From a virus: DNA of 64,000 nucleotides. The notes under the pieces were generated by a model. The model worked only from the letters and a program-made list of their open reading frames with translations. It was not told the DNA's origin and ran no database searches. Position 1 is the first letter of the stretch. Each line of letters begins with the position of its first letter. Below, piece by piece: positions 1 to 64,000 of the stretch. The position numbers were made by a program, and so were the translations under genes. The stretch spans positions 1-64,000 of the IMG/VR virus record IMGVR_UViG_3300025127_007327; one strand, 5' to 3'.

Positions 1-2
1 CA

Positions 3-560
3 TTTGAAGCAATATTGATTGAATACTTTAGAAGAGAAGGTCAGATGGAAGGTGGTGCCTATGTTAATTTAGCAATGCAAATTGAAGACAGAGATTTGAC
101 ATCATATGAGTGGGATCTAGAAACTGACGGAGAGTACAGTGACTCTTATGAATCCACTGCTAGCAATACTTTCTACTATGATCCTGAAGAATTCGGTGTT
201 AGTCTCGATGTATTAAAGCAAATCACAGACTCTCGCGACTTTAGAATTGAGTTGAGAAGACAATTATTGGAAGAACCAAGAAAAGCCGAAAATACCCAAT
301 ATTATCTGCAAATGAATGCAACAACTGTGGAACAGGGTGGGGAGATTAAATTTACCACTGTATTCTCGATAAATGTTGACGAGCCTGATATTATGGCTGG
401 ACTTTTTAGAGAGCTTGTAGAGGGCGATATGGACGATGAAGATAACCTTAATGTGGTATACAGGAGAGTAATGGCTCAAGCAGTCAAAGCACGACAGCCT
501 GCATCGATGCAAACAAATGAATCGTTAGTTAGTAATTGGAAGGACTATTTAAGATTATGA
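3..560 (+). CDS. C-terminal part of an acidic phage protein (5'-truncated by the window edge), possible internal virion protein
   Basis: Frame is open from the window start; ends NESLVSNWKDYLRL, resembling the ENWRxYL leader of downstream genes. Confidence 0.7.
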   Translation, partial: FEAILIEYFRREGQMEGGAYVNLAMQIEDRDLTSYEWDLETDGEYSDSYESTASNTFYYDPEEFGVSLDVLKQITDSRDFRIELRRQLLEEPRKAENTQYYLQMNATTVEQGGEIKFTTVFSINVDEPDIMAGLFRELVEGDMDDEDNLNVVYRRVMAQAVKARQPASMQTNESLVSNWKDYLRL

Positions 561-1081
561 GTGTTACTGAAGAAAACTTAAAACAAATTGTCATGGAAGA
601 ATTAGAACAAGTTCTTCTTGAAAAATGTTGGCCGGGCTATGAAAAGAAAGGCATGAAAAAGATGTTTGGTAAAATGTATCCAAACTGTGTCAAAAAGAAG
701 AAAGGAAAGAAACGTAAAAAAAAGCGTAAGAATGAGAATGCTGAGCTTTATGAAGCAGATCCTAAGAAGGGTACTGGAAAGAAACCAAAAGGCTCTGGAA
801 GGCGCTTATACACGGATGAAAACCCAAGTGATACAGTCTCTGTTAAGTTTTCAACCGTTCAAGACATCAAAGACACACTTTCAAAAGACTCTTTCAAGTC
901 TAAATCCCATAAACGTCAATCACAAATTATTAATTTGATACACCAACGAGCAAGGGCAGCGTATAATAATGCTAAAGACCCAAAAGTAAAAGCACGTTTA
1001 AAAAAATCATATGATTACGCTAAAAAGCGTAAAGAAGCATCAAAGAAAAAGACTCAAAGAATGAATAAGGCGAAAAAATGA
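557..1081 (+). CDS. Basic hypothetical protein with LKQIVMEEL leader, CWPGY...PNCVK motif and Lys-rich body; probable virion internal protein
   Basis: ATG 557 overlaps the upstream TGA; ACTATTTA motif at 544; LLE and LYE sites separate short modules. Confidence 0.7.
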   Translation: MSVTEENLKQIVMEELEQVLLEKCWPGYEKKGMKKMFGKMYPNCVKKKKGKKRKKKRKNENAELYEADPKKGTGKKPKGSGRRLYTDENPSDTVSVKFSTVQDIKDTLSKDSFKSKSHKRQSQIINLIHQRARAAYNNAKDPKVKARLKKSYDYAKKRKEASKKKTQRMNKAKK

Positions 1082-1320
1082 GCAAATATATGAAAGATCC
1101 AGAGTATCTTTTCACTATTTTAGCTGCTTTAGTCAAAAAAAATGATGGTATTATTAGGCTTACTGAAGACGAAATAGAAGCAGTTACTAAGAAAGATTTA
1201 ATCGGTATGTATTATGAACCTGAAAATAAAGCTGTTGTTTTCAAAGAAGTTGATCAGAAAGATATTTTAAGGGCAAAAACAATTGTCAATGAAAACCCTA
1301 ACGAACAATACGACAACTAA
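1078..1320 (+). CDS. Hypothetical protein (80 aa)
   Basis: ATGA overlap with upstream gene. Confidence 0.7.
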   Translation: MSKYMKDPEYLFTILAALVKKNDGIIRLTEDEIEAVTKKDLIGMYYEPENKAVVFKEVDQKDILRAKTIVNENPNEQYDN

Positions 1321-1885
1321 TATTCTATCAATTGACATAGATTATGCTTATAGTCCAACAATTTCAGTGTATGACGACTATATTGAAGGTGTTAGAATAT
1401 CTGAAGAAGAGCAGGAGTTGATTTTACAGGAACATAATGTGCCTAAACCAACTTGTAATCCTGAAAAGATAAAAGTTCTCGAATCTGTAATTAAAAACAA
1501 AATTAATTTAAACGCACCAATTATATTGATTGAGAATCATGATCAAATATTAGATTTTTTACCAAACAATAAACAATTAGCAATATATAATTTTGACCAT
1601 CATCATGATGTATATTATCCCGGCTGGCATTCTCTCGATACTTTAGACGAGGGAAATTGGGTTTATTTTTTGAAAGATAAAAACGTTTCAGAATATATAT
1701 GGATTAGAAACGAAGACTCTGAGAATATGGACTTTGATTTGCCAGAGCTTGACTTTTTAATAGAAGAACGATATAATATAGAAAATATGCCTATGTTTGA
1801 TTTAGTCTTCTTTTGTATTTCATCAAGATGGACAGGCTCCACAGGCAAACAAAATATTATGAGGTTGATTGATTTAATATCATGA
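1289..1885 (+). CDS. Arginase/deacetylase-fold metallohydrolase (UPF0489-like)
   Basis: LSIDIDY, ENHD, NFDHHHD and EGNW motifs. Confidence 0.55.
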   Translation: MKTLTNNTTTNILSIDIDYAYSPTISVYDDYIEGVRISEEEQELILQEHNVPKPTCNPEKIKVLESVIKNKINLNAPIILIENHDQILDFLPNNKQLAIYNFDHHHDVYYPGWHSLDTLDEGNWVYFLKDKNVSEYIWIRNEDSENMDFDLPELDFLIEERYNIENMPMFDLVFFCISSRWTGSTGKQNIMRLIDLIS

Positions 1886-2838
1886 ATGTTAGAAATTTAA
1901 TCGAAGAAAACTATTTGCACTTTAATGCTGGTGAATTGAGAGATGCCTTACGTGCTTTGGAAATCCATATCGAAAAAGGTAACAAGATATTTATCACGTT
2001 GTCGGGAGCTATGAGCACAGCCAGAATCGGCCGTTTATTGGCACCAGCCATTCAAAAAGGCTTGATTGGCGGAATCTGCTGCACCGGAGCAAACCTTGAA
2101 GAAGATGTTTTTAATGCTATTGAGGGTCATCGATATAAACAAGTTGATTGGCGTAGTTTGTCTCCGAGCGATGAAGAAAAATTAGTTAAAGATGGCTGGA
2201 ACCGCGTAACTGACACTTGTATACCTGAAAATGTTATGCAACATGTGTGGGGATTATTACTAGAATCTTGGAATGAACAAAGTGGTAAAACTCCTTATTT
2301 TCATTTGTGTTGTGTTTTAGATAAACTGATTGAAGATGGCGTTATAGTCCCACGATTAAATGAGTCTTGGGTTTGGGCAGCGCATAACGCTGGTATACCC
2401 GTATTTGTTCCCGGCTGGAGTGACAGCACAACAGGTAACATGTTTACTGCCAGTGTAAAGAAGGGTGAGATCAAAACAGGTTATAACGCTGTTGTAAGTG
2501 ATACTGAACAATTTGCGATATTAGCAAACTGGTACGAATCACAAATTACTGAATCCGGTGAAAGCCCAGCATTTCTTCAAATTGGTGGGGGTATTGCTGG
2601 AGATTGGCCGATATGTGTTGTTCCATCTTTAAGGCAAGATGAAAACAAAGATGTTCCGCATTGGGGCTACTTTTGTCAGGTTTGTGATGCACCAGCGTCG
2701 TATGGTGGGTATTCAGGGGCGCCCCCAAATGAAAAGATTACATGGGATAAAGTTTCAAGTCAAACACCTAGATTTGCTATACAATCTGATGCAAGTATTG
2801 TATTACCTTTGATATTGGACTATTTATTAACGAAATGA
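1882..2838 (+). CDS. Deoxyhypusine synthase-like protein (bacterial DHS / homospermidine synthase type)
   Basis: TLSGAMSTA, CTGANLEEDVFN, NRVTDTCIPE, QIGGGIAGD, YGGYSGAPPNEKITWDK (catalytic Lys position) and SDASIV motifs. Confidence 0.9.
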   Translation: MNVRNLIEENYLHFNAGELRDALRALEIHIEKGNKIFITLSGAMSTARIGRLLAPAIQKGLIGGICCTGANLEEDVFNAIEGHRYKQVDWRSLSPSDEEKLVKDGWNRVTDTCIPENVMQHVWGLLLESWNEQSGKTPYFHLCCVLDKLIEDGVIVPRLNESWVWAAHNAGIPVFVPGWSDSTTGNMFTASVKKGEIKTGYNAVVSDTEQFAILANWYESQITESGESPAFLQIGGGIAGDWPICVVPSLRQDENKDVPHWGYFCQVCDAPASYGGYSGAPPNEKITWDKVSSQTPRFAIQSDASIVLPLILDYLLTK

Positions 2839-2860
2839 AACTCCTACTTGAAAATTGGCG
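2835..2860 (+). repeat. 26-nt leader repeat copy 1 (ATGAAACTCCTACTTGAAAATTGGCG)
   Basis: Identical at 2835, 3259, 3630 and 3977. Confidence 0.97.
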
Positions 2861-3275
2861 AGAGTATGTGAACGAAGTGGTGGATGATGTATTCACGGGA
2901 AACTGTGGTATGTTTGGTATTGCCTTGGCTGAAGAAGCCCAAAGAAGGGGTATTGACGCAGCATTAGTATTTGCACATAACGCTGATACAGATGAAGAAA
3001 TGATCTATGGAGACTATAAAATTTACCATGTAGCCTTAAAGATCGGAGACAAGTATTATGATGGCAGAGGGGAAATCCGATTAAATGAATTAGTATCATT
3101 TATGTTCGAGGTGCCGGAAGATATGAATGTTGATGCTTTTAATCTTGCAAACCTAGACCAGATGAAAAGTGCTATTCGTCGCAACACGGCTTGGAGTGCG
3201 ACCTGCAAGGATTTCAAAGAAAAGGCAAAACAATTTTTAGATGAAATGGGGTATACAAATGAAACTCCTACTTGA
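2835..3275 (+). CDS. MKLLLENWR-leader protein 1; putative Cys-His-Asp (papain/transglutaminase-like) domain
   Basis: GNCGMFGIAL ... YHVALKIGDKYYDGRG spacing of Cys, His and Asp. Confidence 0.6.
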   Translation: MKLLLENWREYVNEVVDDVFTGNCGMFGIALAEEAQRRGIDAALVFAHNADTDEEMIYGDYKIYHVALKIGDKYYDGRGEIRLNELVSFMFEVPEDMNVDAFNLANLDQMKSAIRRNTAWSATCKDFKEKAKQFLDEMGYTNETPT

Positions 3276-3284
3276 AAATTGGCG
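3259..3284 (+). repeat. 26-nt leader repeat copy 2
   Basis: Identical 26-mer; shares a further AGAGTAT with copy 1. Confidence 0.97.
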
Positions 3285-3633
3285 AGAGTATTTAACAGAA
3301 AATATGAATATCAAGTCGAGCGATGATATAGAATTCTTAGTTCGTTCTATTCATATGGAAGAGGATGATTTTGTAGAGGGGGATCTGATAGATAGGATAA
3401 GGCAATATCCTTATTATATTCTTAAAGATATTGAACTTGATAAAATAGAGACGGCGTGGACAGATCTAGGCAAAGTTGATGATTATGCCGAAATGTATGA
3501 TCAAAGAGGCACAGAACCGCCTCCTGTCGTTTTAGATCACACACTATATACGATAGACGGTGCACACAGAGTAGAGGCAGCAAGAGAAGCGGGCAAAGAA
3601 AAAATAAAAGCTTATGTGGGGACATTCGGATGA
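3259..3633 (+). CDS. MKLLLENWR-leader protein 2; ParB/sulfiredoxin-like domain
   Basis: PPPVVL...IDGAHRVEAA...IKAYV; true start taken at the repeat ATG 3259. Confidence 0.75.
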   Translation: MKLLLENWREYLTENMNIKSSDDIEFLVRSIHMEEDDFVEGDLIDRIRQYPYYILKDIELDKIETAWTDLGKVDDYAEMYDQRGTEPPPVVLDHTLYTIDGAHRVEAAREAGKEKIKAYVGTFG

Positions 3634-3655
3634 AACTCCTACTTGAAAATTGGCG
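3630..3655 (+). repeat. 26-nt leader repeat copy 3
   Basis: Identical 26-mer, preceded by TTCGG as in copy 4. Confidence 0.97.
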
Positions 3656-3980
3656 CGATACATCGTGGGAAACTGATAATGATAAGGTTACAATTGGGGA
3701 TGTGGTTGATTATTTGGGAGATGAGACTGTTAATATTAATGTTTTAGAACTCTCGCAACAATTACCGTCTTTGCCAACACAAGGAGCAGAGAGAGTAGCT
3801 GCCGCAAGTTTAGAGTATCCAATTAACGTTGTGAAGAGCGGTGGACAATATCGATATGTTCTGGATGGTAATCATCGTCTTCAAAAAGCAATCGATAAAG
3901 AGGTCGAGAGTATAAAAGCAAAAATCTTGGATCTAGATAATACAGAAACTCCAGAAGTGTTTAAGAGAACGTTCGGATGA
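3630..3980 (+). CDS. MKLLLENWR-leader protein 3; ParB/sulfiredoxin-like domain
   Basis: YPINVV...VLDGNHRLQKA...IKAKIL. Confidence 0.75.
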   Translation: MKLLLENWRDTSWETDNDKVTIGDVVDYLGDETVNINVLELSQQLPSLPTQGAERVAAASLEYPINVVKSGGQYRYVLDGNHRLQKAIDKEVESIKAKILDLDNTETPEVFKRTFG

Positions 3981-4002
3981 AACTCCTACTTGAAAATTGG
4001 CG
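3977..4002 (+). repeat. 26-nt leader repeat copy 4
   Basis: Identical 26-mer. Confidence 0.97.
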
Positions 4003-4582
4003 AAAGTATTTAAATGAAAATATTGAAACAGCAACTCGTTTATCTATTTTTGATTTTGATGAAACAATAGCATTTTCTGAAGGATATATTATTGTTATAG
4101 ATAAACAAACTGGTAAACAATTTAATATTTCATCTCAAGAAGAATATGACAAACTTAAAAATGATGGTGGTTACGAGTTTGATTTCTCTCCACTTGATCA
4201 AGTAAACAATGCAGTTGAGAATCCAAATATTACTTCTATTTTACGAGACAGACTAGCTGACTCAAATACGCAAGTCATGATTTTAACTGCTAGAGCACCG
4301 GTGGCAATCGACGATATTCACAGAGTATTACAAACTTTTGATGATCCAATTAAAACAAATAATATTATTATGATTGGCAACGAAGGTGGAAATAAAGGTG
4401 AATATGTTAGGGATGTCATACTTTCAAAATATGATAATATTAGAGAAATAGAATTTTATGATGATTCTGATAATAATATTGTTGACATGAAAGCAGTAAA
4501 AAACGAAACATCTGAAAATGGTAGAGTGGAAAACTTTGATATTTATAAAGTAGTAGAAGGTATTCCAGAAAAAGTGCCCTGA
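3977..4582 (+). CDS. MKLLLENWR-leader protein 4; HAD-superfamily phosphatase (PNK/RNA-repair-like HAD type)
   Basis: IFDFDETI (motif I), ILTAR (II), NKG (III), FYDDS (IV). Confidence 0.8.
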   Translation: MKLLLENWRKYLNENIETATRLSIFDFDETIAFSEGYIIVIDKQTGKQFNISSQEEYDKLKNDGGYEFDFSPLDQVNNAVENPNITSILRDRLADSNTQVMILTARAPVAIDDIHRVLQTFDDPIKTNNIIMIGNEGGNKGEYVRDVILSKYDNIREIEFYDDSDNNIVDMKAVKNETSENGRVENFDIYKVVEGIPEKVP

Positions 4583-4612
4583 GACAACTAGTTATATCGT
4601 GGAGGGTTCACG

Positions 4613-4930
4613 ATGTCCAGTAACGGTTGGGAAAATTATTCTAAACTTGTTTTACAACAACTAGAAACTTTGTCTGGTGGTATTGATGCATTGCGCTTGG
4701 AATTACAAGACGTTAAATATCAACTAACTGAACTTAAAGCAAGAGAAGACAAAGTTCAAGAATTAAAAGCTTGGAAGGATAAGATGGACGATATAGCATC
4801 ACCTCCACAGCTAAAAGTCGCATTACAAGAAATAGAAGAACTTAAATTATATAAGACAAAAGCAATGACTGCTTTCATGGTTGTTCAATTCGTTATGGCG
4901 ACTGCAATCGCTTTGAGTAGTTACTTCTAA
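4613..4930 (+). CDS. Coiled-coil protein with C-terminal transmembrane helix
   Basis: GGAGG RBS; heptad pattern; hydrophobic AMTAFMVVQFVMATAIAL. Confidence 0.75.
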   Translation: MSSNGWENYSKLVLQQLETLSGGIDALRLELQDVKYQLTELKAREDKVQELKAWKDKMDDIASPPQLKVALQEIEELKLYKTKAMTAFMVVQFVMATAIALSSYF

Positions 4931-4931
4931 G

Positions 4932-5243
4932 ATGGCAAAGGCTAAAAAAATAACTAAAGAAGCCTTACAAATTTTAAAATTAGCTGCGAAACAATTTAAT
5001 GGTTCAATACCGTATGAAGATGATTTAGAAGATATAGAACTCATACCAGAGGTCGGAATAAGCGGAACAGGTAATTTATTTTGTTATAGCCCTGATTCTA
5101 AATCATTTATAAGTCTTAAAAGAGGACAAAAAGCGGTTATATTAGATGATTATGACGGAGACGATGAAGTTTTAATTTATACTTATGATGGCTTTGTTGT
5201 TATAATACACGTAGATAATCTGATTTTTACTGGCTTTGATTGA
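4932..5243 (+). CDS. Hypothetical protein (103 aa)
   Basis: Abuts neighbours in the operon. Confidence 0.7.
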   Translation: MAKAKKITKEALQILKLAAKQFNGSIPYEDDLEDIELIPEVGISGTGNLFCYSPDSKSFISLKRGQKAVILDDYDGDDEVLIYTYDGFVVIIHVDNLIFTGFD

Positions 5244-5374
5244 TGTTATTTGAAATTAATAAATTCTGGAAAACAGCATTTTCAATTTTATTCTTTTTCA
5301 CACTCTATCATGTTATTGGATTTCAGCCAACAGTTATTTTATTATTGATTCTTTTGTTAAATTTTACTAATTAA
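5243..5374 (+). CDS. Small two-TM membrane protein (43 aa), absent from the ORF track
   Basis: TGATG overlap; MLFEINKFWKTAFSILFFFTLYHVIGFQPTVILLLILLLNFTN fills the gap. Confidence 0.6.
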   Translation: MLFEINKFWKTAFSILFFFTLYHVIGFQPTVILLLILLLNFTN

Positions 5375-5384
5375 ACAACAGGGC

Positions 5385-5591
5385 ATGATAAAAAAAATTA
5401 AAAAATTTTACACCTATGATTATGATGGTGTGTCAAAACCCATAAGTGCAAATTATTTAGTTAATTGTATAATTGAAGGCGAAGTTAAATCAGTTGGTAT
5501 TTTTGAGCACTCTGAAGAGGCGGAAGAGCATTTAGCTAAATATTTAGGTAAAGGCTTGTGTGCTTGGATTGTCAACAATAATGAACGTTAA
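5385..5591 (+). CDS. Hypothetical protein (68 aa)
   Basis: ORF preceded by ACTAATTA. Confidence 0.6.
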   Translation: MIKKIKKFYTYDYDGVSKPISANYLVNCIIEGEVKSVGIFEHSEEAEEHLAKYLGKGLCAWIVNNNER

Positions 5592-5838
5592 AAGTGAGTT
5601 TGGTAGTTTAGTTTCAGAAAAATTTAATGTTGGTGATATTGTTCAATGGACCACTTGGGATGAAGAAACTAGCGAATGGAACTTAAATTATGGTATTTTA
5701 CTAAAAGTTGAAAATGTGATAAAATCAAACCGTATGGTTTCTATATCGACTGTTAAGCCTTTAAATGAACAATATGAAGAAAAGGAATTGTTTACTATTA
5801 GTTTAAAACTAGTAAAGAGTAGCAGCTTGAATAGTTAA
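5581..5838 (+). CDS. Small SH3/KOW-like phage protein
   Basis: KFNVGDIVQW...YGILLKV pattern. Confidence 0.6.
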   Translation: MNVKSEFGSLVSEKFNVGDIVQWTTWDEETSEWNLNYGILLKVENVIKSNRMVSISTVKPLNEQYEEKELFTISLKLVKSSSLNS

Positions 5839-5852
5839 TTTGAACGTTAATA

Positions 5853-5860
5853 ACTATTTA
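5853..5860 (+). promoter_or_regulatory. Putative late promoter ACTANTTA (representative copy)
   Basis: Also at 544, 2819, 4587, 5366, 6253, 9109, 16757, 49867 and 63501, each 5-35 nt before a start codon. Confidence 0.6.
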
Positions 5861-5874
5861 TATTGAGTTTTTCT

Positions 5875-6849
5875 ATGTTTAAAATTATTTCACCAATGGT
5901 AAAACAATTTTTACCTTTCGCGCAAAAAAGAATGGGTTTCAAAAATCCACCGAAACTTTTTTTGCGAAGTGATGATAACAACGCAGAAAAACCACTGGGC
6001 AAAACAGCGTATTATGACCCAGATAATAGAAGTATTACAGTGTATGTCACCGGTCGTCATCCTAAAGATGTCATGCGTTCAATATCTCATGAGTTAGTAC
6101 ATCACTCTCAAAATTGTAGAGGCGAATTTGATAAAGTTGGTCCTATGGGTGATGGGTATGCTCAAAATGATGAGCACTTAAGAGAAATGGAACGTGAAGC
6201 ATATGAAGTTGGAAATATGTGCTTCAGAGATTGGGAAGACAGTGTAAAAAATACTACTTATTTTGAACATCTACAAAAAGGAGAAAAAAAGATGTCTACT
6301 AAAGATTGGAAAAACAAAGAAGTAACTCAGCTTCTCGCAGAAGCTTGGGGTTTTAAATTTAACTCACTTGATGAGTTTAATGAATTCAGTGGTGAGGGTG
6401 AACTTCAAGCTGAAGGTGAAGAAGAAGCAGTTGAAGAATTAGCAATGGCTAGTCGTTCTGAAAGACCTCGCAAACCAAAACTGCAAAGAGATAGGCGCCC
6501 AGATTCTGATAGAGAAGAGGAAGATAAGGTTGATGAAAGTGAAGAACTTGATGAAGGCACCGAAGAGGAGCTTGACGAGCAGTCAAAGAGTGACTTGCCC
6601 GATCGTGGCGCTGGACGTGCTGCTGGCGGCCGTCGGTTAGACGAAGAAGAGGAAGATCTTGATGAAGCTGCAAAACCTGATTATATTGATTTAGATAAAG
6701 ATGGCGACAAAGAAGAATCTATGAAGAAAGCTGCTGCTGATGCTAAGAAGAAAAAGCATGGTAAAGATGACGATGATAAGAAAAATGAGTCCGTTGATCC
6801 TTTACAAGAAGCAATTGCTAACTTACTTCGTAAGCATCTTAGAGGTTAA
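5875..6849 (+). CDS. HExxH zinc-metallopeptidase-like domain fused to an acidic prohead-core/scaffold-like region
   Basis: SISHELVHHSQ ... EREAY; C-terminal half with repeated LDE sites and KPDYIDLDKDGDKEESMKKAA. Confidence 0.7.
   Translation: MFKIISPMVKQFLPFAQKRMGFKNPPKLFLRSDDNNAEKPLGKTAYYDPDNRSITVYVTGRHPKDVMRSISHELVHHSQNCRGEFDKVGPMGDGYAQNDEHLREMEREAYEVGNMCFRDWEDSVKNTTYFEHLQKGEKKMSTKDWKNKEVTQLLAEAWGFKFNSLDEFNEFSGEGELQAEGEEEAVEELAMASRSERPRKPKLQRDRRPDSDREEEDKVDESEELDEGTEEELDEQSKSDLPDRGAGRAAGGRRLDEEEEDLDEAAKPDYIDLDKDGDKEESMKKAAADAKKKKHGKDDDDKKNESVDPLQEAIANLLRKHLRG
6292..6849 (+). CDS. Nested in-frame gene (MSTKDWKNKEV...), scaffold-like
   Basis: Internal ACTACTTA (6253-6260), AAGGAG RBS (6278-6283) and in-frame ATG 6292. 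Confidence 0.6.
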   Translation: MSTKDWKNKEVTQLLAEAWGFKFNSLDEFNEFSGEGELQAEGEEEAVEELAMASRSERPRKPKLQRDRRPDSDREEEDKVDESEELDEGTEEELDEQSKSDLPDRGAGRAAGGRRLDEEEEDLDEAAKPDYIDLDKDGDKEESMKKAAADAKKKKHGKDDDDKKNESVDPLQEAIANLLRKHLRG

Positions 6850-6944
6850 GAACATGTCCGGTAAGTATAAAAGTTGCTCTTAAATTGAGCAGGAATAAGT
6901 TTATACAAAAACTATTATTATTACATTCAAAAGAGGAACAAACA

Positions 6945-7196
6945 ATGTCATTAGACAAAGCGTGGAAAGATTTTTTAAATGAGAGTGTTGATGAAAAGAC
7001 TATCTTTACCTATATTCAAGGTCTCCAAGAAATTATTTCCAATCTTAAACCAAGAACACTAACTGAAAAACGAAGGTTACAGTTAGCGAGACAGCACTTA
7101 CGTGAAGTTAAAAGATTTGCACGTAAATTGAATAATGACATTGGTGTTCTTCAAGAAAAACTTAATATACTGGAAGAGTCAAAAGGAGATGAATAA
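6945..7196 (+). CDS. Coiled-coil protein with AWKDFLNE leader-like N-terminus
   Basis: GAGG RBS before ATG 6945. Confidence 0.7.
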   Translation: MSLDKAWKDFLNESVDEKTIFTYIQGLQEIISNLKPRTLTEKRRLQLARQHLREVKRFARKLNNDIGVLQEKLNILEESKGDE

Positions 7197-9139
7197 TGGC
7201 GAAAGCTAATACTCATCTCACACACTTAGAAGAATTGGTGCTTACCCAAGGCTCAGATGGTTATAACATGGCTAGAGCCTTCCTTCTAGAGCTTTTAAAG
7301 GTTCTTAAGGGTAACACCAAGTCTAAGATTCAAACGTCCGTCAAATGGGACGGAGCGCCTGCTATTTTCGCTGGCACAAATCCTGAAAATGGTAGGTTCT
7401 TTGTTGGTACTAAATCTATTTTTAATAAAGTACCAAAGATTAATTATACCGAAGAAGATATTGTTAAGAATCATGGGCACGCGCCCGGACTAGTTGATAA
7501 ATTAACCAAAGCTTTACGGTATTTGCCGGCACTCAAGATCCAAAACATTCTGCAAGGTGATTTTATGTTTGACGATGGAATGGTGTCGACTATTGAAGTT
7601 GATGGTGAGCCTCATTATCGTTTTAAACCAAACACCATTACATATACAGTCCCTGTAAACTCTGATCTTGGAAGAGAAATTGGTGAGTCTAAGTTTGGAA
7701 TTATTTTTCACACAACTTATAATGATTTAGATGGCAATGCTAGTTTTGGCGCTGACATATCTGGACTTAGAAAAACACCCGGAGTGTGGTTTGATGATGC
7801 ATACTTCGATGATAATACCGGCGTTGTGACGTTAACGGAGGATGAAGAGGCAGAAATTGTTAGATTAGTAACAGAGGCTGACGAAGTTAATGAACGCATT
7901 AATTATGAAGACCTACCCGCGGCACTTTTAAACATTTATATTAATAGTGAAATTAAAGCTGGTAACTTTTTAGAAGATCCAGAAAGCTCGTATGAGGGAT
8001 TCTTAAACTGGTATTCACAACGTTCTCAAAAGAAGATAAACAATCTTAAAAGTGTGAAAGGTAAACAAAAAGCAACACAAAACACTAGACAGACTTTACA
8101 ATCTTTTAAAGAAAGAAGAGAAGACATAGAGAATATTTTTAGGATTAGTCGATTATTATTTGAAGCTAAAAACATTTTTATTCAAAAATATAACAACGCT
8201 GTTTACAGAACAAGACATTTTATTGAAAATGAATCTGGAGATTTAGTTGCTAGTAATCCAGAAGGATATGTCGCTGTGGATCATCGAGGCAATGGAATAA
8301 AATTTGTTGATAGATTAGAATTTAGTAAAGCTAATTTTGCCATTGATAAAAGTGATAAGTTCTCGTCTGAACTAAATGAAGATGAGGATGAAGACGATGA
8401 TCCGGTTGTTGATGACGAATATCCAAAAACAATTGCCATTGTTCCCGGTGCATTTAAGCCACCACATAGAGGACATTTAGACATGGTGCGAAAATATGCT
8501 AACATGGCTGATGAAGTTATTGTTTTAATTTCTCGCCCTACTAAAAGCGGTAGAAGACTACCAAACGGTAGAGAGATAACTGCTGAAGATTCGTTGAAAA
8601 TATGGAAAACTCTAGCGGCCGGTATGGGCAATGTTGATATTAGAATTTCGCCCCATGCATCACCATTAACTGCTGCATATGAATACATTGGCGATGAAGG
8701 ACCAATTAATGTTGGTGATAGAGTTATGTTGGGTTGTAGCAATAAAGGTGGCGATTGTAAAAGATGGACTGGAGCAGTAAAGTACATTAAGCAAGGAGTT
8801 GAATTGGTACCGGTGACCGGTGTGGAGCCAACACAAAGAGATAGTGGGCAGCCATATAGTGCAACAGATTTTCGTAATGCGCTCGGTGATCCTAATAACA
8901 ACCGCGAGGAAATCGCTGATTTTGTTGGTGCAGAGAACGTTAATACAGTGTTAGATATACTTGGGCTCGATACCATCGATGAAATGTCAGGAGCGGGTGC
9001 TGTTGGGGGATATGCAGCCCCTTTGGGATATGGGTCGGTTAGACTCAAAAACAAAAAGAAAAAGAAAAACGAATATATCGATTTAAGTTTGATTGACGAG
9101 GTTATGAAACTAATTAAGGAAAGAGGCATTGTAAAATGA
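7196..9139 (+). CDS. Ligase-like adenylation domain (DUF6267-like) fused to a HIGH-family nucleotidyltransferase
   Basis: VKWDG, LQGDF, PEGYV, IKFVDR; then PGAFKPPHRGH and YSATDFR; AGGAG RBS. Confidence 0.75.
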   Translation: MAKANTHLTHLEELVLTQGSDGYNMARAFLLELLKVLKGNTKSKIQTSVKWDGAPAIFAGTNPENGRFFVGTKSIFNKVPKINYTEEDIVKNHGHAPGLVDKLTKALRYLPALKIQNILQGDFMFDDGMVSTIEVDGEPHYRFKPNTITYTVPVNSDLGREIGESKFGIIFHTTYNDLDGNASFGADISGLRKTPGVWFDDAYFDDNTGVVTLTEDEEAEIVRLVTEADEVNERINYEDLPAALLNIYINSEIKAGNFLEDPESSYEGFLNWYSQRSQKKINNLKSVKGKQKATQNTRQTLQSFKERREDIENIFRISRLLFEAKNIFIQKYNNAVYRTRHFIENESGDLVASNPEGYVAVDHRGNGIKFVDRLEFSKANFAIDKSDKFSSELNEDEDEDDDPVVDDEYPKTIAIVPGAFKPPHRGHLDMVRKYANMADEVIVLISRPTKSGRRLPNGREITAEDSLKIWKTLAAGMGNVDIRISPHASPLTAAYEYIGDEGPINVGDRVMLGCSNKGGDCKRWTGAVKYIKQGVELVPVTGVEPTQRDSGQPYSATDFRNALGDPNNNREEIADFVGAENVNTVLDILGLDTIDEMSGAGAVGGYAAPLGYGSVRLKNKKKKKNEYIDLSLIDEVMKLIKERGIVK

Positions 9140-9918
9140 ACCAACAAGAAGAACAAATCTTAAGACAGAGTATAAGAGAAATTATTCGCTCTGTCAAGAG
9201 TAAAAAACTAAATGAAGAAACTCAACTTCGTAAGTTAATCCAAGGTTTTTTGGATATTGAACTTAAAAACTTGAGTGAAAATGTTAGTGACACGGACCCA
9301 ACTCCAAATAAGTCTACTGGAATTAATGTTTTGGAACAGTTATTGAAAAAAATAGTTCCGATTATTGAAGAGGACTACAAGTCTCTAACAACAGATAAAA
9401 ACCAAAGAGATTCTTACAGATCACACATTGTTAACGCTGTGGTTAATACTTTAACTCCTGTTGAAATCAACAATGATGCACATAAAGGTGAGTCTGAAGG
9501 CATAAAAGATATGGAAGAGGAGGTATCAATAAATGTTGGCGGTTCTGATGATGATAAGTTTATCGATATTCGCACTGATGCCGAGAAATCTGCAGATGAT
9601 GAAGAAAAGGAAGCGGATCCGAGAGATTCGTTCGGAGCGGGCGTCGAAGGTGACGAAACTGGGCGTAATGTGGCGTACCAATCGTTCAAAAAAATAGAAA
9701 CAAATATTATTGATGCTTATGAATTACTTTCAAATCCTGAAGACCAAGAATTGTTTTATGATTATTTAATCGCGAATCTTAAACTTTACTTTAAAAAGTT
9801 CGAGCAAGAATTAGAACCATCAGTCGATGAACCTACAAACAAAGCTTATGATATGGCGGCCGCTGATCAACCAGCAACTGAGCCGGCGGATGATGACGCA
9901 ACTGAATTGGAATTATAA
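9136..9918 (+). CDS. Acidic hypothetical protein with LRQSIREII/LRKLI...LSE leader; probable internal virion protein
   Basis: ATGA overlap; ACTAATTA at 9109. Confidence 0.7.
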   Translation: MNQQEEQILRQSIREIIRSVKSKKLNEETQLRKLIQGFLDIELKNLSENVSDTDPTPNKSTGINVLEQLLKKIVPIIEEDYKSLTTDKNQRDSYRSHIVNAVVNTLTPVEINNDAHKGESEGIKDMEEEVSINVGGSDDDKFIDIRTDAEKSADDEEKEADPRDSFGAGVEGDETGRNVAYQSFKKIETNIIDAYELLSNPEDQELFYDYLIANLKLYFKKFEQELEPSVDEPTNKAYDMAAADQPATEPADDDATELEL

Positions 9919-10238
9919 TGGCTGATGAAGATAAAACTGTCACAGAATTATTAGAAGATGAATTTGGATCCACTTTAGCTGGAGTTACCGATATCGATAC
10001 TTTAAAAGAGGCTTTGTATATTGCAAATAGAGTTACTGAGGAGCAAATTAAAAAAAATTTACCGGGTGATGTTGATCCCAATAATTTAGATTCTGTCATT
10101 AGACCAGCAAAATATCGAAATGGTATAAAAATCAAAGATAAGTTTACTTTAAGAGATCTTATTTTACAAAATCAAGAACCTCAGACACTAATGGCAGAAA
10201 TAATTGATGCTTACATTAATTCTAAATTAGGTGGATGA
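9918..10238 (+). CDS. Hypothetical protein (106 aa)
   Basis: TAATG overlap. Confidence 0.7.
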   Translation: MADEDKTVTELLEDEFGSTLAGVTDIDTLKEALYIANRVTEEQIKKNLPGDVDPNNLDSVIRPAKYRNGIKIKDKFTLRDLILQNQEPQTLMAEIIDAYINSKLGG

Positions 10239-10268
10239 GAATAAAATCAAAAAATATTCGTTTTTTAC

Positions 10269-10297
10269 TTGACAAGATAAAAAATCAGTATTATAGT
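10269..10297 (+). promoter_or_regulatory. sigma70-type promoter
   Basis: TTGACA-N17-TATAGT in an intergenic gap. Confidence 0.75.
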
Positions 10298-10320
10298 TAA
10301 ACTGTCAGTTGTGAAAGTCT

Positions 10321-10638
10321 ATGAAAGATTATAGTACTATCAATAAATTAAAAGATCATAATATTATTAATGATCAGTTATTAGTTTGTATTAATAAACT
10401 ATCACTTGAAGATTTAATTGCAATCAAATTAGAATTATCTACCAATTTACTAAACAATAGATTATATGGCTTAGATCTTTGGAATAAAATGGACTCTATA
10501 ACTAAAGAAGCTTTATTAAAATTTTCTTTATCAGTTACGAAAACAAAAGCTGATGCCAGTAGATTTTTAGGTATCACACAACAGAATTTTAATAGAATTT
10601 GTAAAACATATAAGGTATTTGAAAATGAAATTAATTAG
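10321..10638 (+). CDS. Protein with C-terminal Fis-like helix-turn-helix
   Basis: KTKADASRFLGITQQNFNRICKTYKV. Confidence 0.6.
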   Translation: MKDYSTINKLKDHNIINDQLLVCINKLSLEDLIAIKLELSTNLLNNRLYGLDLWNKMDSITKEALLKFSLSVTKTKADASRFLGITQQNFNRICKTYKVFENEIN

Positions 10639-11215
10639 TATACTCAGCTTGTTGACATGCGGACCTGCTGAACTTGAAACACAAAAGACAGACACACAAT
10701 CAAAAGTTGCTGAAGAAATTCCAACTGAGTTTGGTGTTATTGCTGCTGAAGGTTGTTCTCAAGCTTCTGTTGGCTCAACAGCGTGTAATATTGTTCTCTA
10801 TGACCAAAATAAAGAGGTCTGGCAATTAAAAAATCAAAAAGATAAGATTGTTGTGTTAGATTTCTCAGCTATGTGGTGTGGTCCATGCCAGCATGCTGGT
10901 AGTTTTACACAAACTATTCAAGATAGTTATTCCAATGTTATCATGGCTACTATTCTAATTGATGGTTATTACTCAGGTATTGAACCCACTGAGGAAGAAG
11001 TTAATGGTTGGGTAAGTAATCATGGTATTACTACAGCCCCAGTTTTATATGCCAGTAGAGAAAAGATATTTGATTCTACAGGAACTGGATTAGATGGTTA
11101 TATTATTACAGGATTTCCCACTTATGCATACATTGACACAGACGGCAAAATTCAATATATGCACACTGGTTTTAATGAACTGTATGTAAGAAATATTATT
11201 GAAGGTTTACAATAA
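10625..11215 (+). CDS. TlpA-like thioredoxin with a lipoprotein-like signal
   Basis: VVLDFSAMWCGPC, GFPT; N-terminal MKLISILSLLTCG. Confidence 0.85.
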   Translation: MKLISILSLLTCGPAELETQKTDTQSKVAEEIPTEFGVIAAEGCSQASVGSTACNIVLYDQNKEVWQLKNQKDKIVVLDFSAMWCGPCQHAGSFTQTIQDSYSNVIMATILIDGYYSGIEPTEEEVNGWVSNHGITTAPVLYASREKIFDSTGTGLDGYIITGFPTYAYIDTDGKIQYMHTGFNELYVRNIIEGLQ

Positions 11216-11430
11216 TGTGGAAAGTTTATAAATACAATGGAAATTATATTCAGGGTGATTTACTTAGCAAACATTCATCTGAAAATGCAGCTTTAAAAGC
11301 AGCTAAAAAAAGTATTGGTCACACGCATACTGAAAAGAAAAAAGTCAACAATGAAATTAGAATTTGGCTTGATAGCGTCAATCATACACCTATGGGTGTC
11401 ATAATAAAAAACACTAGAGGATCTAGTTAA
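11215..11430 (+). CDS. Hypothetical protein (71 aa)
   Basis: TAATG overlap. Confidence 0.65.
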   Translation: MWKVYKYNGNYIQGDLLSKHSSENAALKAAKKSIGHTHTEKKKVNNEIRIWLDSVNHTPMGVIIKNTRGSS

Positions 11431-11440
11431 TATAGATAAC

Positions 11441-11776
<336 letters not shown>

Positions 11777-11789
11777 CTAAAGGAATACT

Positions 11790-12014
11790 ATGAATATGAT
11801 TAGCTGGTTGCAAAATTTTTATAGCAACGAAAAAAAAGAAAAAACAATTAATAGAATTGTAAAACCAATTGATTCAATTGAAGATGCACTTTGGGACATT
11901 AAAGAAGATTATGATCTTGAAACCGAAGAAATTGAAAAAACAGTTCTTGACAAAAGAAAAAATATAGAGTATATGTATAAATCTATAAAACAAAAAACTA
12001 ATGGTGATTTATGA
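11790..12014 (+). CDS. Hypothetical protein (74 aa)
   Basis: AAGGA RBS. Confidence 0.6.
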   Translation: MNMISWLQNFYSNEKKEKTINRIVKPIDSIEDALWDIKEDYDLETEEIEKTVLDKRKNIEYMYKSIKQKTNGDL

Positions 12015-12478
12015 GTGAAGAAAAAAAAGCAACCGTGATGGTTTCTGGTGGTTTTGATCCGGTTCACGCCGGTCATATTAGAATGATTAGACATGCAGCA
12101 CAATATGGTGATGTAATTGTTATCGCTAATTCCGATAATTGGTTATACAGAAAGAAAGGCTTTGTTTTTATGGAATGGGAACGTCGTGTTGAAATTTTAA
12201 ATGCAATTAAAGGTGTAATTTTAGTTGACTCTGTTGATGATACCGATGGTACTGTTTGTGAAGCCATCGCCCGCCATAAGCCGACTTTTTTCGCCAATGG
12301 TGGTGATCGCGGAAAATCTAATACACCTGAACAATCCGTTTGTGAAGAACTTGGTGTTCAACTTTTATGGGGTGTTGGGGGCGAAGAAAAAGTAGATAGT
12401 TCTTCTGAACTCGCTAAAAAAGCTAGAGATTTTAAGTCACCTGAAACTCGTGGTAATGTAAAACATTCCGGTCGATGA
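12011..12478 (+). CDS. Cytidylyltransferase/adenylyltransferase (RfaE/TagD-like HIGH family)
   Basis: VSGGFDPVHAGH, FANGGDR, SSSEL. Confidence 0.85.
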   Translation: MSEEKKATVMVSGGFDPVHAGHIRMIRHAAQYGDVIVIANSDNWLYRKKGFVFMEWERRVEILNAIKGVILVDSVDDTDGTVCEAIARHKPTFFANGGDRGKSNTPEQSVCEELGVQLLWGVGGEEKVDSSSELAKKARDFKSPETRGNVKHSGR

Positions 12479-12499
12479 TTTAATACTGTAATTAAAATA

Positions 12500-13003
12500 A
12501 TGGATAATGAAAAAACATTAAAACTTGATTCTTCTTATCGACCCATAGAAGTAATAGATGCACTAGAAGCACTTGTACTTTGTTTAGTTGGAAAAGCACA
12601 AGCTTTAGAAAATTATAATAGCGTCATAAAATCAGTTAGTGAGAGTTTCAATCTTCCAGCAGTGATTGTTTTAAAACGAATTGTAAAATTTAGATATCAC
12701 ACTATCCCATGCCACAGAAAAAATATTATTTGGCGAGATCAAAATCAATGTCAATATTGTGCCAAACACTTTACGGCCGATAAATTAACAATAGACCATA
12801 TTTTACCTCGTTCACGCGGCGGAAAAAACAAATGGGACAACTTAGTTGCAGCTTGTAAAAAGTGTAACCAAAGAAAAGGTAGTAAAACACCTGAAGAAGC
12901 GAATATGCCACTTTTAAGAGAACCGAAAGCTCCTAAGTCTGACATATTTAAAAATATTAGCAATTGTCAAATATCTTCAAAATGGGATTATTATCTTTGG
13001 TAA
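12500..13003 (+). CDS. HNH endonuclease
   Basis: RDQNQCQYC...TIDHILPRSRGG...WDNLVAACKKCN. Confidence 0.92.
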   Translation: MDNEKTLKLDSSYRPIEVIDALEALVLCLVGKAQALENYNSVIKSVSESFNLPAVIVLKRIVKFRYHTIPCHRKNIIWRDQNQCQYCAKHFTADKLTIDHILPRSRGGKNKWDNLVAACKKCNQRKGSKTPEEANMPLLREPKAPKSDIFKNISNCQISSKWDYYLW

Positions 13004-13018
13004 GATTAATATAATCAA

Positions 13019-13047
13019 TTGACAGTAACAATTAGATAGGTTATGAT
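13019..13047 (+). promoter_or_regulatory. sigma70-type promoter for tRNA-Asn
   Basis: TTGACA-N17-TATGAT. Confidence 0.8.
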
Positions 13048-13055
13048 TACTATAT

Positions 13056-13132
13056 TGCCCCTTAGCTCAGTTGGTTAGAGCAGCGGACTGTTAATCCGCT
13101 TGTCCTCGGTTCGAGTCCGAGAGGGGCAGCCA
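13056..13132 (+). tRNA. tRNA-Asn (GTT)
   Basis: Acceptor TGCCCCT/AGGGGCA, anticodon arm GCGGA-CTGTTAA-TCCGC, TTCGAGT loop, encoded CCA. Confidence 0.95.
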
Positions 13133-13150
13133 CTTACCAAAGGAGAAAAC

Positions 13151-13627
13151 ATGTCTGTTGTAAAAAGACTACAATCACTAAACTTGCCTGAAGACGCAAT
13201 GATTACGCTCACTCGTGAAGAGGGAACGGATGTCTTCGTTCATAATGAAACAGAAGTAGAGGACGCAATGAATGAAACAAGCGTAATCTATGATTTTGCT
13301 TCACTTATTTCTAACACAAAACTTGATGCTCGTAATCGTTGGAATGGCAATATCATTCAACATCTTCGCGATAATGATTTTCTTGAAGAATATGAGCGAG
13401 GTAGTTTTGCTTTTGAAGATTTCTTAGCTGAGACACTAACTGAAAATTTTTATGATACTGAGTTAATTGAATATTCAACTGAGAAGTACGATCATAAACG
13501 AGGCTTTACAACTCTAACTGCACAGGTTGAAGTTCCATTCGCAAATTTCGTTGAAATTAATCCATTTGTAACTGGTTGGACAGTATCTGTTGAAACTGAA
13601 AATGGTACACTAACGTTTGATGCTTGA
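13151..13627 (+). CDS. Acidic hypothetical protein (158 aa)
   Basis: AGGAG RBS before ATG 13151; the longer start overlaps the tRNA. Confidence 0.75.
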   Translation: MSVVKRLQSLNLPEDAMITLTREEGTDVFVHNETEVEDAMNETSVIYDFASLISNTKLDARNRWNGNIIQHLRDNDFLEEYERGSFAFEDFLAETLTENFYDTELIEYSTEKYDHKRGFTTLTAQVEVPFANFVEINPFVTGWTVSVETENGTLTFDA

Positions 13628-13657
13628 TGTTTCTATTTATATTTGGAGGATTTGATT

Positions 13658-13720
13658 ATGGAAAAATGTGAATGCTGCGGCTGCACCGCACCATGTGGTT
13701 GTGATTGCTGCTGCAAATAA
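13658..13720 (+). CDS. Cys-rich 20-aa micro-protein MEKCECCGCTAPCGCDCCCK (metallothionein-like)
   Basis: GGAGGA RBS at 13645-13650; 9 of 20 residues Cys; TCTATTTA motif upstream. Confidence 0.7.
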   Translation: MEKCECCGCTAPCGCDCCCK

Positions 13721-13825
13721 ACCCCGCGCTGTTCTGCTCGCTTTATAAGCAGAAGGGGGCTGCCGACCCAAACGTAGGCAGAGGTTTCCGGTTATCCTAG
13801 TTCTAGACAAAAAACCGGTTTTTAA
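13721..13825 (+). ncRNA. Unassigned GC-rich structured element (three tandem hairpins)
   Basis: TTCTGCT/AGCAGAA, CTGCC/GGCAG and CCGGTT/AACCGG stems. Confidence 0.45.
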
Positions 13826-13844
13826 ATAATAGCATATTTATTAT

Positions 13845-13991
13845 GTGGAAGAAGTAGTAGAGTTGATGATATTAGCAATGGTAATGTTCCTTGCTGCTTT
13901 TTTCTGTTTCAAAGTTTTGTTGTTGCCTGAAGCTACAATATCAACAATTGAAAGAATACATGACATCGAAAACAAAATATACGATAAATGA
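13845..13991 (+). CDS. Small membrane protein (48 aa), absent from the ORF track
   Basis: GTG start; LMILAMVMFLAAFFCFKVLLL hydrophobic segment; CATATTTA upstream. Confidence 0.5.
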   Translation: MEEVVELMILAMVMFLAAFFCFKVLLLPEATISTIERIHDIENKIYDK

Positions 13992-14214
13992 TAAAGTTTT
14001 AATTAAAGGTTTTACTAAACCAGTCGTTAAAGTTATATTAAAAAAAAGATATGAGCCAACCAAAAATATGCTTGGTGTTGCTGGTTGGCATGCAAAAATA
14101 ATTTATAAAAAAGATGTTTATAAGTTAATAAAATCTGGTGTACCATATAAGAAAGATGAAAAACCCATGGTTTGGGTTTTTGATTGGCAAATAATTAAAA
14201 AATTGCCCGCATAG
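13960..14214 (+). CDS. Basic hypothetical protein (84 aa)
   Basis: ATG 13960 (MTSKTKY); stop falls inside tRNA-Thr. Confidence 0.6.
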   Translation: MTSKTKYTINDKVLIKGFTKPVVKVILKKRYEPTKNMLGVAGWHAKIIYKKDVYKLIKSGVPYKKDEKPMVWVFDWQIIKKLPA

Positions 14215-14280
14215 CTCAACTGGTAGAGCAACGGTTTTGTAAACCGTAGGTTGGGGGTTCAAGTCCCTCTGCGGGCACCA
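14205..14280 (+). tRNA. tRNA-Thr (TGT)
   Basis: Acceptor GCCCGCA/TGCGGGC, anticodon arm ACGGT-TTTGTAA-ACCGT, encoded CCA. Confidence 0.95.
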
Positions 14281-14286
14281 TTTATT

Positions 14287-14592
14287 ATGACAACTAAAAT
14301 TGATCACATAGGTCTTATTGTTGATGAGCCCCGACTTGCAGCTAAATGGTATCAGCTTAAGTTTAATGCAGAAATACTGTATTTAGATGATACTTGGGCA
14401 TTTGTACAGCTAGAAAATGTAAAGATAGCTTTTGTTATTAAGGGTCAGCATCCTCAACACTTTGCAATCGAAGTAGATGAATTTGATGAAGATGATGTTT
14501 TAAAAGAACATAGAGATGGTTCAATATCAACTTATAAGAAAGATCCTTGGGGTAATATTTACGAATTAATAAAATACCCAGAAACTTCTTGA
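14287..14592 (+). CDS. VOC/glyoxalase family protein
   Basis: IDHIGL, HFAIEV, YKKDPWGNIYELI. Confidence 0.85.
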   Translation: MTTKIDHIGLIVDEPRLAAKWYQLKFNAEILYLDDTWAFVQLENVKIAFVIKGQHPQHFAIEVDEFDEDDVLKEHRDGSISTYKKDPWGNIYELIKYPETS

Positions 14593-14617
14593 CATCGATA
14601 CAAGTTAATGTTAAGTT
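14589..14617 (+). promoter_or_regulatory. sigma70-type promoter upstream of uvsE
   Basis: TTGACA-N17-TAAGTT with extended -10 TG. Confidence 0.55.
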
Positions 14618-14639
14618 ATTAGTATTACTGGAGGGTAAT

Positions 14640-15569
14640 ATGAATCATTTGGGCTATGCCTGTATCAATATGGGCTTTTCTTCGTTGCCTAAAAAACAAC
14701 GCATCACAACTAACCGAAGTATGATTCGTCGCACTTTTGATGAGCGCGGTATTGAGTATGCATCAGAATTGGCTTTGCAAAATCTCAGAGATTTGCGAAC
14801 TATCCTTGAATGGAATTTGAAGAACGAAATTTACTTTTATCGACTTTCTTCAGATATTATTCCTTGGGCTTCTGAATATAGTCTCTCAGATATGCCTAAT
14901 TTCGGCGCTATTCACGCCGCAGCACTTAGGGCGGGTAACTATGCCCGTGAGCATGGAATGCGCCTCACAGCGCATCCGGGTCCGTTTAATAAACTGGCAT
15001 CTCCAAAAGAACGTGTGTTTCAACTTACTAAAACAGATTTATCAGTTCATGCTGAGTTGTTTGATCTTATGGGCTTACCTCGTACTCCATATGCCAAGCT
15101 TAATATTCATGTCGGTGCTGCTTATGGTGACAAGCCGTTTGCCCTTGATAATTTTTGTCGTAACTTTGAGCGTCTACCAGAAAATGTACGCTCACGGTTG
15201 ACTGTTGAGAATGACGACAAAGAATCATTGTATTCCACACTGGAACTGTATGAAGGCGTTTACAAGCGCATTGGCATTCCAATTGTGTTTGACTATCATC
15301 ATCACATGCTGCACACCGGTGGACAAACTGAACAAGAAGCACTAGAGCTTGCACTTTCCACATGGGGAGATATTAAGCCTGTGGTTCACTATGCAGAGTC
15401 TCGTTCGGCCGAGCATAATAATCCTAAAATTAAACCACAAGCACACTCGGATCTAGTGTATAATACACTTAATGATTATGGTCATGAATTTGATATCATG
15501 ATTGAAGCTAAGCACAAAGAATTAGCACTAATGAAATACCGTATTCTGTTAGAACAAAAAGGGGGGTGA
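14640..15569 (+). CDS. uvsE: UV-damage endonuclease
   Basis: LGYACIN, FYRLSSD, RLTAHPG, NIHVG, RLTVENDD, FDYHHH, HYAES, AHSD, MIEAKHKE. Confidence 0.93.
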   Translation: MNHLGYACINMGFSSLPKKQRITTNRSMIRRTFDERGIEYASELALQNLRDLRTILEWNLKNEIYFYRLSSDIIPWASEYSLSDMPNFGAIHAAALRAGNYAREHGMRLTAHPGPFNKLASPKERVFQLTKTDLSVHAELFDLMGLPRTPYAKLNIHVGAAYGDKPFALDNFCRNFERLPENVRSRLTVENDDKESLYSTLELYEGVYKRIGIPIVFDYHHHMLHTGGQTEQEALELALSTWGDIKPVVHYAESRSAEHNNPKIKPQAHSDLVYNTLNDYGHEFDIMIEAKHKELALMKYRILLEQKGG

Positions 15570-15571
15570 TA

Positions 15572-15667
15572 ATGGAAATGTATCAAGTTTTTATAAATTG
15601 CGTGGTGGCGTTTATCGTTTTGGGATTTACGTTCTCACTTTATATATTGGATAATATGGATAATTAA
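15572..15667 (+). CDS. Small single-TM protein (31 aa), absent from the ORF track
   Basis: GGGGGTGA RBS-like; MEMYQVFINCVVAFIVLGFTFSLYILDNMDN; TAATG overlap with next gene. Confidence 0.55.
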   Translation: MEMYQVFINCVVAFIVLGFTFSLYILDNMDN

Positions 15668-16002
15668 TGTCTGATAAAGTTTACTATGATGAAAGTTGTT
15701 ATGTTTGTTCATTAGAGATCAACACCATCCGTGATAGGGCTGAAGCGTGCGGTATCGAATTTATTGATATTAGTGCTGAAGATTTCGACGGCAACGTTGC
15801 AGACTTTGAAAAAGAAATGATTGGCTGGTTCGACCAAAAAGCCACAAAAGGACCAGAAACATTCAGGTTAATGTATGAGAAGATGGGATTTCATAAAGCA
15901 GTTTGCGTCTCTCGTCTCCCTATCGTGAAAAACTTATTTGATGCCGGTTATTACATTTTTGCATATGGAATTAGACCACATTTACCAAGGAGGAAAAAAT
16001 GA
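15667..16002 (+). CDS. DCC1-like thiol-disulfide oxidoreductase (DUF393)
   Basis: VYYDESCYVCSLEI, IEFIDIS. Confidence 0.8.
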   Translation: MSDKVYYDESCYVCSLEINTIRDRAEACGIEFIDISAEDFDGNVADFEKEMIGWFDQKATKGPETFRLMYEKMGFHKAVCVSRLPIVKNLFDAGYYIFAYGIRPHLPRRKK

Positions 16003-16268
16003 AATTTATTAAAGATTTTTTATTCAATAGAGAAATTAAAAGTATTAATAAAAAAATTGCAAGGTTACAATCTCAAGCATTGGAATTACAACGCAATGGA
16101 AAGCTTAGGTTGTACGCGGAAGTCATGAGAGAAATTGATATAGCGTCAACTTTATTAGTTGAAAAACTTGATAGCCGCAAAGAACAGAAATATGTTGAAC
16201 CAGATAGTGATTTCGTTGATTACGATGGTATGGGAAATCAAGGTCGGTTTCCAGCAGGTAAAAAATAA
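15999..16268 (+). CDS. Helical hypothetical protein (89 aa)
   Basis: AGGAGG RBS; QRNGKLRLY. Confidence 0.7.
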   Translation: MKFIKDFLFNREIKSINKKIARLQSQALELQRNGKLRLYAEVMREIDIASTLLVEKLDSRKEQKYVEPDSDFVDYDGMGNQGRFPAGKK

Positions 16269-16744
16269 TGGCAAGACAACAAGTTGATAGCACATATTTT
16301 GAGAAGTGGAACCCAAACGTAGATTATAGCAAGCACCCTGAGCTTTATAGAATTGGACGAGGACAACAGGGTGTTCTTATCTGTGAACCTTATAAGTCAA
16401 AGATTTGTGCTTACTGGCGATTTAAAACCGTCAGGGAAGCACAAGTATCAAGTCAAAATATCTTAGAAATGTTTTACACATACATTAACGAGGGAGATTT
16501 TGTTGGTGCCGATATGGCTAAAAAGTTTTTACACATGGGTTTTACTCGTGCCCGTCGTTATGCAAACCATCGCGATGGTAGAAAATATAATGATGACGGT
16601 ACGATTATTCCACAGGAGCCTGACGCCTTGACATGTGAAAAAGCACAATCAGCAAGAATCTTTTACTCTGCATGGAAAGAGGCTCGCGAAAACAAAAAAT
16701 ATCTTCAAATGAAATTAGAACATAAAAGTTTATATGGTTATTAA
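16268..16744 (+). CDS. DUF4385-like protein
   Basis: HPELYRIGRGQQGVL..EPYKS, WRFKT, GADMAKKFLHMGFTRARRYANH. Confidence 0.8.
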   Translation: MARQQVDSTYFEKWNPNVDYSKHPELYRIGRGQQGVLICEPYKSKICAYWRFKTVREAQVSSQNILEMFYTYINEGDFVGADMAKKFLHMGFTRARRYANHRDGRKYNDDGTIIPQEPDALTCEKAQSARIFYSAWKEARENKKYLQMKLEHKSLYGY

Positions 16745-16781
16745 AAGGTATTAAATACTATTTAATTTTAGCGAGTCTAGT

Positions 16782-18122
16782 ATGGCTAAAAAAAATTATG
16801 TGTTAGATACAAGCGTCTGCTTAACCGACGCTGACGTACTTTTTAAATTTGATAATCACGATATATTCTTACCATTAAAAGTTTTAGAAGAAATTGATGG
16901 ACATAAAAAGCGCCAAGATTCTGTGGGCGCTAATGCAAGAAAAATCATACGAATTTTAGATGATTATCGTTCAAAAGGCAGTTTAGAGAAAGGTATTCGT
17001 ATTGATAAAGGTAAAGGTATTTTAAAAGTAGTATCGTTTACTGATTTAAAACAAGTCATCTTTCCACCTGATTTAGACTTACGACACCCTGATCATGTAA
17101 TTATTGCAACTGCTAAAACCATTCAAGCAAATAAAGATAATCGTAAAACTATTGTGGTTTCTCGCGATATTAACATGCGAGTTATTTGTGATTCAGTTGG
17201 AATTACAGCCGAAGATTACGTTTCAGAAAAAGCTGTAACATCATCCGACGATCTTTATAATGGATTTGTTGTGGCTAATTTTGATGATGAAGTAATCGAT
17301 AGATTTTATTCTGGAGAAGACATATATCCACAAAGTCTTAGCGAGGAGATGTCTGGAATTATTTATCCAAATCAATATGTCATGATGGTTAGTAATGCTA
17401 ATGAAAAAAAATCTGCGTTAGCTAGGTTTAAATCAGAGCATGAGCCACTGTCTAAAATAGTTCATAAAACATTACCTGATTGGAAAATTGAATCTAGAAA
17501 TAAAGAACAAGCATTCGCAATTGATATGCTTATGGATCCAAAAATTAAAATCATTTCTCTCGTCGGTCGTGCTGGATCTGGTAAGACACTTTTAGCTATT
17601 GCGGCCGGTCTGCAGCAAACAATTGGCTTAAGACAAGATGAGAATAATTATTCAAGACTTATTGTATCACGACCAGTTCAACCACTTGGTAAAGATATAG
17701 GTTACTTACCCGGAACTATGGAAGAGAAAATGTTACCGTGGTTAATGCCCATTCAGGATAATTTAAAGTTTCTAATGGGAGATCGTACATCACTTGAAAT
17801 GTATATGGAAAAAGGTAAAATTGAGATAGAGGCACTTACATATATCCGCGGTCGCTCGATCTCAAATGCTTTTATCGTAATTGATGAAGCTCAAAATTTA
17901 ACAAAACATGAAATTAAGACTATTATTACTCGTATTGGTGAAGGTACAAAAATAGTTTTGACTGGAGATGTTGAACAGATTGATAATGTGTATGTTAATG
18001 AAACATCTAACGGATTAGCACATGCTGTTGAAAGTTTCAAAAGTTATCATATTTCAGGACACATGACATTCCGAAAGGGTGAACGATCTGAACTTGCCAC
18101 TCTAGCATCAAAAGTTTTGTAA
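16782..18122 (+). CDS. phoH: PIN-domain PhoH-family ATPase (PhoH2 type)
   Basis: YVLDTS PIN start; GRAGSGKT; IGYLPG; YIRGRS; IDEAQN; GDVEQID. Confidence 0.93.
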   Translation: MAKKNYVLDTSVCLTDADVLFKFDNHDIFLPLKVLEEIDGHKKRQDSVGANARKIIRILDDYRSKGSLEKGIRIDKGKGILKVVSFTDLKQVIFPPDLDLRHPDHVIIATAKTIQANKDNRKTIVVSRDINMRVICDSVGITAEDYVSEKAVTSSDDLYNGFVVANFDDEVIDRFYSGEDIYPQSLSEEMSGIIYPNQYVMMVSNANEKKSALARFKSEHEPLSKIVHKTLPDWKIESRNKEQAFAIDMLMDPKIKIISLVGRAGSGKTLLAIAAGLQQTIGLRQDENNYSRLIVSRPVQPLGKDIGYLPGTMEEKMLPWLMPIQDNLKFLMGDRTSLEMYMEKGKIEIEALTYIRGRSISNAFIVIDEAQNLTKHEIKTIITRIGEGTKIVLTGDVEQIDNVYVNETSNGLAHAVESFKSYHISGHMTFRKGERSELATLASKVL

Positions 18123-18165
18123 ACAAAAAATCAATAATTTATTATAATATTATAGGAAGGTTATT

Positions 18166-18456
18166 ATGAATGAAGAAAAAGTTATTACTGAAAAAGAATA
18201 CAATCGCGAAGACTTGTTGAGTGTAGTTGTGCAACAAGACTCAGAGCTTAAAGAACACCTTGTAAAATACGTTGGTGAAAAGTTTGATCGTGAGGAAGTA
18301 ACTGTACATATGATTGCAGAAATTATGGCGCATGAATTCCCCGAGTTTATGGTTTCAGTAGCAGAGGAAAACTTTTTACGTGGATATAAATTAGGACTAG
18401 ACGATGGAACAGAACTCCTTAATAAGCAGAATGAAGGAAGCCACTCAGAAGAGTAA
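18166..18456 (+). CDS. Hypothetical protein (96 aa)
   Basis: RBS; AEENFLRGY. Confidence 0.7.
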   Translation: MNEEKVITEKEYNREDLLSVVVQQDSELKEHLVKYVGEKFDREEVTVHMIAEIMAHEFPEFMVSVAEENFLRGYKLGLDDGTELLNKQNEGSHSEE

Positions 18457-19108
18457 CGTAGATTTTTATACTCCAAATGGCTTACATGTTTATTTTAAAG
18501 ATGAATTATTAAATGATGATTTAAATGTTGAGAAAGTAATTTCTAAATTTGAATCTCTCTTACCAAAAGACTTTTCTTCTCTTATAGAGATGATTATAGT
18601 TGGTCAATTTGAAGAATTTGAGGAACGTTCAATTAATGCTTTCTATGATTCTGGAACAATTTACGTATCAAATATACAAGACGATTTTAATGACTTATTA
18701 GATGACATTATCCATGAAACCGCTCATGCTGTTGAGGAACAGTATGGATTTGAAATTTACGGTGATAGAAAAATACATGATGAGTTCTTACAAAAAAGAA
18801 TGTTCTTACACGATTTACTTTGGAATATGGACTATCGAGCGCCTCGTTCGTTTTTTAAAGATGTAGAATTTAATCAAGAATTTGATGATTTTCTTTTTAA
18901 AAAAGTTGGATATGATAATTTTAGAAAAGCATCATCTGGAGTATTTTTAACTCCATATGCAGCTACATCACTACGTGAATATTTTGCTACTGCATTTACA
19001 GAGTATTACATGGACTCAAATCACAAGTTTTTATCAAAGGTAGCAAAAGCCCCATTTGAAAAAATAATTTCAATTAGCGAACAAAATGAAGTTGACAATT
19101 ATTACTAG
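18404..19108 (+). CDS. HExxH zinc-metallopeptidase-like protein
   Basis: IIHETAHAVE; YAATSLREYFA. Confidence 0.65.
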   Translation: MEQNSLISRMKEATQKSNVDFYTPNGLHVYFKDELLNDDLNVEKVISKFESLLPKDFSSLIEMIIVGQFEEFEERSINAFYDSGTIYVSNIQDDFNDLLDDIIHETAHAVEEQYGFEIYGDRKIHDEFLQKRMFLHDLLWNMDYRAPRSFFKDVEFNQEFDDFLFKKVGYDNFRKASSGVFLTPYAATSLREYFATAFTEYYMDSNHKFLSKVAKAPFEKIISISEQNEVDNYY

Positions 19109-19120
19109 ACCTGTTACATT
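19092..19120 (+). promoter_or_regulatory. sigma70-type promoter
   Basis: TTGACA-N17-TACATT with extended -10 TG. Confidence 0.65.
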
Positions 19121-19139
19121 AAATTAAAAAGGTATTATT

Positions 19140-19901
19140 ATGTCTCATATTTCTTACTCCGAACTTAAAGATTGGAGTTTTTGTGCTTTTTACCACAAGC
19201 TCACTCGTATTGATGGCATTGATGGCTTCACTGGTAATGAATATACAGCATTCGGTTCTGCTATTCATTCTGTGTGTGAGAAAAAATTACTCAATGAAGA
19301 AATTGAAGAAGATTTTTTTGTAAAAGAACTTAAAAAGAACATTGCAGAACTTGAAGATGATGTAGATAACAAGCTTGTTCATCAAATGATGAAGCAAGGT
19401 GGCAATATTATTCCAGAAATTGATGATGCACTTTCTGAATACTTTGAAGAGTTTGAGGTCTTAGCTGTTGAAATGCCACTGTATGAGCCAATTGAAGGTG
19501 AAGACAAACTGTTTAAAGGATACATCGATGCAGTGGTAGCTACCCCTGATGGAAAAGTTCACATTTTTGATTGGAAGACCTGCTCTTGGGGTTGGGATTC
19601 ACGTAAAAAAAGTGACAAAATGGTGACATATCAATTAACTTTGTATAAACACTTCTTTTGTCAAAAAATGGACATCGATCCAAAAGACGTAGAAACTCAC
19701 TTTGCACTACTTAAACGTACAGCTAAGAAAAACAATGTAGAATTTTTTAGAGTTACAAGCGGACCTAAAAAAACAGAGAATGCTCTTAAACTTTTAAACA
19801 CCGCACTGTACAATATTAAAAATCAACGATACATCAAAAACAGGCTATCCTGTACTGGTGGATATGGTTGTAAGTTTTATAAGACAGAACACTGTCCTTG
19901 A
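19140..19901 (+). CDS. PD-(D/E)xK Cas4/RecB-like exonuclease
   Basis: ISYSEL, GSAIH, GYIDAV, IFDWKT, QLTLY; one N-terminal plus three C-terminal Cys. Confidence 0.88.
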   Translation: MSHISYSELKDWSFCAFYHKLTRIDGIDGFTGNEYTAFGSAIHSVCEKKLLNEEIEEDFFVKELKKNIAELEDDVDNKLVHQMMKQGGNIIPEIDDALSEYFEEFEVLAVEMPLYEPIEGEDKLFKGYIDAVVATPDGKVHIFDWKTCSWGWDSRKKSDKMVTYQLTLYKHFFCQKMDIDPKDVETHFALLKRTAKKNNVEFFRVTSGPKKTENALKLLNTALYNIKNQRYIKNRLSCTGGYGCKFYKTEHCP

Positions 19902-19908
19902 GGAATAA

Positions 19909-21192
19909 ATGAAAAAACATAAAATTTTAGTTTTGTCTGATCATCCTCTCTCACCTTCCGGTGTGGGTACACAGACAAAATATATGATTGAAGCACTTTT
20001 AAAAACCGGAAGATATAAATTTGTTTGTCTAGGTGGAGCAATAAAGCATGCTGACTACACACCACAAAAAGTAGAACCATGGGGTGATGATTTTGTCGTT
20101 ATACCAGTTGACAATTACGGAAATGATGAAACTATTAGATCAGTTCTGAGAAAAGAGAAGCCAGATGTGCTTTGGTTTATGACAGACCCAAGATTTTATG
20201 AATGGCTTTGGCAAATGGAAGACGAAGTTAGAGCTTTGGTTCCTATGGTTTACTATCATGTTTGGGACAATTTCCCAGTGCCAATGTATAATAAACAATT
20301 TTACGATTCAACTGACTATGTTGTGTCGATATCAAAGGTTACAGAAAAAATTGTTAGCACTGCATCGCCAGATTCGTTTGCTGCACATATACCACATGCT
20401 GTTAATCCAACATTTTTTAAGAGATATACAGACGCAGAAAACTTAGAAAAAGTAAGAAATATTAGAACTAATCTAATAAATTCTAGCAATGTTTATAACA
20501 ATCCAAGAAAAAAGGTATTCTTTTGGAACAATAGAAACGCTAGACGCAAGCAGTCTGGAACTCTTATATGGTGGTTCAAAGAATGGCTCGATAAGGTTGG
20601 TCATGATAAAGCGATGCTATTAATGCACACTGACGCTCAAGATCCACATGGGCAAGACTTGCCCCATATTTTACAACATCTCGGTCTTAATCAAGGTCAA
20701 ATATTGCTTTCGACTACAAAAGTTGGTGCTCAAGAACTTTCAGTGATGTATAATGCTGCTGATTATACAATTAATATCTCTGATGCTGAAGGTTTTGGCT
20801 TATCCACACTTGAATCAATGTCGTGTGGAACTCCAATTATTGTAAACATGACAGGTGGTCTACAAGATCAGGTTACTGATGGTTCAAATTGGTTTGGCTG
20901 GGGAATTAAGCCCACTTCAAAGACTATTATTGGTTCACTACAGGTGCCCTACATCTACGAAGATAGAATTTCTCAAAAAGATTTTGAAGCAACACTAAAC
21001 AAAGCATTAAAATTAAGCAAGAAAAAGTATTCAGAATTATCTGATAAATGTGTCCAGCATGTAAAAGATAACTTTAATTTTGAAACTTTTGAAAAATCTT
21101 GGATTGAATTTTTCGACAGGGTTATTGAAGAATCTGGTTCTTGGGAAACAAGAAAAAATTATGACAGATGGCACTTGATGGAGGTAGCATGA
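19909..21192 (+). CDS. Glycosyltransferase (GT-B, GT4-like)
   Basis: NNRNARRK; DAEGFGLSTLESMSCGTPII. Confidence 0.9.
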   Translation: MKKHKILVLSDHPLSPSGVGTQTKYMIEALLKTGRYKFVCLGGAIKHADYTPQKVEPWGDDFVVIPVDNYGNDETIRSVLRKEKPDVLWFMTDPRFYEWLWQMEDEVRALVPMVYYHVWDNFPVPMYNKQFYDSTDYVVSISKVTEKIVSTASPDSFAAHIPHAVNPTFFKRYTDAENLEKVRNIRTNLINSSNVYNNPRKKVFFWNNRNARRKQSGTLIWWFKEWLDKVGHDKAMLLMHTDAQDPHGQDLPHILQHLGLNQGQILLSTTKVGAQELSVMYNAADYTINISDAEGFGLSTLESMSCGTPIIVNMTGGLQDQVTDGSNWFGWGIKPTSKTIIGSLQVPYIYEDRISQKDFEATLNKALKLSKKKYSELSDKCVQHVKDNFNFETFEKSWIEFFDRVIEESGSWETRKNYDRWHLMEVA

Positions 21193-22454
21193 AAAAAAGC
21201 GTATTATTAGTTGGACCACTTCTTACGAGAAGCGGCTATGGAGAACAAGCACGTTTTGCTCTTAGATCTTTGAGAAGTAGAGAGGATTTATTCGATATTT
21301 ATATTCGGCCGATAACTTGGGGTCATACATCATGGATGACTGAGGATAACGAAGAGCGCCGATGGATTGATGAAACAATTGAAAAAACAATTGCTTACAT
21401 GCAACAAGGTGGTCAATTCGATATGTCTTTACAGGTTACTATACCAAATGAATTTCAAGTGATTGCTAGAGAAAATGTTGGCTATACAGCAGGTATTGAA
21501 ACTACTCACTGTGCTGCACTGTGGATTGAAAAGTGTAATGGAATGAATCGTAATATCGTAGTTTCTAACCATTCAAAAGAGATTATGGATTCCACCGCCT
21601 TTGAAGTTCAAAATAATCAAACAGGAGAAGTTACAGGCACTTTAAGAAATCAAAGAGATTTATTTACTGTGAATTACCCAGTTAAGACTTTTGAAGAATT
21701 ACCAGAGTTAGAATTAAATTTGAAACATGATTTTAACTTTCTTGTAGTTGCACAATTTGGACCTCGTAAAAATTTGGAAAATACAATCAACTGGTTTTTA
21801 AATGAATTTAAAGATGAAGAGGTTGGTATGATTGTTAAAACAAATGTTGCAAAAAATTGTCTAATTGATAGAGAAACATGCATGAATAATATTAGACAAA
21901 TTATTAATTCTGCAAATGTTCCAGAACGCAAGTGCTCTGTTCACTTACTGCATGGTCACATGACTGAGGAAGAAATGCACAGTTTATACTTACATGATAA
22001 AGTTAGTGCATTCGTAGCCTTACCTCACGGTGAAGGCTTTGGATTGCCCATTTTTGAGGCGTCTTATAGTGGTTTGCCAGTTGTATCAGTTGGTTGGTCT
22101 GGACAAAAAGACTTTCTTTATGATGATGATGGTAAAGCCCACTTCTATGAAGTCTCATATGATATGGTTCAAGTCCCCCCAGAAGCTGTCTGGAAGGATG
22201 TTATTGAACAAACAGCAGGATGGTGTGCTGCAAGAGAACAATCGGCTAGAGAACAAATGAGAGCGTGTTACGAAGATATTGTAAACAAGAACGAAGATAG
22301 TATTGCACATGGTGCTTGTGATAGATCAGCACAATTGAGAGAACAATTTTCTGAAGAAAAAATGCATGAAATGTTTGTGAAGTCTTTTACTGGTGAGATC
22401 AAAACAGAAGCCATCAAAGAAGAGGTCGATGAGCTTTTGGCGGACTTAATATAA
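21189..22454 (+). CDS. Glycosyltransferase (GT-B, GT4-like)
   Basis: TRSGYG; RKNL; HGEGFGLPIFEA..SGLPV..WSGQ. Confidence 0.9.
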   Translation: MKKSVLLVGPLLTRSGYGEQARFALRSLRSREDLFDIYIRPITWGHTSWMTEDNEERRWIDETIEKTIAYMQQGGQFDMSLQVTIPNEFQVIARENVGYTAGIETTHCAALWIEKCNGMNRNIVVSNHSKEIMDSTAFEVQNNQTGEVTGTLRNQRDLFTVNYPVKTFEELPELELNLKHDFNFLVVAQFGPRKNLENTINWFLNEFKDEEVGMIVKTNVAKNCLIDRETCMNNIRQIINSANVPERKCSVHLLHGHMTEEEMHSLYLHDKVSAFVALPHGEGFGLPIFEASYSGLPVVSVGWSGQKDFLYDDDGKAHFYEVSYDMVQVPPEAVWKDVIEQTAGWCAAREQSAREQMRACYEDIVNKNEDSIAHGACDRSAQLREQFSEEKMHEMFVKSFTGEIKTEAIKEEVDELLADLI

Positions 22455-22456
22455 CC

Positions 22457-23344
22457 GTGGAAAAAGAAATAAAATACATATTTCTTGCAGATGCTTTCTC
22501 AGAACACTTTCAAGGTGGAGCAGAGTTTACTACATCAGCACTATTTGATGGCGGTATTGAACACATTATCGAAAAAACTGGTGGTAAAGATTTTGTTCTG
22601 GGTAAACTAATTTCTGAAGAATTAAGCCTTAACGTATTAGAAAAATATAAAAATGTGCATTTCGTAATTGGTAATTTTCATTATCTTAAAGACGAGCATA
22701 AAATATTTTTCTGCAAGAATATATCTTATTCAATATTAGAATATGATTATAAACTATGTGATTATCGGTCACCACAAATACACAAGCTTGCAGAAGGCAA
22801 ACACTGTGATTGTGCTGAAAGAGTTAGTGGAAAATTAAATGCCGCTTTTTATAGCTATGCTAAAAATGTCTGGTTTATGAGTGATGCACAGCGACAGTAC
22901 TTTTTAGAAAACATTAAAACACTTAAAGAAGAAAATTGTAGAGTGCTAAGTTCAGTATTTGATAGGCGCGACTTAGACTTTATTGAATCTATAAAAGATA
23001 ATAAAAAAGACGAAAAATATTTAATTTTAGGTTCTGATTTTCCAATTAAAAACACACAAGGTTGTGTAAAATACGCTAAAGAAAATAATTTAGAGTATGA
23101 AATAATTAAAGGCTTGCCTTATCATGAATTATTAATTAAACTTTCAACATCTAAAGGTTTGATTTTTCAACCACTTGGATTTGATACATGCCCTAGACTT
23201 GTCATTGAAGCAAAAATTTTAGGTTGCGATCTTATTTTAAGTGATTATGTTCAACACCAGAATGAAGAATGGTTTGCTACTAAAGAGTCAACAGTTGAAC
23301 ACATGCGCTCAAGAGTAGAAGCATTTTGGAGTCACTATGAGTAA
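22457..23344 (+). CDS. Glycosyltransferase-like (GT-B)
   Basis: GGAE N-terminal motif; DTCPRLVIEAKILGC. Confidence 0.75.
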   Translation: MEKEIKYIFLADAFSEHFQGGAEFTTSALFDGGIEHIIEKTGGKDFVLGKLISEELSLNVLEKYKNVHFVIGNFHYLKDEHKIFFCKNISYSILEYDYKLCDYRSPQIHKLAEGKHCDCAERVSGKLNAAFYSYAKNVWFMSDAQRQYFLENIKTLKEENCRVLSSVFDRRDLDFIESIKDNKKDEKYLILGSDFPIKNTQGCVKYAKENNLEYEIIKGLPYHELLIKLSTSKGLIFQPLGFDTCPRLVIEAKILGCDLILSDYVQHQNEEWFATKESTVEHMRSRVEAFWSHYE

Positions 23345-24029
23345 AAAAACTATTGTTGTTATGGGAAATGGTCCCTCGCTTAAGGAAGTTGATTTTGAAA
23401 TGCTCAGGGGTTTTGATACCTTTGGGCTTAACTCAGCTTATAGAGCTTACGAAAGAATGGATTGGTGGCCGAAATACCACGGTTGCTATGATTTTAGAGT
23501 AACTCTTAATCACAGGGAAAGTTTTGAAAATTTAATTGATAATACACCAATTGAAAAATGTTTTTATGTAAAAGATATTAGTGATTCAGAAGGGTTTCAG
23601 TATGTGAACCTACAGCCATTTGGTAGTATGAATAAGTGGAACAATAACACTGATGATTTTGTTGAGTTCAATGATAATGGAAACTCTGGAGCTAACGCTT
23701 GCTCTACCGCTGTTTGTTTAGGATATGAAAGAATTATCCTTTTAGGCGTTGATTGTAATTATGTTGAATTTGTAGATGGTTGTGTTCGTGATGGACCCGG
23801 CTTAAAAATGGAAAAAACACCCGATGAAAATCCAAATTACTGGTTTGCTGATTACCAGCAAGAAGGTGACGAATATAATGTGCCTAGAGGTTTAGATTTG
23901 CACCTGCCCACTTGGAACTATTTTGCTTATCGTGCAATTTGGAATAATATTGAGGTCGTTAATTGTAGTCCTGTATCAAATTTGAACTGCTTCAAAAAAA
24001 TGAGTTTGGAAGAGGCACTAGCTTTATAA
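23337..24029 (+). CDS. GT42/CstII- or Maf(DUF115)-like ulosonate transferase fold
   Basis: VVMGNGPSLKEVD...FGLN; NSG...LGYERIILLGVD. Confidence 0.7.
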   Translation: MSKKTIVVMGNGPSLKEVDFEMLRGFDTFGLNSAYRAYERMDWWPKYHGCYDFRVTLNHRESFENLIDNTPIEKCFYVKDISDSEGFQYVNLQPFGSMNKWNNNTDDFVEFNDNGNSGANACSTAVCLGYERIILLGVDCNYVEFVDGCVRDGPGLKMEKTPDENPNYWFADYQQEGDEYNVPRGLDLHLPTWNYFAYRAIWNNIEVVNCSPVSNLNCFKKMSLEEALAL

Positions 24030-24448
24030 TGTTTGATAAGATTTATTCTAATGTCGAAAAGAATAAGCTTTTGCATATTGTGTGTAGACCTGCAGAACTT
24101 AAAGATGTGAGAAATGATATCGTAGAAGAAGAAGAATATCTGCAACTTGCTATATTAAACTTTAATAAAGGTAAGACTTTTAAGCCTCATAAACATATTT
24201 ATAAGCCAGTTCCTAGTCAAGCAATAGCTCAAGAATCGTGGGTTGTGATGACTGGAAGAGTTGAAGCTATATTCTACGATTTAGATGATACTATTGTTGA
24301 AACAAGGATTTTAGAGGCTGGTGATCTATCAATTACTTTATTTGGTGGACACAATTATAGAATTTTAGAAGATAACACTCTGGTTCTTGAGTACAAAACT
24401 GGACCTTATTACGGACAATCAGCGGATAAAGATTTTATAGGAGAGTAA
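24029..24448 (+). CDS. Cupin-fold sugar isomerase-like protein (WbuC-like)
   Basis: PHKH...QESWVV..G...GGHNY...LEYKTGPY. Confidence 0.7.
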   Translation: MFDKIYSNVEKNKLLHIVCRPAELKDVRNDIVEEEEYLQLAILNFNKGKTFKPHKHIYKPVPSQAIAQESWVVMTGRVEAIFYDLDDTIVETRILEAGDLSITLFGGHNYRILEDNTLVLEYKTGPYYGQSADKDFIGE

Positions 24449-24449
24449 A

Positions 24450-25079
24450 GTGGCTTGGGATAACTGGCTTAACGAAAAAAGGTTTACGTTATTTCGTAGT
24501 GCTATTATACAAGAGCAGTTTATACAATGTATTATAGACCACACAAAAAAAGGTGGCAGTATACTGGAAGCTGGTTTTGGATTTGGCACAACAACAGAAC
24601 TGTTAAGAGATTTAGACTTTGACATAACCGGGTTTGATCTTGAAGAAATAGCAGTCAAACAAACTGGTGACAGGTATCCGCACTTAAAAGACAGTCTCTA
24701 TGTTGGAAATATACTTGAACGTCAAACATACACTAAATTTTACGATACAATTATACACCAAGGAGTTCTAGAACATTTTTGTGATTCTGAAATTCTTGAT
24801 ATTTTATTGATACAAGCTGAGAAGTGTAAAAAAATAATATTTGATGTTCCAAATTGCTTAAGAGAATGCACTGATGACGAGGGTGACGGCACCAGATTTG
24901 AAACACCAGAATTTTGGGAGTCCATGATATCTAAAGCTGGTCTTGAATTTAAAAGATATGGCAGAACTTATGATTATGGAAATGATTTACTGCCGAAAGA
25001 ACTTTTAAAATATGATTCTGATTTAATGAAAAGAGTTGGTAGATCAAGTATGTTTGTAGTTGAGGGATTGATTAAATGA
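24450..25079 (+). CDS. Class I SAM-dependent methyltransferase
   Basis: ILEAGFGFG; HQGVLEHF. Confidence 0.85.
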   Translation: MAWDNWLNEKRFTLFRSAIIQEQFIQCIIDHTKKGGSILEAGFGFGTTTELLRDLDFDITGFDLEEIAVKQTGDRYPHLKDSLYVGNILERQTYTKFYDTIIHQGVLEHFCDSEILDILLIQAEKCKKIIFDVPNCLRECTDDEGDGTRFETPEFWESMISKAGLEFKRYGRTYDYGNDLLPKELLKYDSDLMKRVGRSSMFVVEGLIK

Positions 25080-25630
25080 AACTTAATCTAGGTTGCGGCC
25101 GCACCAATATATCCGGCTTCATTAATGTAGATATTAATAAAGATCCACATGTTCATATATCTACAGATGTTACAAACTTAAATATGTTTACTGATGAATG
25201 TGTCGATTTAATTTATGCTAGTGCTTTATTTCAATATTTTGATTTTCAGCAAGGCGTTCAGGCATTAACTGAATGGTATCGTATTTTAAAAACTGGAGGA
25301 GTTCTTAGAATTTCTACTGTTGACTTTGATAAGCTTTTAGAAGTGTATAATAAGTATGATAAAAATATTGACAAAATCATTGGACCAATGTATGGTAGAA
25401 TTTATATAAATAATGATGATCTTGGTACTGATAAAGTTTACCATACTTCTGTTTACACACAAACAAAACTCTTAGGTGTTTTAAAAGAGGTAGGTTTTCA
25501 AACAATTAAACCATACGATTGGAAAAATTCAATACATGCAGAATATGATGATCAAAGTCAATCATACTATCCTCACATGGATAAAGAAAACGGAATACAT
25601 ATTATGCAAAATTGGGAGGCAACCAAGTGA
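25076..25630 (+). CDS. SAM-dependent methyltransferase (Methyltransf_11-like)
   Basis: KLNLGCG; EWYRILKTGGVL. Confidence 0.85.
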   Translation: MKLNLGCGRTNISGFINVDINKDPHVHISTDVTNLNMFTDECVDLIYASALFQYFDFQQGVQALTEWYRILKTGGVLRISTVDFDKLLEVYNKYDKNIDKIIGPMYGRIYINNDDLGTDKVYHTSVYTQTKLLGVLKEVGFQTIKPYDWKNSIHAEYDDQSQSYYPHMDKENGIHIMQNWEATK

Positions 25631-26217
25631 GTTTTGACGACATAAAAACATTTGAACAGCAAATTGCAGACTTTTTTGGTTCCCCATATGCTGTAGCTGT
25701 GGATTGCTGCACACACGGAATAGAATTGTGCCTGAGAGAACAAAATATTTCAATGTTTACAGTGCCGAAAAGAACGTATATCTCAGTTCCATTTTTAGCA
25801 CATAAGCTTAATATTGCTTTTAATTGGCGTAATGAGGACTGGAAAGATTATTACTATCTGGGCGGTACAAATATCATTGATGCTGCTGTATTATGGAAAG
25901 AGAACTCTTACATATCAGGAACGTTCATGTGCCTGAGCTTTCAATATAGAAAGCATTTAAGTCTTGGTCGTGGTGGCATGATATTGACTGACAATAAATC
26001 TGCAGCAGATAGACTTAAAAAGATGAGCTACGATGGAAGAAGCCCTGATATACCGTGGAGAGAACAAAATATAAAAACATTTGGCTATCATTATTACATG
26101 ACCCCCGAAACTGCGGCACTTGGCATTAAAAAGCTTCCTGAAGCTATTAGTACACCACCTAAGCAGTGGACAGTTGAAGACTGGCCAGATTTATCAAAAA
26201 TGGAGATTTTTAAATGA
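25627..26217 (+). CDS. Short DegT/DnrJ/EryC1/StrS PLP-dependent enzyme
   Basis: AVAVDCCTHG, IIDAA, SFQYRKHL..GRGGMI, GYHYYM. Confidence 0.8.
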   Translation: MSFDDIKTFEQQIADFFGSPYAVAVDCCTHGIELCLREQNISMFTVPKRTYISVPFLAHKLNIAFNWRNEDWKDYYYLGGTNIIDAAVLWKENSYISGTFMCLSFQYRKHLSLGRGGMILTDNKSAADRLKKMSYDGRSPDIPWREQNIKTFGYHYYMTPETAALGIKKLPEAISTPPKQWTVEDWPDLSKMEIFK

Positions 26218-27188
26218 GCAAGAAAACAGCGTTAATCACAGGTATCGGTGGTCAAGACGGTAGCTATTTATCAGAATATTTGCTTTCTTTAGGCTATGAT
26301 GTTTATGGTATGTTCCGCAGACACTCAGTTGCTGAGAATCAAAACTACCGACTGCATGGCTTAAATAAAGAAGTAAAGGGTTTTTACGGAGATATGCTGG
26401 ATTACCCTTCAATTGCTAGAATTGTTAAAGAGGTACAGCCCGATGAGATTTATAATTTAGCTGCTATGAGCCATGTTCGTATTAGCTTTGACATGCCATC
26501 GTTTACAATTAAAACTAATGCACTTGGAGTTTTGCACTTACTTGAAGTTTACAGAACAGAGTGCCCTGAAGCGAAGTTTTACCAAGCATCGTCATCAGAA
26601 ATGTTTGGTAATTCTGTTGATGACGATGGAGTCCAAAGATTAACAACACCAATGAATCCAGTTAGTCCTTACGGCTGTGCTAAAGTCATGGGATATAATT
26701 TAGTCAGACACTATCGCAACGCTTACGGCTTACATGCTTGCAACGGTATTCTTTTTAATCACGAATCACCCCGCCGTGGTTCTAACTTTGTAACCAATAA
26801 AGTTGTAAAAGGCGCTGTATCAATCAAGTATGGTCTGATGGATAAGCTAGAGTTAGGAAACATGGACTCATATCGCGACTGGGGACACTCTAAAGACTAT
26901 GTTAGAGCTATGCACTCAATTATCAATCACGACACTCCAGACGAGTTTATAGTGGCTACAGGAGAGACGCACTCAGTTAGAGATCTTTGTAGAGTGGTAT
27001 TTGAAAAACTTGATATGAATTACGAAGATTATATTGTTCAAAATCCAAAATATATGCGACCCGAAGAACTTAAATACTTAAAGGGTGATCCCTCTAAAGC
27101 AAGAGAATTACTTGGATGGGAACCTGAATATACTTTTGAAAGTATGCTTGAAGAAATGATTGACCGGTGGTCAAGAGAATTAAAATGA
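26214..27188 (+). CDS. gmd: GDP-mannose 4,6-dehydratase
   Basis: ALITGIGGQDGSYL, YNLAAMSHV, YQASSSEMFG, SPYGCAK, LFNHESPRRG. Confidence 0.95.
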   Translation: MSKKTALITGIGGQDGSYLSEYLLSLGYDVYGMFRRHSVAENQNYRLHGLNKEVKGFYGDMLDYPSIARIVKEVQPDEIYNLAAMSHVRISFDMPSFTIKTNALGVLHLLEVYRTECPEAKFYQASSSEMFGNSVDDDGVQRLTTPMNPVSPYGCAKVMGYNLVRHYRNAYGLHACNGILFNHESPRRGSNFVTNKVVKGAVSIKYGLMDKLELGNMDSYRDWGHSKDYVRAMHSIINHDTPDEFIVATGETHSVRDLCRVVFEKLDMNYEDYIVQNPKYMRPEELKYLKGDPSKARELLGWEPEYTFESMLEEMIDRWSRELK

Positions 27189-29119
27189 ACAAAAGATTCT
27201 GCGTCTTACAAGTAACTCCAAAGGATCCCAATCCAGAGCATGTAAAGCTTTTTCACAATAGAGAACACTCAGATTTTTACTTTGTTACGTTTGATGAAGA
27301 AAACCCTGATGCTATTAAATTTTGTCCTAATACTATTTGGTCACAAACTAGAAATACTTTAGCTGAACTGGTGCCAAAAAAGTACGATTATTATTTTTTT
27401 ATGGATTATGATATGGGTCTCGAACCACAAGGTGAATTAGACGCATATGAACAAACTTTAAAAGATCTTGAATCTAATCCTGCTGTTTTAACTTTTTATC
27501 CCGGCCGCGGCATTGATAATCCAATCGCACAAGATTTAAATTTTTTGAGAAGCAGAGATTATTCTTGCATACCGTTTACTCACAATGGTATCAAAATTGT
27601 ACACAAAAGCCTACTACAGTGGTTCTTCCCGATGTTTATTAAGCATCGAACTGATACCGATGCTTGTCATATGTTTAACATTCAAGAAATACCATTTTTA
27701 AGAAATGTTGTTTGCAGTCATAAAATTGTTCATCATAATAATCCAACTGATAGTAAAGACACTCAAACATATAATAGTGAAGGTGGATATACAAAATATC
27801 AAATGGATGAAATGTGGAAATCAATTTTACCAGCATTCAAAAAGAAAAAATTATTAAACATTGATGAAAATATTAGTGTTGATGTAAACTACGATTCATT
27901 AAAAATCAAGAATTTTTTTGTTAGTTTGTTTGAAAAAAATAGTTTCGATATCATAAAAAATCCAGATGATGTTGACTACTTTGACTTAGATAAGATTTCT
28001 AAATTTTTTGATTTGAATGATGAGAGGTTTGTAAATGTACATTTATCACTTGAAGAAAAGCAAAAAAACTTTTCAGATGAGTCAAATAAAATAATTGATG
28101 AAGAACTTAGAGGTTTACAATTTGAAGATTTTGTAACTCCTTTAGATCCTTGGCCAGAGATTGCCAATAAAATTAACAGCAGAATTGAAGGAAGAAAGAT
28201 TACATACAATGAGTGTCTTGAATATTATCAAAAATTAAGTGATAATAAATCTTTATTTCACACTAATTCTATATTAGATCCTTCGCTTGAGGAATATCTG
28301 AAAGATAAAACTGTTGCTCTAGTTGGTCCTGCACCTTATTTAGCAAAACACACACACGGTGCTGAGATTGATTCATGTGATGTTGTTGTTAGAATTCAAC
28401 ACAACATTTACAATACTGAATCATATGGCTCGCGCTCAGATATAATACAAAGTTGTTTGAATCCAAATTATGGCATGCCGTTAGTTGAGCATATTAAGGC
28501 AAGTGATTTATCAGACAGACCAAAGTTTATTATATGTAATGACACAGCCGCTGCACAAAAAAGACATGAGCAACCAATAGGCGGTCTAGAATGGCAAGCT
28601 GGTTGGTATTTTAATGATGATATATTTGAGCCAATTTTCAAAGAATTACAAATTCCATTTGTTAATTTAAAAAGAAATGATGGCAAATGGGAGCGCTGGG
28701 CACTTTATTGGCAAGTTTATGCTAAATCTCATGTTGAAAGATTTGGAAAAGGGAGTTATACTACATTTACTGCTAATTTTAATTCAGGGTACGGCGCGAT
28801 TAATATGCTTTTATCTTATCCGGTCAAACAATTAAAAGTCTTTGGTCTTGATTTTTACAACATTGGAAAGCCGCAGCAAAACAAAGAAAAATATAATCAA
28901 TCTTATATTAACACTTATGGCGAAGAAGGTCGTAATTATGGTCCAGACAAACTGCTTCATGATCAATTATCACAGCTTATGCATTTAAAAAACGTTTTGT
29001 TAAAAGATGATAGGCTTATTTTTGATGAGCATGTAAATAATTTACTGAACGATGAAAATTTAGACAGTAGAATTGAAAGATTTAAAACTCTTCCAAAACT
29101 TAAAAGAGATACAAGATAA
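27185..29119 (+). CDS. Two-domain glycosyltransferase: N-terminal GT-A-like, C-terminal GT29 sialyltransferase-like
   Basis: YDYYFFMDYD; KTVALVGPAP...EIDSCDVVVRI...YGSRSD; NSGYGAI...VFGLDFY. Confidence 0.65.
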   Translation: MNKRFCVLQVTPKDPNPEHVKLFHNREHSDFYFVTFDEENPDAIKFCPNTIWSQTRNTLAELVPKKYDYYFFMDYDMGLEPQGELDAYEQTLKDLESNPAVLTFYPGRGIDNPIAQDLNFLRSRDYSCIPFTHNGIKIVHKSLLQWFFPMFIKHRTDTDACHMFNIQEIPFLRNVVCSHKIVHHNNPTDSKDTQTYNSEGGYTKYQMDEMWKSILPAFKKKKLLNIDENISVDVNYDSLKIKNFFVSLFEKNSFDIIKNPDDVDYFDLDKISKFFDLNDERFVNVHLSLEEKQKNFSDESNKIIDEELRGLQFEDFVTPLDPWPEIANKINSRIEGRKITYNECLEYYQKLSDNKSLFHTNSILDPSLEEYLKDKTVALVGPAPYLAKHTHGAEIDSCDVVVRIQHNIYNTESYGSRSDIIQSCLNPNYGMPLVEHIKASDLSDRPKFIICNDTAAAQKRHEQPIGGLEWQAGWYFNDDIFEPIFKELQIPFVNLKRNDGKWERWALYWQVYAKSHVERFGKGSYTTFTANFNSGYGAINMLLSYPVKQLKVFGLDFYNIGKPQQNKEKYNQSYINTYGEEGRNYGPDKLLHDQLSQLMHLKNVLLKDDRLIFDEHVNNLLNDENLDSRIERFKTLPKLKRDTR

Positions 29120-29550
29120 TGGGAATAAAAACAAATTCAGACAGCGACTTAGTTAGCGTGTTAAAAAATGATGGTGTTCCAAAATCGGAACTGGTTAAGT
29201 ATGAGAACTGCTCAACTGTGAACTTACAAGAATTACGTGATGATTTAGGAATGGGTTCTTGGGCTGTAAGAATTGCCTATAACGAACTTTTTGGTGGTGT
29301 TGTAATTCAACAACAACCGGGCGAGGGTAATCGGAAACACTTCCACCCAGATGCAGATGAGAACTGGGTAATCCTTGACGGCGAATGGGAGTGGTGGATT
29401 GAAGGTATCGGAACACAACGTGTAAGACAACATGATATTATTGTAGTTCCAAAAAATACATGGCATCACATTAAATGCGTTGGTGATGGTCCCGGTGTTA
29501 GATATGCAATTACAAGACCAGATGTGAATCATGTATACGAAGACGAATGA
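29119..29550 (+). CDS. Cupin domain protein
   Basis: HFHPDADENWVILDG...VPKNTWH. Confidence 0.85.
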   Translation: MGIKTNSDSDLVSVLKNDGVPKSELVKYENCSTVNLQELRDDLGMGSWAVRIAYNELFGGVVIQQQPGEGNRKHFHPDADENWVILDGEWEWWIEGIGTQRVRQHDIIVVPKNTWHHIKCVGDGPGVRYAITRPDVNHVYEDE

Positions 29551-30256
29551 TATAGCGTTCAATTTTGATAACAAAGTAGTTTTAGTATTTGGTGGCAGCA
29601 AAGGTATTGGAAAAGAAGTATGCCGACAATTTGCTGAAGCTGGTGCTGTTGTGTATAATGCTTCTCGTACTCCATCAAATTTAGATTCAGTCACAGATCT
29701 TAAGTGCGATTTACTTAAAATAGAAGACATAGAAAACATTTTTTCTAATTTTGACAGTGTAGACTTTGTTATCAATGTTGCTGGAACAAATCTTTGCGAA
29801 CCGATAGAATATATTAATGTTGCAGAGTGGGATCGAGTAATGAATATTAATCTTAGATCATTTTTTGCAATTTGTCGCCAAGCGGTTATGTTAATGAAAA
29901 AACAAAACTATGGTAGAATAGTAAATGTATCTTCCATTGCTGGAAGAAACAAGAGTATTGTTAGTGGTGTGCACTATACTTCTAGTAAATATGGAATTAT
30001 CGGATTGACTAAACAACTTGCAAACGAAGTATCAATGAACAACATACTGGTTAACTGTGTGTGCCCAAGTCAAACTATGACTGAAATGCTAGAAGAGTCA
30101 ATGTCAAAACAGGCAATTGCCCAATTGGAACAAAAAATACCAATCAAAAGAATTGCAACTCCTGCAGAACAAGCGGCTCCTATTTTATTTTTGTGTTCAA
30201 GTGCTGCTTCATATATTACTGGTACAGCGATTGATGTGAACGGGGGACAACTGTAG
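29531..30256 (+). CDS. SDR oxidoreductase
   Basis: GGSKGIG, NVAG, NVSS, YTSSK, VNGG. Confidence 0.92.
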   Translation: MYTKTNDIAFNFDNKVVLVFGGSKGIGKEVCRQFAEAGAVVYNASRTPSNLDSVTDLKCDLLKIEDIENIFSNFDSVDFVINVAGTNLCEPIEYINVAEWDRVMNINLRSFFAICRQAVMLMKKQNYGRIVNVSSIAGRNKSIVSGVHYTSSKYGIIGLTKQLANEVSMNNILVNCVCPSQTMTEMLEESMSKQAIAQLEQKIPIKRIATPAEQAAPILFLCSSAASYITGTAIDVNGGQL

Positions 30257-30924
30257 TGAGCAGAGATATTGATATTAATGTTTTAATTGCTGTTAGAGGC
30301 GGTTCTAAGCGCGTTCCACGTAAGAATATTAGACCTTTTGGGGGTACTAATATGTTGACGTTAAAAATACAACAGGCGCTAAAATTACGCGATGTTAACA
30401 AAGTAGTGGTTACATCCGACGATGATCATATGCTGGAGATTGCTAATGATCTTGGTGCTTGTCCGATGCGTAGAGATCCTTTTTATGCTAGTGATACAGT
30501 GCCCATGGGTGATGTGTATGTTCATCTTGCTTCTAGCTTGGATTGTAAAGATATTTTATGGACTCCCGTAACAAGCCCGTTGGTTACTGATGAGACTTTA
30601 CAAGAATGCATAGACATTTATAAACGTGAAACAGACTACGATTGTGTGGTTACTACAAACGTAATCAAAGAGTATATGTGGCTGGATGGCAAAGCAATTA
30701 ACTACGATCCTAAGAATCACCCAAGGTCACAGGACTTACCAGATATTTACGCTCTTAATTTTGCTGCTAACATACTTCCTAGAGAAGTTATGATTAAAAA
30801 CAAGAACATCTTAGGTGATAAGTTTTACCCATATATGTTAGACGAAATAGAAGCTGTAGACGTTGATACAGAATACGAGTTTATGTTAGCAGAAATTTTA
30901 TACGAAAAAATGAGAAAAAAATGA
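30256..30924 (+). CDS. CMP-ulosonate synthetase (acylneuraminate cytidylyltransferase, NeuA/KdsB family)
   Basis: IAVRGGSKRVPRKN, VTSDD, TSPL, RSQDL, DVDTEYEF. Confidence 0.88.
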   Translation: MSRDIDINVLIAVRGGSKRVPRKNIRPFGGTNMLTLKIQQALKLRDVNKVVVTSDDDHMLEIANDLGACPMRRDPFYASDTVPMGDVYVHLASSLDCKDILWTPVTSPLVTDETLQECIDIYKRETDYDCVVTTNVIKEYMWLDGKAINYDPKNHPRSQDLPDIYALNFAANILPREVMIKNKNILGDKFYPYMLDEIEAVDVDTEYEFMLAEILYEKMRKK

Positions 30925-31850
30925 AAAATTTAAAAATTTTTATAGCCACATACAAAAGAAGCGGTGTGTTAAATGAGACATTAGATAGGCTTTTTAATAA
31001 AACTGATTTTACTTCTATTCCGAATACTGAAGTTAATATAATAAATAATCATTCCGAGTTTGAATTAAGCTCTGAGTTTGTTGATAAGGTAAATGTGATA
31101 CATAATAACACTAGACCTGATTGGGACACTGGTAATCTCGCGCGAAACTGGAATGAAGCACTACTGCACGGTTTTAAAGATTTAAAAAATCCAGATGCTA
31201 AGATTGTGGTTACAATGCAAAATGACATTGTTCTTAGTCCTAACTGGGCTACTAACTTGCTTAAGATGCACCAAAAATATACATTTGTCACCGGTCAACT
31301 TGGTGATAACATCGTTAGCTACACGGCCGAAGCAGTTAGAAAAATTGGTATGTGGGATGAAAGATTTCTGACACCCGCAAATAAAGAAGCTGATTATTAT
31401 ATTCGTGCGTTGATTTATAACAAAGAGCACTCGTTAATTAACGACAGAGTTCATGGACGCTTGCTTAATGCACACGATGCTCTTGAGCTTGATACTAGTG
31501 AGTACCGCGGCGGTGAAGAAGATTGGAAGCAGGAGAAAACAAACGATATTAGCCATGAGGGGTGGTATCATACGTCACAAATATTTTATTGGAAGTGGAA
31601 AGATACTTGGAAACAACAACCAAGCTATTACGGATGGCTTACAAGATGGTCTAAAGACTTTGTAGAAAACCCTCCTAGCCCTCCAAAAGTGCCAAGCTTT
31701 GTTCAATATTACTATTTTGAAAAAGATATAGAGTTAGCAGATAAGAATTATGTTGGTTGGCGCAAGGGTGATTTGTGGATAGGCACCGATACAGCACACG
31801 ATATCGATAAGCATCCTTTTAAACAAGGAGAGAAGTTTAGAGATGGTTAA
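30921..31850 (+). CDS. GT-A (GT2-like) glycosyltransferase
   Basis: IATYKR, LARNWN, QND, IGMWDERF, EADY. Confidence 0.75.
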   Translation: MKNLKIFIATYKRSGVLNETLDRLFNKTDFTSIPNTEVNIINNHSEFELSSEFVDKVNVIHNNTRPDWDTGNLARNWNEALLHGFKDLKNPDAKIVVTMQNDIVLSPNWATNLLKMHQKYTFVTGQLGDNIVSYTAEAVRKIGMWDERFLTPANKEADYYIRALIYNKEHSLINDRVHGRLLNAHDALELDTSEYRGGEEDWKQEKTNDISHEGWYHTSQIFYWKWKDTWKQQPSYYGWLTRWSKDFVENPPSPPKVPSFVQYYYFEKDIELADKNYVGWRKGDLWIGTDTAHDIDKHPFKQGEKFRDG

Positions 31851-33213
31851 ATTAATTGTATTTGATTTAGATGGCGTTCTCGTAGACGCTAGAGAACTTC
31901 ATTATCAAGCTTTAAACATGGCTCTTGGTGATATTGATAGGTGTTATATTATTGATAGAGCAGAGCATCTTTCAACGTATGATGGTTTATCGACCACAAA
32001 AAAATTACAAATACTTACTGAAAGAAAAGGGTTACCGGAAGAATTTCATACTCCTATCTGGAAAGCTAAACAACAAAAAACAATTGAGATCATTAATAAC
32101 TTTGATCATGATCATAGAATCATCAAGATTTTGAGGAAACTTAAACTTGAGGGATATACGGTTGCATGTGCAACAAACTCCATTAGAGACACTGCCAAGT
32201 TACAGTTAATAAGAAGAGGCTTTTTTGAGCATATAGATTTTCTTTATTCTAATCAAGATGTTACAAAGCCAAAGCCAAGTGCTGAAATTTATATGAGATG
32301 CATGCTGAGAGCAAATGTTGACCCTCATGAGACTGTGGTTGTGGAAGACTCTCATCACGGACGTAAGGCTGCAATCAACAGTGGCGCTCACCTTTGTGCT
32401 GTTAAAAATAGCAGTGATGTTACGTATGAAAAAATTAAAGAAACAATTGATAAAGTGGATAAAAAAGAAAACGTAAGACCTAAATGGCAAGGAGGCAAAA
32501 TGAACGTTCTTATACCCATGGCTGGAGCAGGCTCTCGCTTTCAACAGGCGGGATATACCTTTCCTAAGCCACTAATTGAGGTTAACGGCAAGCCTATGAT
32601 TCAACTTGTCGTAGAAAATTTGAATATTGATGCCCGTCACATTTTTGTGGTACAGAAAGAACATTACGAAAAATATAATTTAAAACATCTTCTCAGTTTA
32701 ATTTCACCCGGTTGTGAGATCGTGCAGGTCGATGGAATGACAGAAGGTGCTGCATGCACTACACTGTTGGCTAAAGAGTTTATTAATAATGATGAACCGC
32801 TTATCTTCGCAAACTCAGACCAGTTTTTAGATTGGGATAGTAATGAGTTTATGTATTCTATGGAGGCGGACGAAGTTGATGGCGGGATGCTTACCTTTAC
32901 AGCTACACACCCTAAATGGAGTTTCGCCAAGCTTGATGAACAAGGATTTGTATCAGAGGTTGCCGAGAAAAAACCAATTAGTGATATCGCCACCGCTGGC
33001 ATTTACTATTGGAAGCACGGTTCTGACTATGTTAAGTACGCTGAACAAATGATTGAAAATAATGTAAGATTTAACAATGAGTTTTATGTTTGTCCAGTGT
33101 TCAATGAAGCATTAAGAGACAACAAAAAAATTAAAACATTCCACTTTGATGGGATGTGGGGTATTGGAACTCCCGAAGATTTAGATTATTTCAACAAGTT
33201 TCATGGAGCATAA
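31843..33213 (+). CDS. HAD phosphatase fused to a sugar-phosphate nucleotidyltransferase
   Basis: FDLDGVL...KP...VEDS; then IPMAGAGSRF...PKPLI...GTPEDL. Confidence 0.9.
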   Translation: MVKLIVFDLDGVLVDARELHYQALNMALGDIDRCYIIDRAEHLSTYDGLSTTKKLQILTERKGLPEEFHTPIWKAKQQKTIEIINNFDHDHRIIKILRKLKLEGYTVACATNSIRDTAKLQLIRRGFFEHIDFLYSNQDVTKPKPSAEIYMRCMLRANVDPHETVVVEDSHHGRKAAINSGAHLCAVKNSSDVTYEKIKETIDKVDKKENVRPKWQGGKMNVLIPMAGAGSRFQQAGYTFPKPLIEVNGKPMIQLVVENLNIDARHIFVVQKEHYEKYNLKHLLSLISPGCEIVQVDGMTEGAACTTLLAKEFINNDEPLIFANSDQFLDWDSNEFMYSMEADEVDGGMLTFTATHPKWSFAKLDEQGFVSEVAEKKPISDIATAGIYYWKHGSDYVKYAEQMIENNVRFNNEFYVCPVFNEALRDNKKIKTFHFDGMWGIGTPEDLDYFNKFHGA

Positions 33214-33909
33214 ATGGATTTAAAAGAATTAGAAATTATTGATACCAGTCAGGGCTTATACGATTCTTTCAACGGCTTCATTCTCAGTTCTGATACTAAA
33301 GTGTTCGGCAAACTATTAGCTAGAACTCTACTGGTAGACCAAGTAAAACATTTACCGGGTGATATTGTTGAATGTGGAGTGTTTAAGGGTACCGGAATGC
33401 TTACTTTCTTGAAAATAAAGCGTTTCTTGTGCCCTAATAGTGGCAAAAAGGTTGTCGGGTTTGACTTTTTTAACTCTGAAGAACTTGTTGGTAGTCTTAC
33501 TGGTATTGATAAAGAAGCCATGGGCACTTTGTTTGATAAAAGAAATTACAAGCACGAAAGCAATCAAGTACAGATATTTGGCGATTTTGTGAAAAGCTGT
33601 GGCTTTAAAGAACATGAGTTTGAGTTAGTTGCTGGTGATATTACTAAAACAGCGTATCAATATGCAAAAGAACGCCCCGGCTTCAGAATATCATTGTTAT
33701 ATATCGATCTAGACCTCGATGAGCCTACTTACGAAACTCTCAACGCTCTTTGGGATAGAGTAGTAAAGGGAGGTATAGTAGTGTTTGATGAGTATGCTTT
33801 TCATAAGTGGTCTGAATCCGCAGGTGTGGATAGATTTTTTGCAGACAAAGATATTCAGCTTAAAACTTTAAATTATATTTGCCCAACAGCATACGTGGTG
33901 AAAAAATGA
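33214..33909 (+). CDS. TylF/MycF-family O-methyltransferase
   Basis: GDIVECGVFKG, GFDFF, YIDLDL, GGIVVFDEY. Confidence 0.88.
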   Translation: MDLKELEIIDTSQGLYDSFNGFILSSDTKVFGKLLARTLLVDQVKHLPGDIVECGVFKGTGMLTFLKIKRFLCPNSGKKVVGFDFFNSEELVGSLTGIDKEAMGTLFDKRNYKHESNQVQIFGDFVKSCGFKEHEFELVAGDITKTAYQYAKERPGFRISLLYIDLDLDEPTYETLNALWDRVVKGGIVVFDEYAFHKWSESAGVDRFFADKDIQLKTLNYICPTAYVVKK

Positions 33910-34688
33910 TAATTGATAGAAATAAAAAATTTATATTTATACACAACCCAAGAACTGGAGGAACGGCAATATCTAAATCATTATTAAATACTGATAATGT
34001 AAAAGAACTTATTGATCATGATACTTATATACGTTTATTTAATATTAATGTCAGACCACGTAAACAATGCTATCAAGCGGACGGAGAACCTTCACTTGAG
34101 AGATTAGTTTCAGGCTTGTCAACAAGCACTAAATTTGATGCTCTTGAAACTGTGTATTCGGATGTTCCAAATTTGTTTTTTAGCCATCACGATCATTTAT
34201 CTTTATATTCGTGTACATCACAACGCTTATTAAAAGAATTCAAATATAAATTTGTATGTGTAAGAGATCCTTGGAGTAGGATGCTGTCCTACTATAGCAA
34301 AATAAAAACGTATCATGAGCTTGATGGTAGCACCCACCCCAGCGCACTCGGCCGACCGTTTACTTTTGATTTTTTTATAGATGAGATAACAAGGAATAGA
34401 TTTGATAATAACTTAAATTATCTATACGAAGTACCACAAACATATTGGACTTATGGTGTAGATGAAGTTATACGTTATGATGAGCTTAATAAAAAATGGG
34501 AATATATATTGCAATCTTGCGGGCTGAGTTATCAACCACTTCTTGAAGCTAGTAAAGAAACAAACACAAGTCAAAGAAAAAAATGCTCTGATTATTATGA
34601 GAACGGTAATCATCTAATTGAAAAAGTAGCACATTGTTTTGCTGAAGAAATAGCTTTATTTAATTTTGATTACAATGGTGACCTATGA
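33906..34688 (+). CDS. Sulfotransferase (family 2-like)
   Basis: FIHNPRTGGTAI (5'-PSB) and VRDPWSRMLSYY (3'-PB). Confidence 0.8.
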   Translation: MIIDRNKKFIFIHNPRTGGTAISKSLLNTDNVKELIDHDTYIRLFNINVRPRKQCYQADGEPSLERLVSGLSTSTKFDALETVYSDVPNLFFSHHDHLSLYSCTSQRLLKEFKYKFVCVRDPWSRMLSYYSKIKTYHELDGSTHPSALGRPFTFDFFIDEITRNRFDNNLNYLYEVPQTYWTYGVDEVIRYDELNKKWEYILQSCGLSYQPLLEASKETNTSQRKKCSDYYENGNHLIEKVAHCFAEEIALFNFDYNGDL

Positions 34689-35143
34689 ATTTTTTAATAT
34701 CACATCGAGGTAACATGCTGGGCCCGAATCCAGAAATGGAGAATAACCCAACTTATATTGACAAAGCTCTTGAAAAAGGTTATGATGTTGAAGTAGACAT
34801 CAGAGGTTCATTCTATACTAAATTTTACCTTGGTCATGACGAGCAACAGTATATGGTATCACCGGAGTGGCTTTTTGCTAGAGCGCGAAAGCTTTGGTTA
34901 CATGCTAAAGATATACAATCATTACATTCATTAATACATCAAGCGTCTGGATTTAATGTTTTTTGGCATCAAGATGATTTCTATACACTAACATCACAAG
35001 GTTTCATTTGGACATATCCGGGTCATACATTAACACCCGATTCTATATGCGTTATGCCAGAGAGTTTTAGTGGTTTTTATTCAGAGAATGAAATAAGAAA
35101 CTCAGCCGGCGTCTGCTCTGATTTTATAGAAAAATATAAATGA
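34685..35143 (+). CDS. Minimal glycerophosphodiester phosphodiesterase-like protein
   Basis: ISHRGN, EN, GYDVEVD, LGHD, WLHAK, GVCSD. Confidence 0.75.
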   Translation: MNFLISHRGNMLGPNPEMENNPTYIDKALEKGYDVEVDIRGSFYTKFYLGHDEQQYMVSPEWLFARARKLWLHAKDIQSLHSLIHQASGFNVFWHQDDFYTLTSQGFIWTYPGHTLTPDSICVMPESFSGFYSENEIRNSAGVCSDFIEKYK

Positions 35144-35823
35144 TTTTATCTTGGCAACAAATACCGTCAACAATTATTTCCGAAATGCTGTGCGAAGGTT
35201 TTGACGGAGTAGTACTAGATACAGAGCATGGGTGCTATAACAATGAAACCCTGTACAACTGTATTCAAGTAATCACATCTCACAACAAAAAAGCATTTGT
35301 AAGATTAACTGAAATTAATAAGACACTCATTAGAATGAGTTTAGACGCTGGAGCTTCTGGATTAATATTTTCCACGGTTGAGAGCGCCGCACAAGCTCAA
35401 GAGATTAAAGATTTGTGTCTGTACCCCAAACAAGGTGGAAAGCGCGGTCTGGGGCTTGTGAGGCAGAATAAATGGGGTCTTAAACATTTAATACAAGAAC
35501 CACCAATTATGATCGCTCAAATTGAAACAAAAGAGGCGGTGCAAAATATGGCTGAAATATATGCATGTGGTTTAGATTTTTACATGATTGGACCCTATGA
35601 TTTGTCAGCAAGTTTAGGAGATCCAGCTAATTTTGAAAATAGTGAATTTATCGAGGCTGTTGAGTCTATTAAGAGAGTAGTTACTAACCCAAATCAAATG
35701 GCTGTGCACATTCCAACAGACGTTAACAAATATATTGACAAATACCGTGACTATGCTATAATAGCTGTGGGTATGGATACTACCATTTTATTAGAGGGTT
35801 ATAGGGAGTTAAATAATGCTTAA
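35140..35823 (+). CDS. HpcH/HpaI class II pyruvate aldolase
   Basis: VLDTEHG, LDAGA.G, YP..GKRG, QIETKEA, IGPYDLSASLG. Confidence 0.9.
   Translation: MILSWQQIPSTIISEMLCEGFDGVVLDTEHGCYNNETLYNCIQVITSHNKKAFVRLTEINKTLIRMSLDAGASGLIFSTVESAAQAQEIKDLCLYPKQGGKRGLGLVRQNKWGLKHLIQEPPIMIAQIETKEAVQNMAEIYACGLDFYMIGPYDLSASLGDPANFENSEFIEAVESIKRVVTNPNQMAVHIPTDVNKYIDKYRDYAIIAVGMDTTILLEGYRELNNA
35735..35762 (+). promoter_or_regulatory. Consensus sigma70 promoter inside the aldolase 3' end
   Basis: TTGACA-N16-TATAAT with extended -10 TG. Confidence 0.7.
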
Positions 35824-36790
35824 TTTTGAAAATTTAGGTGACCTGTTTGTAAAAGTGGTTCAAACCCCTGAGTGGGATGAATTACAAGAAAAATTCAACA
35901 ACTGCAATGATATCTACGTTTTAGGTCACGGCGGCAACCTTGCGGTTGCAGATCATGCTGCAGTTGATATGACAAGACTGTCAAATGGTACAAAGAATGC
36001 TATTTGTCCGGGCTCTGGAGTCGTAGCCACATCATACATTAATGATAGTAGTTTTGAACAGTGGATGGTCAATTGGTTATCCGCAAGAACTTGCACTAGA
36101 ACCGCAGAACAAATGAAAAACTCTTTGGTTCTTGGAATTTCATCGTCTGGTAATTCAATGGATATTCTCAAGGCTTTGCAGTGGGCTACTGATAATGGTA
36201 TGCAGATTGCAATGATGACATCGAAAGATATCAGTATGGAAATTAAAAATCTTACAAAAGTTGTTGTGGGTGCTCATTATTATCATACTGCTGAAGTTCT
36301 CACACTTTTGTTAACTTATCAGCTTACACATGGTTCAGGTAACGTATGTCCACCAATCGGTAAGAACGATCCTGATGCGCTTAAAACCCTTAATTGGAAG
36401 GGTGGCAAAATTCGTGAACACAGTTACCCCGATGAAGAAATCAATATCGGTATTGATTTTGATAAAGTTATTCACAAGTGTTCTAAAGGATATTATGATG
36501 GAACCATCTATGACGAGCCCGTTGAGGGTGCCTACGATGCTCTTGAAAGACTTTCAAAAGATTATACCGTCATTGTGTACACATGTAAGGCTAAGCCTGA
36601 CCGGGGGTTAGTCAATGGCAAAACTGGAACTGAACTTGTTTGGGAATGGCTGAAAGAACATAACATGTCTCAATTTGTCAGTAAGGTTACTGCCGAGAAA
36701 CCAAGAGCAAGATTCTATATTGATGATAAGGCAATTAGATTTACTGATTGGGAATCTGCTTTTGAAATGATTGAGGAAATAGATGGCTAG
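35816..36790 (+). CDS. SIS sugar-phosphate isomerase (GmhA-like) fused to a HAD phosphatase
   Basis: GHGGNLAVADH, GISSSGNS; then IDFDKVI...YIDDKA. Confidence 0.8.
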   Translation: MLNFENLGDLFVKVVQTPEWDELQEKFNNCNDIYVLGHGGNLAVADHAAVDMTRLSNGTKNAICPGSGVVATSYINDSSFEQWMVNWLSARTCTRTAEQMKNSLVLGISSSGNSMDILKALQWATDNGMQIAMMTSKDISMEIKNLTKVVVGAHYYHTAEVLTLLLTYQLTHGSGNVCPPIGKNDPDALKTLNWKGGKIREHSYPDEEINIGIDFDKVIHKCSKGYYDGTIYDEPVEGAYDALERLSKDYTVIVYTCKAKPDRGLVNGKTGTELVWEWLKEHNMSQFVSKVTAEKPRARFYIDDKAIRFTDWESAFEMIEEIDG

Positions 36791-37637
36791 ATGCTTGGTC
36801 ACCGGGCATCTTGGTTATATCGGCTCTAAGGTTTATAAAGAGTTAATTGACCAAGGACATGAAGTATATGGTGTTGATTTAAAACACAATACTGATATTA
36901 GGTACGACCTGTTCGATTTTGATAAATTGTGTAGGAACGTTCCCTTTGTGCCTGAGTACATTTTTCACTTAGCAGCAATGCCAAGTGTTCAGTGGTGTGT
37001 TGAAAATCCCTCTGAGGCTATGTCACATAACGTTCTTGGTTCATCTAGAGTATTAGAATATGCAAAGATTAACAATGTTAAAAGAGTGATCTTTGCTAGT
37101 TCTGCTGCAGCATCAAATCCTGTTAGTCCTTATGGACTGCACAAACTTTATACTGAAGGAGAATGCAAACTTTACGCTAGATTGTATGGCGTAGATACTG
37201 TTTGTTTACGATTCTTTAATGTTTATTCAGAGGATCAAGAAGCTAACGGACCATACTCAACAGTAATCTCTGCTTGGCTAAACGGAATAAAAAATGATTC
37301 TAATTTGTTTATTGATGGCGACGGTAAACAAACTAGAGACTTTATTCATGTTGATGATATTGTAAGTGCTAATATATTTTGTATGAATTATAAAAAACAA
37401 TTTGGTGGTAATAATTTTGACGTTGCCACAGGTTTCTCGCATCCTTTAAATTATATAAAAGATTTATTTAGCAAAAGATTTGATATTGATTGGATTCATA
37501 GAGTAGCAAGAGTCGGCGATATTAAGTTTTCATCATCTGATTCGGCCGCATTGCGTCGGCTTGGATGGTCTGCATCTATTAAAATCGAAGAAGGTCTTGA
37601 AAGATGCTTTAATAATTTGGAGAATCTTGATGAATAA
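36783..37637 (+). CDS. NAD-dependent epimerase/dehydratase
   Basis: VTGHLGYIG, HLAA, SPYGLHK, LRFFNVY, RDFIHVDD. Confidence 0.9.
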   Translation: MARCLVTGHLGYIGSKVYKELIDQGHEVYGVDLKHNTDIRYDLFDFDKLCRNVPFVPEYIFHLAAMPSVQWCVENPSEAMSHNVLGSSRVLEYAKINNVKRVIFASSAAASNPVSPYGLHKLYTEGECKLYARLYGVDTVCLRFFNVYSEDQEANGPYSTVISAWLNGIKNDSNLFIDGDGKQTRDFIHVDDIVSANIFCMNYKKQFGGNNFDVATGFSHPLNYIKDLFSKRFDIDWIHRVARVGDIKFSSSDSAALRRLGWSASIKIEEGLERCFNNLENLDE

Positions 37638-37854
37638 GTTTAAAGTTGGAGAAATGGTTAAGTGGTATCTAACATACGCTGATGTAAATATTGTTAAAGA
37701 TTCTGGAATAGGTGTTATAATAAAAAAAGAAATAATACAAAATCCGTACACTCATGTTGATAATCAACTTAAATACGAGATATTTTGTAATAAACTTAAT
37801 CAAAAAGAATGGTTCGTAGAACCATACATAGAAAAATTTAATATGGAGAAATAA
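37630..37854 (+). CDS. Small SH3/KOW-like phage protein
   Basis: KFKVGEMVKW...GIGVII; GGAG RBS. Confidence 0.6.
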   Translation: MNKFKVGEMVKWYLTYADVNIVKDSGIGVIIKKEIIQNPYTHVDNQLKYEIFCNKLNQKEWFVEPYIEKFNMEK

Positions 37855-37855
37855 A

Positions 37856-38098
37856 ATGGATTTTAATATTGATGAAGGACAGAATGTAAAAACATTCAAG
37901 CTTTCTAATCAGGCACTTGGGTCTGTTATGATGGCACTACAAGAGTCGCTACTTAACGAGTTGGATATTGTACCAATTTTGAAAAGTTTCGATTTGATTG
38001 AATCTGAAGATGGTTTGATTGTTGCAAACCCACCAACAATCAGAGTATCTAACGAAGCTCCAATTAGTGAAGAAGATATTCTTAATATGGTCAAGTAA
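37856..38098 (+). CDS. Hypothetical protein (80 aa)
   Basis: GGAG RBS. Confidence 0.75.
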   Translation: MDFNIDEGQNVKTFKLSNQALGSVMMALQESLLNELDIVPILKSFDLIESEDGLIVANPPTIRVSNEAPISEEDILNMVK

Positions 38099-38343
38099 TG
38101 CCCCGCTATCGATACTTTTGTAATGCTTGCAAAGAAGAATTTATATCCTTCCATGCTATCAGTTATGAAAAAGATGACTGTGACTTATGTGGAGCATTGG
38201 ATATCGAGAAAAGACTTACTAAACCAATTAAAAAAATTAAGAAACAACAAAATGTAAAAGTTGGTTCCTTGACTAACAAGTACATTGAAGAAAACAGAGA
38301 AATTTTAAAAACTTTAAAAGACAATAGAGAAGAATATGAGTGA
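38098..38343 (+). CDS. FmdB-like zinc-ribbon protein
   Basis: MPRYRYFCNAC...CDLCG. Confidence 0.8.
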   Translation: MPRYRYFCNACKEEFISFHAISYEKDDCDLCGALDIEKRLTKPIKKIKKQQNVKVGSLTNKYIEENREILKTLKDNREEYE

Positions 38344-38668
38344 ACTTGAAATAACATTAATTGCTGTTTTAACAGTAGTAATGATTTTATCATTGTTTGT
38401 TTTTATGTATGCAAGAAGTGCTGTTTCTCGGTTGCTAACCGCTGCTGAAGAAATGGGAGATCTTAAAATAATGATTGACAATTTTGATGAACATTTAAGA
38501 GAAGTATATTCTTTAGAAACTTTCTATGGCGACCAGACCTTACAGGGCTTAATGGATCATAGTAGATCTCTTAGTGAACAATTGGAAAATTTTGAATTTT
38601 TATATTCTCTTGTTGAATTTGAAGAAGAGGATAACGAAGAAATTGACAATCAAGAAGAAGAGAACTAG
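38336..38668 (+). CDS. Membrane-anchored protein
   Basis: N-terminal TM; FYGDQTL; acidic tail. Confidence 0.7.
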   Translation: MSELEITLIAVLTVVMILSLFVFMYARSAVSRLLTAAEEMGDLKIMIDNFDEHLREVYSLETFYGDQTLQGLMDHSRSLSEQLENFEFLYSLVEFEEEDNEEIDNQEEEN

Positions 38669-39353
38669 AGCGAAAAAAGGCAGAAAAAAGAATCATTACT
38701 TTACACAAGTACATGAAGATGCAATAGTTCGCTACACTAAAACAGAATCATATCGAGAAAGAACTGATCTATATGTTCAACTTATTCAGCCAGCACTTAG
38801 TGAGATGGTTGATAAAATTGTATTTACATACAAATTTACAAACTTGCCAAACATAGACTACCTAAGAGATGAATGTAAGATTTGGCTTGTTACGATATTA
38901 GATAAATATAATCCAGATAAAGGCTCAAAAGCCTTTTCATATTTTAGTGTTATTACTAAAAACTGGTTTATTAACAAAGTCAAAAAGCAACAAAAGAAAC
39001 GCGAGCGTGAAGTTGATTATGATAATATAGCTAAGCACTACGAAGAAGAGTTTTTGTCAACTGATGACTCATATCTTAAGGAACGTGAGGAACAAGAATT
39101 TTGGACTTTGTTTTATAAAGAAATAAGTTCATGGGACGAATCAACGATGAAAGATAATGATTTGAAGGTCTATCGTGCGATTAAGGTTTTATTTGAATCA
39201 AAAGACGACATTGAAATTTTTAACAAGAAAGCTATTTATTTATACTTGCGTGAGATAACTGGCTTGAACACTAAGCAAATAGTTAACTCACTTAAGAAAT
39301 TCAAAAAAAGATATTACTCTTTTAAAACTGATTGGGAAAACGGTAACATATGA
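38643..39353 (+). CDS. Phage late sigma factor (T4 gp55-like)
   Basis: NHYFT...EDAIVRY; YNPDKGSKAFSYFSVITKN resembles the region-2 pattern of gp55-like sigmas; probable TTG start after GAGG. Confidence 0.7.
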   Translation: MTIKKKRTRAKKGRKKNHYFTQVHEDAIVRYTKTESYRERTDLYVQLIQPALSEMVDKIVFTYKFTNLPNIDYLRDECKIWLVTILDKYNPDKGSKAFSYFSVITKNWFINKVKKQQKKREREVDYDNIAKHYEEEFLSTDDSYLKEREEQEFWTLFYKEISSWDESTMKDNDLKVYRAIKVLFESKDDIEIFNKKAIYLYLREITGLNTKQIVNSLKKFKKRYYSFKTDWENGNI

Positions 39354-39646
39354 GTTCAAAAAATGATTTAGATTTATTAATAGGCGAAGCGTTAGAAAAT
39401 ATTAGAAATGATCGAAAGATAGCCAATGAATTTCTTAATGAGATCGCAAATCAAATCGCGGCAGACGCTGAGAATAATAGAAGCCTAAGTCCCGTTGCCG
39501 CCAAACATATTGAAACTATGCAGCGTTCAAACGAGCAGCTTGTAAAAATTATAGGTCTGAAACATAAAAATAAAAATGAGAGCTTTGAACTAACAGAATT
39601 AGATAAATCTAATATTTATGATATGATTCAAAATAAGGAATCTTAG
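39350..39646 (+). CDS. Helical hypothetical protein (98 aa)
   Basis: ATGA overlap. Confidence 0.7.
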   Translation: MSSKNDLDLLIGEALENIRNDRKIANEFLNEIANQIAADAENNRSLSPVAAKHIETMQRSNEQLVKIIGLKHKNKNESFELTELDKSNIYDMIQNKES

Positions 39647-39651
39647 TTCAT

Positions 39652-41112
39652 ATGAGTTTAGAAGAGTTATTCAATTTTGACACAGATAATATAGGTGATT
39701 TCTTATCAGACCCTCTTGGCTCATTTAAAAAAATCATAAATTCTTTTTATGATGGCACTGGAATTTTTAGTTCAGATCAGTTTTTAGCAGTTGCTCTTAC
39801 TAATGGTGTTGAGATCGATGCAGAAGAAGCTACACTTCTTGGCTACCCCGCCGGCGGCGATGAAATGAGACAACAAACATTTTACAAGTTTAAGGCAAGA
39901 ACCATTGCCAAAGACAGCCCGCATATAGTTTTAACTGATCCTTGCACATTAACTGATAAAGTAACTCCTGATGTGAAGTGCCTTAGAAATGCACTAATTG
40001 CTGCTCACTCCACTGTAGTTTATAGCACTAATAGCGGGCAAGTAAATATAGGAAATATTGTTACTGTTAAGTTTTCTAGAAATTCTGACGATACTTTAAA
40101 TTTAAGGCAAGGTAACTTAGTTAATTTTATAGATCCAAACAGAGATTTTGAATCACTAACTCCTGAAGCGTGTGAATTTATTGAATCTGTTTTTGAACTT
40201 GGTGATTCTTATGCCCCGCCACCACCAATTGTTATAAACAGTGAAATATTTCAATTGGCTGAGGAATATGACAGGTCAAGCAATATCCGCTTTAAACGTA
40301 AAAACAACACATTTATTAAAGACTTATTAAAGCCATTTGATTCGTATGTAAAAGCATTTATAATGGAATCTAAAAATTTATACGATATTGATATTAATAT
40401 TTATAGTGGTGTTAGAACTAAATCACACCAACAACAATTATACAACGATTACGTAAAAAATGGCAGAAAAGGACCAGCACCTGCTGAACCTAGTGGAAAT
40501 ACATTTACATCTCTTCATCAAGTGGGATTAGCCATAGATTTCAATTTTTTTAAGGATGGTAAATTGTATATGTCTCAATTAAGGGATTCACCAATTACAG
40601 GCAGACCATATCCAACAGATGATAAGGGAAAAATAACTACTGCTGGCATTCAACAACATAAAAGAGAATGGATGAATACTGGAATTTTCAATGTTATTGA
40701 CCGTCTTGGTCTTCGTTGGGGCGGTAATTTTAAAAATAATTATGATCCAATACACGTTGATTTACCATACGGAAAACTTGGTTTAACAAAAAATGGAGTT
40801 TTTACATCGTTTAAAACTAATCGAGGGCTTGATACATATACTACTGGCGCTGGAGATGTGAAAGAAATAGGCTATAATCAAGCGTCAAGTGAAACTCTCG
40901 AAGAGAATGTTCTAAATTCAGTTAAAGATAAGATCGATAGAGGTAAAGCTGTTGACTCCACTGATGCCCGACTCGCTGCAATCAGCGACGATCCCGTCGC
41001 TCCGTTCGATTCCGGGGATCCATTGGCAGAGGTCATCGCTCTCTCCGACGCTGATCTTCCAATTGATCCATTTACAGGTGTGGTTGATGATGGAACTGAA
41101 GCAGTAGAATAA
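39652..41112 (+). CDS. Baseplate-region protein with an M15 (L-Ala-D-Glu/D,D-peptidase) domain
   Basis: SGVRT...QQQLY, SLHQVGLAID, LRWGGNF..DPIHVD. Confidence 0.8.
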   Translation: MSLEELFNFDTDNIGDFLSDPLGSFKKIINSFYDGTGIFSSDQFLAVALTNGVEIDAEEATLLGYPAGGDEMRQQTFYKFKARTIAKDSPHIVLTDPCTLTDKVTPDVKCLRNALIAAHSTVVYSTNSGQVNIGNIVTVKFSRNSDDTLNLRQGNLVNFIDPNRDFESLTPEACEFIESVFELGDSYAPPPPIVINSEIFQLAEEYDRSSNIRFKRKNNTFIKDLLKPFDSYVKAFIMESKNLYDIDINIYSGVRTKSHQQQLYNDYVKNGRKGPAPAEPSGNTFTSLHQVGLAIDFNFFKDGKLYMSQLRDSPITGRPYPTDDKGKITTAGIQQHKREWMNTGIFNVIDRLGLRWGGNFKNNYDPIHVDLPYGKLGLTKNGVFTSFKTNRGLDTYTTGAGDVKEIGYNQASSETLEENVLNSVKDKIDRGKAVDSTDARLAAISDDPVAPFDSGDPLAEVIALSDADLPIDPFTGVVDDGTEAVE

Positions 41113-41172
41113 ATAACAAATCTTAGTTAACAGTTTTAAAAAATAGTGATAATTATTATATAAGGTCAAAAA

Positions 41173-42183
41173 ATGAGCAAAAAACAACCAGCCGGCGCAC
41201 CATTGCCCGATGGAACTTTTCCAGCCGATCAATTTAAAAATCAAAAATATGACCGCATCCCAGATAATTCTGGTGTCGGTCAAACTCCTTTAAAGAGAAA
41301 ACGTCCTAAATTAATAGAAGCTGCTAATAATCATATTCTTTCACACAATGGTGGTCAAATTGTTTTTGGTGGAGATAGACCATCTAATTTAACATCTGGT
41401 GGAGGTGGTGCAGGTTTTTATAAAAACTCAACAATTGATATTGTTGTTGGCCGCGCATCTAAAAATATAGATGTTAACAAAGTTCGCAAAAACGATGATC
41501 CCATTGATGGTTTTGAGTATGTTGGTAACTTATTTACGCGCGATGCTGCAAGAGTTTACATTTCTGAAAGCACAGAATTAGATAAAAACTTTGGCTTAGC
41601 TTTTGGTCCGCGTAAACCCTCCGGTGGTAAAAATACACACCCCGTTTCAGGAGTTGCGGTTAAAGCAGATATTGTTAGAGTTATTGGTACCGAAGGTGTT
41701 AATATAGTTACAGGTCCAGCAAATAATTTTTCCGGCAAGAAAGAAACAAATGTTCATGGAGGTAAAGTTTCTAGTGCCGGCGCCATCAATTTAATAGCCG
41801 GAAACTATACTGATGAAAAAATATATCTCGGCTCGCCAAGGACACCGGGCACTTCACTCATAAAAATGATTCCATATTTACAACCAGCAATTAAAGGAGA
41901 CTTTTTAGTTGAGTGTTTGCACGAAGTCATTAATTACGTTGATACTATTGAGGCGGCAGTTTTTAACATGTGTTTAATTTTGTGTCAAAAAGATGCAACG
42001 TTGGCAGGGGCTCTGTTGAATCCACCAGCCGGCGCAGCGCTGCTAGGCTCAGCCGCACAGACTTCTATATGGGGAACTTCACACGCATATACAGGACGCA
42101 TTGTTGGAAACTCACTCAGAAATAAATTTTTAACCTACGGTAAAGCGAAACACATTAGAAGTCCTAATGTTTACTTAACATAA
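41173..42183 (+). CDS. Putative baseplate spike/hub protein
   Basis: Beta-rich DAARVYIS, VAVKADIVRVIG segments; position before gp25-like gene. Confidence 0.5.
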   Translation: MSKKQPAGAPLPDGTFPADQFKNQKYDRIPDNSGVGQTPLKRKRPKLIEAANNHILSHNGGQIVFGGDRPSNLTSGGGGAGFYKNSTIDIVVGRASKNIDVNKVRKNDDPIDGFEYVGNLFTRDAARVYISESTELDKNFGLAFGPRKPSGGKNTHPVSGVAVKADIVRVIGTEGVNIVTGPANNFSGKKETNVHGGKVSSAGAINLIAGNYTDEKIYLGSPRTPGTSLIKMIPYLQPAIKGDFLVECLHEVINYVDTIEAAVFNMCLILCQKDATLAGALLNPPAGAALLGSAAQTSIWGTSHAYTGRIVGNSLRNKFLTYGKAKHIRSPNVYLT

Positions 42184-42186
42184 ATT

Positions 42187-45100
42187 ATGTCAGAATCAAA
42201 ATATTTAAAATTTCAAGATATCGACAACGACGGACTTATTGACGTTTGTGACGATGATTTAACAACACCAGAACTCCCTTGTAAGGGACCATGTGTACCT
42301 GATCCAAATTCATTTATTCCTGATTGGAAAAGTCAGAATATTAATAAACCTTTTTTAAACACAAAAATATGTCATTATCAAGTTACAAAAGTTACATCAT
42401 ATAACGAAACTGCTCCCCGAAGCATTATTAATAGCGGAGATGAGGCGGCTGTTGAGCAATCATTAGAAGAAAAATTTGAAGAGTTTGTAGATGAAGCAAT
42501 TAGCAGTTTATTAGATTTTAATGGTAAGGTAAACAACAGAAAATCTAGAGAACATGTACGCTCTGGTATAGAATTTAAAAAATTCGACTTAGCAGCAAGA
42601 CCCGGTTCATTTTTAAAACTTCTGTATTCAGTGCCGTTTGATTTTATTTATTATCTTGCTGATGCTGAGTTAGAAGCCACCGAAGAAGAAGGTGAGGACG
42701 AAAACGGACCCGGCTGGGAAAATATAATGTTTAACGCTGAACATTTATCATCAAACATGATTCGTGTTAGAAAAGCATTACGCTTATATTCTGACATGCT
42801 TAAAGTATCTGCTCAAATTGGTGAAGGCAATGCCTATGTATTTGATTCTAATAACAATCCATTAAGAATTTTCAGTCTTGAGGGTTACGGAGACAGGGCT
42901 TTTGTTGACTTTGGATCTTCTGGTATTCTACTAGAGATGATCAATGATCTAAAAACTTTTCTTATTTCAAAGGGTAAATCATTACCAGATGTTGGAGTTG
43001 GAGGAAATCCATTCGCGGGTGCTTTCAGAGAGCGAATTACTAAAATAAAGTTTGGTTTCAAAAATAAAGAACTCAGAGTAATCCGAGTTTGGACAGTTGA
43101 GTGTGGCAACAAACCTTCGTTATATAATAAAAAGAGTGGGTCTATAAAACTTTTACTTCTTTCAAGTGCATGGAATGATAAAACAGCAATTAATTACTTT
43201 TTAAATCTTAAAAAAATGTCTGATGCGCTTGAAGCTAGAGTGCAGATTCCTATTAAAGATTTTGTTGAAACTTTTACATATGTGCCTGATGGTGTTGTAA
43301 AAATTAAATTTGTTCCAAATTATGAATTAACAAATAGTGCATGTCTCTTAAAAACTTTATCTGACGGAGCATCAGAATTTGGTCAAGATTTGCTAGACGA
43401 TGTGTTTGGCTTAGGTGAGCTAATACAATATATTTATCATGAAAGCTTATGTAGAAATACGAACGAGGAAGTTTTAAAAGATAAAGAAAAACTTGGTGTT
43501 GGAACCGCAACCGCACCTCCTGATCCTAAAGGTAAAGGTATTAAACCTGACATGGGTGCGCTTAGTAAAGAAACTCAAATGATTATCGCTAGTAAGCTTG
43601 CCGCTTTACAAAAACAAAAGCAATTTGATGCAGATGATGATGCAATTGTTAGAGGATGTTTGGCAATTACAAACTCAGCAAGAAAATCATTCACATCGGC
43701 AGCAGGTGGGCTTTTAGGTGCCGATCTTCCTTTTACAGACATAACCTCAGCAGCCGGCGGCGCAGCAACATTGCCCGGAACAGAAGGATTATGGAAAGAA
43801 TTTCTTCAAAGTTTAAAAATATGCGGACTTTTAGATTTAATTGTCGATTCTGTTGGCTGTTTATTTCAGGGATTATCATTAGATGATGCTCTGCCCGTTA
43901 TAGTCAGAAATGCACTTAACGCATTAGGAATTGAAAGAATGGGTGACTTATTTGTTGGTTTGCCACCAGATAAGCAAGTACAGCTAGAGGCGTTAGTTAA
44001 GAAAAAGTTAGAGGATAGAGGAGAAATATATCCCGGTAAACCTTGGGAAAATAAAGCGTATTTAGATGCAGCAGCTAGCATTCAAGATACTTCATCTTCA
44101 AAACCATATGATGCCAATAAACCACCAACACCAAAGGAAGTTGATGAAGAAATTAACAAAGCACAAGGTGGCACAATATTACCTGAATTAGCTTCGACAT
44201 CATCTAATAAGGCAAATTCAGATAGCGTAATGTCAGTTTATATTGAAGCTTTAATTGAAGTTTATAGTGACAATTTAATTGAGATAGTTAATGAACTTAA
44301 TAAATTTCCCGGTGCTCAGCTTATAAAACATGTACTAGCCTCAGTTACATGCCCAAGACCTCCTTTATTTAATCCGGGTTTTGGTGATTTTATAAAAAGT
44401 TTAGATTTAGATTTTTGTAGAAAAGTTGATGAAATCGTATTACCAGATGGTCCTAGTGGTGTTATAAGTGAGTTAAAACTTATGTGGGGTGATTTAAAAT
44501 TTGCTTTGGTTAACACAGCATCAATAATTCTTGGATTATTAATTGTTATACTTGTAGAAAGAATTTTCAGCAAGCTTTGCTCTTTAGCTTCAAGTGCAGT
44601 GTGTGCGGCTTTAGAAACAACAGGTGAGTTATTGGCTGCATTACCGGGAGCAATCGCTGGTAAAACTTCTCTAAGCGATGTTTTTAGAGAGGCAATCTGT
44701 GGACCTGATGCAAGTGACGAACAAGTTGATGCAGCAATTATAGATTTAATGGCGATTGTTGGATTAGGACCAACTGCTTTTGCAAATCCTGATAGAACAA
44801 AGGCTTTCGCCAATGATTTATCAATTTCACTAAGCAGAAAAGAATTTGGTGATTTACTTTTGGGAGAAGCTTCAGAAGAAGCATTAGAAATTGCAGAACA
44901 ATTAATTGAGTTTGTTTATCCTGAATTTGGAGATGCTCTTACAAATAAAAATGCAATTGGTAGATTTTTCAAAGCTATCGGAAACTTTCTACCATTAGAT
45001 TACCGAGAAATTTTAAATGAAGCTTCTAACAATTCTGCTGGAGAATTTGGAACCGCGAACATTCCAGCAAATCCGTCAATTTGTGCATCGCCACAGCAGA

Positions 45101-48100
45101 TAATAGATTTTAAAAATTTAAGAGCAGAAATTCTCAGTGGTAGAGTTTCTGAAGCACAAGCAGAAAAATTATATTGTGATTTAAGGGATGACACTTTGCA
45201 AGATTTAGAAGATCTCGCAGAACTTGGCGAAGACCCAGAGGAATATTTCAGAAAAAATCTTCCACCACTTACGGGTGAGCCGGGTTGTAGTGATGGCTTA
45301 TTCCCATTTGAAACACCTGAGATGGCTCTTGTTAATAAAGGTTTAGTGGTTTCAAGCCTAAGAGCTTTAGAAAAAGAATATATTCAAGATATGTTTGGCA
45401 CCGGTTTTACTTTTATGGGCTCTGGGGACAAAAACTTTGGATTTTTGAATATGATTTTGTGCGATACACAGGGTAATCCTTTATCAAATCATCATCGAAA
45501 AGCATATAATCGAGCACGATATGTTAATTTTGCAACTAATCTTCCTAATGGCGGTGAGGCAAAAACTGGTATTTTAGCAATATTTCAAAGAGATAAAGAC
45601 TTCGGCCGCCAAAGAGGTCAATATCCATACTACGTTGGAGAATGGTTAAGAAGACAATATCTAAACGCCGCTGAAGTTGATGGAATATTGACACCCGGTT
45701 TCGCTGAAATTAGTGACGGAGGTAAGGATCTTCAAAAGCATCTTGTATTTTCCTCAACCAATATGGCAATCGGTTCAAAAAAATATAAAGTAGACGCTGA
45801 AGAAATGGGATACGACAATCTTTTCGGCAAGCAAGGTAGAAGCACTTTTACATTACCTAGTTTTGGCTACAACACTGAAATTGGTGATTTTAGTAGAGAA
45901 CTTAATGCACTGGGCTCCGTTGTTGCTGCGCCTGTGTCGGTCGTTACTTCTGCTGTTACATTCGGACTTGCTGATTCTCCAGTAGAAAGAACTATAGAAA
46001 TTATAAGATTGCCAAGAAAAGGTGACCCAGATAATAAAAGAGCAGTGGGACCAAATGTAGCTCGAAATACCAACGGTGCAGATATCGTACTAAGTTTTAA
46101 AGATAATGCCATGGGAACTAGAAGAAGAATTGTAGGCATACCTATACAAAATTACGATGCTTTTGGTAGACTGGTTGAATACGAGGGCAACGAATGGGCT
46201 TACGGTTTTGAAGTTCAATGTTATTATTCTGACATTGAAACAGTTCCCAATACTCCACCAGACGAAGAAAGATTTAGAAATAGACCTGATGACAATATGC
46301 GCGTGCAAATTGTAGAAAAGTTAAATTTAGGATCTGATAGAAAATATGCTAGCCCAATTGCAAAAGATTTTTTTAGTGATGAAGTAGTACCAACCCCTGC
46401 TTTTGATTTACCTAATTGGATTGAAGATATTCCAATTGTTGGGTGGGTAACAGAAAAAACTATTCAATTGATAATGTATCCTTTTACATGGATTACTAAA
46501 CAAGCCATTTCGGCTATAAAGTGGGCAACATCAGAAAAAATATATCGCTCTAGAGGTATGGAGTTTTTATCAATAGATGACACTTTAGACGTTTTTGCAC
46601 CAGATCCCAGAGAATCTAATACAGATTCTAATAAAGTTAAATCACTTGACATTAATGATTATTCACAATATCTAACAACAACGCAATATCATAGACCATT
46701 ACCCCCACAAGTATACTTATTAGCTGATATGTTGGGAGAAACAGCTAGTGCTGAAATTAAAGTTCGATACGACAGTATAATGACGCAAGCGTACAAAGAT
46801 TTTTGTAAAATTATTGGAGAAAATCAAAATGGATGGTTGTATGGTGCAAATTATGATTTCCTTACCCAAGACGATTTAGACTATGGATTTGATGATGATG
46901 GAACATTCGTGTCATATGATGATTTTCTTATTCCAGATGGTGACGGCGGAATGCGCGAACTTGAAGATGAAGATATGCGTTTAGGTATTAGTTTTAATGA
47001 GTTCAGATTAGGAAAAGAAAACGCTAGAGTTTTATATTTAGATCCTACAGTTTTTGGAGGTTCTTACAGTAGTCCGGCTCTTTATATAAAACCTAAAAGG
47101 TTTGATGGTTGGTGGGGATTTGTTCAAGCATTCTTTCCAGACGAAACAGGCTGTAAGCCATCTAACAAAAACATGATTGACTTTGATGAGCTTGAAAAAT
47201 TTGTTAGTGATAACTACGCTAATTTTCCAGATGATGAAAGACTATACGATGATTTTGAGTGTGTAAGGCAAGTACCATTTGATAGAATATTGCCACGAAC
47301 TGCTAAAATGTCCGTATTTGTTTTAATTCTAGCTGCTGTCAGAATTTATGTTAGCACTCATGTCATGAAGACTATTGGCACATTTTCAGCAATCAAGCCA
47401 GATTTTACTAAAAACTTTAGTTCTGCTTACTCTGGTTACATAGTGGAAACTATGGAACAAGACTTTAAAGATGCACAAGGACCATTTTGGGAAGCTTTTA
47501 ATACTTTTAAAGACGAGGAATTTTGGTATGGCTTTTTAGAACAGTCAGTTGAGGCTTATAACTTCTTAGTTGAATCTGGGGCATTACCTATGCCTAAGCC
47601 GGGTGGTTATATTCAAGATGCCATTGACGAAATTAACACTTTACAAAAACGTTTTGCATTTGCTTATCGTCCAGATACAACTCATACATATATAAATGAC
47701 GTTGGTAATGAAACAGAACAAAGGGTACCCGGACTCTGGAGATCAAAATTGACAGGAGATGCCGGCTTTTTTGAAACTCTTAAAGGTTATAGAGAGCGTA
47801 AAAATTTCGAGGGTGTCAAAGAAGTGGAAAGTTCTGCAAAAATTATTTTACAACAAATTGTTAATTTTGAATTAGCCAAAATGAGCGAGAAACTTGTTAA
47901 TAACATGTATAATGTCGGATTTAATCCGCAAATTCATAATATGGATTATTGGATATTAAAAAATAAATGTGCCGGCTCTAGTTTAGACTATGCTAGTTCT
48001 AAAGTTGTTGAAACATCTGTTCAGGTGCCTACTAGATTAAATCCTGATCCGCTGGGAATTGGTGCTACTTTCCCCGGACCTTATTTTACTAATGGCGGGC

Positions 48101-49470
48101 AGTTTAGGGTAGCAATTAACAATGATGATGATGAATTTAAATATGCTGATGAATATATTGGATATTATCACATTCATATCGATGACGATGGCGACGAAAT
48201 TTATATGGCAGGCTCTGTACACAAGGAGGGCGAACCTCATGATGTAATTGTTCCAGTTGCTGATGTTGTCAAGCTTCAAACTGAAAGAATTAATGTAACA
48301 AAAGGTAGTACTGGTGATGATTACGAATCAATTAATGTTGATAGAGAGATGGTTGATATAGGAGATGTTGCAGATTATGGGACCGCTGAATCTACCACTA
48401 TTAATCAACCGTTCAAAATCGAAAAATATACATCTATCAACGGTACAAAATATAGTAATTCAAATGCTGAAAGTCTTATGCGCTCTCAACCAAATCAAAA
48501 TCTTAGAATTTCAGATGTTTTTCCGGGTACACTTAAGTTAATTGAAACTCCCGAAAGTTTAGGTTCTCCATCGCGAGTTGTTGGAATTGAAGGTAACATT
48601 GGTGTTCGACACGGCTTGATTTTTTATTATGATAATAAAGTTATTACCACTGTAGAAGTTGATGCATTAGATTTTAAAATAAGTCAATTTCAAACTGTGC
48701 AAGCGAACAGTAAGTTATTACATTGCTTAGTACAAAATTTGTTAAATGATCCAAAATATAAATTATTGACAAGTTATATTTTCTCATTCAAGAAAGTAAC
48801 ATCTACATTAGCGATTTATAACGATTTAGCGTTTTTAGCATCTGTCGGAGAAGTTACAACTGGGAAGGGAGATTATAATAGAAGAGTAAATGCTAACAAA
48901 AGTGGTAACTCATTTATCCCATGGAATAATCCTTTAAGTATTAATGATCCCGATGATTGGGGAGATAACGCAAAACATGTAAATGTTAAAGCCAAACCGG
49001 GCTCTCGCGCTTATATTTCAACAGAAACCACAACAGAATCTTTTCCAATTACTGACTCCCAAAAAGAGGCTTTAGGTCTTCCTGACTTTTTTGATGATGA
49101 TATAGAACTTGAAAGAGAAGTTTTTATTCCACAAGAATCATTTGTAACTGGAAACGAAGGTTGGACACACGCTAAAGATAGACCTAATTTTACACCATTT
49201 ACACTGCACTGGGACGAGTGGGATAGAGTTTTACTTAGAAACTCTAAGGGAATGATTAAAAGAATGTTTAAAAAGCTATACTACTCCTCTACCTCAAAAC
49301 CGGGTGAGGGCGATGATTTTAACTCAGCTAAAATGACATTAAAAAACCTTAAAACAAGGCTTTTCCCAACTCCCGGTGCTGGTCTCCTACCATGGTATAA
49401 GAGAAGAAAATTACGAGATAACCCTATGGATGCTAACGGAAATATGTGTGATGGACCAGATCTTGGTTAA
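42187..49470 (+). CDS. Very large virion/baseplate protein (2427 aa)
   Basis: Long uninterrupted ORF in the baseplate module; DIDNDGLIDVCD Ca-binding-like N-terminus. Confidence 0.7.
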   Translation: MSESKYLKFQDIDNDGLIDVCDDDLTTPELPCKGPCVPDPNSFIPDWKSQNINKPFLNTKICHYQVTKVTSYNETAPRSIINSGDEAAVEQSLEEKFEEFVDEAISSLLDFNGKVNNRKSREHVRSGIEFKKFDLAARPGSFLKLLYSVPFDFIYYLADAELEATEEEGEDENGPGWENIMFNAEHLSSNMIRVRKALRLYSDMLKVSAQIGEGNAYVFDSNNNPLRIFSLEGYGDRAFVDFGSSGILLEMINDLKTFLISKGKSLPDVGVGGNPFAGAFRERITKIKFGFKNKELRVIRVWTVECGNKPSLYNKKSGSIKLLLLSSAWNDKTAINYFLNLKKMSDALEARVQIPIKDFVETFTYVPDGVVKIKFVPNYELTNSACLLKTLSDGASEFGQDLLDDVFGLGELIQYIYHESLCRNTNEEVLKDKEKLGVGTATAPPDPKGKGIKPDMGALSKETQMIIASKLAALQKQKQFDADDDAIVRGCLAITNSARKSFTSAAGGLLGADLPFTDITSAAGGAATLPGTEGLWKEFLQSLKICGLLDLIVDSVGCLFQGLSLDDALPVIVRNALNALGIERMGDLFVGLPPDKQVQLEALVKKKLEDRGEIYPGKPWENKAYLDAAASIQDTSSSKPYDANKPPTPKEVDEEINKAQGGTILPELASTSSNKANSDSVMSVYIEALIEVYSDNLIEIVNELNKFPGAQLIKHVLASVTCPRPPLFNPGFGDFIKSLDLDFCRKVDEIVLPDGPSGVISELKLMWGDLKFALVNTASIILGLLIVILVERIFSKLCSLASSAVCAALETTGELLAALPGAIAGKTSLSDVFREAICGPDASDEQVDAAIIDLMAIVGLGPTAFANPDRTKAFANDLSISLSRKEFGDLLLGEASEEALEIAEQLIEFVYPEFGDALTNKNAIGRFFKAIGNFLPLDYREILNEASNNSAGEFGTANIPANPSICASPQQIIDFKNLRAEILSGRVSEAQAEKLYCDLRDDTLQDLEDLAELGEDPEEYFRKNLPPLTGEPGCSDGLFPFETPEMALVNKGLVVSSLRALEKEYIQDMFGTGFTFMGSGDKNFGFLNMILCDTQGNPLSNHHRKAYNRARYVNFATNLPNGGEAKTGILAIFQRDKDFGRQRGQYPYYVGEWLRRQYLNAAEVDGILTPGFAEISDGGKDLQKHLVFSSTNMAIGSKKYKVDAEEMGYDNLFGKQGRSTFTLPSFGYNTEIGDFSRELNALGSVVAAPVSVVTSAVTFGLADSPVERTIEIIRLPRKGDPDNKRAVGPNVARNTNGADIVLSFKDNAMGTRRRIVGIPIQNYDAFGRLVEYEGNEWAYGFEVQCYYSDIETVPNTPPDEERFRNRPDDNMRVQIVEKLNLGSDRKYASPIAKDFFSDEVVPTPAFDLPNWIEDIPIVGWVTEKTIQLIMYPFTWITKQAISAIKWATSEKIYRSRGMEFLSIDDTLDVFAPDPRESNTDSNKVKSLDINDYSQYLTTTQYHRPLPPQVYLLADMLGETASAEIKVRYDSIMTQAYKDFCKIIGENQNGWLYGANYDFLTQDDLDYGFDDDGTFVSYDDFLIPDGDGGMRELEDEDMRLGISFNEFRLGKENARVLYLDPTVFGGSYSSPALYIKPKRFDGWWGFVQAFFPDETGCKPSNKNMIDFDELEKFVSDNYANFPDDERLYDDFECVRQVPFDRILPRTAKMSVFVLILAAVRIYVSTHVMKTIGTFSAIKPDFTKNFSSAYSGYIVETMEQDFKDAQGPFWEAFNTFKDEEFWYGFLEQSVEAYNFLVESGALPMPKPGGYIQDAIDEINTLQKRFAFAYRPDTTHTYINDVGNETEQRVPGLWRSKLTGDAGFFETLKGYRERKNFEGVKEVESSAKIILQQIVNFELAKMSEKLVNNMYNVGFNPQIHNMDYWILKNKCAGSSLDYASSKVVETSVQVPTRLNPDPLGIGATFPGPYFTNGGQFRVAINNDDDEFKYADEYIGYYHIHIDDDGDEIYMAGSVHKEGEPHDVIVPVADVVKLQTERINVTKGSTGDDYESINVDREMVDIGDVADYGTAESTTINQPFKIEKYTSINGTKYSNSNAESLMRSQPNQNLRISDVFPGTLKLIETPESLGSPSRVVGIEGNIGVRHGLIFYYDNKVITTVEVDALDFKISQFQTVQANSKLLHCLVQNLLNDPKYKLLTSYIFSFKKVTSTLAIYNDLAFLASVGEVTTGKGDYNRRVNANKSGNSFIPWNNPLSINDPDDWGDNAKHVNVKAKPGSRAYISTETTTESFPITDSQKEALGLPDFFDDDIELEREVFIPQESFVTGNEGWTHAKDRPNFTPFTLHWDEWDRVLLRNSKGMIKRMFKKLYYSSTSKPGEGDDFNSAKMTLKNLKTRLFPTPGAGLLPWYKRRKLRDNPMDANGNMCDGPDLG

Positions 49471-49506
49471 TAATAAAATTATTACGTACATATTTACTAA
49501 AAGATT

Positions 49507-49875
49507 ATGTCTAGTTTAAACGTTAAATTGCCAATTACCAGAAACGATGTTGATGGTTTCACAATGATCAAAGATTTAAAATCACTCTTAAATCAAAATT
49601 TAAAAATGATTATTTTAACCAATCCCGGTGAAAGAGTTATGGATCCAAACTTTGGAGTTGGAATTAATGCATATTTATTTGAAAATTTTAATAACTCGAT
49701 TTACACCGATATCCGAAATAGAATTTTAGAACAAGTATCAGTATATTTACCTGTTATCACAATTGATTCAATTACTTTTGATGGAAGCAACGAAGAACAA
49801 AATCTTTTAGGTATTTCAATTTCATATTCAATACCTAGCATTGGTGTAAAAGATTTATTAGAATTCACTATTTAA
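49507..49875 (+). CDS. Baseplate wedge protein, gp25/GPW-like
   Basis: QNLKMIILTNPGERVMDPNFGVGI..YLFE. Confidence 0.92.
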   Translation: MSSLNVKLPITRNDVDGFTMIKDLKSLLNQNLKMIILTNPGERVMDPNFGVGINAYLFENFNNSIYTDIRNRILEQVSVYLPVITIDSITFDGSNEEQNLLGISISYSIPSIGVKDLLEFTI

Positions 49876-49890
49876 TGAAGAGGGATATAA

Positions 49891-51684
49891 ATGAGCGATA
49901 ATCAAAAGAAAATAATTCCAATTAATTATACAAATCGAGACTTTACATCAATAAAGAAAGATTTATTAGATATCGCTGAAAGACTTTACCCGGATTCATT
50001 TCAAGATTTTAGTGATGCAGCTTTTTCATCACTCATGTTAGATGCAGTAGCGTATGTTGGTGATCAACTTTCATTTTACTTAGACTACAATGTTAATGAA
50101 TCATTTTTAGATACATCATATCAATATAACAATATTCTTAGACATGGTAAAAGTTTAGGATTCAAATTTACCGGCCGACCTTCAACCTATGGAAAAGCAG
50201 CCATTTACATTAGATTACCCGCAACAGGAGTTGGACTTGGAATTAATAGAAATTACGCGCCGATTCTTAAAGCTGGGACACAATTTAAAAGTTCCACGGG
50301 CTTAAATTTTACATTGGTAGATAATATAGACTTTTCAGACAACAGATTACCCGTTGTGCCCGTTGCAACTAATGCTAATGGGTCACCTACCTTCTACGGT
50401 GTTAAAGCTTACGGAACCGTTGTTTCTGGTCTTTTATTAACTGAAACAGTAAATGTTGGAAATTTTCAAAAATTCGCTAGAATTTCACTAAGTTCACAAA
50501 ATGTGTCTGAAATTATTTCGGTTTTTGATAGTGACGGTAACGAATATTTTGAAGTGGATTATTTAGCACAAGATATTGTTTATCGAGAAATTTCTAACAC
50601 TAATTTTAAAAATGATAATGTGCCTTCAATTATAAAGCCGCACTTAGTTACTAGAAAGTTTACAGTAGAAACAAACAACAATAATACTATTTTACAATTT
50701 GGTAGTGGTAAAGCATCGGACACCAACATTGTAGCGGACCCTCAATCAGTTGCCATAAATGTTCACGGAAAAACATATACTACCAGTAGGTCATTTGACC
50801 CAACGAGGCTTAGTCAAAATGAGTCACTTGGTATTGTACCAGAAAATACTACGTTAACAGTCACATTAAGAGCAACTAATCCCGGTAGTTCTAACCTTTC
50901 TGTAGGTCAATTAAATCAAGCAACGAACGTATTGTTAGATTTTACTGATAGAACTGTTTTGTCTGATTCAGTTATAGACGGTATTAGAACATCAGTTGAA
51001 GTTAATAATGAGCAACCAATTACCGGTGATGTTTCAAATGCTACATCAGACGAAATTAAACAAAGAATATTTGATACTTTTCCAACTCAGAATAGAGCAG
51101 TTACACAGGCTGATTATGAAAATTTAGCATATCGCATGCATTCTAAGTTTGGCTCTGTTAAAAGAGTATCAGTGCAAAGAGATCCCGATTCTCAAAAAAG
51201 AAATTTGAACATGTACGTCATTTCTGAGGATAGTTTTGGAAAATTACAAAAAACAAACTCAACAATTAAAAGAAATTTAAAAATTTGGTTAAATGAGTAT
51301 AGAATGATTAATGATACTATTGATATTCTTGACCCTTATATTTTGAATTTTGGTATTGAATTTAGTATTAAAACAACTCCGGGTGCAGATAAAAGAACAA
51401 CTATTTCTAGATGTGTTGCAGCACTTGCTCAAAAATTTAACAACAATTACTATATTGGTGAATCAATTGTGATATCTGATATTTATTCTACACTTAATGC
51501 TACAACAGGCGTCCAAGATGTGATCAAAGCTAGAGTTGTCAATAAAACAGGAACAAGTTATTCCAGTTCAACAATTGATATTAACAGTAATTTATCTCCT
51601 GATGGAAACCAACTTATGATTCCTAAAAACGCAATCGTAGAATTTAAGTTTCCAGAGACAGACTTTGTGGGAAAGGCTAAATAA
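49891..51684 (+). CDS. Baseplate wedge subunit, T4 gp6/baseplate J-like
   Basis: NYTNRDF, LDAVAYVGD.LSFYLD, LQFGSG, QNRAVTQADY. Confidence 0.9.
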   Translation: MSDNQKKIIPINYTNRDFTSIKKDLLDIAERLYPDSFQDFSDAAFSSLMLDAVAYVGDQLSFYLDYNVNESFLDTSYQYNNILRHGKSLGFKFTGRPSTYGKAAIYIRLPATGVGLGINRNYAPILKAGTQFKSSTGLNFTLVDNIDFSDNRLPVVPVATNANGSPTFYGVKAYGTVVSGLLLTETVNVGNFQKFARISLSSQNVSEIISVFDSDGNEYFEVDYLAQDIVYREISNTNFKNDNVPSIIKPHLVTRKFTVETNNNNTILQFGSGKASDTNIVADPQSVAINVHGKTYTTSRSFDPTRLSQNESLGIVPENTTLTVTLRATNPGSSNLSVGQLNQATNVLLDFTDRTVLSDSVIDGIRTSVEVNNEQPITGDVSNATSDEIKQRIFDTFPTQNRAVTQADYENLAYRMHSKFGSVKRVSVQRDPDSQKRNLNMYVISEDSFGKLQKTNSTIKRNLKIWLNEYRMINDTIDILDPYILNFGIEFSIKTTPGADKRTTISRCVAALAQKFNNNYYIGESIVISDIYSTLNATTGVQDVIKARVVNKTGTSYSSSTIDINSNLSPDGNQLMIPKNAIVEFKFPETDFVGKAK

Positions 51685-53633
51685 TGATTAAAAATTATAC
51701 CGCATCTGCAGATAATACAATTGTAAGTGCGTTTAAAGTAAATTTACAAACTCGTGGTACTGGCTCTAATACTGGTCAAGCTGACGTTTTAGAGGTTTTT
51801 TCGATTTACGGTCGCCAAACCACTTCGTCACAAGAGCTTGCAAGAACACTGATACAATTTCCAATTGATCAAATTTCTAATGATCGAACCGCTGGTAGAA
51901 TCCCTGCAAGTGGTAGCGTTAATTTTGTTTTAAATCTTTATAATGCAGAAACATCGAAAACTGTTCCAAGAAATATGATCTTAGTTGTTAATCCTCTTTA
52001 CAATAGTTGGCAGGAAGGAACTGGTCTTGATCTCGAAGGGTATAGAGACGAAACCAAGGGCGCTGAAGGCAGTAACTGGATGGTTAGAGCCAATACTCCC
52101 GGTGTTGCTGAAAAAACAAAATTCACTTTTACATCAGATACAAAAACAGAATACGGTGCTGGCTCTGGAGCTAACTATATAAAGCTCTATAACGGCACCA
52201 CAAGATATAATATTTGGTTTAACGATGGCTCTGGCGACACCGCACCGGTTGCAGATGGGACAGAAGTTCAAGTAAGTCTTGCTGCTGGTTCTGATGATAC
52301 TGCTGCTGAGTTTGCAGAAAAATTTAAGGTTGCTGTAGATGGTCTCTCTGATTTCAGTGCGACTCGCGACGGTGCTGCTGTTACGGTGACAGCTACTGCT
52401 CTTGGTCCAACGTTAAATGCTGAAAAAGTGGGCACTATAAGCCCTATAACAATTGAGGTTACTCAAAATGGCACAAAAGAAACTCCATGGCACTCAGTCT
52501 CTGGCGGTGGCGATTTCTTATCTAGTTCCACCACGCCGGCAATATATGCAGACTATCATTACACACAGCTTTTTGAGTCTGGTTTGGAAGATTTGGAAAT
52601 TGATATTACCGCTTTGGTAGAAAGATGGATTGAAGGCGCCGGTGGTGGTGGTGATGCAGGTGGCATTGCCAACTATGGAATGGGAATTAAGTTAACTTCT
52701 AGTCAAGAAGCTTTCGGGGTTGCCCAATTGGTTCATGCTTCATCAGATAAACCAACACAAAACATACGTGATGGCGCCACAACATCTTTTTATACGAAAA
52801 GATTTTTCTCTCGCGGGACGCAATATTTCTTTAAGAGACCTTTAATTCAAGCAAAATGGGACTCAAGGCGTTTTGATCATAGGGGTCAATTCTTTATTAG
52901 TAGCTCACTGGCTAAATCTGAAAACATTAATGATTTATATTTTTACAACTATGTTAGAGGAAGATTAAGAAGTATTAATTCCAGTGATTCAGTAACAGTT
53001 TCTATTTACTCTAGCTCGGCTGGAGAGCCAGCCGGTGCAACTTTAAAAATTAAAAACATTAATAATAATCTACAGTATGCAGTCTCTGCTAATGAAGTTT
53101 CCACTGGTGTCTATAAAGCTAGATTACAAGTTACTAGCTCGCTCACAAACTTACATGATGTTTGGAGTTTAGGTAGCCAGCAAATATTTACCGGCTCAAT
53201 TACATCGGTTCCTATGGGAAGCACAACACATCCAAGAGAGCCTGTTTACTTTACTAATATTACTAATTTACAAAATTCTTATGCGCCTACACAAACAGCA
53301 AGATTTAATTTATATGTTAGAGAAAAAAACTGGAACCCAACAATTTTTACAAAAGCAAGAGCAAGTGCCCCTACTTTATCAATTGCAACAGCATCTTATC
53401 GTGTTATTAGAACGTTTGATGATTTAGAAGTAGTGGGACACGACACAGGCTCTGGCTTGCTTTCCACAGGTCTTTCTTTCGATGTATCAGGCAACTATTT
53501 TGACTTTGATATGAGATTATTGCAGCCCGGTTATGAATATGCGTTTAAGTTAGCTTTTTATGATGATGAATTAAATTCATGGCAAGAACAAAAAAGAGAA
53601 TTTAAATTCAGAGTAAGTGATTATGAGTATTAA
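51684..53633 (+). CDS. Virion structural (baseplate-associated) protein
   Basis: Follows gp6-like; ADNTI, WQEGTG, NYGMGIK; beta-rich. Confidence 0.65.
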   Translation: MIKNYTASADNTIVSAFKVNLQTRGTGSNTGQADVLEVFSIYGRQTTSSQELARTLIQFPIDQISNDRTAGRIPASGSVNFVLNLYNAETSKTVPRNMILVVNPLYNSWQEGTGLDLEGYRDETKGAEGSNWMVRANTPGVAEKTKFTFTSDTKTEYGAGSGANYIKLYNGTTRYNIWFNDGSGDTAPVADGTEVQVSLAAGSDDTAAEFAEKFKVAVDGLSDFSATRDGAAVTVTATALGPTLNAEKVGTISPITIEVTQNGTKETPWHSVSGGGDFLSSSTTPAIYADYHYTQLFESGLEDLEIDITALVERWIEGAGGGGDAGGIANYGMGIKLTSSQEAFGVAQLVHASSDKPTQNIRDGATTSFYTKRFFSRGTQYFFKRPLIQAKWDSRRFDHRGQFFISSSLAKSENINDLYFYNYVRGRLRSINSSDSVTVSIYSSSAGEPAGATLKIKNINNNLQYAVSANEVSTGVYKARLQVTSSLTNLHDVWSLGSQQIFTGSITSVPMGSTTHPREPVYFTNITNLQNSYAPTQTARFNLYVREKNWNPTIFTKARASAPTLSIATASYRVIRTFDDLEVVGHDTGSGLLSTGLSFDVSGNYFDFDMRLLQPGYEYAFKLAFYDDELNSWQEQKREFKFRVSDYEY

Positions 53634-56600
53634 GAAACTTTTTGAATCTACCAATAAAGTAGATAAATTTATTTCAGACACAAATAGTAAAGATGCTTTC
53701 AATTCAGAAGCTGAATCTCAATTTAATATTGAGCAAAAGACAATTGATCAAGAGCGTTATGTACCACAAGTAGACTATTCACAGCCTGAAAATTTTGCTA
53801 AATATGGCTCTGCTCGATTGTATTATAAATCGGCGCTTACAAGAATATCTGAATTTTATCCTTATGATGGCTCAGAGGGCGAGACTAACGAGTTTTTAAA
53901 CGGATGTTTAGACATTGAAAGATATATCTTAGATAATCTTTACCCAAGAACAAACGGGTATATTATCTTAAACAATGCAGGTCACACAACTAAAGTTATG
54001 CAAAATGGCTTTGGTTTCCCTAATAGCAATGAACATATTGATTTAAAAGGTGGACCCGGAGTTGGAAGGGTAACATCTGGTAAGCTTAGAGATTTATTAC
54101 CAAATCCTAAAAATAGTAGTTATGATTACTCAAACATCTATGATGAAAATATTTATCAAACTGCAGGTTTGCCTTCTGATTATGGACAAGGCACAAGAAC
54201 GTCAAATTTAAGAAGTGATTTTAGTGATGGTGTTACGTTAGAGTTTTGGCTTAAAACAGGTTCAATTGACCCACTTATAACACAAAGACAAGTAGTATTT
54301 GATTTATGGAACAACGAGCATTCTTCAAGTGATAATTACGGCCGATTAACTTTAGAAGTTACTGGTGCTAACCACGCCCAGCCTTCAACATTCCGCCTTA
54401 GTATTGCTTCTGGTTCAACAGTTATAAATTCTTTGCCTCTTGGTGATTTTGCTGTCAGCCAGCTTGGTGATTGGGCACATTATGCAGTCGTTTTATCTGC
54501 ACAGAGCGCGTCTTTATATATTAATGGTCAAAGAAATAGTATCGCAACTTATGGTACCGCGACAGCCACAATTACCACTACTGGCGGTCCTCTTAATAAT
54601 GAAACCTTTACTCTTACAGATGCTGCAGGACTTTCAGTAGGTTTTATATTTAAGCACAGTGTCGCAACTGTGGATGGCTCCAAAGATGGAGATAATGTGA
54701 TTATTGGTGTTGATGGTGCTTTAGGTAGCGCTGCAGCAGTAGGAGAGAGAATTAGAGACGCTATCAACGCGTCCAGTCTTGCAATGGTTGCAGTTGAAAA
54801 AACTGGTCCTCTACGAATAGAACTTACACAAAATGGTATTGGAGCTTCTGGTAATACAACTGTTGACATGTCTGGTGTTACTACTGTTACCGCAACTGAT
54901 TTTACCGGTGGAAAAACACTTGGCGCTCTGTACGAGCCCAACACGATCGGTCGAATTGGGGCGCTTGTAACAAACTCAATTCCAGCATCTTCTGGCGCAG
55001 AAAGAACTGGCTCAGCCGGCAGCGGTAGATTATCAGGCTCACTGGATGAGTTTAGATTCTGGAAAACTGCGCGAGATGGAAAACAAATTGGTGAAAACTG
55101 GTTTACTCAAGTTCGTGGTGGCTCTAATAGTGATATATCAAACACCACTTTGGGTGTTTACTATAAGTTCAACGAAGGTATTACAGGTGTTAATACCACT
55201 GATAATGTGGTGCTTGACTACGCCGGCCGTGTTACAAATGGCACATGGACTGGCTATAATGCAGGAGCAAGAAATACTGGCTCTGCAATTGTCTCTGCCT
55301 CAGCAGCAACAGCAGAATTTTTAGATCCAATTATTAGAACTAACCATCCAAGTTATGTAAGTCTAAATACTGAACTTCTTTCTACCGGTTCTTATCACGA
55401 TGGTAAAAACACAAATAAATTATTAAATCTTCTGCCATCTTGGATACTTCAAGAAAATGATGAAGATGAAAATTTTGATTTAAATTATATTACTCATATT
55501 ATGGGTACGTATTTTGATAAGTTATATTTACAAATTTCTGATTTACCAAACTTAAGGCACCAAACACACACTAGCGGGACATTTAAGCCGATATCTTTTG
55601 CAGAGCACCTTCCACAATCTCTTGGATTATACAGTCCCGAAATTTTTATTGATTCCACTGTGTTAGAAAGATTTATGAATCGTAGTGCAGATGGTGTATT
55701 TGAAAATGAATTAGAAGAAGCTAAGAATTTAATTTATCAAAATCTTTATAACAACTTAGCAGAAATTTATAAAGCAAAAGGCACCGAACAGTCTATAAGA
55801 AATGTTCTTAAGTGCTTTAACATAAACGAAAATATTCTATCATTAAAAGTTAACTCAAATAATTCAGAATTTATTTTAAGAAATAATCTGGAACAAAAAC
55901 TGTTGAGAAAAAATTGCGCTAATTTTAACACAACAGATAACTCTACTGCCGTAATTTATTCAAGAAAGCAAGACTCGGCTATTTTTAAAGGCGCTTCTTC
56001 GGAAATTTTGGGTTCTATAACGGGTAGTACAAGACAATATGGCTATGGTTTTACTTATGAAGGTAATGTAATTTTCCCCAATTTTGAACCCAGTGTTTTA
56101 TCAAGTGTAACGCTAAGAGATTCTGGAGAAGTATCTTTATTTGGAACAGTCACGCCGCTTGACACAACTGCTGGGATAAACGGAACGGATACAACAGCCA
56201 TAAACGCTACACTCGATTTTGGAAACTTTAAATTTTTTGCAGTTAGAGACAATCTTAAATCAACCAATGCTTACTTTAAGCTAGTTGTAGCAAATCCTAC
56301 AGGCGCCGATATAGTTTTAACAAGCTCAGTTTATAATGATATTTATAATGATGAGCCTTGGAATTTATCTGTTCGTGTACGACCAAAAAATTATCCATTA
56401 AGTTCTTTTGTTGACTCGACGACACACGAAGGCTACGATGTTATATTTACCGGCTTCAATCCAAAAACAACAGACTTGTTTAATTCGTTTATTTTGTCTG
56501 CTTCAGTAGACGAGACTCTCGGTAAAAAGTATATTGAATCTAGAAAAAGAGCCTATGTTGGCGCTAACAGAGAAAATGTAACAGGTCCAGTTATTAATAA

Positions 56601-59600
56601 AAGTGATGTTTTAGTTTCATCTGTTGCATACTGGCTTAAGTCATTAGATGACACAGACCTTCAGCAGCATTCAGTTGATTTAGAAAATATAGGTCTTTCA
56701 GGTTCTTTTAGAAGCTTATCTGCACTTGACACCACAGATAGTAGTGTTGAAGTTTTAGGTAGAGATACATTAGCATTCAATTGGAATTTTAGAAACGTTG
56801 ATAGCTCTGATAGTTCTGGTAATTTTGTTGTTGAAGATTTTAGCTCTGGTTCTACTGACGTAATAAACAAGTTTGGTTGGGCTGGAGGAATATCTGGTTA
56901 TTACTACACTGGTTATGGATTTGGTTTTGCTAATTCATCAACATCAGTTGTAAATAGGCAATCTGTAAACACTTATAAATTTATTGATCCAGAGAGACCC
57001 ATTTCTTCTGATATGGTTCAGATTTTTAGTGATTCTGATGATTTAACTCCGAATTTAAGAAAAGAAGAAATAATTCCCAACTATGTTTATGCTTTAGAAA
57101 AAAGTGTATATGGTGCTATTTCTGAAGAAATGCTGGATTTCTTTGCGGGTGTGGTTGATTTTAGATCAGTAATTGGTGCACCAGTTAACTACTATAGACA
57201 CAGATATAAAGAAATGGAAAAACTTAGACAAACGTTCTTCCAAAGAGTATCTGAAGTTTCAACGGTTGAAAAGTATACAGAATATTATAAATGGTTTGAT
57301 GATGCACTAACAACAATTATATCACAATTGATACCTGCTTCCGGTGAATATATTAATGATGTTCAGAATGTTATTGAAAGTCACGTACTTGAAAGAAATA
57401 AATATCAAAATCGTTTGAATATAATCGATTCTAATACATTACCAGAATTTGAATCTGCCACTGATTCTGGTGATCCGGGCGGCGATCTTTACGTAGAAGC
57501 ATCATCGCCGCTTGAATCCTCTCCAAGACCAACAAATAGGCATCCAGTGTTTTGGCAAAAAAGAGCCGACAGGAGATCTTTAGAAATAAGAACTGGCACC
57601 TCATCTGCACAAGTTGCTATTGATACACAGAGAAATAAATTTAGAGACGTTATCTATTCTAACCCAGTACCATCATCGTCATTTAAAAAGCCGTTACTTG
57701 TTACATCAGGTGGCACAAAGTATAGATTAAATAATTTTAATAAAAGAACTCGATTACAAAAATTTAAATTTGATATTAATGTTGACGATGGTTTTTCTGG
57801 TAGACAAAGAGACAAAGGTGTTTCTCCTAGAGTAGTCAAAGCAGGTACTAATTTTGAAGAGATTAAGAGCTTTGATTACTTTAGATCGGCAGTTACTCCC
57901 GGCGGACCAATTAATTCCGAGGGTGGCAAGCTTGTTCCTGTAAACGTTTTATTGGGACTTGTTCAAGATTCAGTTGATTTACCTTATGTGATTGATCCAC
58001 ACAGACCGGCCGATGCAATTGTAAAAAGAAAGAAAGTTTTTAAAGTACAGCATGGTCGTGATTACGAGGATGGAATTGGATTTAAGAACGTAAAATCTTC
58101 ATTAGGTTTCCCATTTAATGTTATTAGTTCCAGCGTTGAGGTTAACTCTGGTTACAATTCAGAAGTTGTGTCTAGGGTAGGTAACTACTTGATGATCACA
58201 AACGTCCACAACGACGTTTATGGAGATAATTTTGAAGTACCCATGCAAGGTGCTTTTACTCGCGACGTTGTTGGTGGATTGCAGTATAGACATATTAGAG
58301 TAAATACAGGTAGCGATCAGCAAGATACAAGACCAGAGGGCTTTAGAATTCACCTTGGTACATGTCCTCCTTCAACTGAAGGAGCGATTGGTATTGTTGG
58401 TCCTGATTATCCGCCGCCAAATTACAATCTTCCTGCGGGCTCAAGCACGAGACCTTATCCGTATCCACATACACCAAAAGCACATCTTTATCGTGATTTA
58501 ACAGCCAAGAGGCCAGTTAACATTAAAAATATTGTAAATAATGATGGCAATGTAACTGTGCCCGGTAACTTTAAAGAAAATTATCAGGTTATTCATTCTG
58601 TTGGCTCATTTAATAATCCTAGAGCTTTTATTGACAGCCAACCAACACTGCCATCACAATTATCAGATGTGAAATTTACAACAAATGTTAGAACACTTTT
58701 AGGAATTAAAAGAACAAACGATGCTCATACTGCTTTAGTTGATGAATATAGCACTTCATATCTTACTGGAACAACAAATAAATCAATTATTGTTTCTAGA
58801 TTTAGCGCTCCCGGTGGTATTGAGGTAATGTCAAAAGGATATTTAGATTTTAAATCATCTGAATTAAGTCCATATAATTCCATACCATATCGCAATTTAA
58901 CTGTTGTTAGACCATCACAGGGACCGAGTGGTACAATTTCTACCGCAGCTACCAATGGTGATACAACTGATATTCAAGTTTTCGACATACATGGTAGAGA
59001 TTATGGTTTAAGATCTCATCTTTCTAGACATGCGAATAGATTTGGTAGAGATTCGTTATTTGTAACGAATCCCGGTGATACGTATACTGAGCTTCCTAAC
59101 TTTCACAAGATCAATAGAAATAATTTACAAAGAATTCAAATAGCTGGTTATAACAACCAATTTGTAGATTTCTATGGTACAAGCTCTGTTAAAAACAATT
59201 ACTTTGTACAACATCAGATTCCAAGATCTGACAGACAATATATGTGGCTTTCTAATTCTGTTCAAGATGTATCAGATATTAAATATTCAGGTTTCCAAAA
59301 AATCTTTAATGAACAATTAATGCCCTATAGAACATCTTCAAGTGGTCTTGAGTTTTATTGGACATTTGTGCAAATTGCAGACTCTAGAATTAATGGACTT
59401 TCACAGTCTACAAATGGCTTAAATATTCTGATCAACGATCCGATTACAGAGTCAGAGAATACACTTGGTTATACATCTGATACAGATGTTAGCAACTATA
59501 TGAACGCAGGTTTCTTTGCTAATCCCGCCGCGAGGAAAGCTGCTAGCACAAATTACTTAAATCAGCTTTTAACAAGCCGAGGAGCCACTTATGGCTGGGG

Positions 59601-62600
59601 CTGGAATAAACTTAGATTTAATAATAATAAAATTTTACGCAATGAAAGAACAAAGAATGAACTTACAATTGCAACAGGTAGTGACCAACATTTAAAAACA
59701 TTTAGACTTGCGCCAGTATCGTTAAAAGGCAGAGAATCATTTATTAATTTTGATGCTACAATTGCTTCTAATGGTACCGCTACAACTGAAAACATAACTC
59801 TCAAGTTCAGTAACACAAATGAAAGAATATTTTTCAATGAATTACCACTTAACAATCAAGCAGAAATTAATTATTCAGAAATTTCGACTCCATACAAAGA
59901 TGCCATTGCTGCAGCTAACTCTAATTTAGCCACATTAAATTGGTTCCTATACAAACAAAATATTTTCCCATCAAATCGTAATGAATTTAATACTTTTGTT
60001 ACAAAACGTGTTGGGTATGACAACAAATATTGGAGAGATTCAAGAGCAGCAAGAGCAGTGCTTGGAAATACACTTAGTAGTTCTTTATTGGGCGCACCAG
60101 TAAATAAGAGTTCTTGGGTGCTTGACGCCCCTCAAAACTTCTTGAATCGAACATCAATTGTTGGTCTTAGCGGTGGAGTACAAGTGTCTGGATTTCCCAG
60201 TAATTTCTTAGTTGTTCAGCCATTTCAACCACTGCCATCCGGCACCGCCGGTTATAACATATTCGTACCGTCTGCTGGAGAATTGCAAAACACATATTAC
60301 TCATACTTTACATTAAACTCAACTAATGGTAAATTGGGAACAGTAGCATTAGCGCCACTTTATAATAGAAAACATGTTTTAGCTGGTCCAAGAACAGTTG
60401 TTTCCCCAGTCGGTATAACAATTCCTGAAACTGGTTCTGTAATGGGCTTGTTCCCGCTAGTATCTGGTTCAGGTAATCATGCTGTTGAGCCTTTCGCCGG
60501 CGAAGCACTTTGGGAAGCTGCCGATCAAGCAGGCATAGTTGTAACTACTACCTCATCCTCAACAGAAAAAATACTGAAGAGAGGCACTACTTCACAGTTT
60601 ATTGCTTCTGCTTCTAACCCATGGTATAACGATTACGATGATTTTAAATCAGATTTAAAATTAATGGCTAAAGGTTATTCAATCATTCCAGAATATAGAA
60701 TGAGTGAGCACGTAAAGGATTATTTTAATTTTGGAATTAACAATAAATCTAAAACAAACTTTTTTGAAATAGTAGGAACTAATTCATCAAGTGCAAATAG
60801 TAATTTTTATAAAGATTATTCTAATTCAGATTTCTTAGAAAACTTTATGGGTATTAAAAAAGAAAGCTTGCTTAACGCAAAAGAAATTAAACTTACATGT
60901 AAAGCAGCAATTAAATATAACGCTTATGACGGATTTTATCCTGCACAAAGGACAGTGAATTTAGCGGAACAATTTGTAGATTCTTTTAAAGACTCTATCC
61001 AAGGCGCTACCTTTGATGAGACAAGGGGATCTACAACATTTAACAATAAAGGATTTCAACAAGAGAATGCCGTCGGCGGTCAATCATTTTATAATGTCCC
61101 AAATCTTTTATATGAACGCATGCCGGCTGCAGCAAAACAAGCCTTTGATCCAATTTTCTCACCGGGTATTTTATATAACTCTATTAAAGCAGGTTTAGCT
61201 GTAGACTATCCAGTTGTATCAAACCATAGAAAACGACTTAGAAAGCCTTTTGGTACGATTCATACTGCATCTACTGATAACTTTGCAATGACAATTACCG
61301 GCTCATCAACATTAGAAAACTTTATCTCTGGTTCTGGACAATATATTGGTGGTCAATTTTGGGATAAAAGAATTCCATTTGAAGCTATTATTGAGCCAAC
61401 AAAATATATTTTAAATACAAACTTTACTGATTTAGAATCACATCCATCAATGAGTGTAGATTGTTTTATCAGTGAGGTGGTAAAAGGTAAATCATACAAT
61501 GAATGTTATGAAAAAAATGCGGTAACCGCTTCATATAATGACAATGCTGATGGAATTTATACTTTAATGGCTCGTAATTTCTTTGGTGCATGCGGAGAAT
61601 TTTTCTTAGATGGTGGTGAAATTTCAAAACTTGAATCAAAAACCGTTTTAAATGATTTACAGTTTACTATTGATGAATCATTTTCTGATTTACGTCCAAT
61701 ATATATGGCAAGAGTCAAATTAAGAAGATCACACAACGGAGTCAGATCCTATCAATATGAAGTGGATTCTTTTGGAAATTCAGGAAGTGGTAGCTACTAC
61801 GGAACTGTTGGAGCCCAAAGGACAATTAACGGTACCGCATCTTCTGGACAATACGCACTACCACAAGACCCCATGCACAACCCTGCTTTCCAAGAAACAT
61901 TTACCATGTATAGTAGACCGTCTGCGTTTGGTCCACCTATGGCTGGTCGCCCAACTGGCTCAAACGCCGCCTTAATGCCGTTTGTTAGTGCCTCAAAGGA
62001 TAGTTTCAGTGGTTATAATCCAGCATTCACTCCACCTTACTATGACGGAGAAGCATGGGCGGACTTAATTTTCAGACCTCATGTTATGAACAGAGAAACC
62101 AGTAAGGGTGGTAATTTAACATCAACCCCAGAAGTTTACGATCTTAACAGAATCCTAAACGAAACTCAGGTTGTTTGTTGGCGTTTTGATCCGGGCGAAG
62201 CCAGTACTTCGGGGTCAAATGCCGCCACACACGCACCAATGCCTGTGTTGATTCCAATTGAGCAAACTCAATTTGCAATGTTTACTGGAAGCACTCCCAA
62301 TAACGATAAAACTGTACCGTCAATTTATGATGGAAAAAGAATTAATGTCAATTCAATGCAACTAACATCAAGTGTGCAAATATTTGGTACAGAAAGAGTA
62401 TTAGAACAAGAAACAGACAAATTTGGAAATGTTGTCTCTAATAAAAATAAACCTGTTGGCACTAAATGGATTATTCAGCCTAAATGGGAAACACCTATGC
62501 TTAACTTTAATGATGCCGGTGTACACCCAATTGCTGCAGTTAGTGGTACGCTTACATTACCAACATATGGGTCAGCCTCTGTTCCTAGAGGAATGTGGCA

Positions 62601-63540
62601 CCAGTTTGGTGTAATTCCTGAAGATCCGAACACGGGTATATTCTTAGAAATTGGAGACATTCCTGAAGACTGGTTAAAAAATCACTATGAGGTGCTTACT
62701 GGTGATAGAGTAACGCCTTATAATGGTGGTGCTATCGCTCGCAATGGCAGTCGAGGTTCAGAAATTGAGAATACAAATAGATATAACTTATATAAAAATG
62801 TTCGTTCTCTCTCGACACTTTGCGGTTTTGATAAGACAAATTCAAGATCAAGACTCGGCGGAATCAAGCAAAGTATGGCTGTACATGAAGCAGTTGTTGC
62901 TATCCCGTATATTATCGAGGAAGTAGATGAATTTGAAAATACCACTTTACCACCCGATTCAAAACTTAGAACTGAAAGAAAGAAATTTATTTCGATACCC
63001 AAAAAACGATTTGCTGCTGCCCGCGATGAAGCTGCTGGTTCGGCCGCAGGTGATAGTTTAACGGTGGCAGGTGAATCCATTAGAAAACTACGCAATGCTT
63101 TAGAAAAATTTGTATTTCCACCAGAGCTTGACTTTCTTAATAATAAAGAGGTTGATCCTTTTGCAATGTATGTGTTTGAGTTTAAATATGAATTTGATAG
63201 AGATGATTTATCGTATATTTGGCAAAACATAGCACCAAGAGATTTTGAAAAAGTAGAATTCCAGAATGTTTCTGTTGCTCATAATCTTGCTAATAATGAA
63301 TTAATTAATGAAGATGTCCTTGCAAACGAGAATTTACGTTGGATGGTTTTCAAAGTTAAACAACGAGCACAAACTGATTACTTTGATTTGATTGCTGATC
63401 AAGCTAATGAGTCTACTACAAAGATTGATGAAAAGACAACCAAGATTAAAGATTACAAGTTTGGATTCAATTGGCCGTATGATTACTTATCTTTCGTTGA
63501 ACTAGTTAAATTAGACACAGAAATACTGTTTAAGAAATAA
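53623..63540 (+). CDS. Giant virion protein (3305 aa) with LamG/concanavalin-like domains; baseplate wedge/receptor-binding candidate
   Basis: TLEFWLK, WAHYAV, LYING, GSLDEFRFW LamG motifs; IYKAKGT..SIR gp7-like motif. Confidence 0.75.
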   Translation: MSIKKLFESTNKVDKFISDTNSKDAFNSEAESQFNIEQKTIDQERYVPQVDYSQPENFAKYGSARLYYKSALTRISEFYPYDGSEGETNEFLNGCLDIERYILDNLYPRTNGYIILNNAGHTTKVMQNGFGFPNSNEHIDLKGGPGVGRVTSGKLRDLLPNPKNSSYDYSNIYDENIYQTAGLPSDYGQGTRTSNLRSDFSDGVTLEFWLKTGSIDPLITQRQVVFDLWNNEHSSSDNYGRLTLEVTGANHAQPSTFRLSIASGSTVINSLPLGDFAVSQLGDWAHYAVVLSAQSASLYINGQRNSIATYGTATATITTTGGPLNNETFTLTDAAGLSVGFIFKHSVATVDGSKDGDNVIIGVDGALGSAAAVGERIRDAINASSLAMVAVEKTGPLRIELTQNGIGASGNTTVDMSGVTTVTATDFTGGKTLGALYEPNTIGRIGALVTNSIPASSGAERTGSAGSGRLSGSLDEFRFWKTARDGKQIGENWFTQVRGGSNSDISNTTLGVYYKFNEGITGVNTTDNVVLDYAGRVTNGTWTGYNAGARNTGSAIVSASAATAEFLDPIIRTNHPSYVSLNTELLSTGSYHDGKNTNKLLNLLPSWILQENDEDENFDLNYITHIMGTYFDKLYLQISDLPNLRHQTHTSGTFKPISFAEHLPQSLGLYSPEIFIDSTVLERFMNRSADGVFENELEEAKNLIYQNLYNNLAEIYKAKGTEQSIRNVLKCFNINENILSLKVNSNNSEFILRNNLEQKLLRKNCANFNTTDNSTAVIYSRKQDSAIFKGASSEILGSITGSTRQYGYGFTYEGNVIFPNFEPSVLSSVTLRDSGEVSLFGTVTPLDTTAGINGTDTTAINATLDFGNFKFFAVRDNLKSTNAYFKLVVANPTGADIVLTSSVYNDIYNDEPWNLSVRVRPKNYPLSSFVDSTTHEGYDVIFTGFNPKTTDLFNSFILSASVDETLGKKYIESRKRAYVGANRENVTGPVINKSDVLVSSVAYWLKSLDDTDLQQHSVDLENIGLSGSFRSLSALDTTDSSVEVLGRDTLAFNWNFRNVDSSDSSGNFVVEDFSSGSTDVINKFGWAGGISGYYYTGYGFGFANSSTSVVNRQSVNTYKFIDPERPISSDMVQIFSDSDDLTPNLRKEEIIPNYVYALEKSVYGAISEEMLDFFAGVVDFRSVIGAPVNYYRHRYKEMEKLRQTFFQRVSEVSTVEKYTEYYKWFDDALTTIISQLIPASGEYINDVQNVIESHVLERNKYQNRLNIIDSNTLPEFESATDSGDPGGDLYVEASSPLESSPRPTNRHPVFWQKRADRRSLEIRTGTSSAQVAIDTQRNKFRDVIYSNPVPSSSFKKPLLVTSGGTKYRLNNFNKRTRLQKFKFDINVDDGFSGRQRDKGVSPRVVKAGTNFEEIKSFDYFRSAVTPGGPINSEGGKLVPVNVLLGLVQDSVDLPYVIDPHRPADAIVKRKKVFKVQHGRDYEDGIGFKNVKSSLGFPFNVISSSVEVNSGYNSEVVSRVGNYLMITNVHNDVYGDNFEVPMQGAFTRDVVGGLQYRHIRVNTGSDQQDTRPEGFRIHLGTCPPSTEGAIGIVGPDYPPPNYNLPAGSSTRPYPYPHTPKAHLYRDLTAKRPVNIKNIVNNDGNVTVPGNFKENYQVIHSVGSFNNPRAFIDSQPTLPSQLSDVKFTTNVRTLLGIKRTNDAHTALVDEYSTSYLTGTTNKSIIVSRFSAPGGIEVMSKGYLDFKSSELSPYNSIPYRNLTVVRPSQGPSGTISTAATNGDTTDIQVFDIHGRDYGLRSHLSRHANRFGRDSLFVTNPGDTYTELPNFHKINRNNLQRIQIAGYNNQFVDFYGTSSVKNNYFVQHQIPRSDRQYMWLSNSVQDVSDIKYSGFQKIFNEQLMPYRTSSSGLEFYWTFVQIADSRINGLSQSTNGLNILINDPITESENTLGYTSDTDVSNYMNAGFFANPAARKAASTNYLNQLLTSRGATYGWGWNKLRFNNNKILRNERTKNELTIATGSDQHLKTFRLAPVSLKGRESFINFDATIASNGTATTENITLKFSNTNERIFFNELPLNNQAEINYSEISTPYKDAIAAANSNLATLNWFLYKQNIFPSNRNEFNTFVTKRVGYDNKYWRDSRAARAVLGNTLSSSLLGAPVNKSSWVLDAPQNFLNRTSIVGLSGGVQVSGFPSNFLVVQPFQPLPSGTAGYNIFVPSAGELQNTYYSYFTLNSTNGKLGTVALAPLYNRKHVLAGPRTVVSPVGITIPETGSVMGLFPLVSGSGNHAVEPFAGEALWEAADQAGIVVTTTSSSTEKILKRGTTSQFIASASNPWYNDYDDFKSDLKLMAKGYSIIPEYRMSEHVKDYFNFGINNKSKTNFFEIVGTNSSSANSNFYKDYSNSDFLENFMGIKKESLLNAKEIKLTCKAAIKYNAYDGFYPAQRTVNLAEQFVDSFKDSIQGATFDETRGSTTFNNKGFQQENAVGGQSFYNVPNLLYERMPAAAKQAFDPIFSPGILYNSIKAGLAVDYPVVSNHRKRLRKPFGTIHTASTDNFAMTITGSSTLENFISGSGQYIGGQFWDKRIPFEAIIEPTKYILNTNFTDLESHPSMSVDCFISEVVKGKSYNECYEKNAVTASYNDNADGIYTLMARNFFGACGEFFLDGGEISKLESKTVLNDLQFTIDESFSDLRPIYMARVKLRRSHNGVRSYQYEVDSFGNSGSGSYYGTVGAQRTINGTASSGQYALPQDPMHNPAFQETFTMYSRPSAFGPPMAGRPTGSNAALMPFVSASKDSFSGYNPAFTPPYYDGEAWADLIFRPHVMNRETSKGGNLTSTPEVYDLNRILNETQVVCWRFDPGEASTSGSNAATHAPMPVLIPIEQTQFAMFTGSTPNNDKTVPSIYDGKRINVNSMQLTSSVQIFGTERVLEQETDKFGNVVSNKNKPVGTKWIIQPKWETPMLNFNDAGVHPIAAVSGTLTLPTYGSASVPRGMWHQFGVIPEDPNTGIFLEIGDIPEDWLKNHYEVLTGDRVTPYNGGAIARNGSRGSEIENTNRYNLYKNVRSLSTLCGFDKTNSRSRLGGIKQSMAVHEAVVAIPYIIEEVDEFENTTLPPDSKLRTERKKFISIPKKRFAAARDEAAGSAAGDSLTVAGESIRKLRNALEKFVFPPELDFLNNKEVDPFAMYVFEFKYEFDRDDLSYIWQNIAPRDFEKVEFQNVSVAHNLANNELINEDVLANENLRWMVFKVKQRAQTDYFDLIADQANESTTKIDEKTTKIKDYKFGFNWPYDYLSFVELVKLDTEILFKK

Positions 63541-63543
63541 AAA

Positions 63544-64000
63544 ATGGCTAAATTTTTAGATAAAAAAGAAAGAGTAATTGATTTTCAGTTAACACCTTAT
63601 GGTAAACATAGGTTGGCTGTTGGCAAACTTAAGCCAGCTTTCTATGCATTTTTTGATCAAGGTGTTTTATATGATAGTGAGTACGCCGGATTTAGTGAAG
63701 TACAAAACAATATCCACGAGAGAATCAAAAATAAAACTCAATTCATTGAAGGTATACTGTCATTTGAAGAACTAGAAAACTCAGTTCCACCAAGTACTTT
63801 TTTAGGAGGGCTCGAAACGTATAAATATGCAGTGTCCACCGGTGGACCTACAGCATTTTTAACGCTTGAGGAAATACGTGAGCTTGATGCTAGTTCTTCT
63901 GAATCCGAATTTGGTGGCATGACTGACGAAGAGCTTATAGCAGCTATAGAAGATACACCTGTAGTTGGTTTATATTCAGGTGTTTCATTATTTGATCTTG
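63544..64000 (+). CDS. Virion structural protein, 3'-truncated by the window edge
   Basis: MAKFLDKKERVIDFQLTPYGK...YAFFDQGVLYD; open to the end; ACTAGTTA at 63501. Confidence 0.7.
   Translation, partial: MAKFLDKKERVIDFQLTPYGKHRLAVGKLKPAFYAFFDQGVLYDSEYAGFSEVQNNIHERIKNKTQFIEGILSFEELENSVPPSTFLGGLETYKYAVSTGGPTAFLTLEEIRELDASSSESEFGGMTDEELIAAIEDTPVVGLYSGVSLFDL

Follow-up and report, generated by a model that had tools for sequence, protein, structure and literature searches.

A 26-nucleotide coding leader that joins exchangeable gene cassettes in marine T4-like phages and may tag their products for head packaging

Four consecutive genes in a 64,000-nucleotide stretch of viral DNA (positions 1 to 64,000 of IMG/VR record IMGVR_UViG_3300025127_007327; hereafter, the window) begin with the identical 26-mer ATGAAACTCCTACTTGAAAATTGGCG. 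We propose that this 26-mer forms the unvarying 5' part of a 14-residue leader, MKLLLENWR-x-[YF]-[LIVM]-x-E, that is portable and is carried by exchangeable accessory genes. The leader would have two roles: as DNA, an exchange joint, and as protein, a tag for head loading that resembles the capsid-targeting sequence (CTS) of T4. We assign this two-role reading a probability of about 0.55. Comparison of related sequences provides good support for the leader as a recombination joint at which whole cassettes are swapped, and analogy with T4 makes its role as a head-packaging tag plausible.

The four copies of the 26-mer are exact matches spaced 424, 371, and 347 nt apart, and each of them starts an ORF (Table 1). 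No additional copies were found in the window at up to 3 mismatches, the remainder of the 97,459-bp record does not contain the 26-mer, and the chance expectation was 0 in 100 shuffles. The encoded peptide, MKLLLENWR, uses three different Leu codons (CTC, CTA, and CTT). Copies 1, 2, and 4 extend as WR-x-Y-[VL]-x-E, and copy 3 does not; alignment with 12 orthologues revealed that 8 codons (x-Y-[IV]-T-E-D-W-R), which are kept in 12 of 12 ParB2 orthologues, are deleted in copy 3 between two TTGGCG repeats. TTCGG lies directly 5' of copies 3 and 4, and so ORF2 and ORF3 both end in TFG. The first-pass annotation of the window had described the repeat with its positions and spacings, the Leu codons, the continuation in three copies, and the TFG endings, and we observed each of these. 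It had missed the presence of TGA in both off-frames of the 26-mer, and also the spread of the leader throughout a lineage.

Table 1. Positions of the leader copies, the cassettes, and associated features in the window
Feature	Position	Strand	Evidence or remark
ORF-A C-terminal leader-like motif (..LVSNWKDYLRL*)	519..560	+	conserved gene 3-560
DHS, deoxyhypusine-synthase-like gene	1882..2838	+	Pfam DS, 2e-37
ACTATTTA, candidate promoter motif	2819..2826	+	8 nt before first leader ATG, inside DHS coding end
Leader copy 1 (MKLLLENWR)	2835..2860	+	exact match
Cassette 1 (CH, ORF1), 146 aa	2835..3275	+	ends NETPT* at TGA within leader 2
Leader copy 2	3259..3284	+	exact match
Cassette 2 (ParB1, ORF2), 124 aa, ParB/Srx-like, DGAHR motif	3259..3633	+	phrog_1033, 4e-4; alignment A4
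Leader copy 3, tag truncated	3630..3655	+	exact match
Cassette 3 (ParB2, ORF3), 116 aa, ParB/Srx-like, DGNHR motif	3630..3980	+	phrog_17560, 4e-9
Leader copy 4	3977..4002	+	exact match
Cassette 4 (ORF4), 201 aa, HAD-superfamily phosphatase, FDFDET	3977..4582	+	AF2, Foldseek; Pfam HAD_SAK_1, 2.6e-4
Small ORF starting MSLDKAWKDFLNES, diverged core motif W-[KR]-x-[YF]-L-x-E	6945..7196	+	motif scan

The cassette site is anchored upstream by the conserved DHS gene, the TGA stop of which overlaps the ATG of leader copy 1; in relatives, DHS has the same 3' end and is followed by differing cargo. In ORF1, the GNCG, H, and D residues are invariant; the sole functional lead is a weak YunG-like match (ESM Atlas, Pfam), and the ORF1 profile had no significant match in the PDB. 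ORF2 and ORF3 are distant paralogues whose matches to ParB/Srx are weak but consistent, and the ParB2 profile matched ParB, SbnI, and sulfiredoxin chains in the PDB with a best E of 0.015. ORF4 is, by predicted fold, a HAD phosphatase (AF2 pLDDT 89; Foldseek matches to MDP-1, Lem4, Ceg4, and AphA). A search of PDB sequences with the HAD profile gave spurious matches, and the assignment of ORF4 was decided by the fold search instead. In the ORF4 model, the HAD core begins immediately past the tag, and the leader forms a helix (residues 2-11) that is undocked on the fold; residues 1-12 have a pLDDT below 50, yet they are invariant in the alignment. The first-pass description of four unrelated enzymes goes slightly too far: the bodies of the ORFs are mutually unrelated except for the two ParB/Srx-like ones, and ORF1 is not assigned as an enzyme. 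The end of ORF-A is a second cassette site, which is empty in the window; in relatives (L103, L140, L063, L018, L020, and L044) it holds leader cassettes or a solo leader ORF of 10-11 aa. Rfam identified one tmRNA and two tRNAs in the window, all away from the array.

The exact 26-mer is present in more than 119 IMG/VR contig stretches, a count that is a lower bound. The peptide pattern MKLLLENWR-x-[YF]-[LIV]-x-E is found at the N terminus of at least 130 unrelated protein clusters, comprising 329 distinct proteins, and 59 of these clusters have at least one member with the exact 26-mer. Residues 1-14 are all that the clusters have in common, and the cargo domains include HAD, ParB/Srx, Nudix, kinase, GNAT, zeta-toxin, ART, RNase T, and poly(A)/CCA nucleotidyltransferase. 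In an unbiased scan with the peptide pattern, the exact 26-mer was found at 67 of 169 sites (40%), about 1000-fold above the value of about 0.04% that is expected from the product of codon frequencies at the loci. A peptide tag by itself does not account for this conservation of synonymous sites. In complete genomes there are 5-9 copies of the leader, mostly in one array, and tandem arrays reach 5-6 cassettes. The carriers are a lineage of uncultured marine T4-like myoviruses with genomes of about 185-205 kb. When the array and a 44-nt leader stretch were compared with 50,697 phage records by blastn, there were no matches or only chance-level ones, and a literature search did not find the leader peptide strings, its 13 matches all being to unrelated words. 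We also looked for the host among metagenome-assembled genomes, but the 26-mer was present in just two contigs (from Woesearchaeota and Gammaproteobacteria bins), which are probably mis-binned viral contigs, and they were not used. None of the sequencing runs containing the stretch is on record as RNA.

The array in the window (CH, two ParB/Srx-like genes, and the HAD phosphatase) is one of several arrangements at its site. Relatives that are 91-97% identical to the window have DHS-HAD, DHS-CH-HAD, DHS-ParB2-HAD, or DHS-X-HAD, and the junctions at which cassettes are present or absent are seamless and lie within the leader. These arrangements recur in independent metagenomes (L014 and L131; L023, L117, L121, and L122; L040; L116). 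The ParB1 and CH cassettes, at 97% identity to those of the window, occur in reverse order at a second locus in L103, a 97% identical copy of ParB1 is located at another locus in L103 and L140, and 96-97% identical cassettes are also found in backbones of just 72-80% identity (L140 and L090). In four marine metagenomes, contigs break at leaders, with many different loose ends on either side; only the breaks and loose ends at leaders were used from these Logan contigs, and differences in depth were ignored because contig depth cannot rank genes. It is the cassette variation among relatives, together with the second locus and the diverged backbones, that makes the recombination-joint reading, already put forward in the first-pass annotation, well supported. 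The search for the 26-mer in the full record and in related contigs showed that the number and order of cargo genes vary among relatives, which is the opposite of fixed gene content with synonymous divergence of the leader. Assembly chimeras induced by the repeat could inflate the apparent shuffling, though the arrangements recur in independent assemblies.

The leader also forms the boundary between adjacent genes. Because the 26-mer carries an ATG and has TGA in both other frames, the upstream gene is terminated and the next gene is started. The upstream ORF ends by an ATGA overlap at 183 of 357 leader copies and at the leader-internal TGA at 42 of the 357; 63% of copies serve as the stop of an upstream ORF, and the internal TGA is kept in 324 of 357 (91%). 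Solo leader mini-ORFs (10-11 aa) abut the ATG of the next gene, with AGGA just 5' of that ATG. The candidate promoter motif upstream of the first leader occurs 23 times on the plus strand of the record and once on the minus strand, mostly 5-40 nt before starts (including that of a baseplate wedge gene), and it lies within 40 nt upstream of 44 of 357 leader copies, compared with a background of 0.7%. ACTANTTA precedes structural genes and the first leader, and at many leaders its end lies 5-8 nt upstream of the ATG. We considered a promoter within the leader (TTGAAA, or TATTTA, which resembles ACTATTTA) and dropped it, as the leader ATG is where the ORFs begin and synonymous variation occurs in the downstream part. 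At the four joints, predicted folds were not unusual (z -1.25 to +1.31), and there was no Rfam match. A search for RegA (Pfam Translat_reg), a protein that binds start regions and could make the leader a translational operator, gave no match in 4 records, and the control genomes were silent too.

The proposal that the leader directs proteins to the head draws on gene context and on the form of the peptide. The record to which the window belongs encodes a T4-type portal (Portal_T4, 4.6e-75); it is 53% complete and ends before the protease and Gp23 genes, and Peptidase_S77 (the gp21 family; 1e-30 to 1e-33) and Gp23 (about 1e-60) were found in three of three complete leader-bearing genomes. The T4 CTS is a 10-residue N-terminal propeptide, and gp21 cleaves after L/I-x-E (PMC9026906). 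Among the leaders, 81% have [YF..][LIVM]-x-[ED] at residues 11-14, and 95% have [LIVM]-x-E ending within residues 12-22; copy 3 of the window is without an L/I-x-E ending. The core motif W-R-x-[YF]-L-x-E was found in the first 40 residues of the ORF directly after the protease gene at 26 of 54 loci, compared with 3 of 406 other ORFs, and leader-bearing genes also lie directly upstream of the protease gene. Neither protease-adjacent protein (P0037 or P0038) received a name from PHROGs, and so the label "scaffold" for the downstream neighbor reflects gene position alone. The portal, the gp21-type protease, the L/I-x-E ending, and the protease-adjacent motif are consistent with the first-pass suggestion of a head-packaging tag that is cut after Y-x-x-E, which is an argument by analogy.

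Other observations bear on how close that analogy may be. In T4 (NC_000866), a 32-nt stretch coding for the CTS is identical in ipII and ipIII. When the leader is compared with the T4 CTS (MKTYQEFIAE), the only matching positions are M1, K2, E6, and the closing [IL]-x-E, and peptides of this length do not allow statistics. Several findings weigh against the two-role reading. Most cargo bodies are acidic (median pI 4.9), whereas the T4 internal proteins are basic. Many of the cargo proteins are enzymes of nucleotides or RNA, which might not need packaging in order to act. The same genome contains a second leader class, M-x-I-T-x-x-x-L-K-Q-I-I-x-E-E, which is also found beside the protease gene; its sequence looks nearer to the F-I-A-E ending of T4, and its presence means that two tags for one destination need explaining. 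The solo leader ORFs and the truncated copy 3 indicate that the DNA element is maintained even where the tag is incomplete.

At the DNA level, the comparison of relatives shows that cassettes are gained, lost, reordered, and passed between diverged phages at the leader, presumably by homologous recombination between leader copies, and the 26-mer ends whatever gene lies upstream and starts the next one, usually by ATGA overlap. At the protein level, analogy and context suggest that the leader would dock cargo on the prohead core, to which the protease-adjacent protein with its matching W-R-x-[YF]-L-x-E motif would belong. Cleavage after Glu14 by the gp21-type prohead protease would remove the leader, and the enzymes would then be packaged and injected along with the DNA. 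The first-pass annotation had suggested that such enzymes may be anti-defence effectors. A broader proposal is more tentative, and we would bet against it, if not heavily: that lytic marine phages possess an integrase-free, integron-like cassette system in which a 26-nt coding joint, made up of a start codon, off-frame stops, and the first nine residues of a head-loading tag, would allow any gene to enter an array by recombination, to be translated by coupling, and to be packaged and injected, and in which more than 100 injected enzyme effectors would form a pool that is shared and rapidly exchanged among diverged phage genomes.

Cassette exchange would still hold if the leader were a shared N-terminal tag for interaction, localization, or control with a destination other than the capsid; it might recruit enzymes to a hub in the cytoplasm, or serve as an inhibitory propeptide or a degron, to be removed late by the prohead-type protease. 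The predominance of acidic enzymes among the cargo (HAD, Nudix, kinases, GNAT, RNase T, and poly(A)/CCA nucleotidyltransferase) favors such a tag, as do the more CTS-like second leader class in the same genome and the undocked leader helix in the AF2 model. However, the core motif is enriched in the neighbor of the prohead protease gene, the leader ending fits the gp21 cut motif, and T4 provides a precedent for unrelated proteins that have only a packaging leader in common (PMC12373910), and we consider a destination outside the capsid unlikely.

Alternatively, the leader might function as nucleic acid, with the peptide as a passenger: a joint for translation start and coupling that doubles as a recombination site and consists of the ATG, the off-frame stops, and a favorable 5' coding region, possibly on short-leader late mRNAs. 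The roughly 1000-fold excess of the exact 26-mer, in which the rare codons CTC and CTA are kept, points in this direction, as do the retention of the internal TGA and the use of copies as upstream stops, the AGGA of the solo mini-ORFs just before the abutting ATG, and the placement of ACTANTTA. We give this reading even less weight than a non-capsid tag, because variants are overwhelmingly synonymous or change L to F, I, or M, past nt 26 the motif carries on as x-[YF]-[LIV]-x-E and its synonymous sites vary freely, and diverged homologues (P0034, P0035, G001 copies, and P0037) keep the peptide in other codons; the joints, as noted above, are without RNA structure or an Rfam match. It is very improbable that the four genes are paralogues or recent duplicates in which a functionless N terminus was retained. 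ORF2 and ORF3 would fit that description as distant ParB/Srx paralogues, but identity stops abruptly past the leader, the upstream flanks are unrelated, and the diversity of the cargo, with at least 130 unrelated clusters and many Pfam families, already contradicts it.

By analogy, we rate the leader arrays as a variant of the T4 CTS/internal-protein system (features compared from PMC9026906, PMC3012670, and PMC12373910). As in T4, where gp21 cuts the CTS from Ip1-3 and the Alt propeptide, a short N-terminal leader is the only shared part of unrelated, non-essential proteins; the two leaders have MK at the start and L/I-x-E at the end, the portal, protease, and capsid protein of the lineage are of the gp20, gp21, and gp23 types, the genes are grouped in variable hotspots, and the T4 ipII and ipIII leaders are nucleotide-identical. 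The systems differ in that the T4 leader has 10 residues (MKTYQEFIAE) and the one described here has 14 (MKLLLENWRxYLxE). T4 has a few small basic inhibitors, whereas the present cargo spans at least 130 clusters, most of them acidic and many recognizable as enzymes, with exact 26-nt identity across more than 100 contigs of diverged phages and a coexisting second leader class. In T-even phages, the ip loci are hypervariable (Repoila et al., 1994, as cited by PMC12373910 [ref. 27] and by PMC3012670 [ref. 23]) and similar to the present site, as far as those citing papers describe them, in that the same site holds different genes in related phages, each starting with a conserved leader; relative to these descriptions, the present indels are resolved to the leader, the same cassette is found at two loci and in diverged backbones, and arrays reach 5-6 tandem cassettes.

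In the giant phage SPN3US, the ejection-protein paralogues gp53 and gp54 have identical N-terminal propeptides (PMC5694885). There too, diverged head proteins conserve their N-terminal 15 residues, which include a protease motif, but those proteins are paralogues with long propeptides, whereas here unrelated cargo follows a nucleotide-identical joint. Integron arrays (attC) similarly consist of tandem, unrelated, promoterless genes with a short conserved joint and whole-cassette variation. In contrast, the joint described here is coding (a start codon plus a tag), recombination is presumably general and homologous, and the host of the array is a lytic phage. An integron would have a tyrosine-recombinase integrase with attI, and attC hairpins between its cassettes; no integrase was found among the ORFs scanned near the array, and no attC-like structure was found at the joints. 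The polyvalent proteins of phages and conjugative elements, which Iyer et al. reportedly described in 2017, are said to contain domains thought to be delivered with DNA. Their domains overlap with those of the cargo (ParB-like, ART-PolyVal, zeta toxin, kinases, and nucleases), but they are fused giant proteins, whereas in the present case the domains are encoded by small genes that are separate and individually headed by a leader.

If the leader does serve as a tag for packaging, T4-like phages of the ocean would inject a protein kit that is much larger and much richer in enzymes than the few small inhibitors of T4, including phosphatases, ParB-like NTPases or nucleases, kinases, Nudix hydrolases, acetyltransferases, and ADP-ribosyltransferases. 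The genes of injected proteins could then be recognized from sequence alone by the tag, and the 14-residue tag would be a candidate means of bringing foreign proteins into the capsids of non-model phages. The nucleotide-exact joint, for its part, offers a concrete and testable route by which accessory genes may move between lytic phages without dedicated recombinases.

The identical leader that the first-pass annotation had reported on four genes is borne out by exact matches at all four positions, far above the chance expectation of zero. The 26-mer, ATGAAACTCCTACTTGAAAATTGGCG, occurs in the window in four exact copies, all on the + strand, and no additional copies with up to three mismatches were found there. 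It is absent from the rest of the 97,459 bp IMG/VR source record (53% complete by CheckV), of which the window is the first 64 kb. A repeat finder reproduced the spacings (424, 371, and 347 nt) and showed that similarity among the copies runs about 18 nt past the 26-mer and then ends, with no relationship among the upstream flanks. Each leader start overlaps the stop of the upstream gene, in three of the four cases through ATGA; the exception is the end of ORF1 (NETPT-stop), which lies at a TGA within leader 2.

The gene upstream of the array is deoxyhypusine-synthase-like (DHS; Pfam DS, 2e-37). GNCG, H, and D residues are invariant in ORF1 (CH), for which database searches gave no assignable function. 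ORF2 and ORF3 (ParB1 and ParB2) appear to be small ParB/Srx-like proteins: they contain the motifs DGAHR and DGNHR and match phrog_1033 and phrog_17560, respectively, and a profile matches ParB, SbnI, and sulfiredoxin chains. ORF4 (HAD), which is sub-threshold by Pfam alone, is predicted to be a HAD-superfamily phosphatase, as its AlphaFold model (30 homologues; pLDDT 89) has Foldseek matches to MDP-1, the Legionella HAD effectors Lem4 and Ceg4, and AphA.

Features of the window, its full record (G000), and related IMG/VR loci (L numbers)
Feature	Location	Description
Leader copy 1	2835	opens ORF1, 146 aa
Leader copy 2	3259	opens ORF2, 124 aa
Leader copy 3	3630	opens ORF3, 116 aa; lacks the Y-x-x-E part
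Leader copy 4	3977	opens ORF4, 201 aa
Second-class leader	557-1081	174-aa protein, very basic, Lys-rich (MSVTEENLKQIVMEE...)
Second-class leader	G000 97272-97459 (L190:17272-17457)	last ORF of record (MNITVEELKSIIAEE...)
ACTANTTA sites	544, 2819, 4587, 5366, 5853, 9109, 16757, 49867, 63501	further sites in G000 beyond the window
DHS-CH-ParB1-ParB2-HAD	window	DHS site
DHS-HAD	L014, L131	DHS site
DHS-CH-HAD	L023, L117, L121, L122	DHS site
DHS-ParB2-HAD	L040	DHS site
DHS-(393-aa cargo)-HAD	L116	DHS site
DUF6267 fusion	7196-9139	647 aa; DUF6267 (3.6e-97) plus cytidylyltransferase-like nucleotidyltransferase domain; downstream of cassette region, 70-75% identity in many relatives
tmRNA and two tRNAs	11441-11775, 13056-13129, 14205-14277	phage-encoded tmRNA (Rfam, 128.8 bits)
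Giant ORFs	42187-49470, 53617-63540	2427 and 3307 aa, flanking baseplate genes
Tubulin/FtsZ-family GTPase homologue	G000 86290-87426 (L190:6290-7426)	Pfam Tubulin, 1.2e-7; in a T4-like phage

Over 119 IMG/VR contig stretches contain the exact 26-mer, with up to six copies per locus among the matches listed. It is absent from cultured phages (blastn against 50,697 phage records), and the leader peptide strings were not found in the literature. Three complete genomes (terminal repeats, 186-204 kb) carry five to nine leader copies each, mainly in a single array. When the peptide MK(L/F)(L/F)(L/F)ENWR was the sole requirement of the scan, 169 distinct sites were recovered, and 67 (40%) had the exact 26-mer, compared with about 0.04% expected from the product of the loci's codon frequencies (CTC 9%, CTA 12%, and CTT 24% of Leu codons). 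Variants are mainly synonymous or change L to F, I, or M, and distant homologues have the same peptide in different codons. Past nt 26, x-[YF]-[LIVM]-x-E is kept and synonymous sites vary freely. The codon excess and the retention of the peptide in other codons indicate that the first nine codons are conserved both as peptide and as nucleotides. A peptide tag alone does not account for rare Leu codons being conserved.

The fetched loci encode 329 distinct leader proteins of at least 60 aa (range 66-837, median 202) in at least 130 clusters, 59 of which have one or more members bearing the exact 26-mer. Pfam families represented include AAA_33, Pkinase, GNAT, NUDIX, Zeta_toxin, PolyA_pol, RNase_T, ART-PolyVal, and DUF192; at a threshold of E 0.001, most cluster representatives were without a Pfam match.

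The best available explanation of the leader, from analogy and gene context, is the head-packaging tag proposed in the first-pass annotation, to which we assign a probability of about 0.55. The leader system would then work like that of the T4 internal proteins, whose capsid targeting sequence (CTS) is a 10-residue N-terminal propeptide that is enough for encapsidation (PMC9026906, PMC3012670). T4 gp21 cleaves after L/I-x-E (PMC9026906), and the T-even internal proteins have only that leader in common and are located in variable hotspots (PMC12373910). Among the products of the window's record are a portal of the T4 type (Pfam Portal_T4, 4.6e-75), a large terminase, and a baseplate wedge protein. 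Genes for a prohead protease of the gp21 family (Peptidase_S77) and for a capsid protein of the gp23 family are present in each of the three complete genomes with leaders. The pattern [YF..][LIVM]-x-[ED] is present at residues 11-14 of 81% of leaders. In the ORF4 model, residues 2-11 form a predicted helix, and residues 1-12 have pLDDT <50 despite their invariance in the alignment. The catalytic DxD strand of several HAD cargoes starts straight after the tag, which thus resembles an appendage and not an integral element of the fold. The CTS-coding first 32 nt of T4 ipII and ipIII (NC_000866) are identical, a precedent for a nucleotide-identical packaging leader.

Gene context was scored in the 80 loci that were retrieved with the protease; a protease ORF was recognisable in 57, and in 54 of these it was followed by a scorable ORF. 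Of the 54 ORFs immediately following the protease gene, 26 had the motif W-[RKNM]-x-[YFW]-[LIVMS]-x-[EDG] within their first 40 residues, against 3 of 406 other ORFs. In T4 this slot is that of gp22. The protease-adjacent protein has the N-terminal consensus MSDWSSF...DAWRxYLxE and no named PHROG or Pfam match; across L199-L278 its N-terminus is conserved and its body is very variable in length (about 190-890 aa). Leader-type genes also lie immediately upstream of the protease gene in several loci, for example MKLLLEHWNRYLQEE in the complete relative G001.

A candidate phage promoter, ACTANTTA, occurs 23 times on the + strand and once on the - strand of the record, an extreme bias, and lies mostly 5-40 nt ahead of start codons; the genes it precedes include that for the baseplate wedge and others of the structural region. 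It stands 8 nt ahead of the first leader, is enriched upstream of leader copies (44/357, against a 0.7% background), and in three complete relatives lies about 20-30 nt ahead of the gene next after the capsid protein gene. This placement fits co-expression of leader genes with structural genes.

Several observations argue against the packaging tag or are left unexplained by it. T4 internal proteins are basic, whereas the cargo bodies here are largely acidic (median pI 4.9). A second leader class, M-x-I-T-x-x-x-L-K-Q-I-I-x-E-E (also M-x-[IV]-T-x-E-x-L-K-x-I-[IV]-x-E-E), is present in the same genome and adjoins the prohead protease gene in relatives; proteins P0034 and P0037, among others, carry both classes. 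The loss of Y-x-x-E from copy 3 is a further such point. So too are the solo leader ORFs, 10-11 aa long, with the sequence MKLLLENWRG[ILM]-stop (L018, L020, L044, L022:3537, L067, L049, L101, and L029). The stop codon of each lies directly against the start ATG of the conserved gene that follows, AGGA precedes this ATG by a few bases, and the cassette site is otherwise empty. Such mini-ORFs might represent vacant cassette sites, landing pads, or coupling uORFs. Part of what is awkward for a packaging tag is covered if the leader is a joint combining frequent recombination, an off-frame stop, and translational coupling. Both off-frames of the 26-mer contain TGA. Retention of the internal TGA in 324 of 357 copies may account for the near-constant use of CTT or TTT as the third Leu codon. 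ATGA overlap ends the upstream ORF at 183 of these 357 copies, and the internal TGA does so at 42.

The proposal that the leader is a recombination joint for swapping in enzymes is well supported by comparative data. A blastn comparison of window positions 1-9000 against the fetched loci showed that phages at 91-97% identity differ from the window by whole cassettes, and cargo number and order varied among relatives' contigs carrying the 26-mer. In every arrangement at the DHS site, the junction is seamless, as the alignments on its two sides overlap within the leader, and the same arrangements in contigs of different metagenomes argue against assembly chimeras. We infer that recombination at the leader is the mechanism. 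In Logan contigs from four marine metagenomes, sequences break at leaders, with many differing loose ends on either side. Many IMG/VR contigs (L023, L103, L133, L171, and others), like the window's record, start or end no more than a few kb from leader arrays. The repeat probably breaks assemblies, and array sizes are thus likely underestimated. L103 has ParB1 and CH cassettes that match those of the window at 97% identity and lie in reversed order at a second site, behind an orthologue of ORF-A (window 3-560). The same cassettes are 96-97% identical in L140 and L090, whose backbones are only 72-80% identical to the window, which indicates recent transfer between diverged phages.
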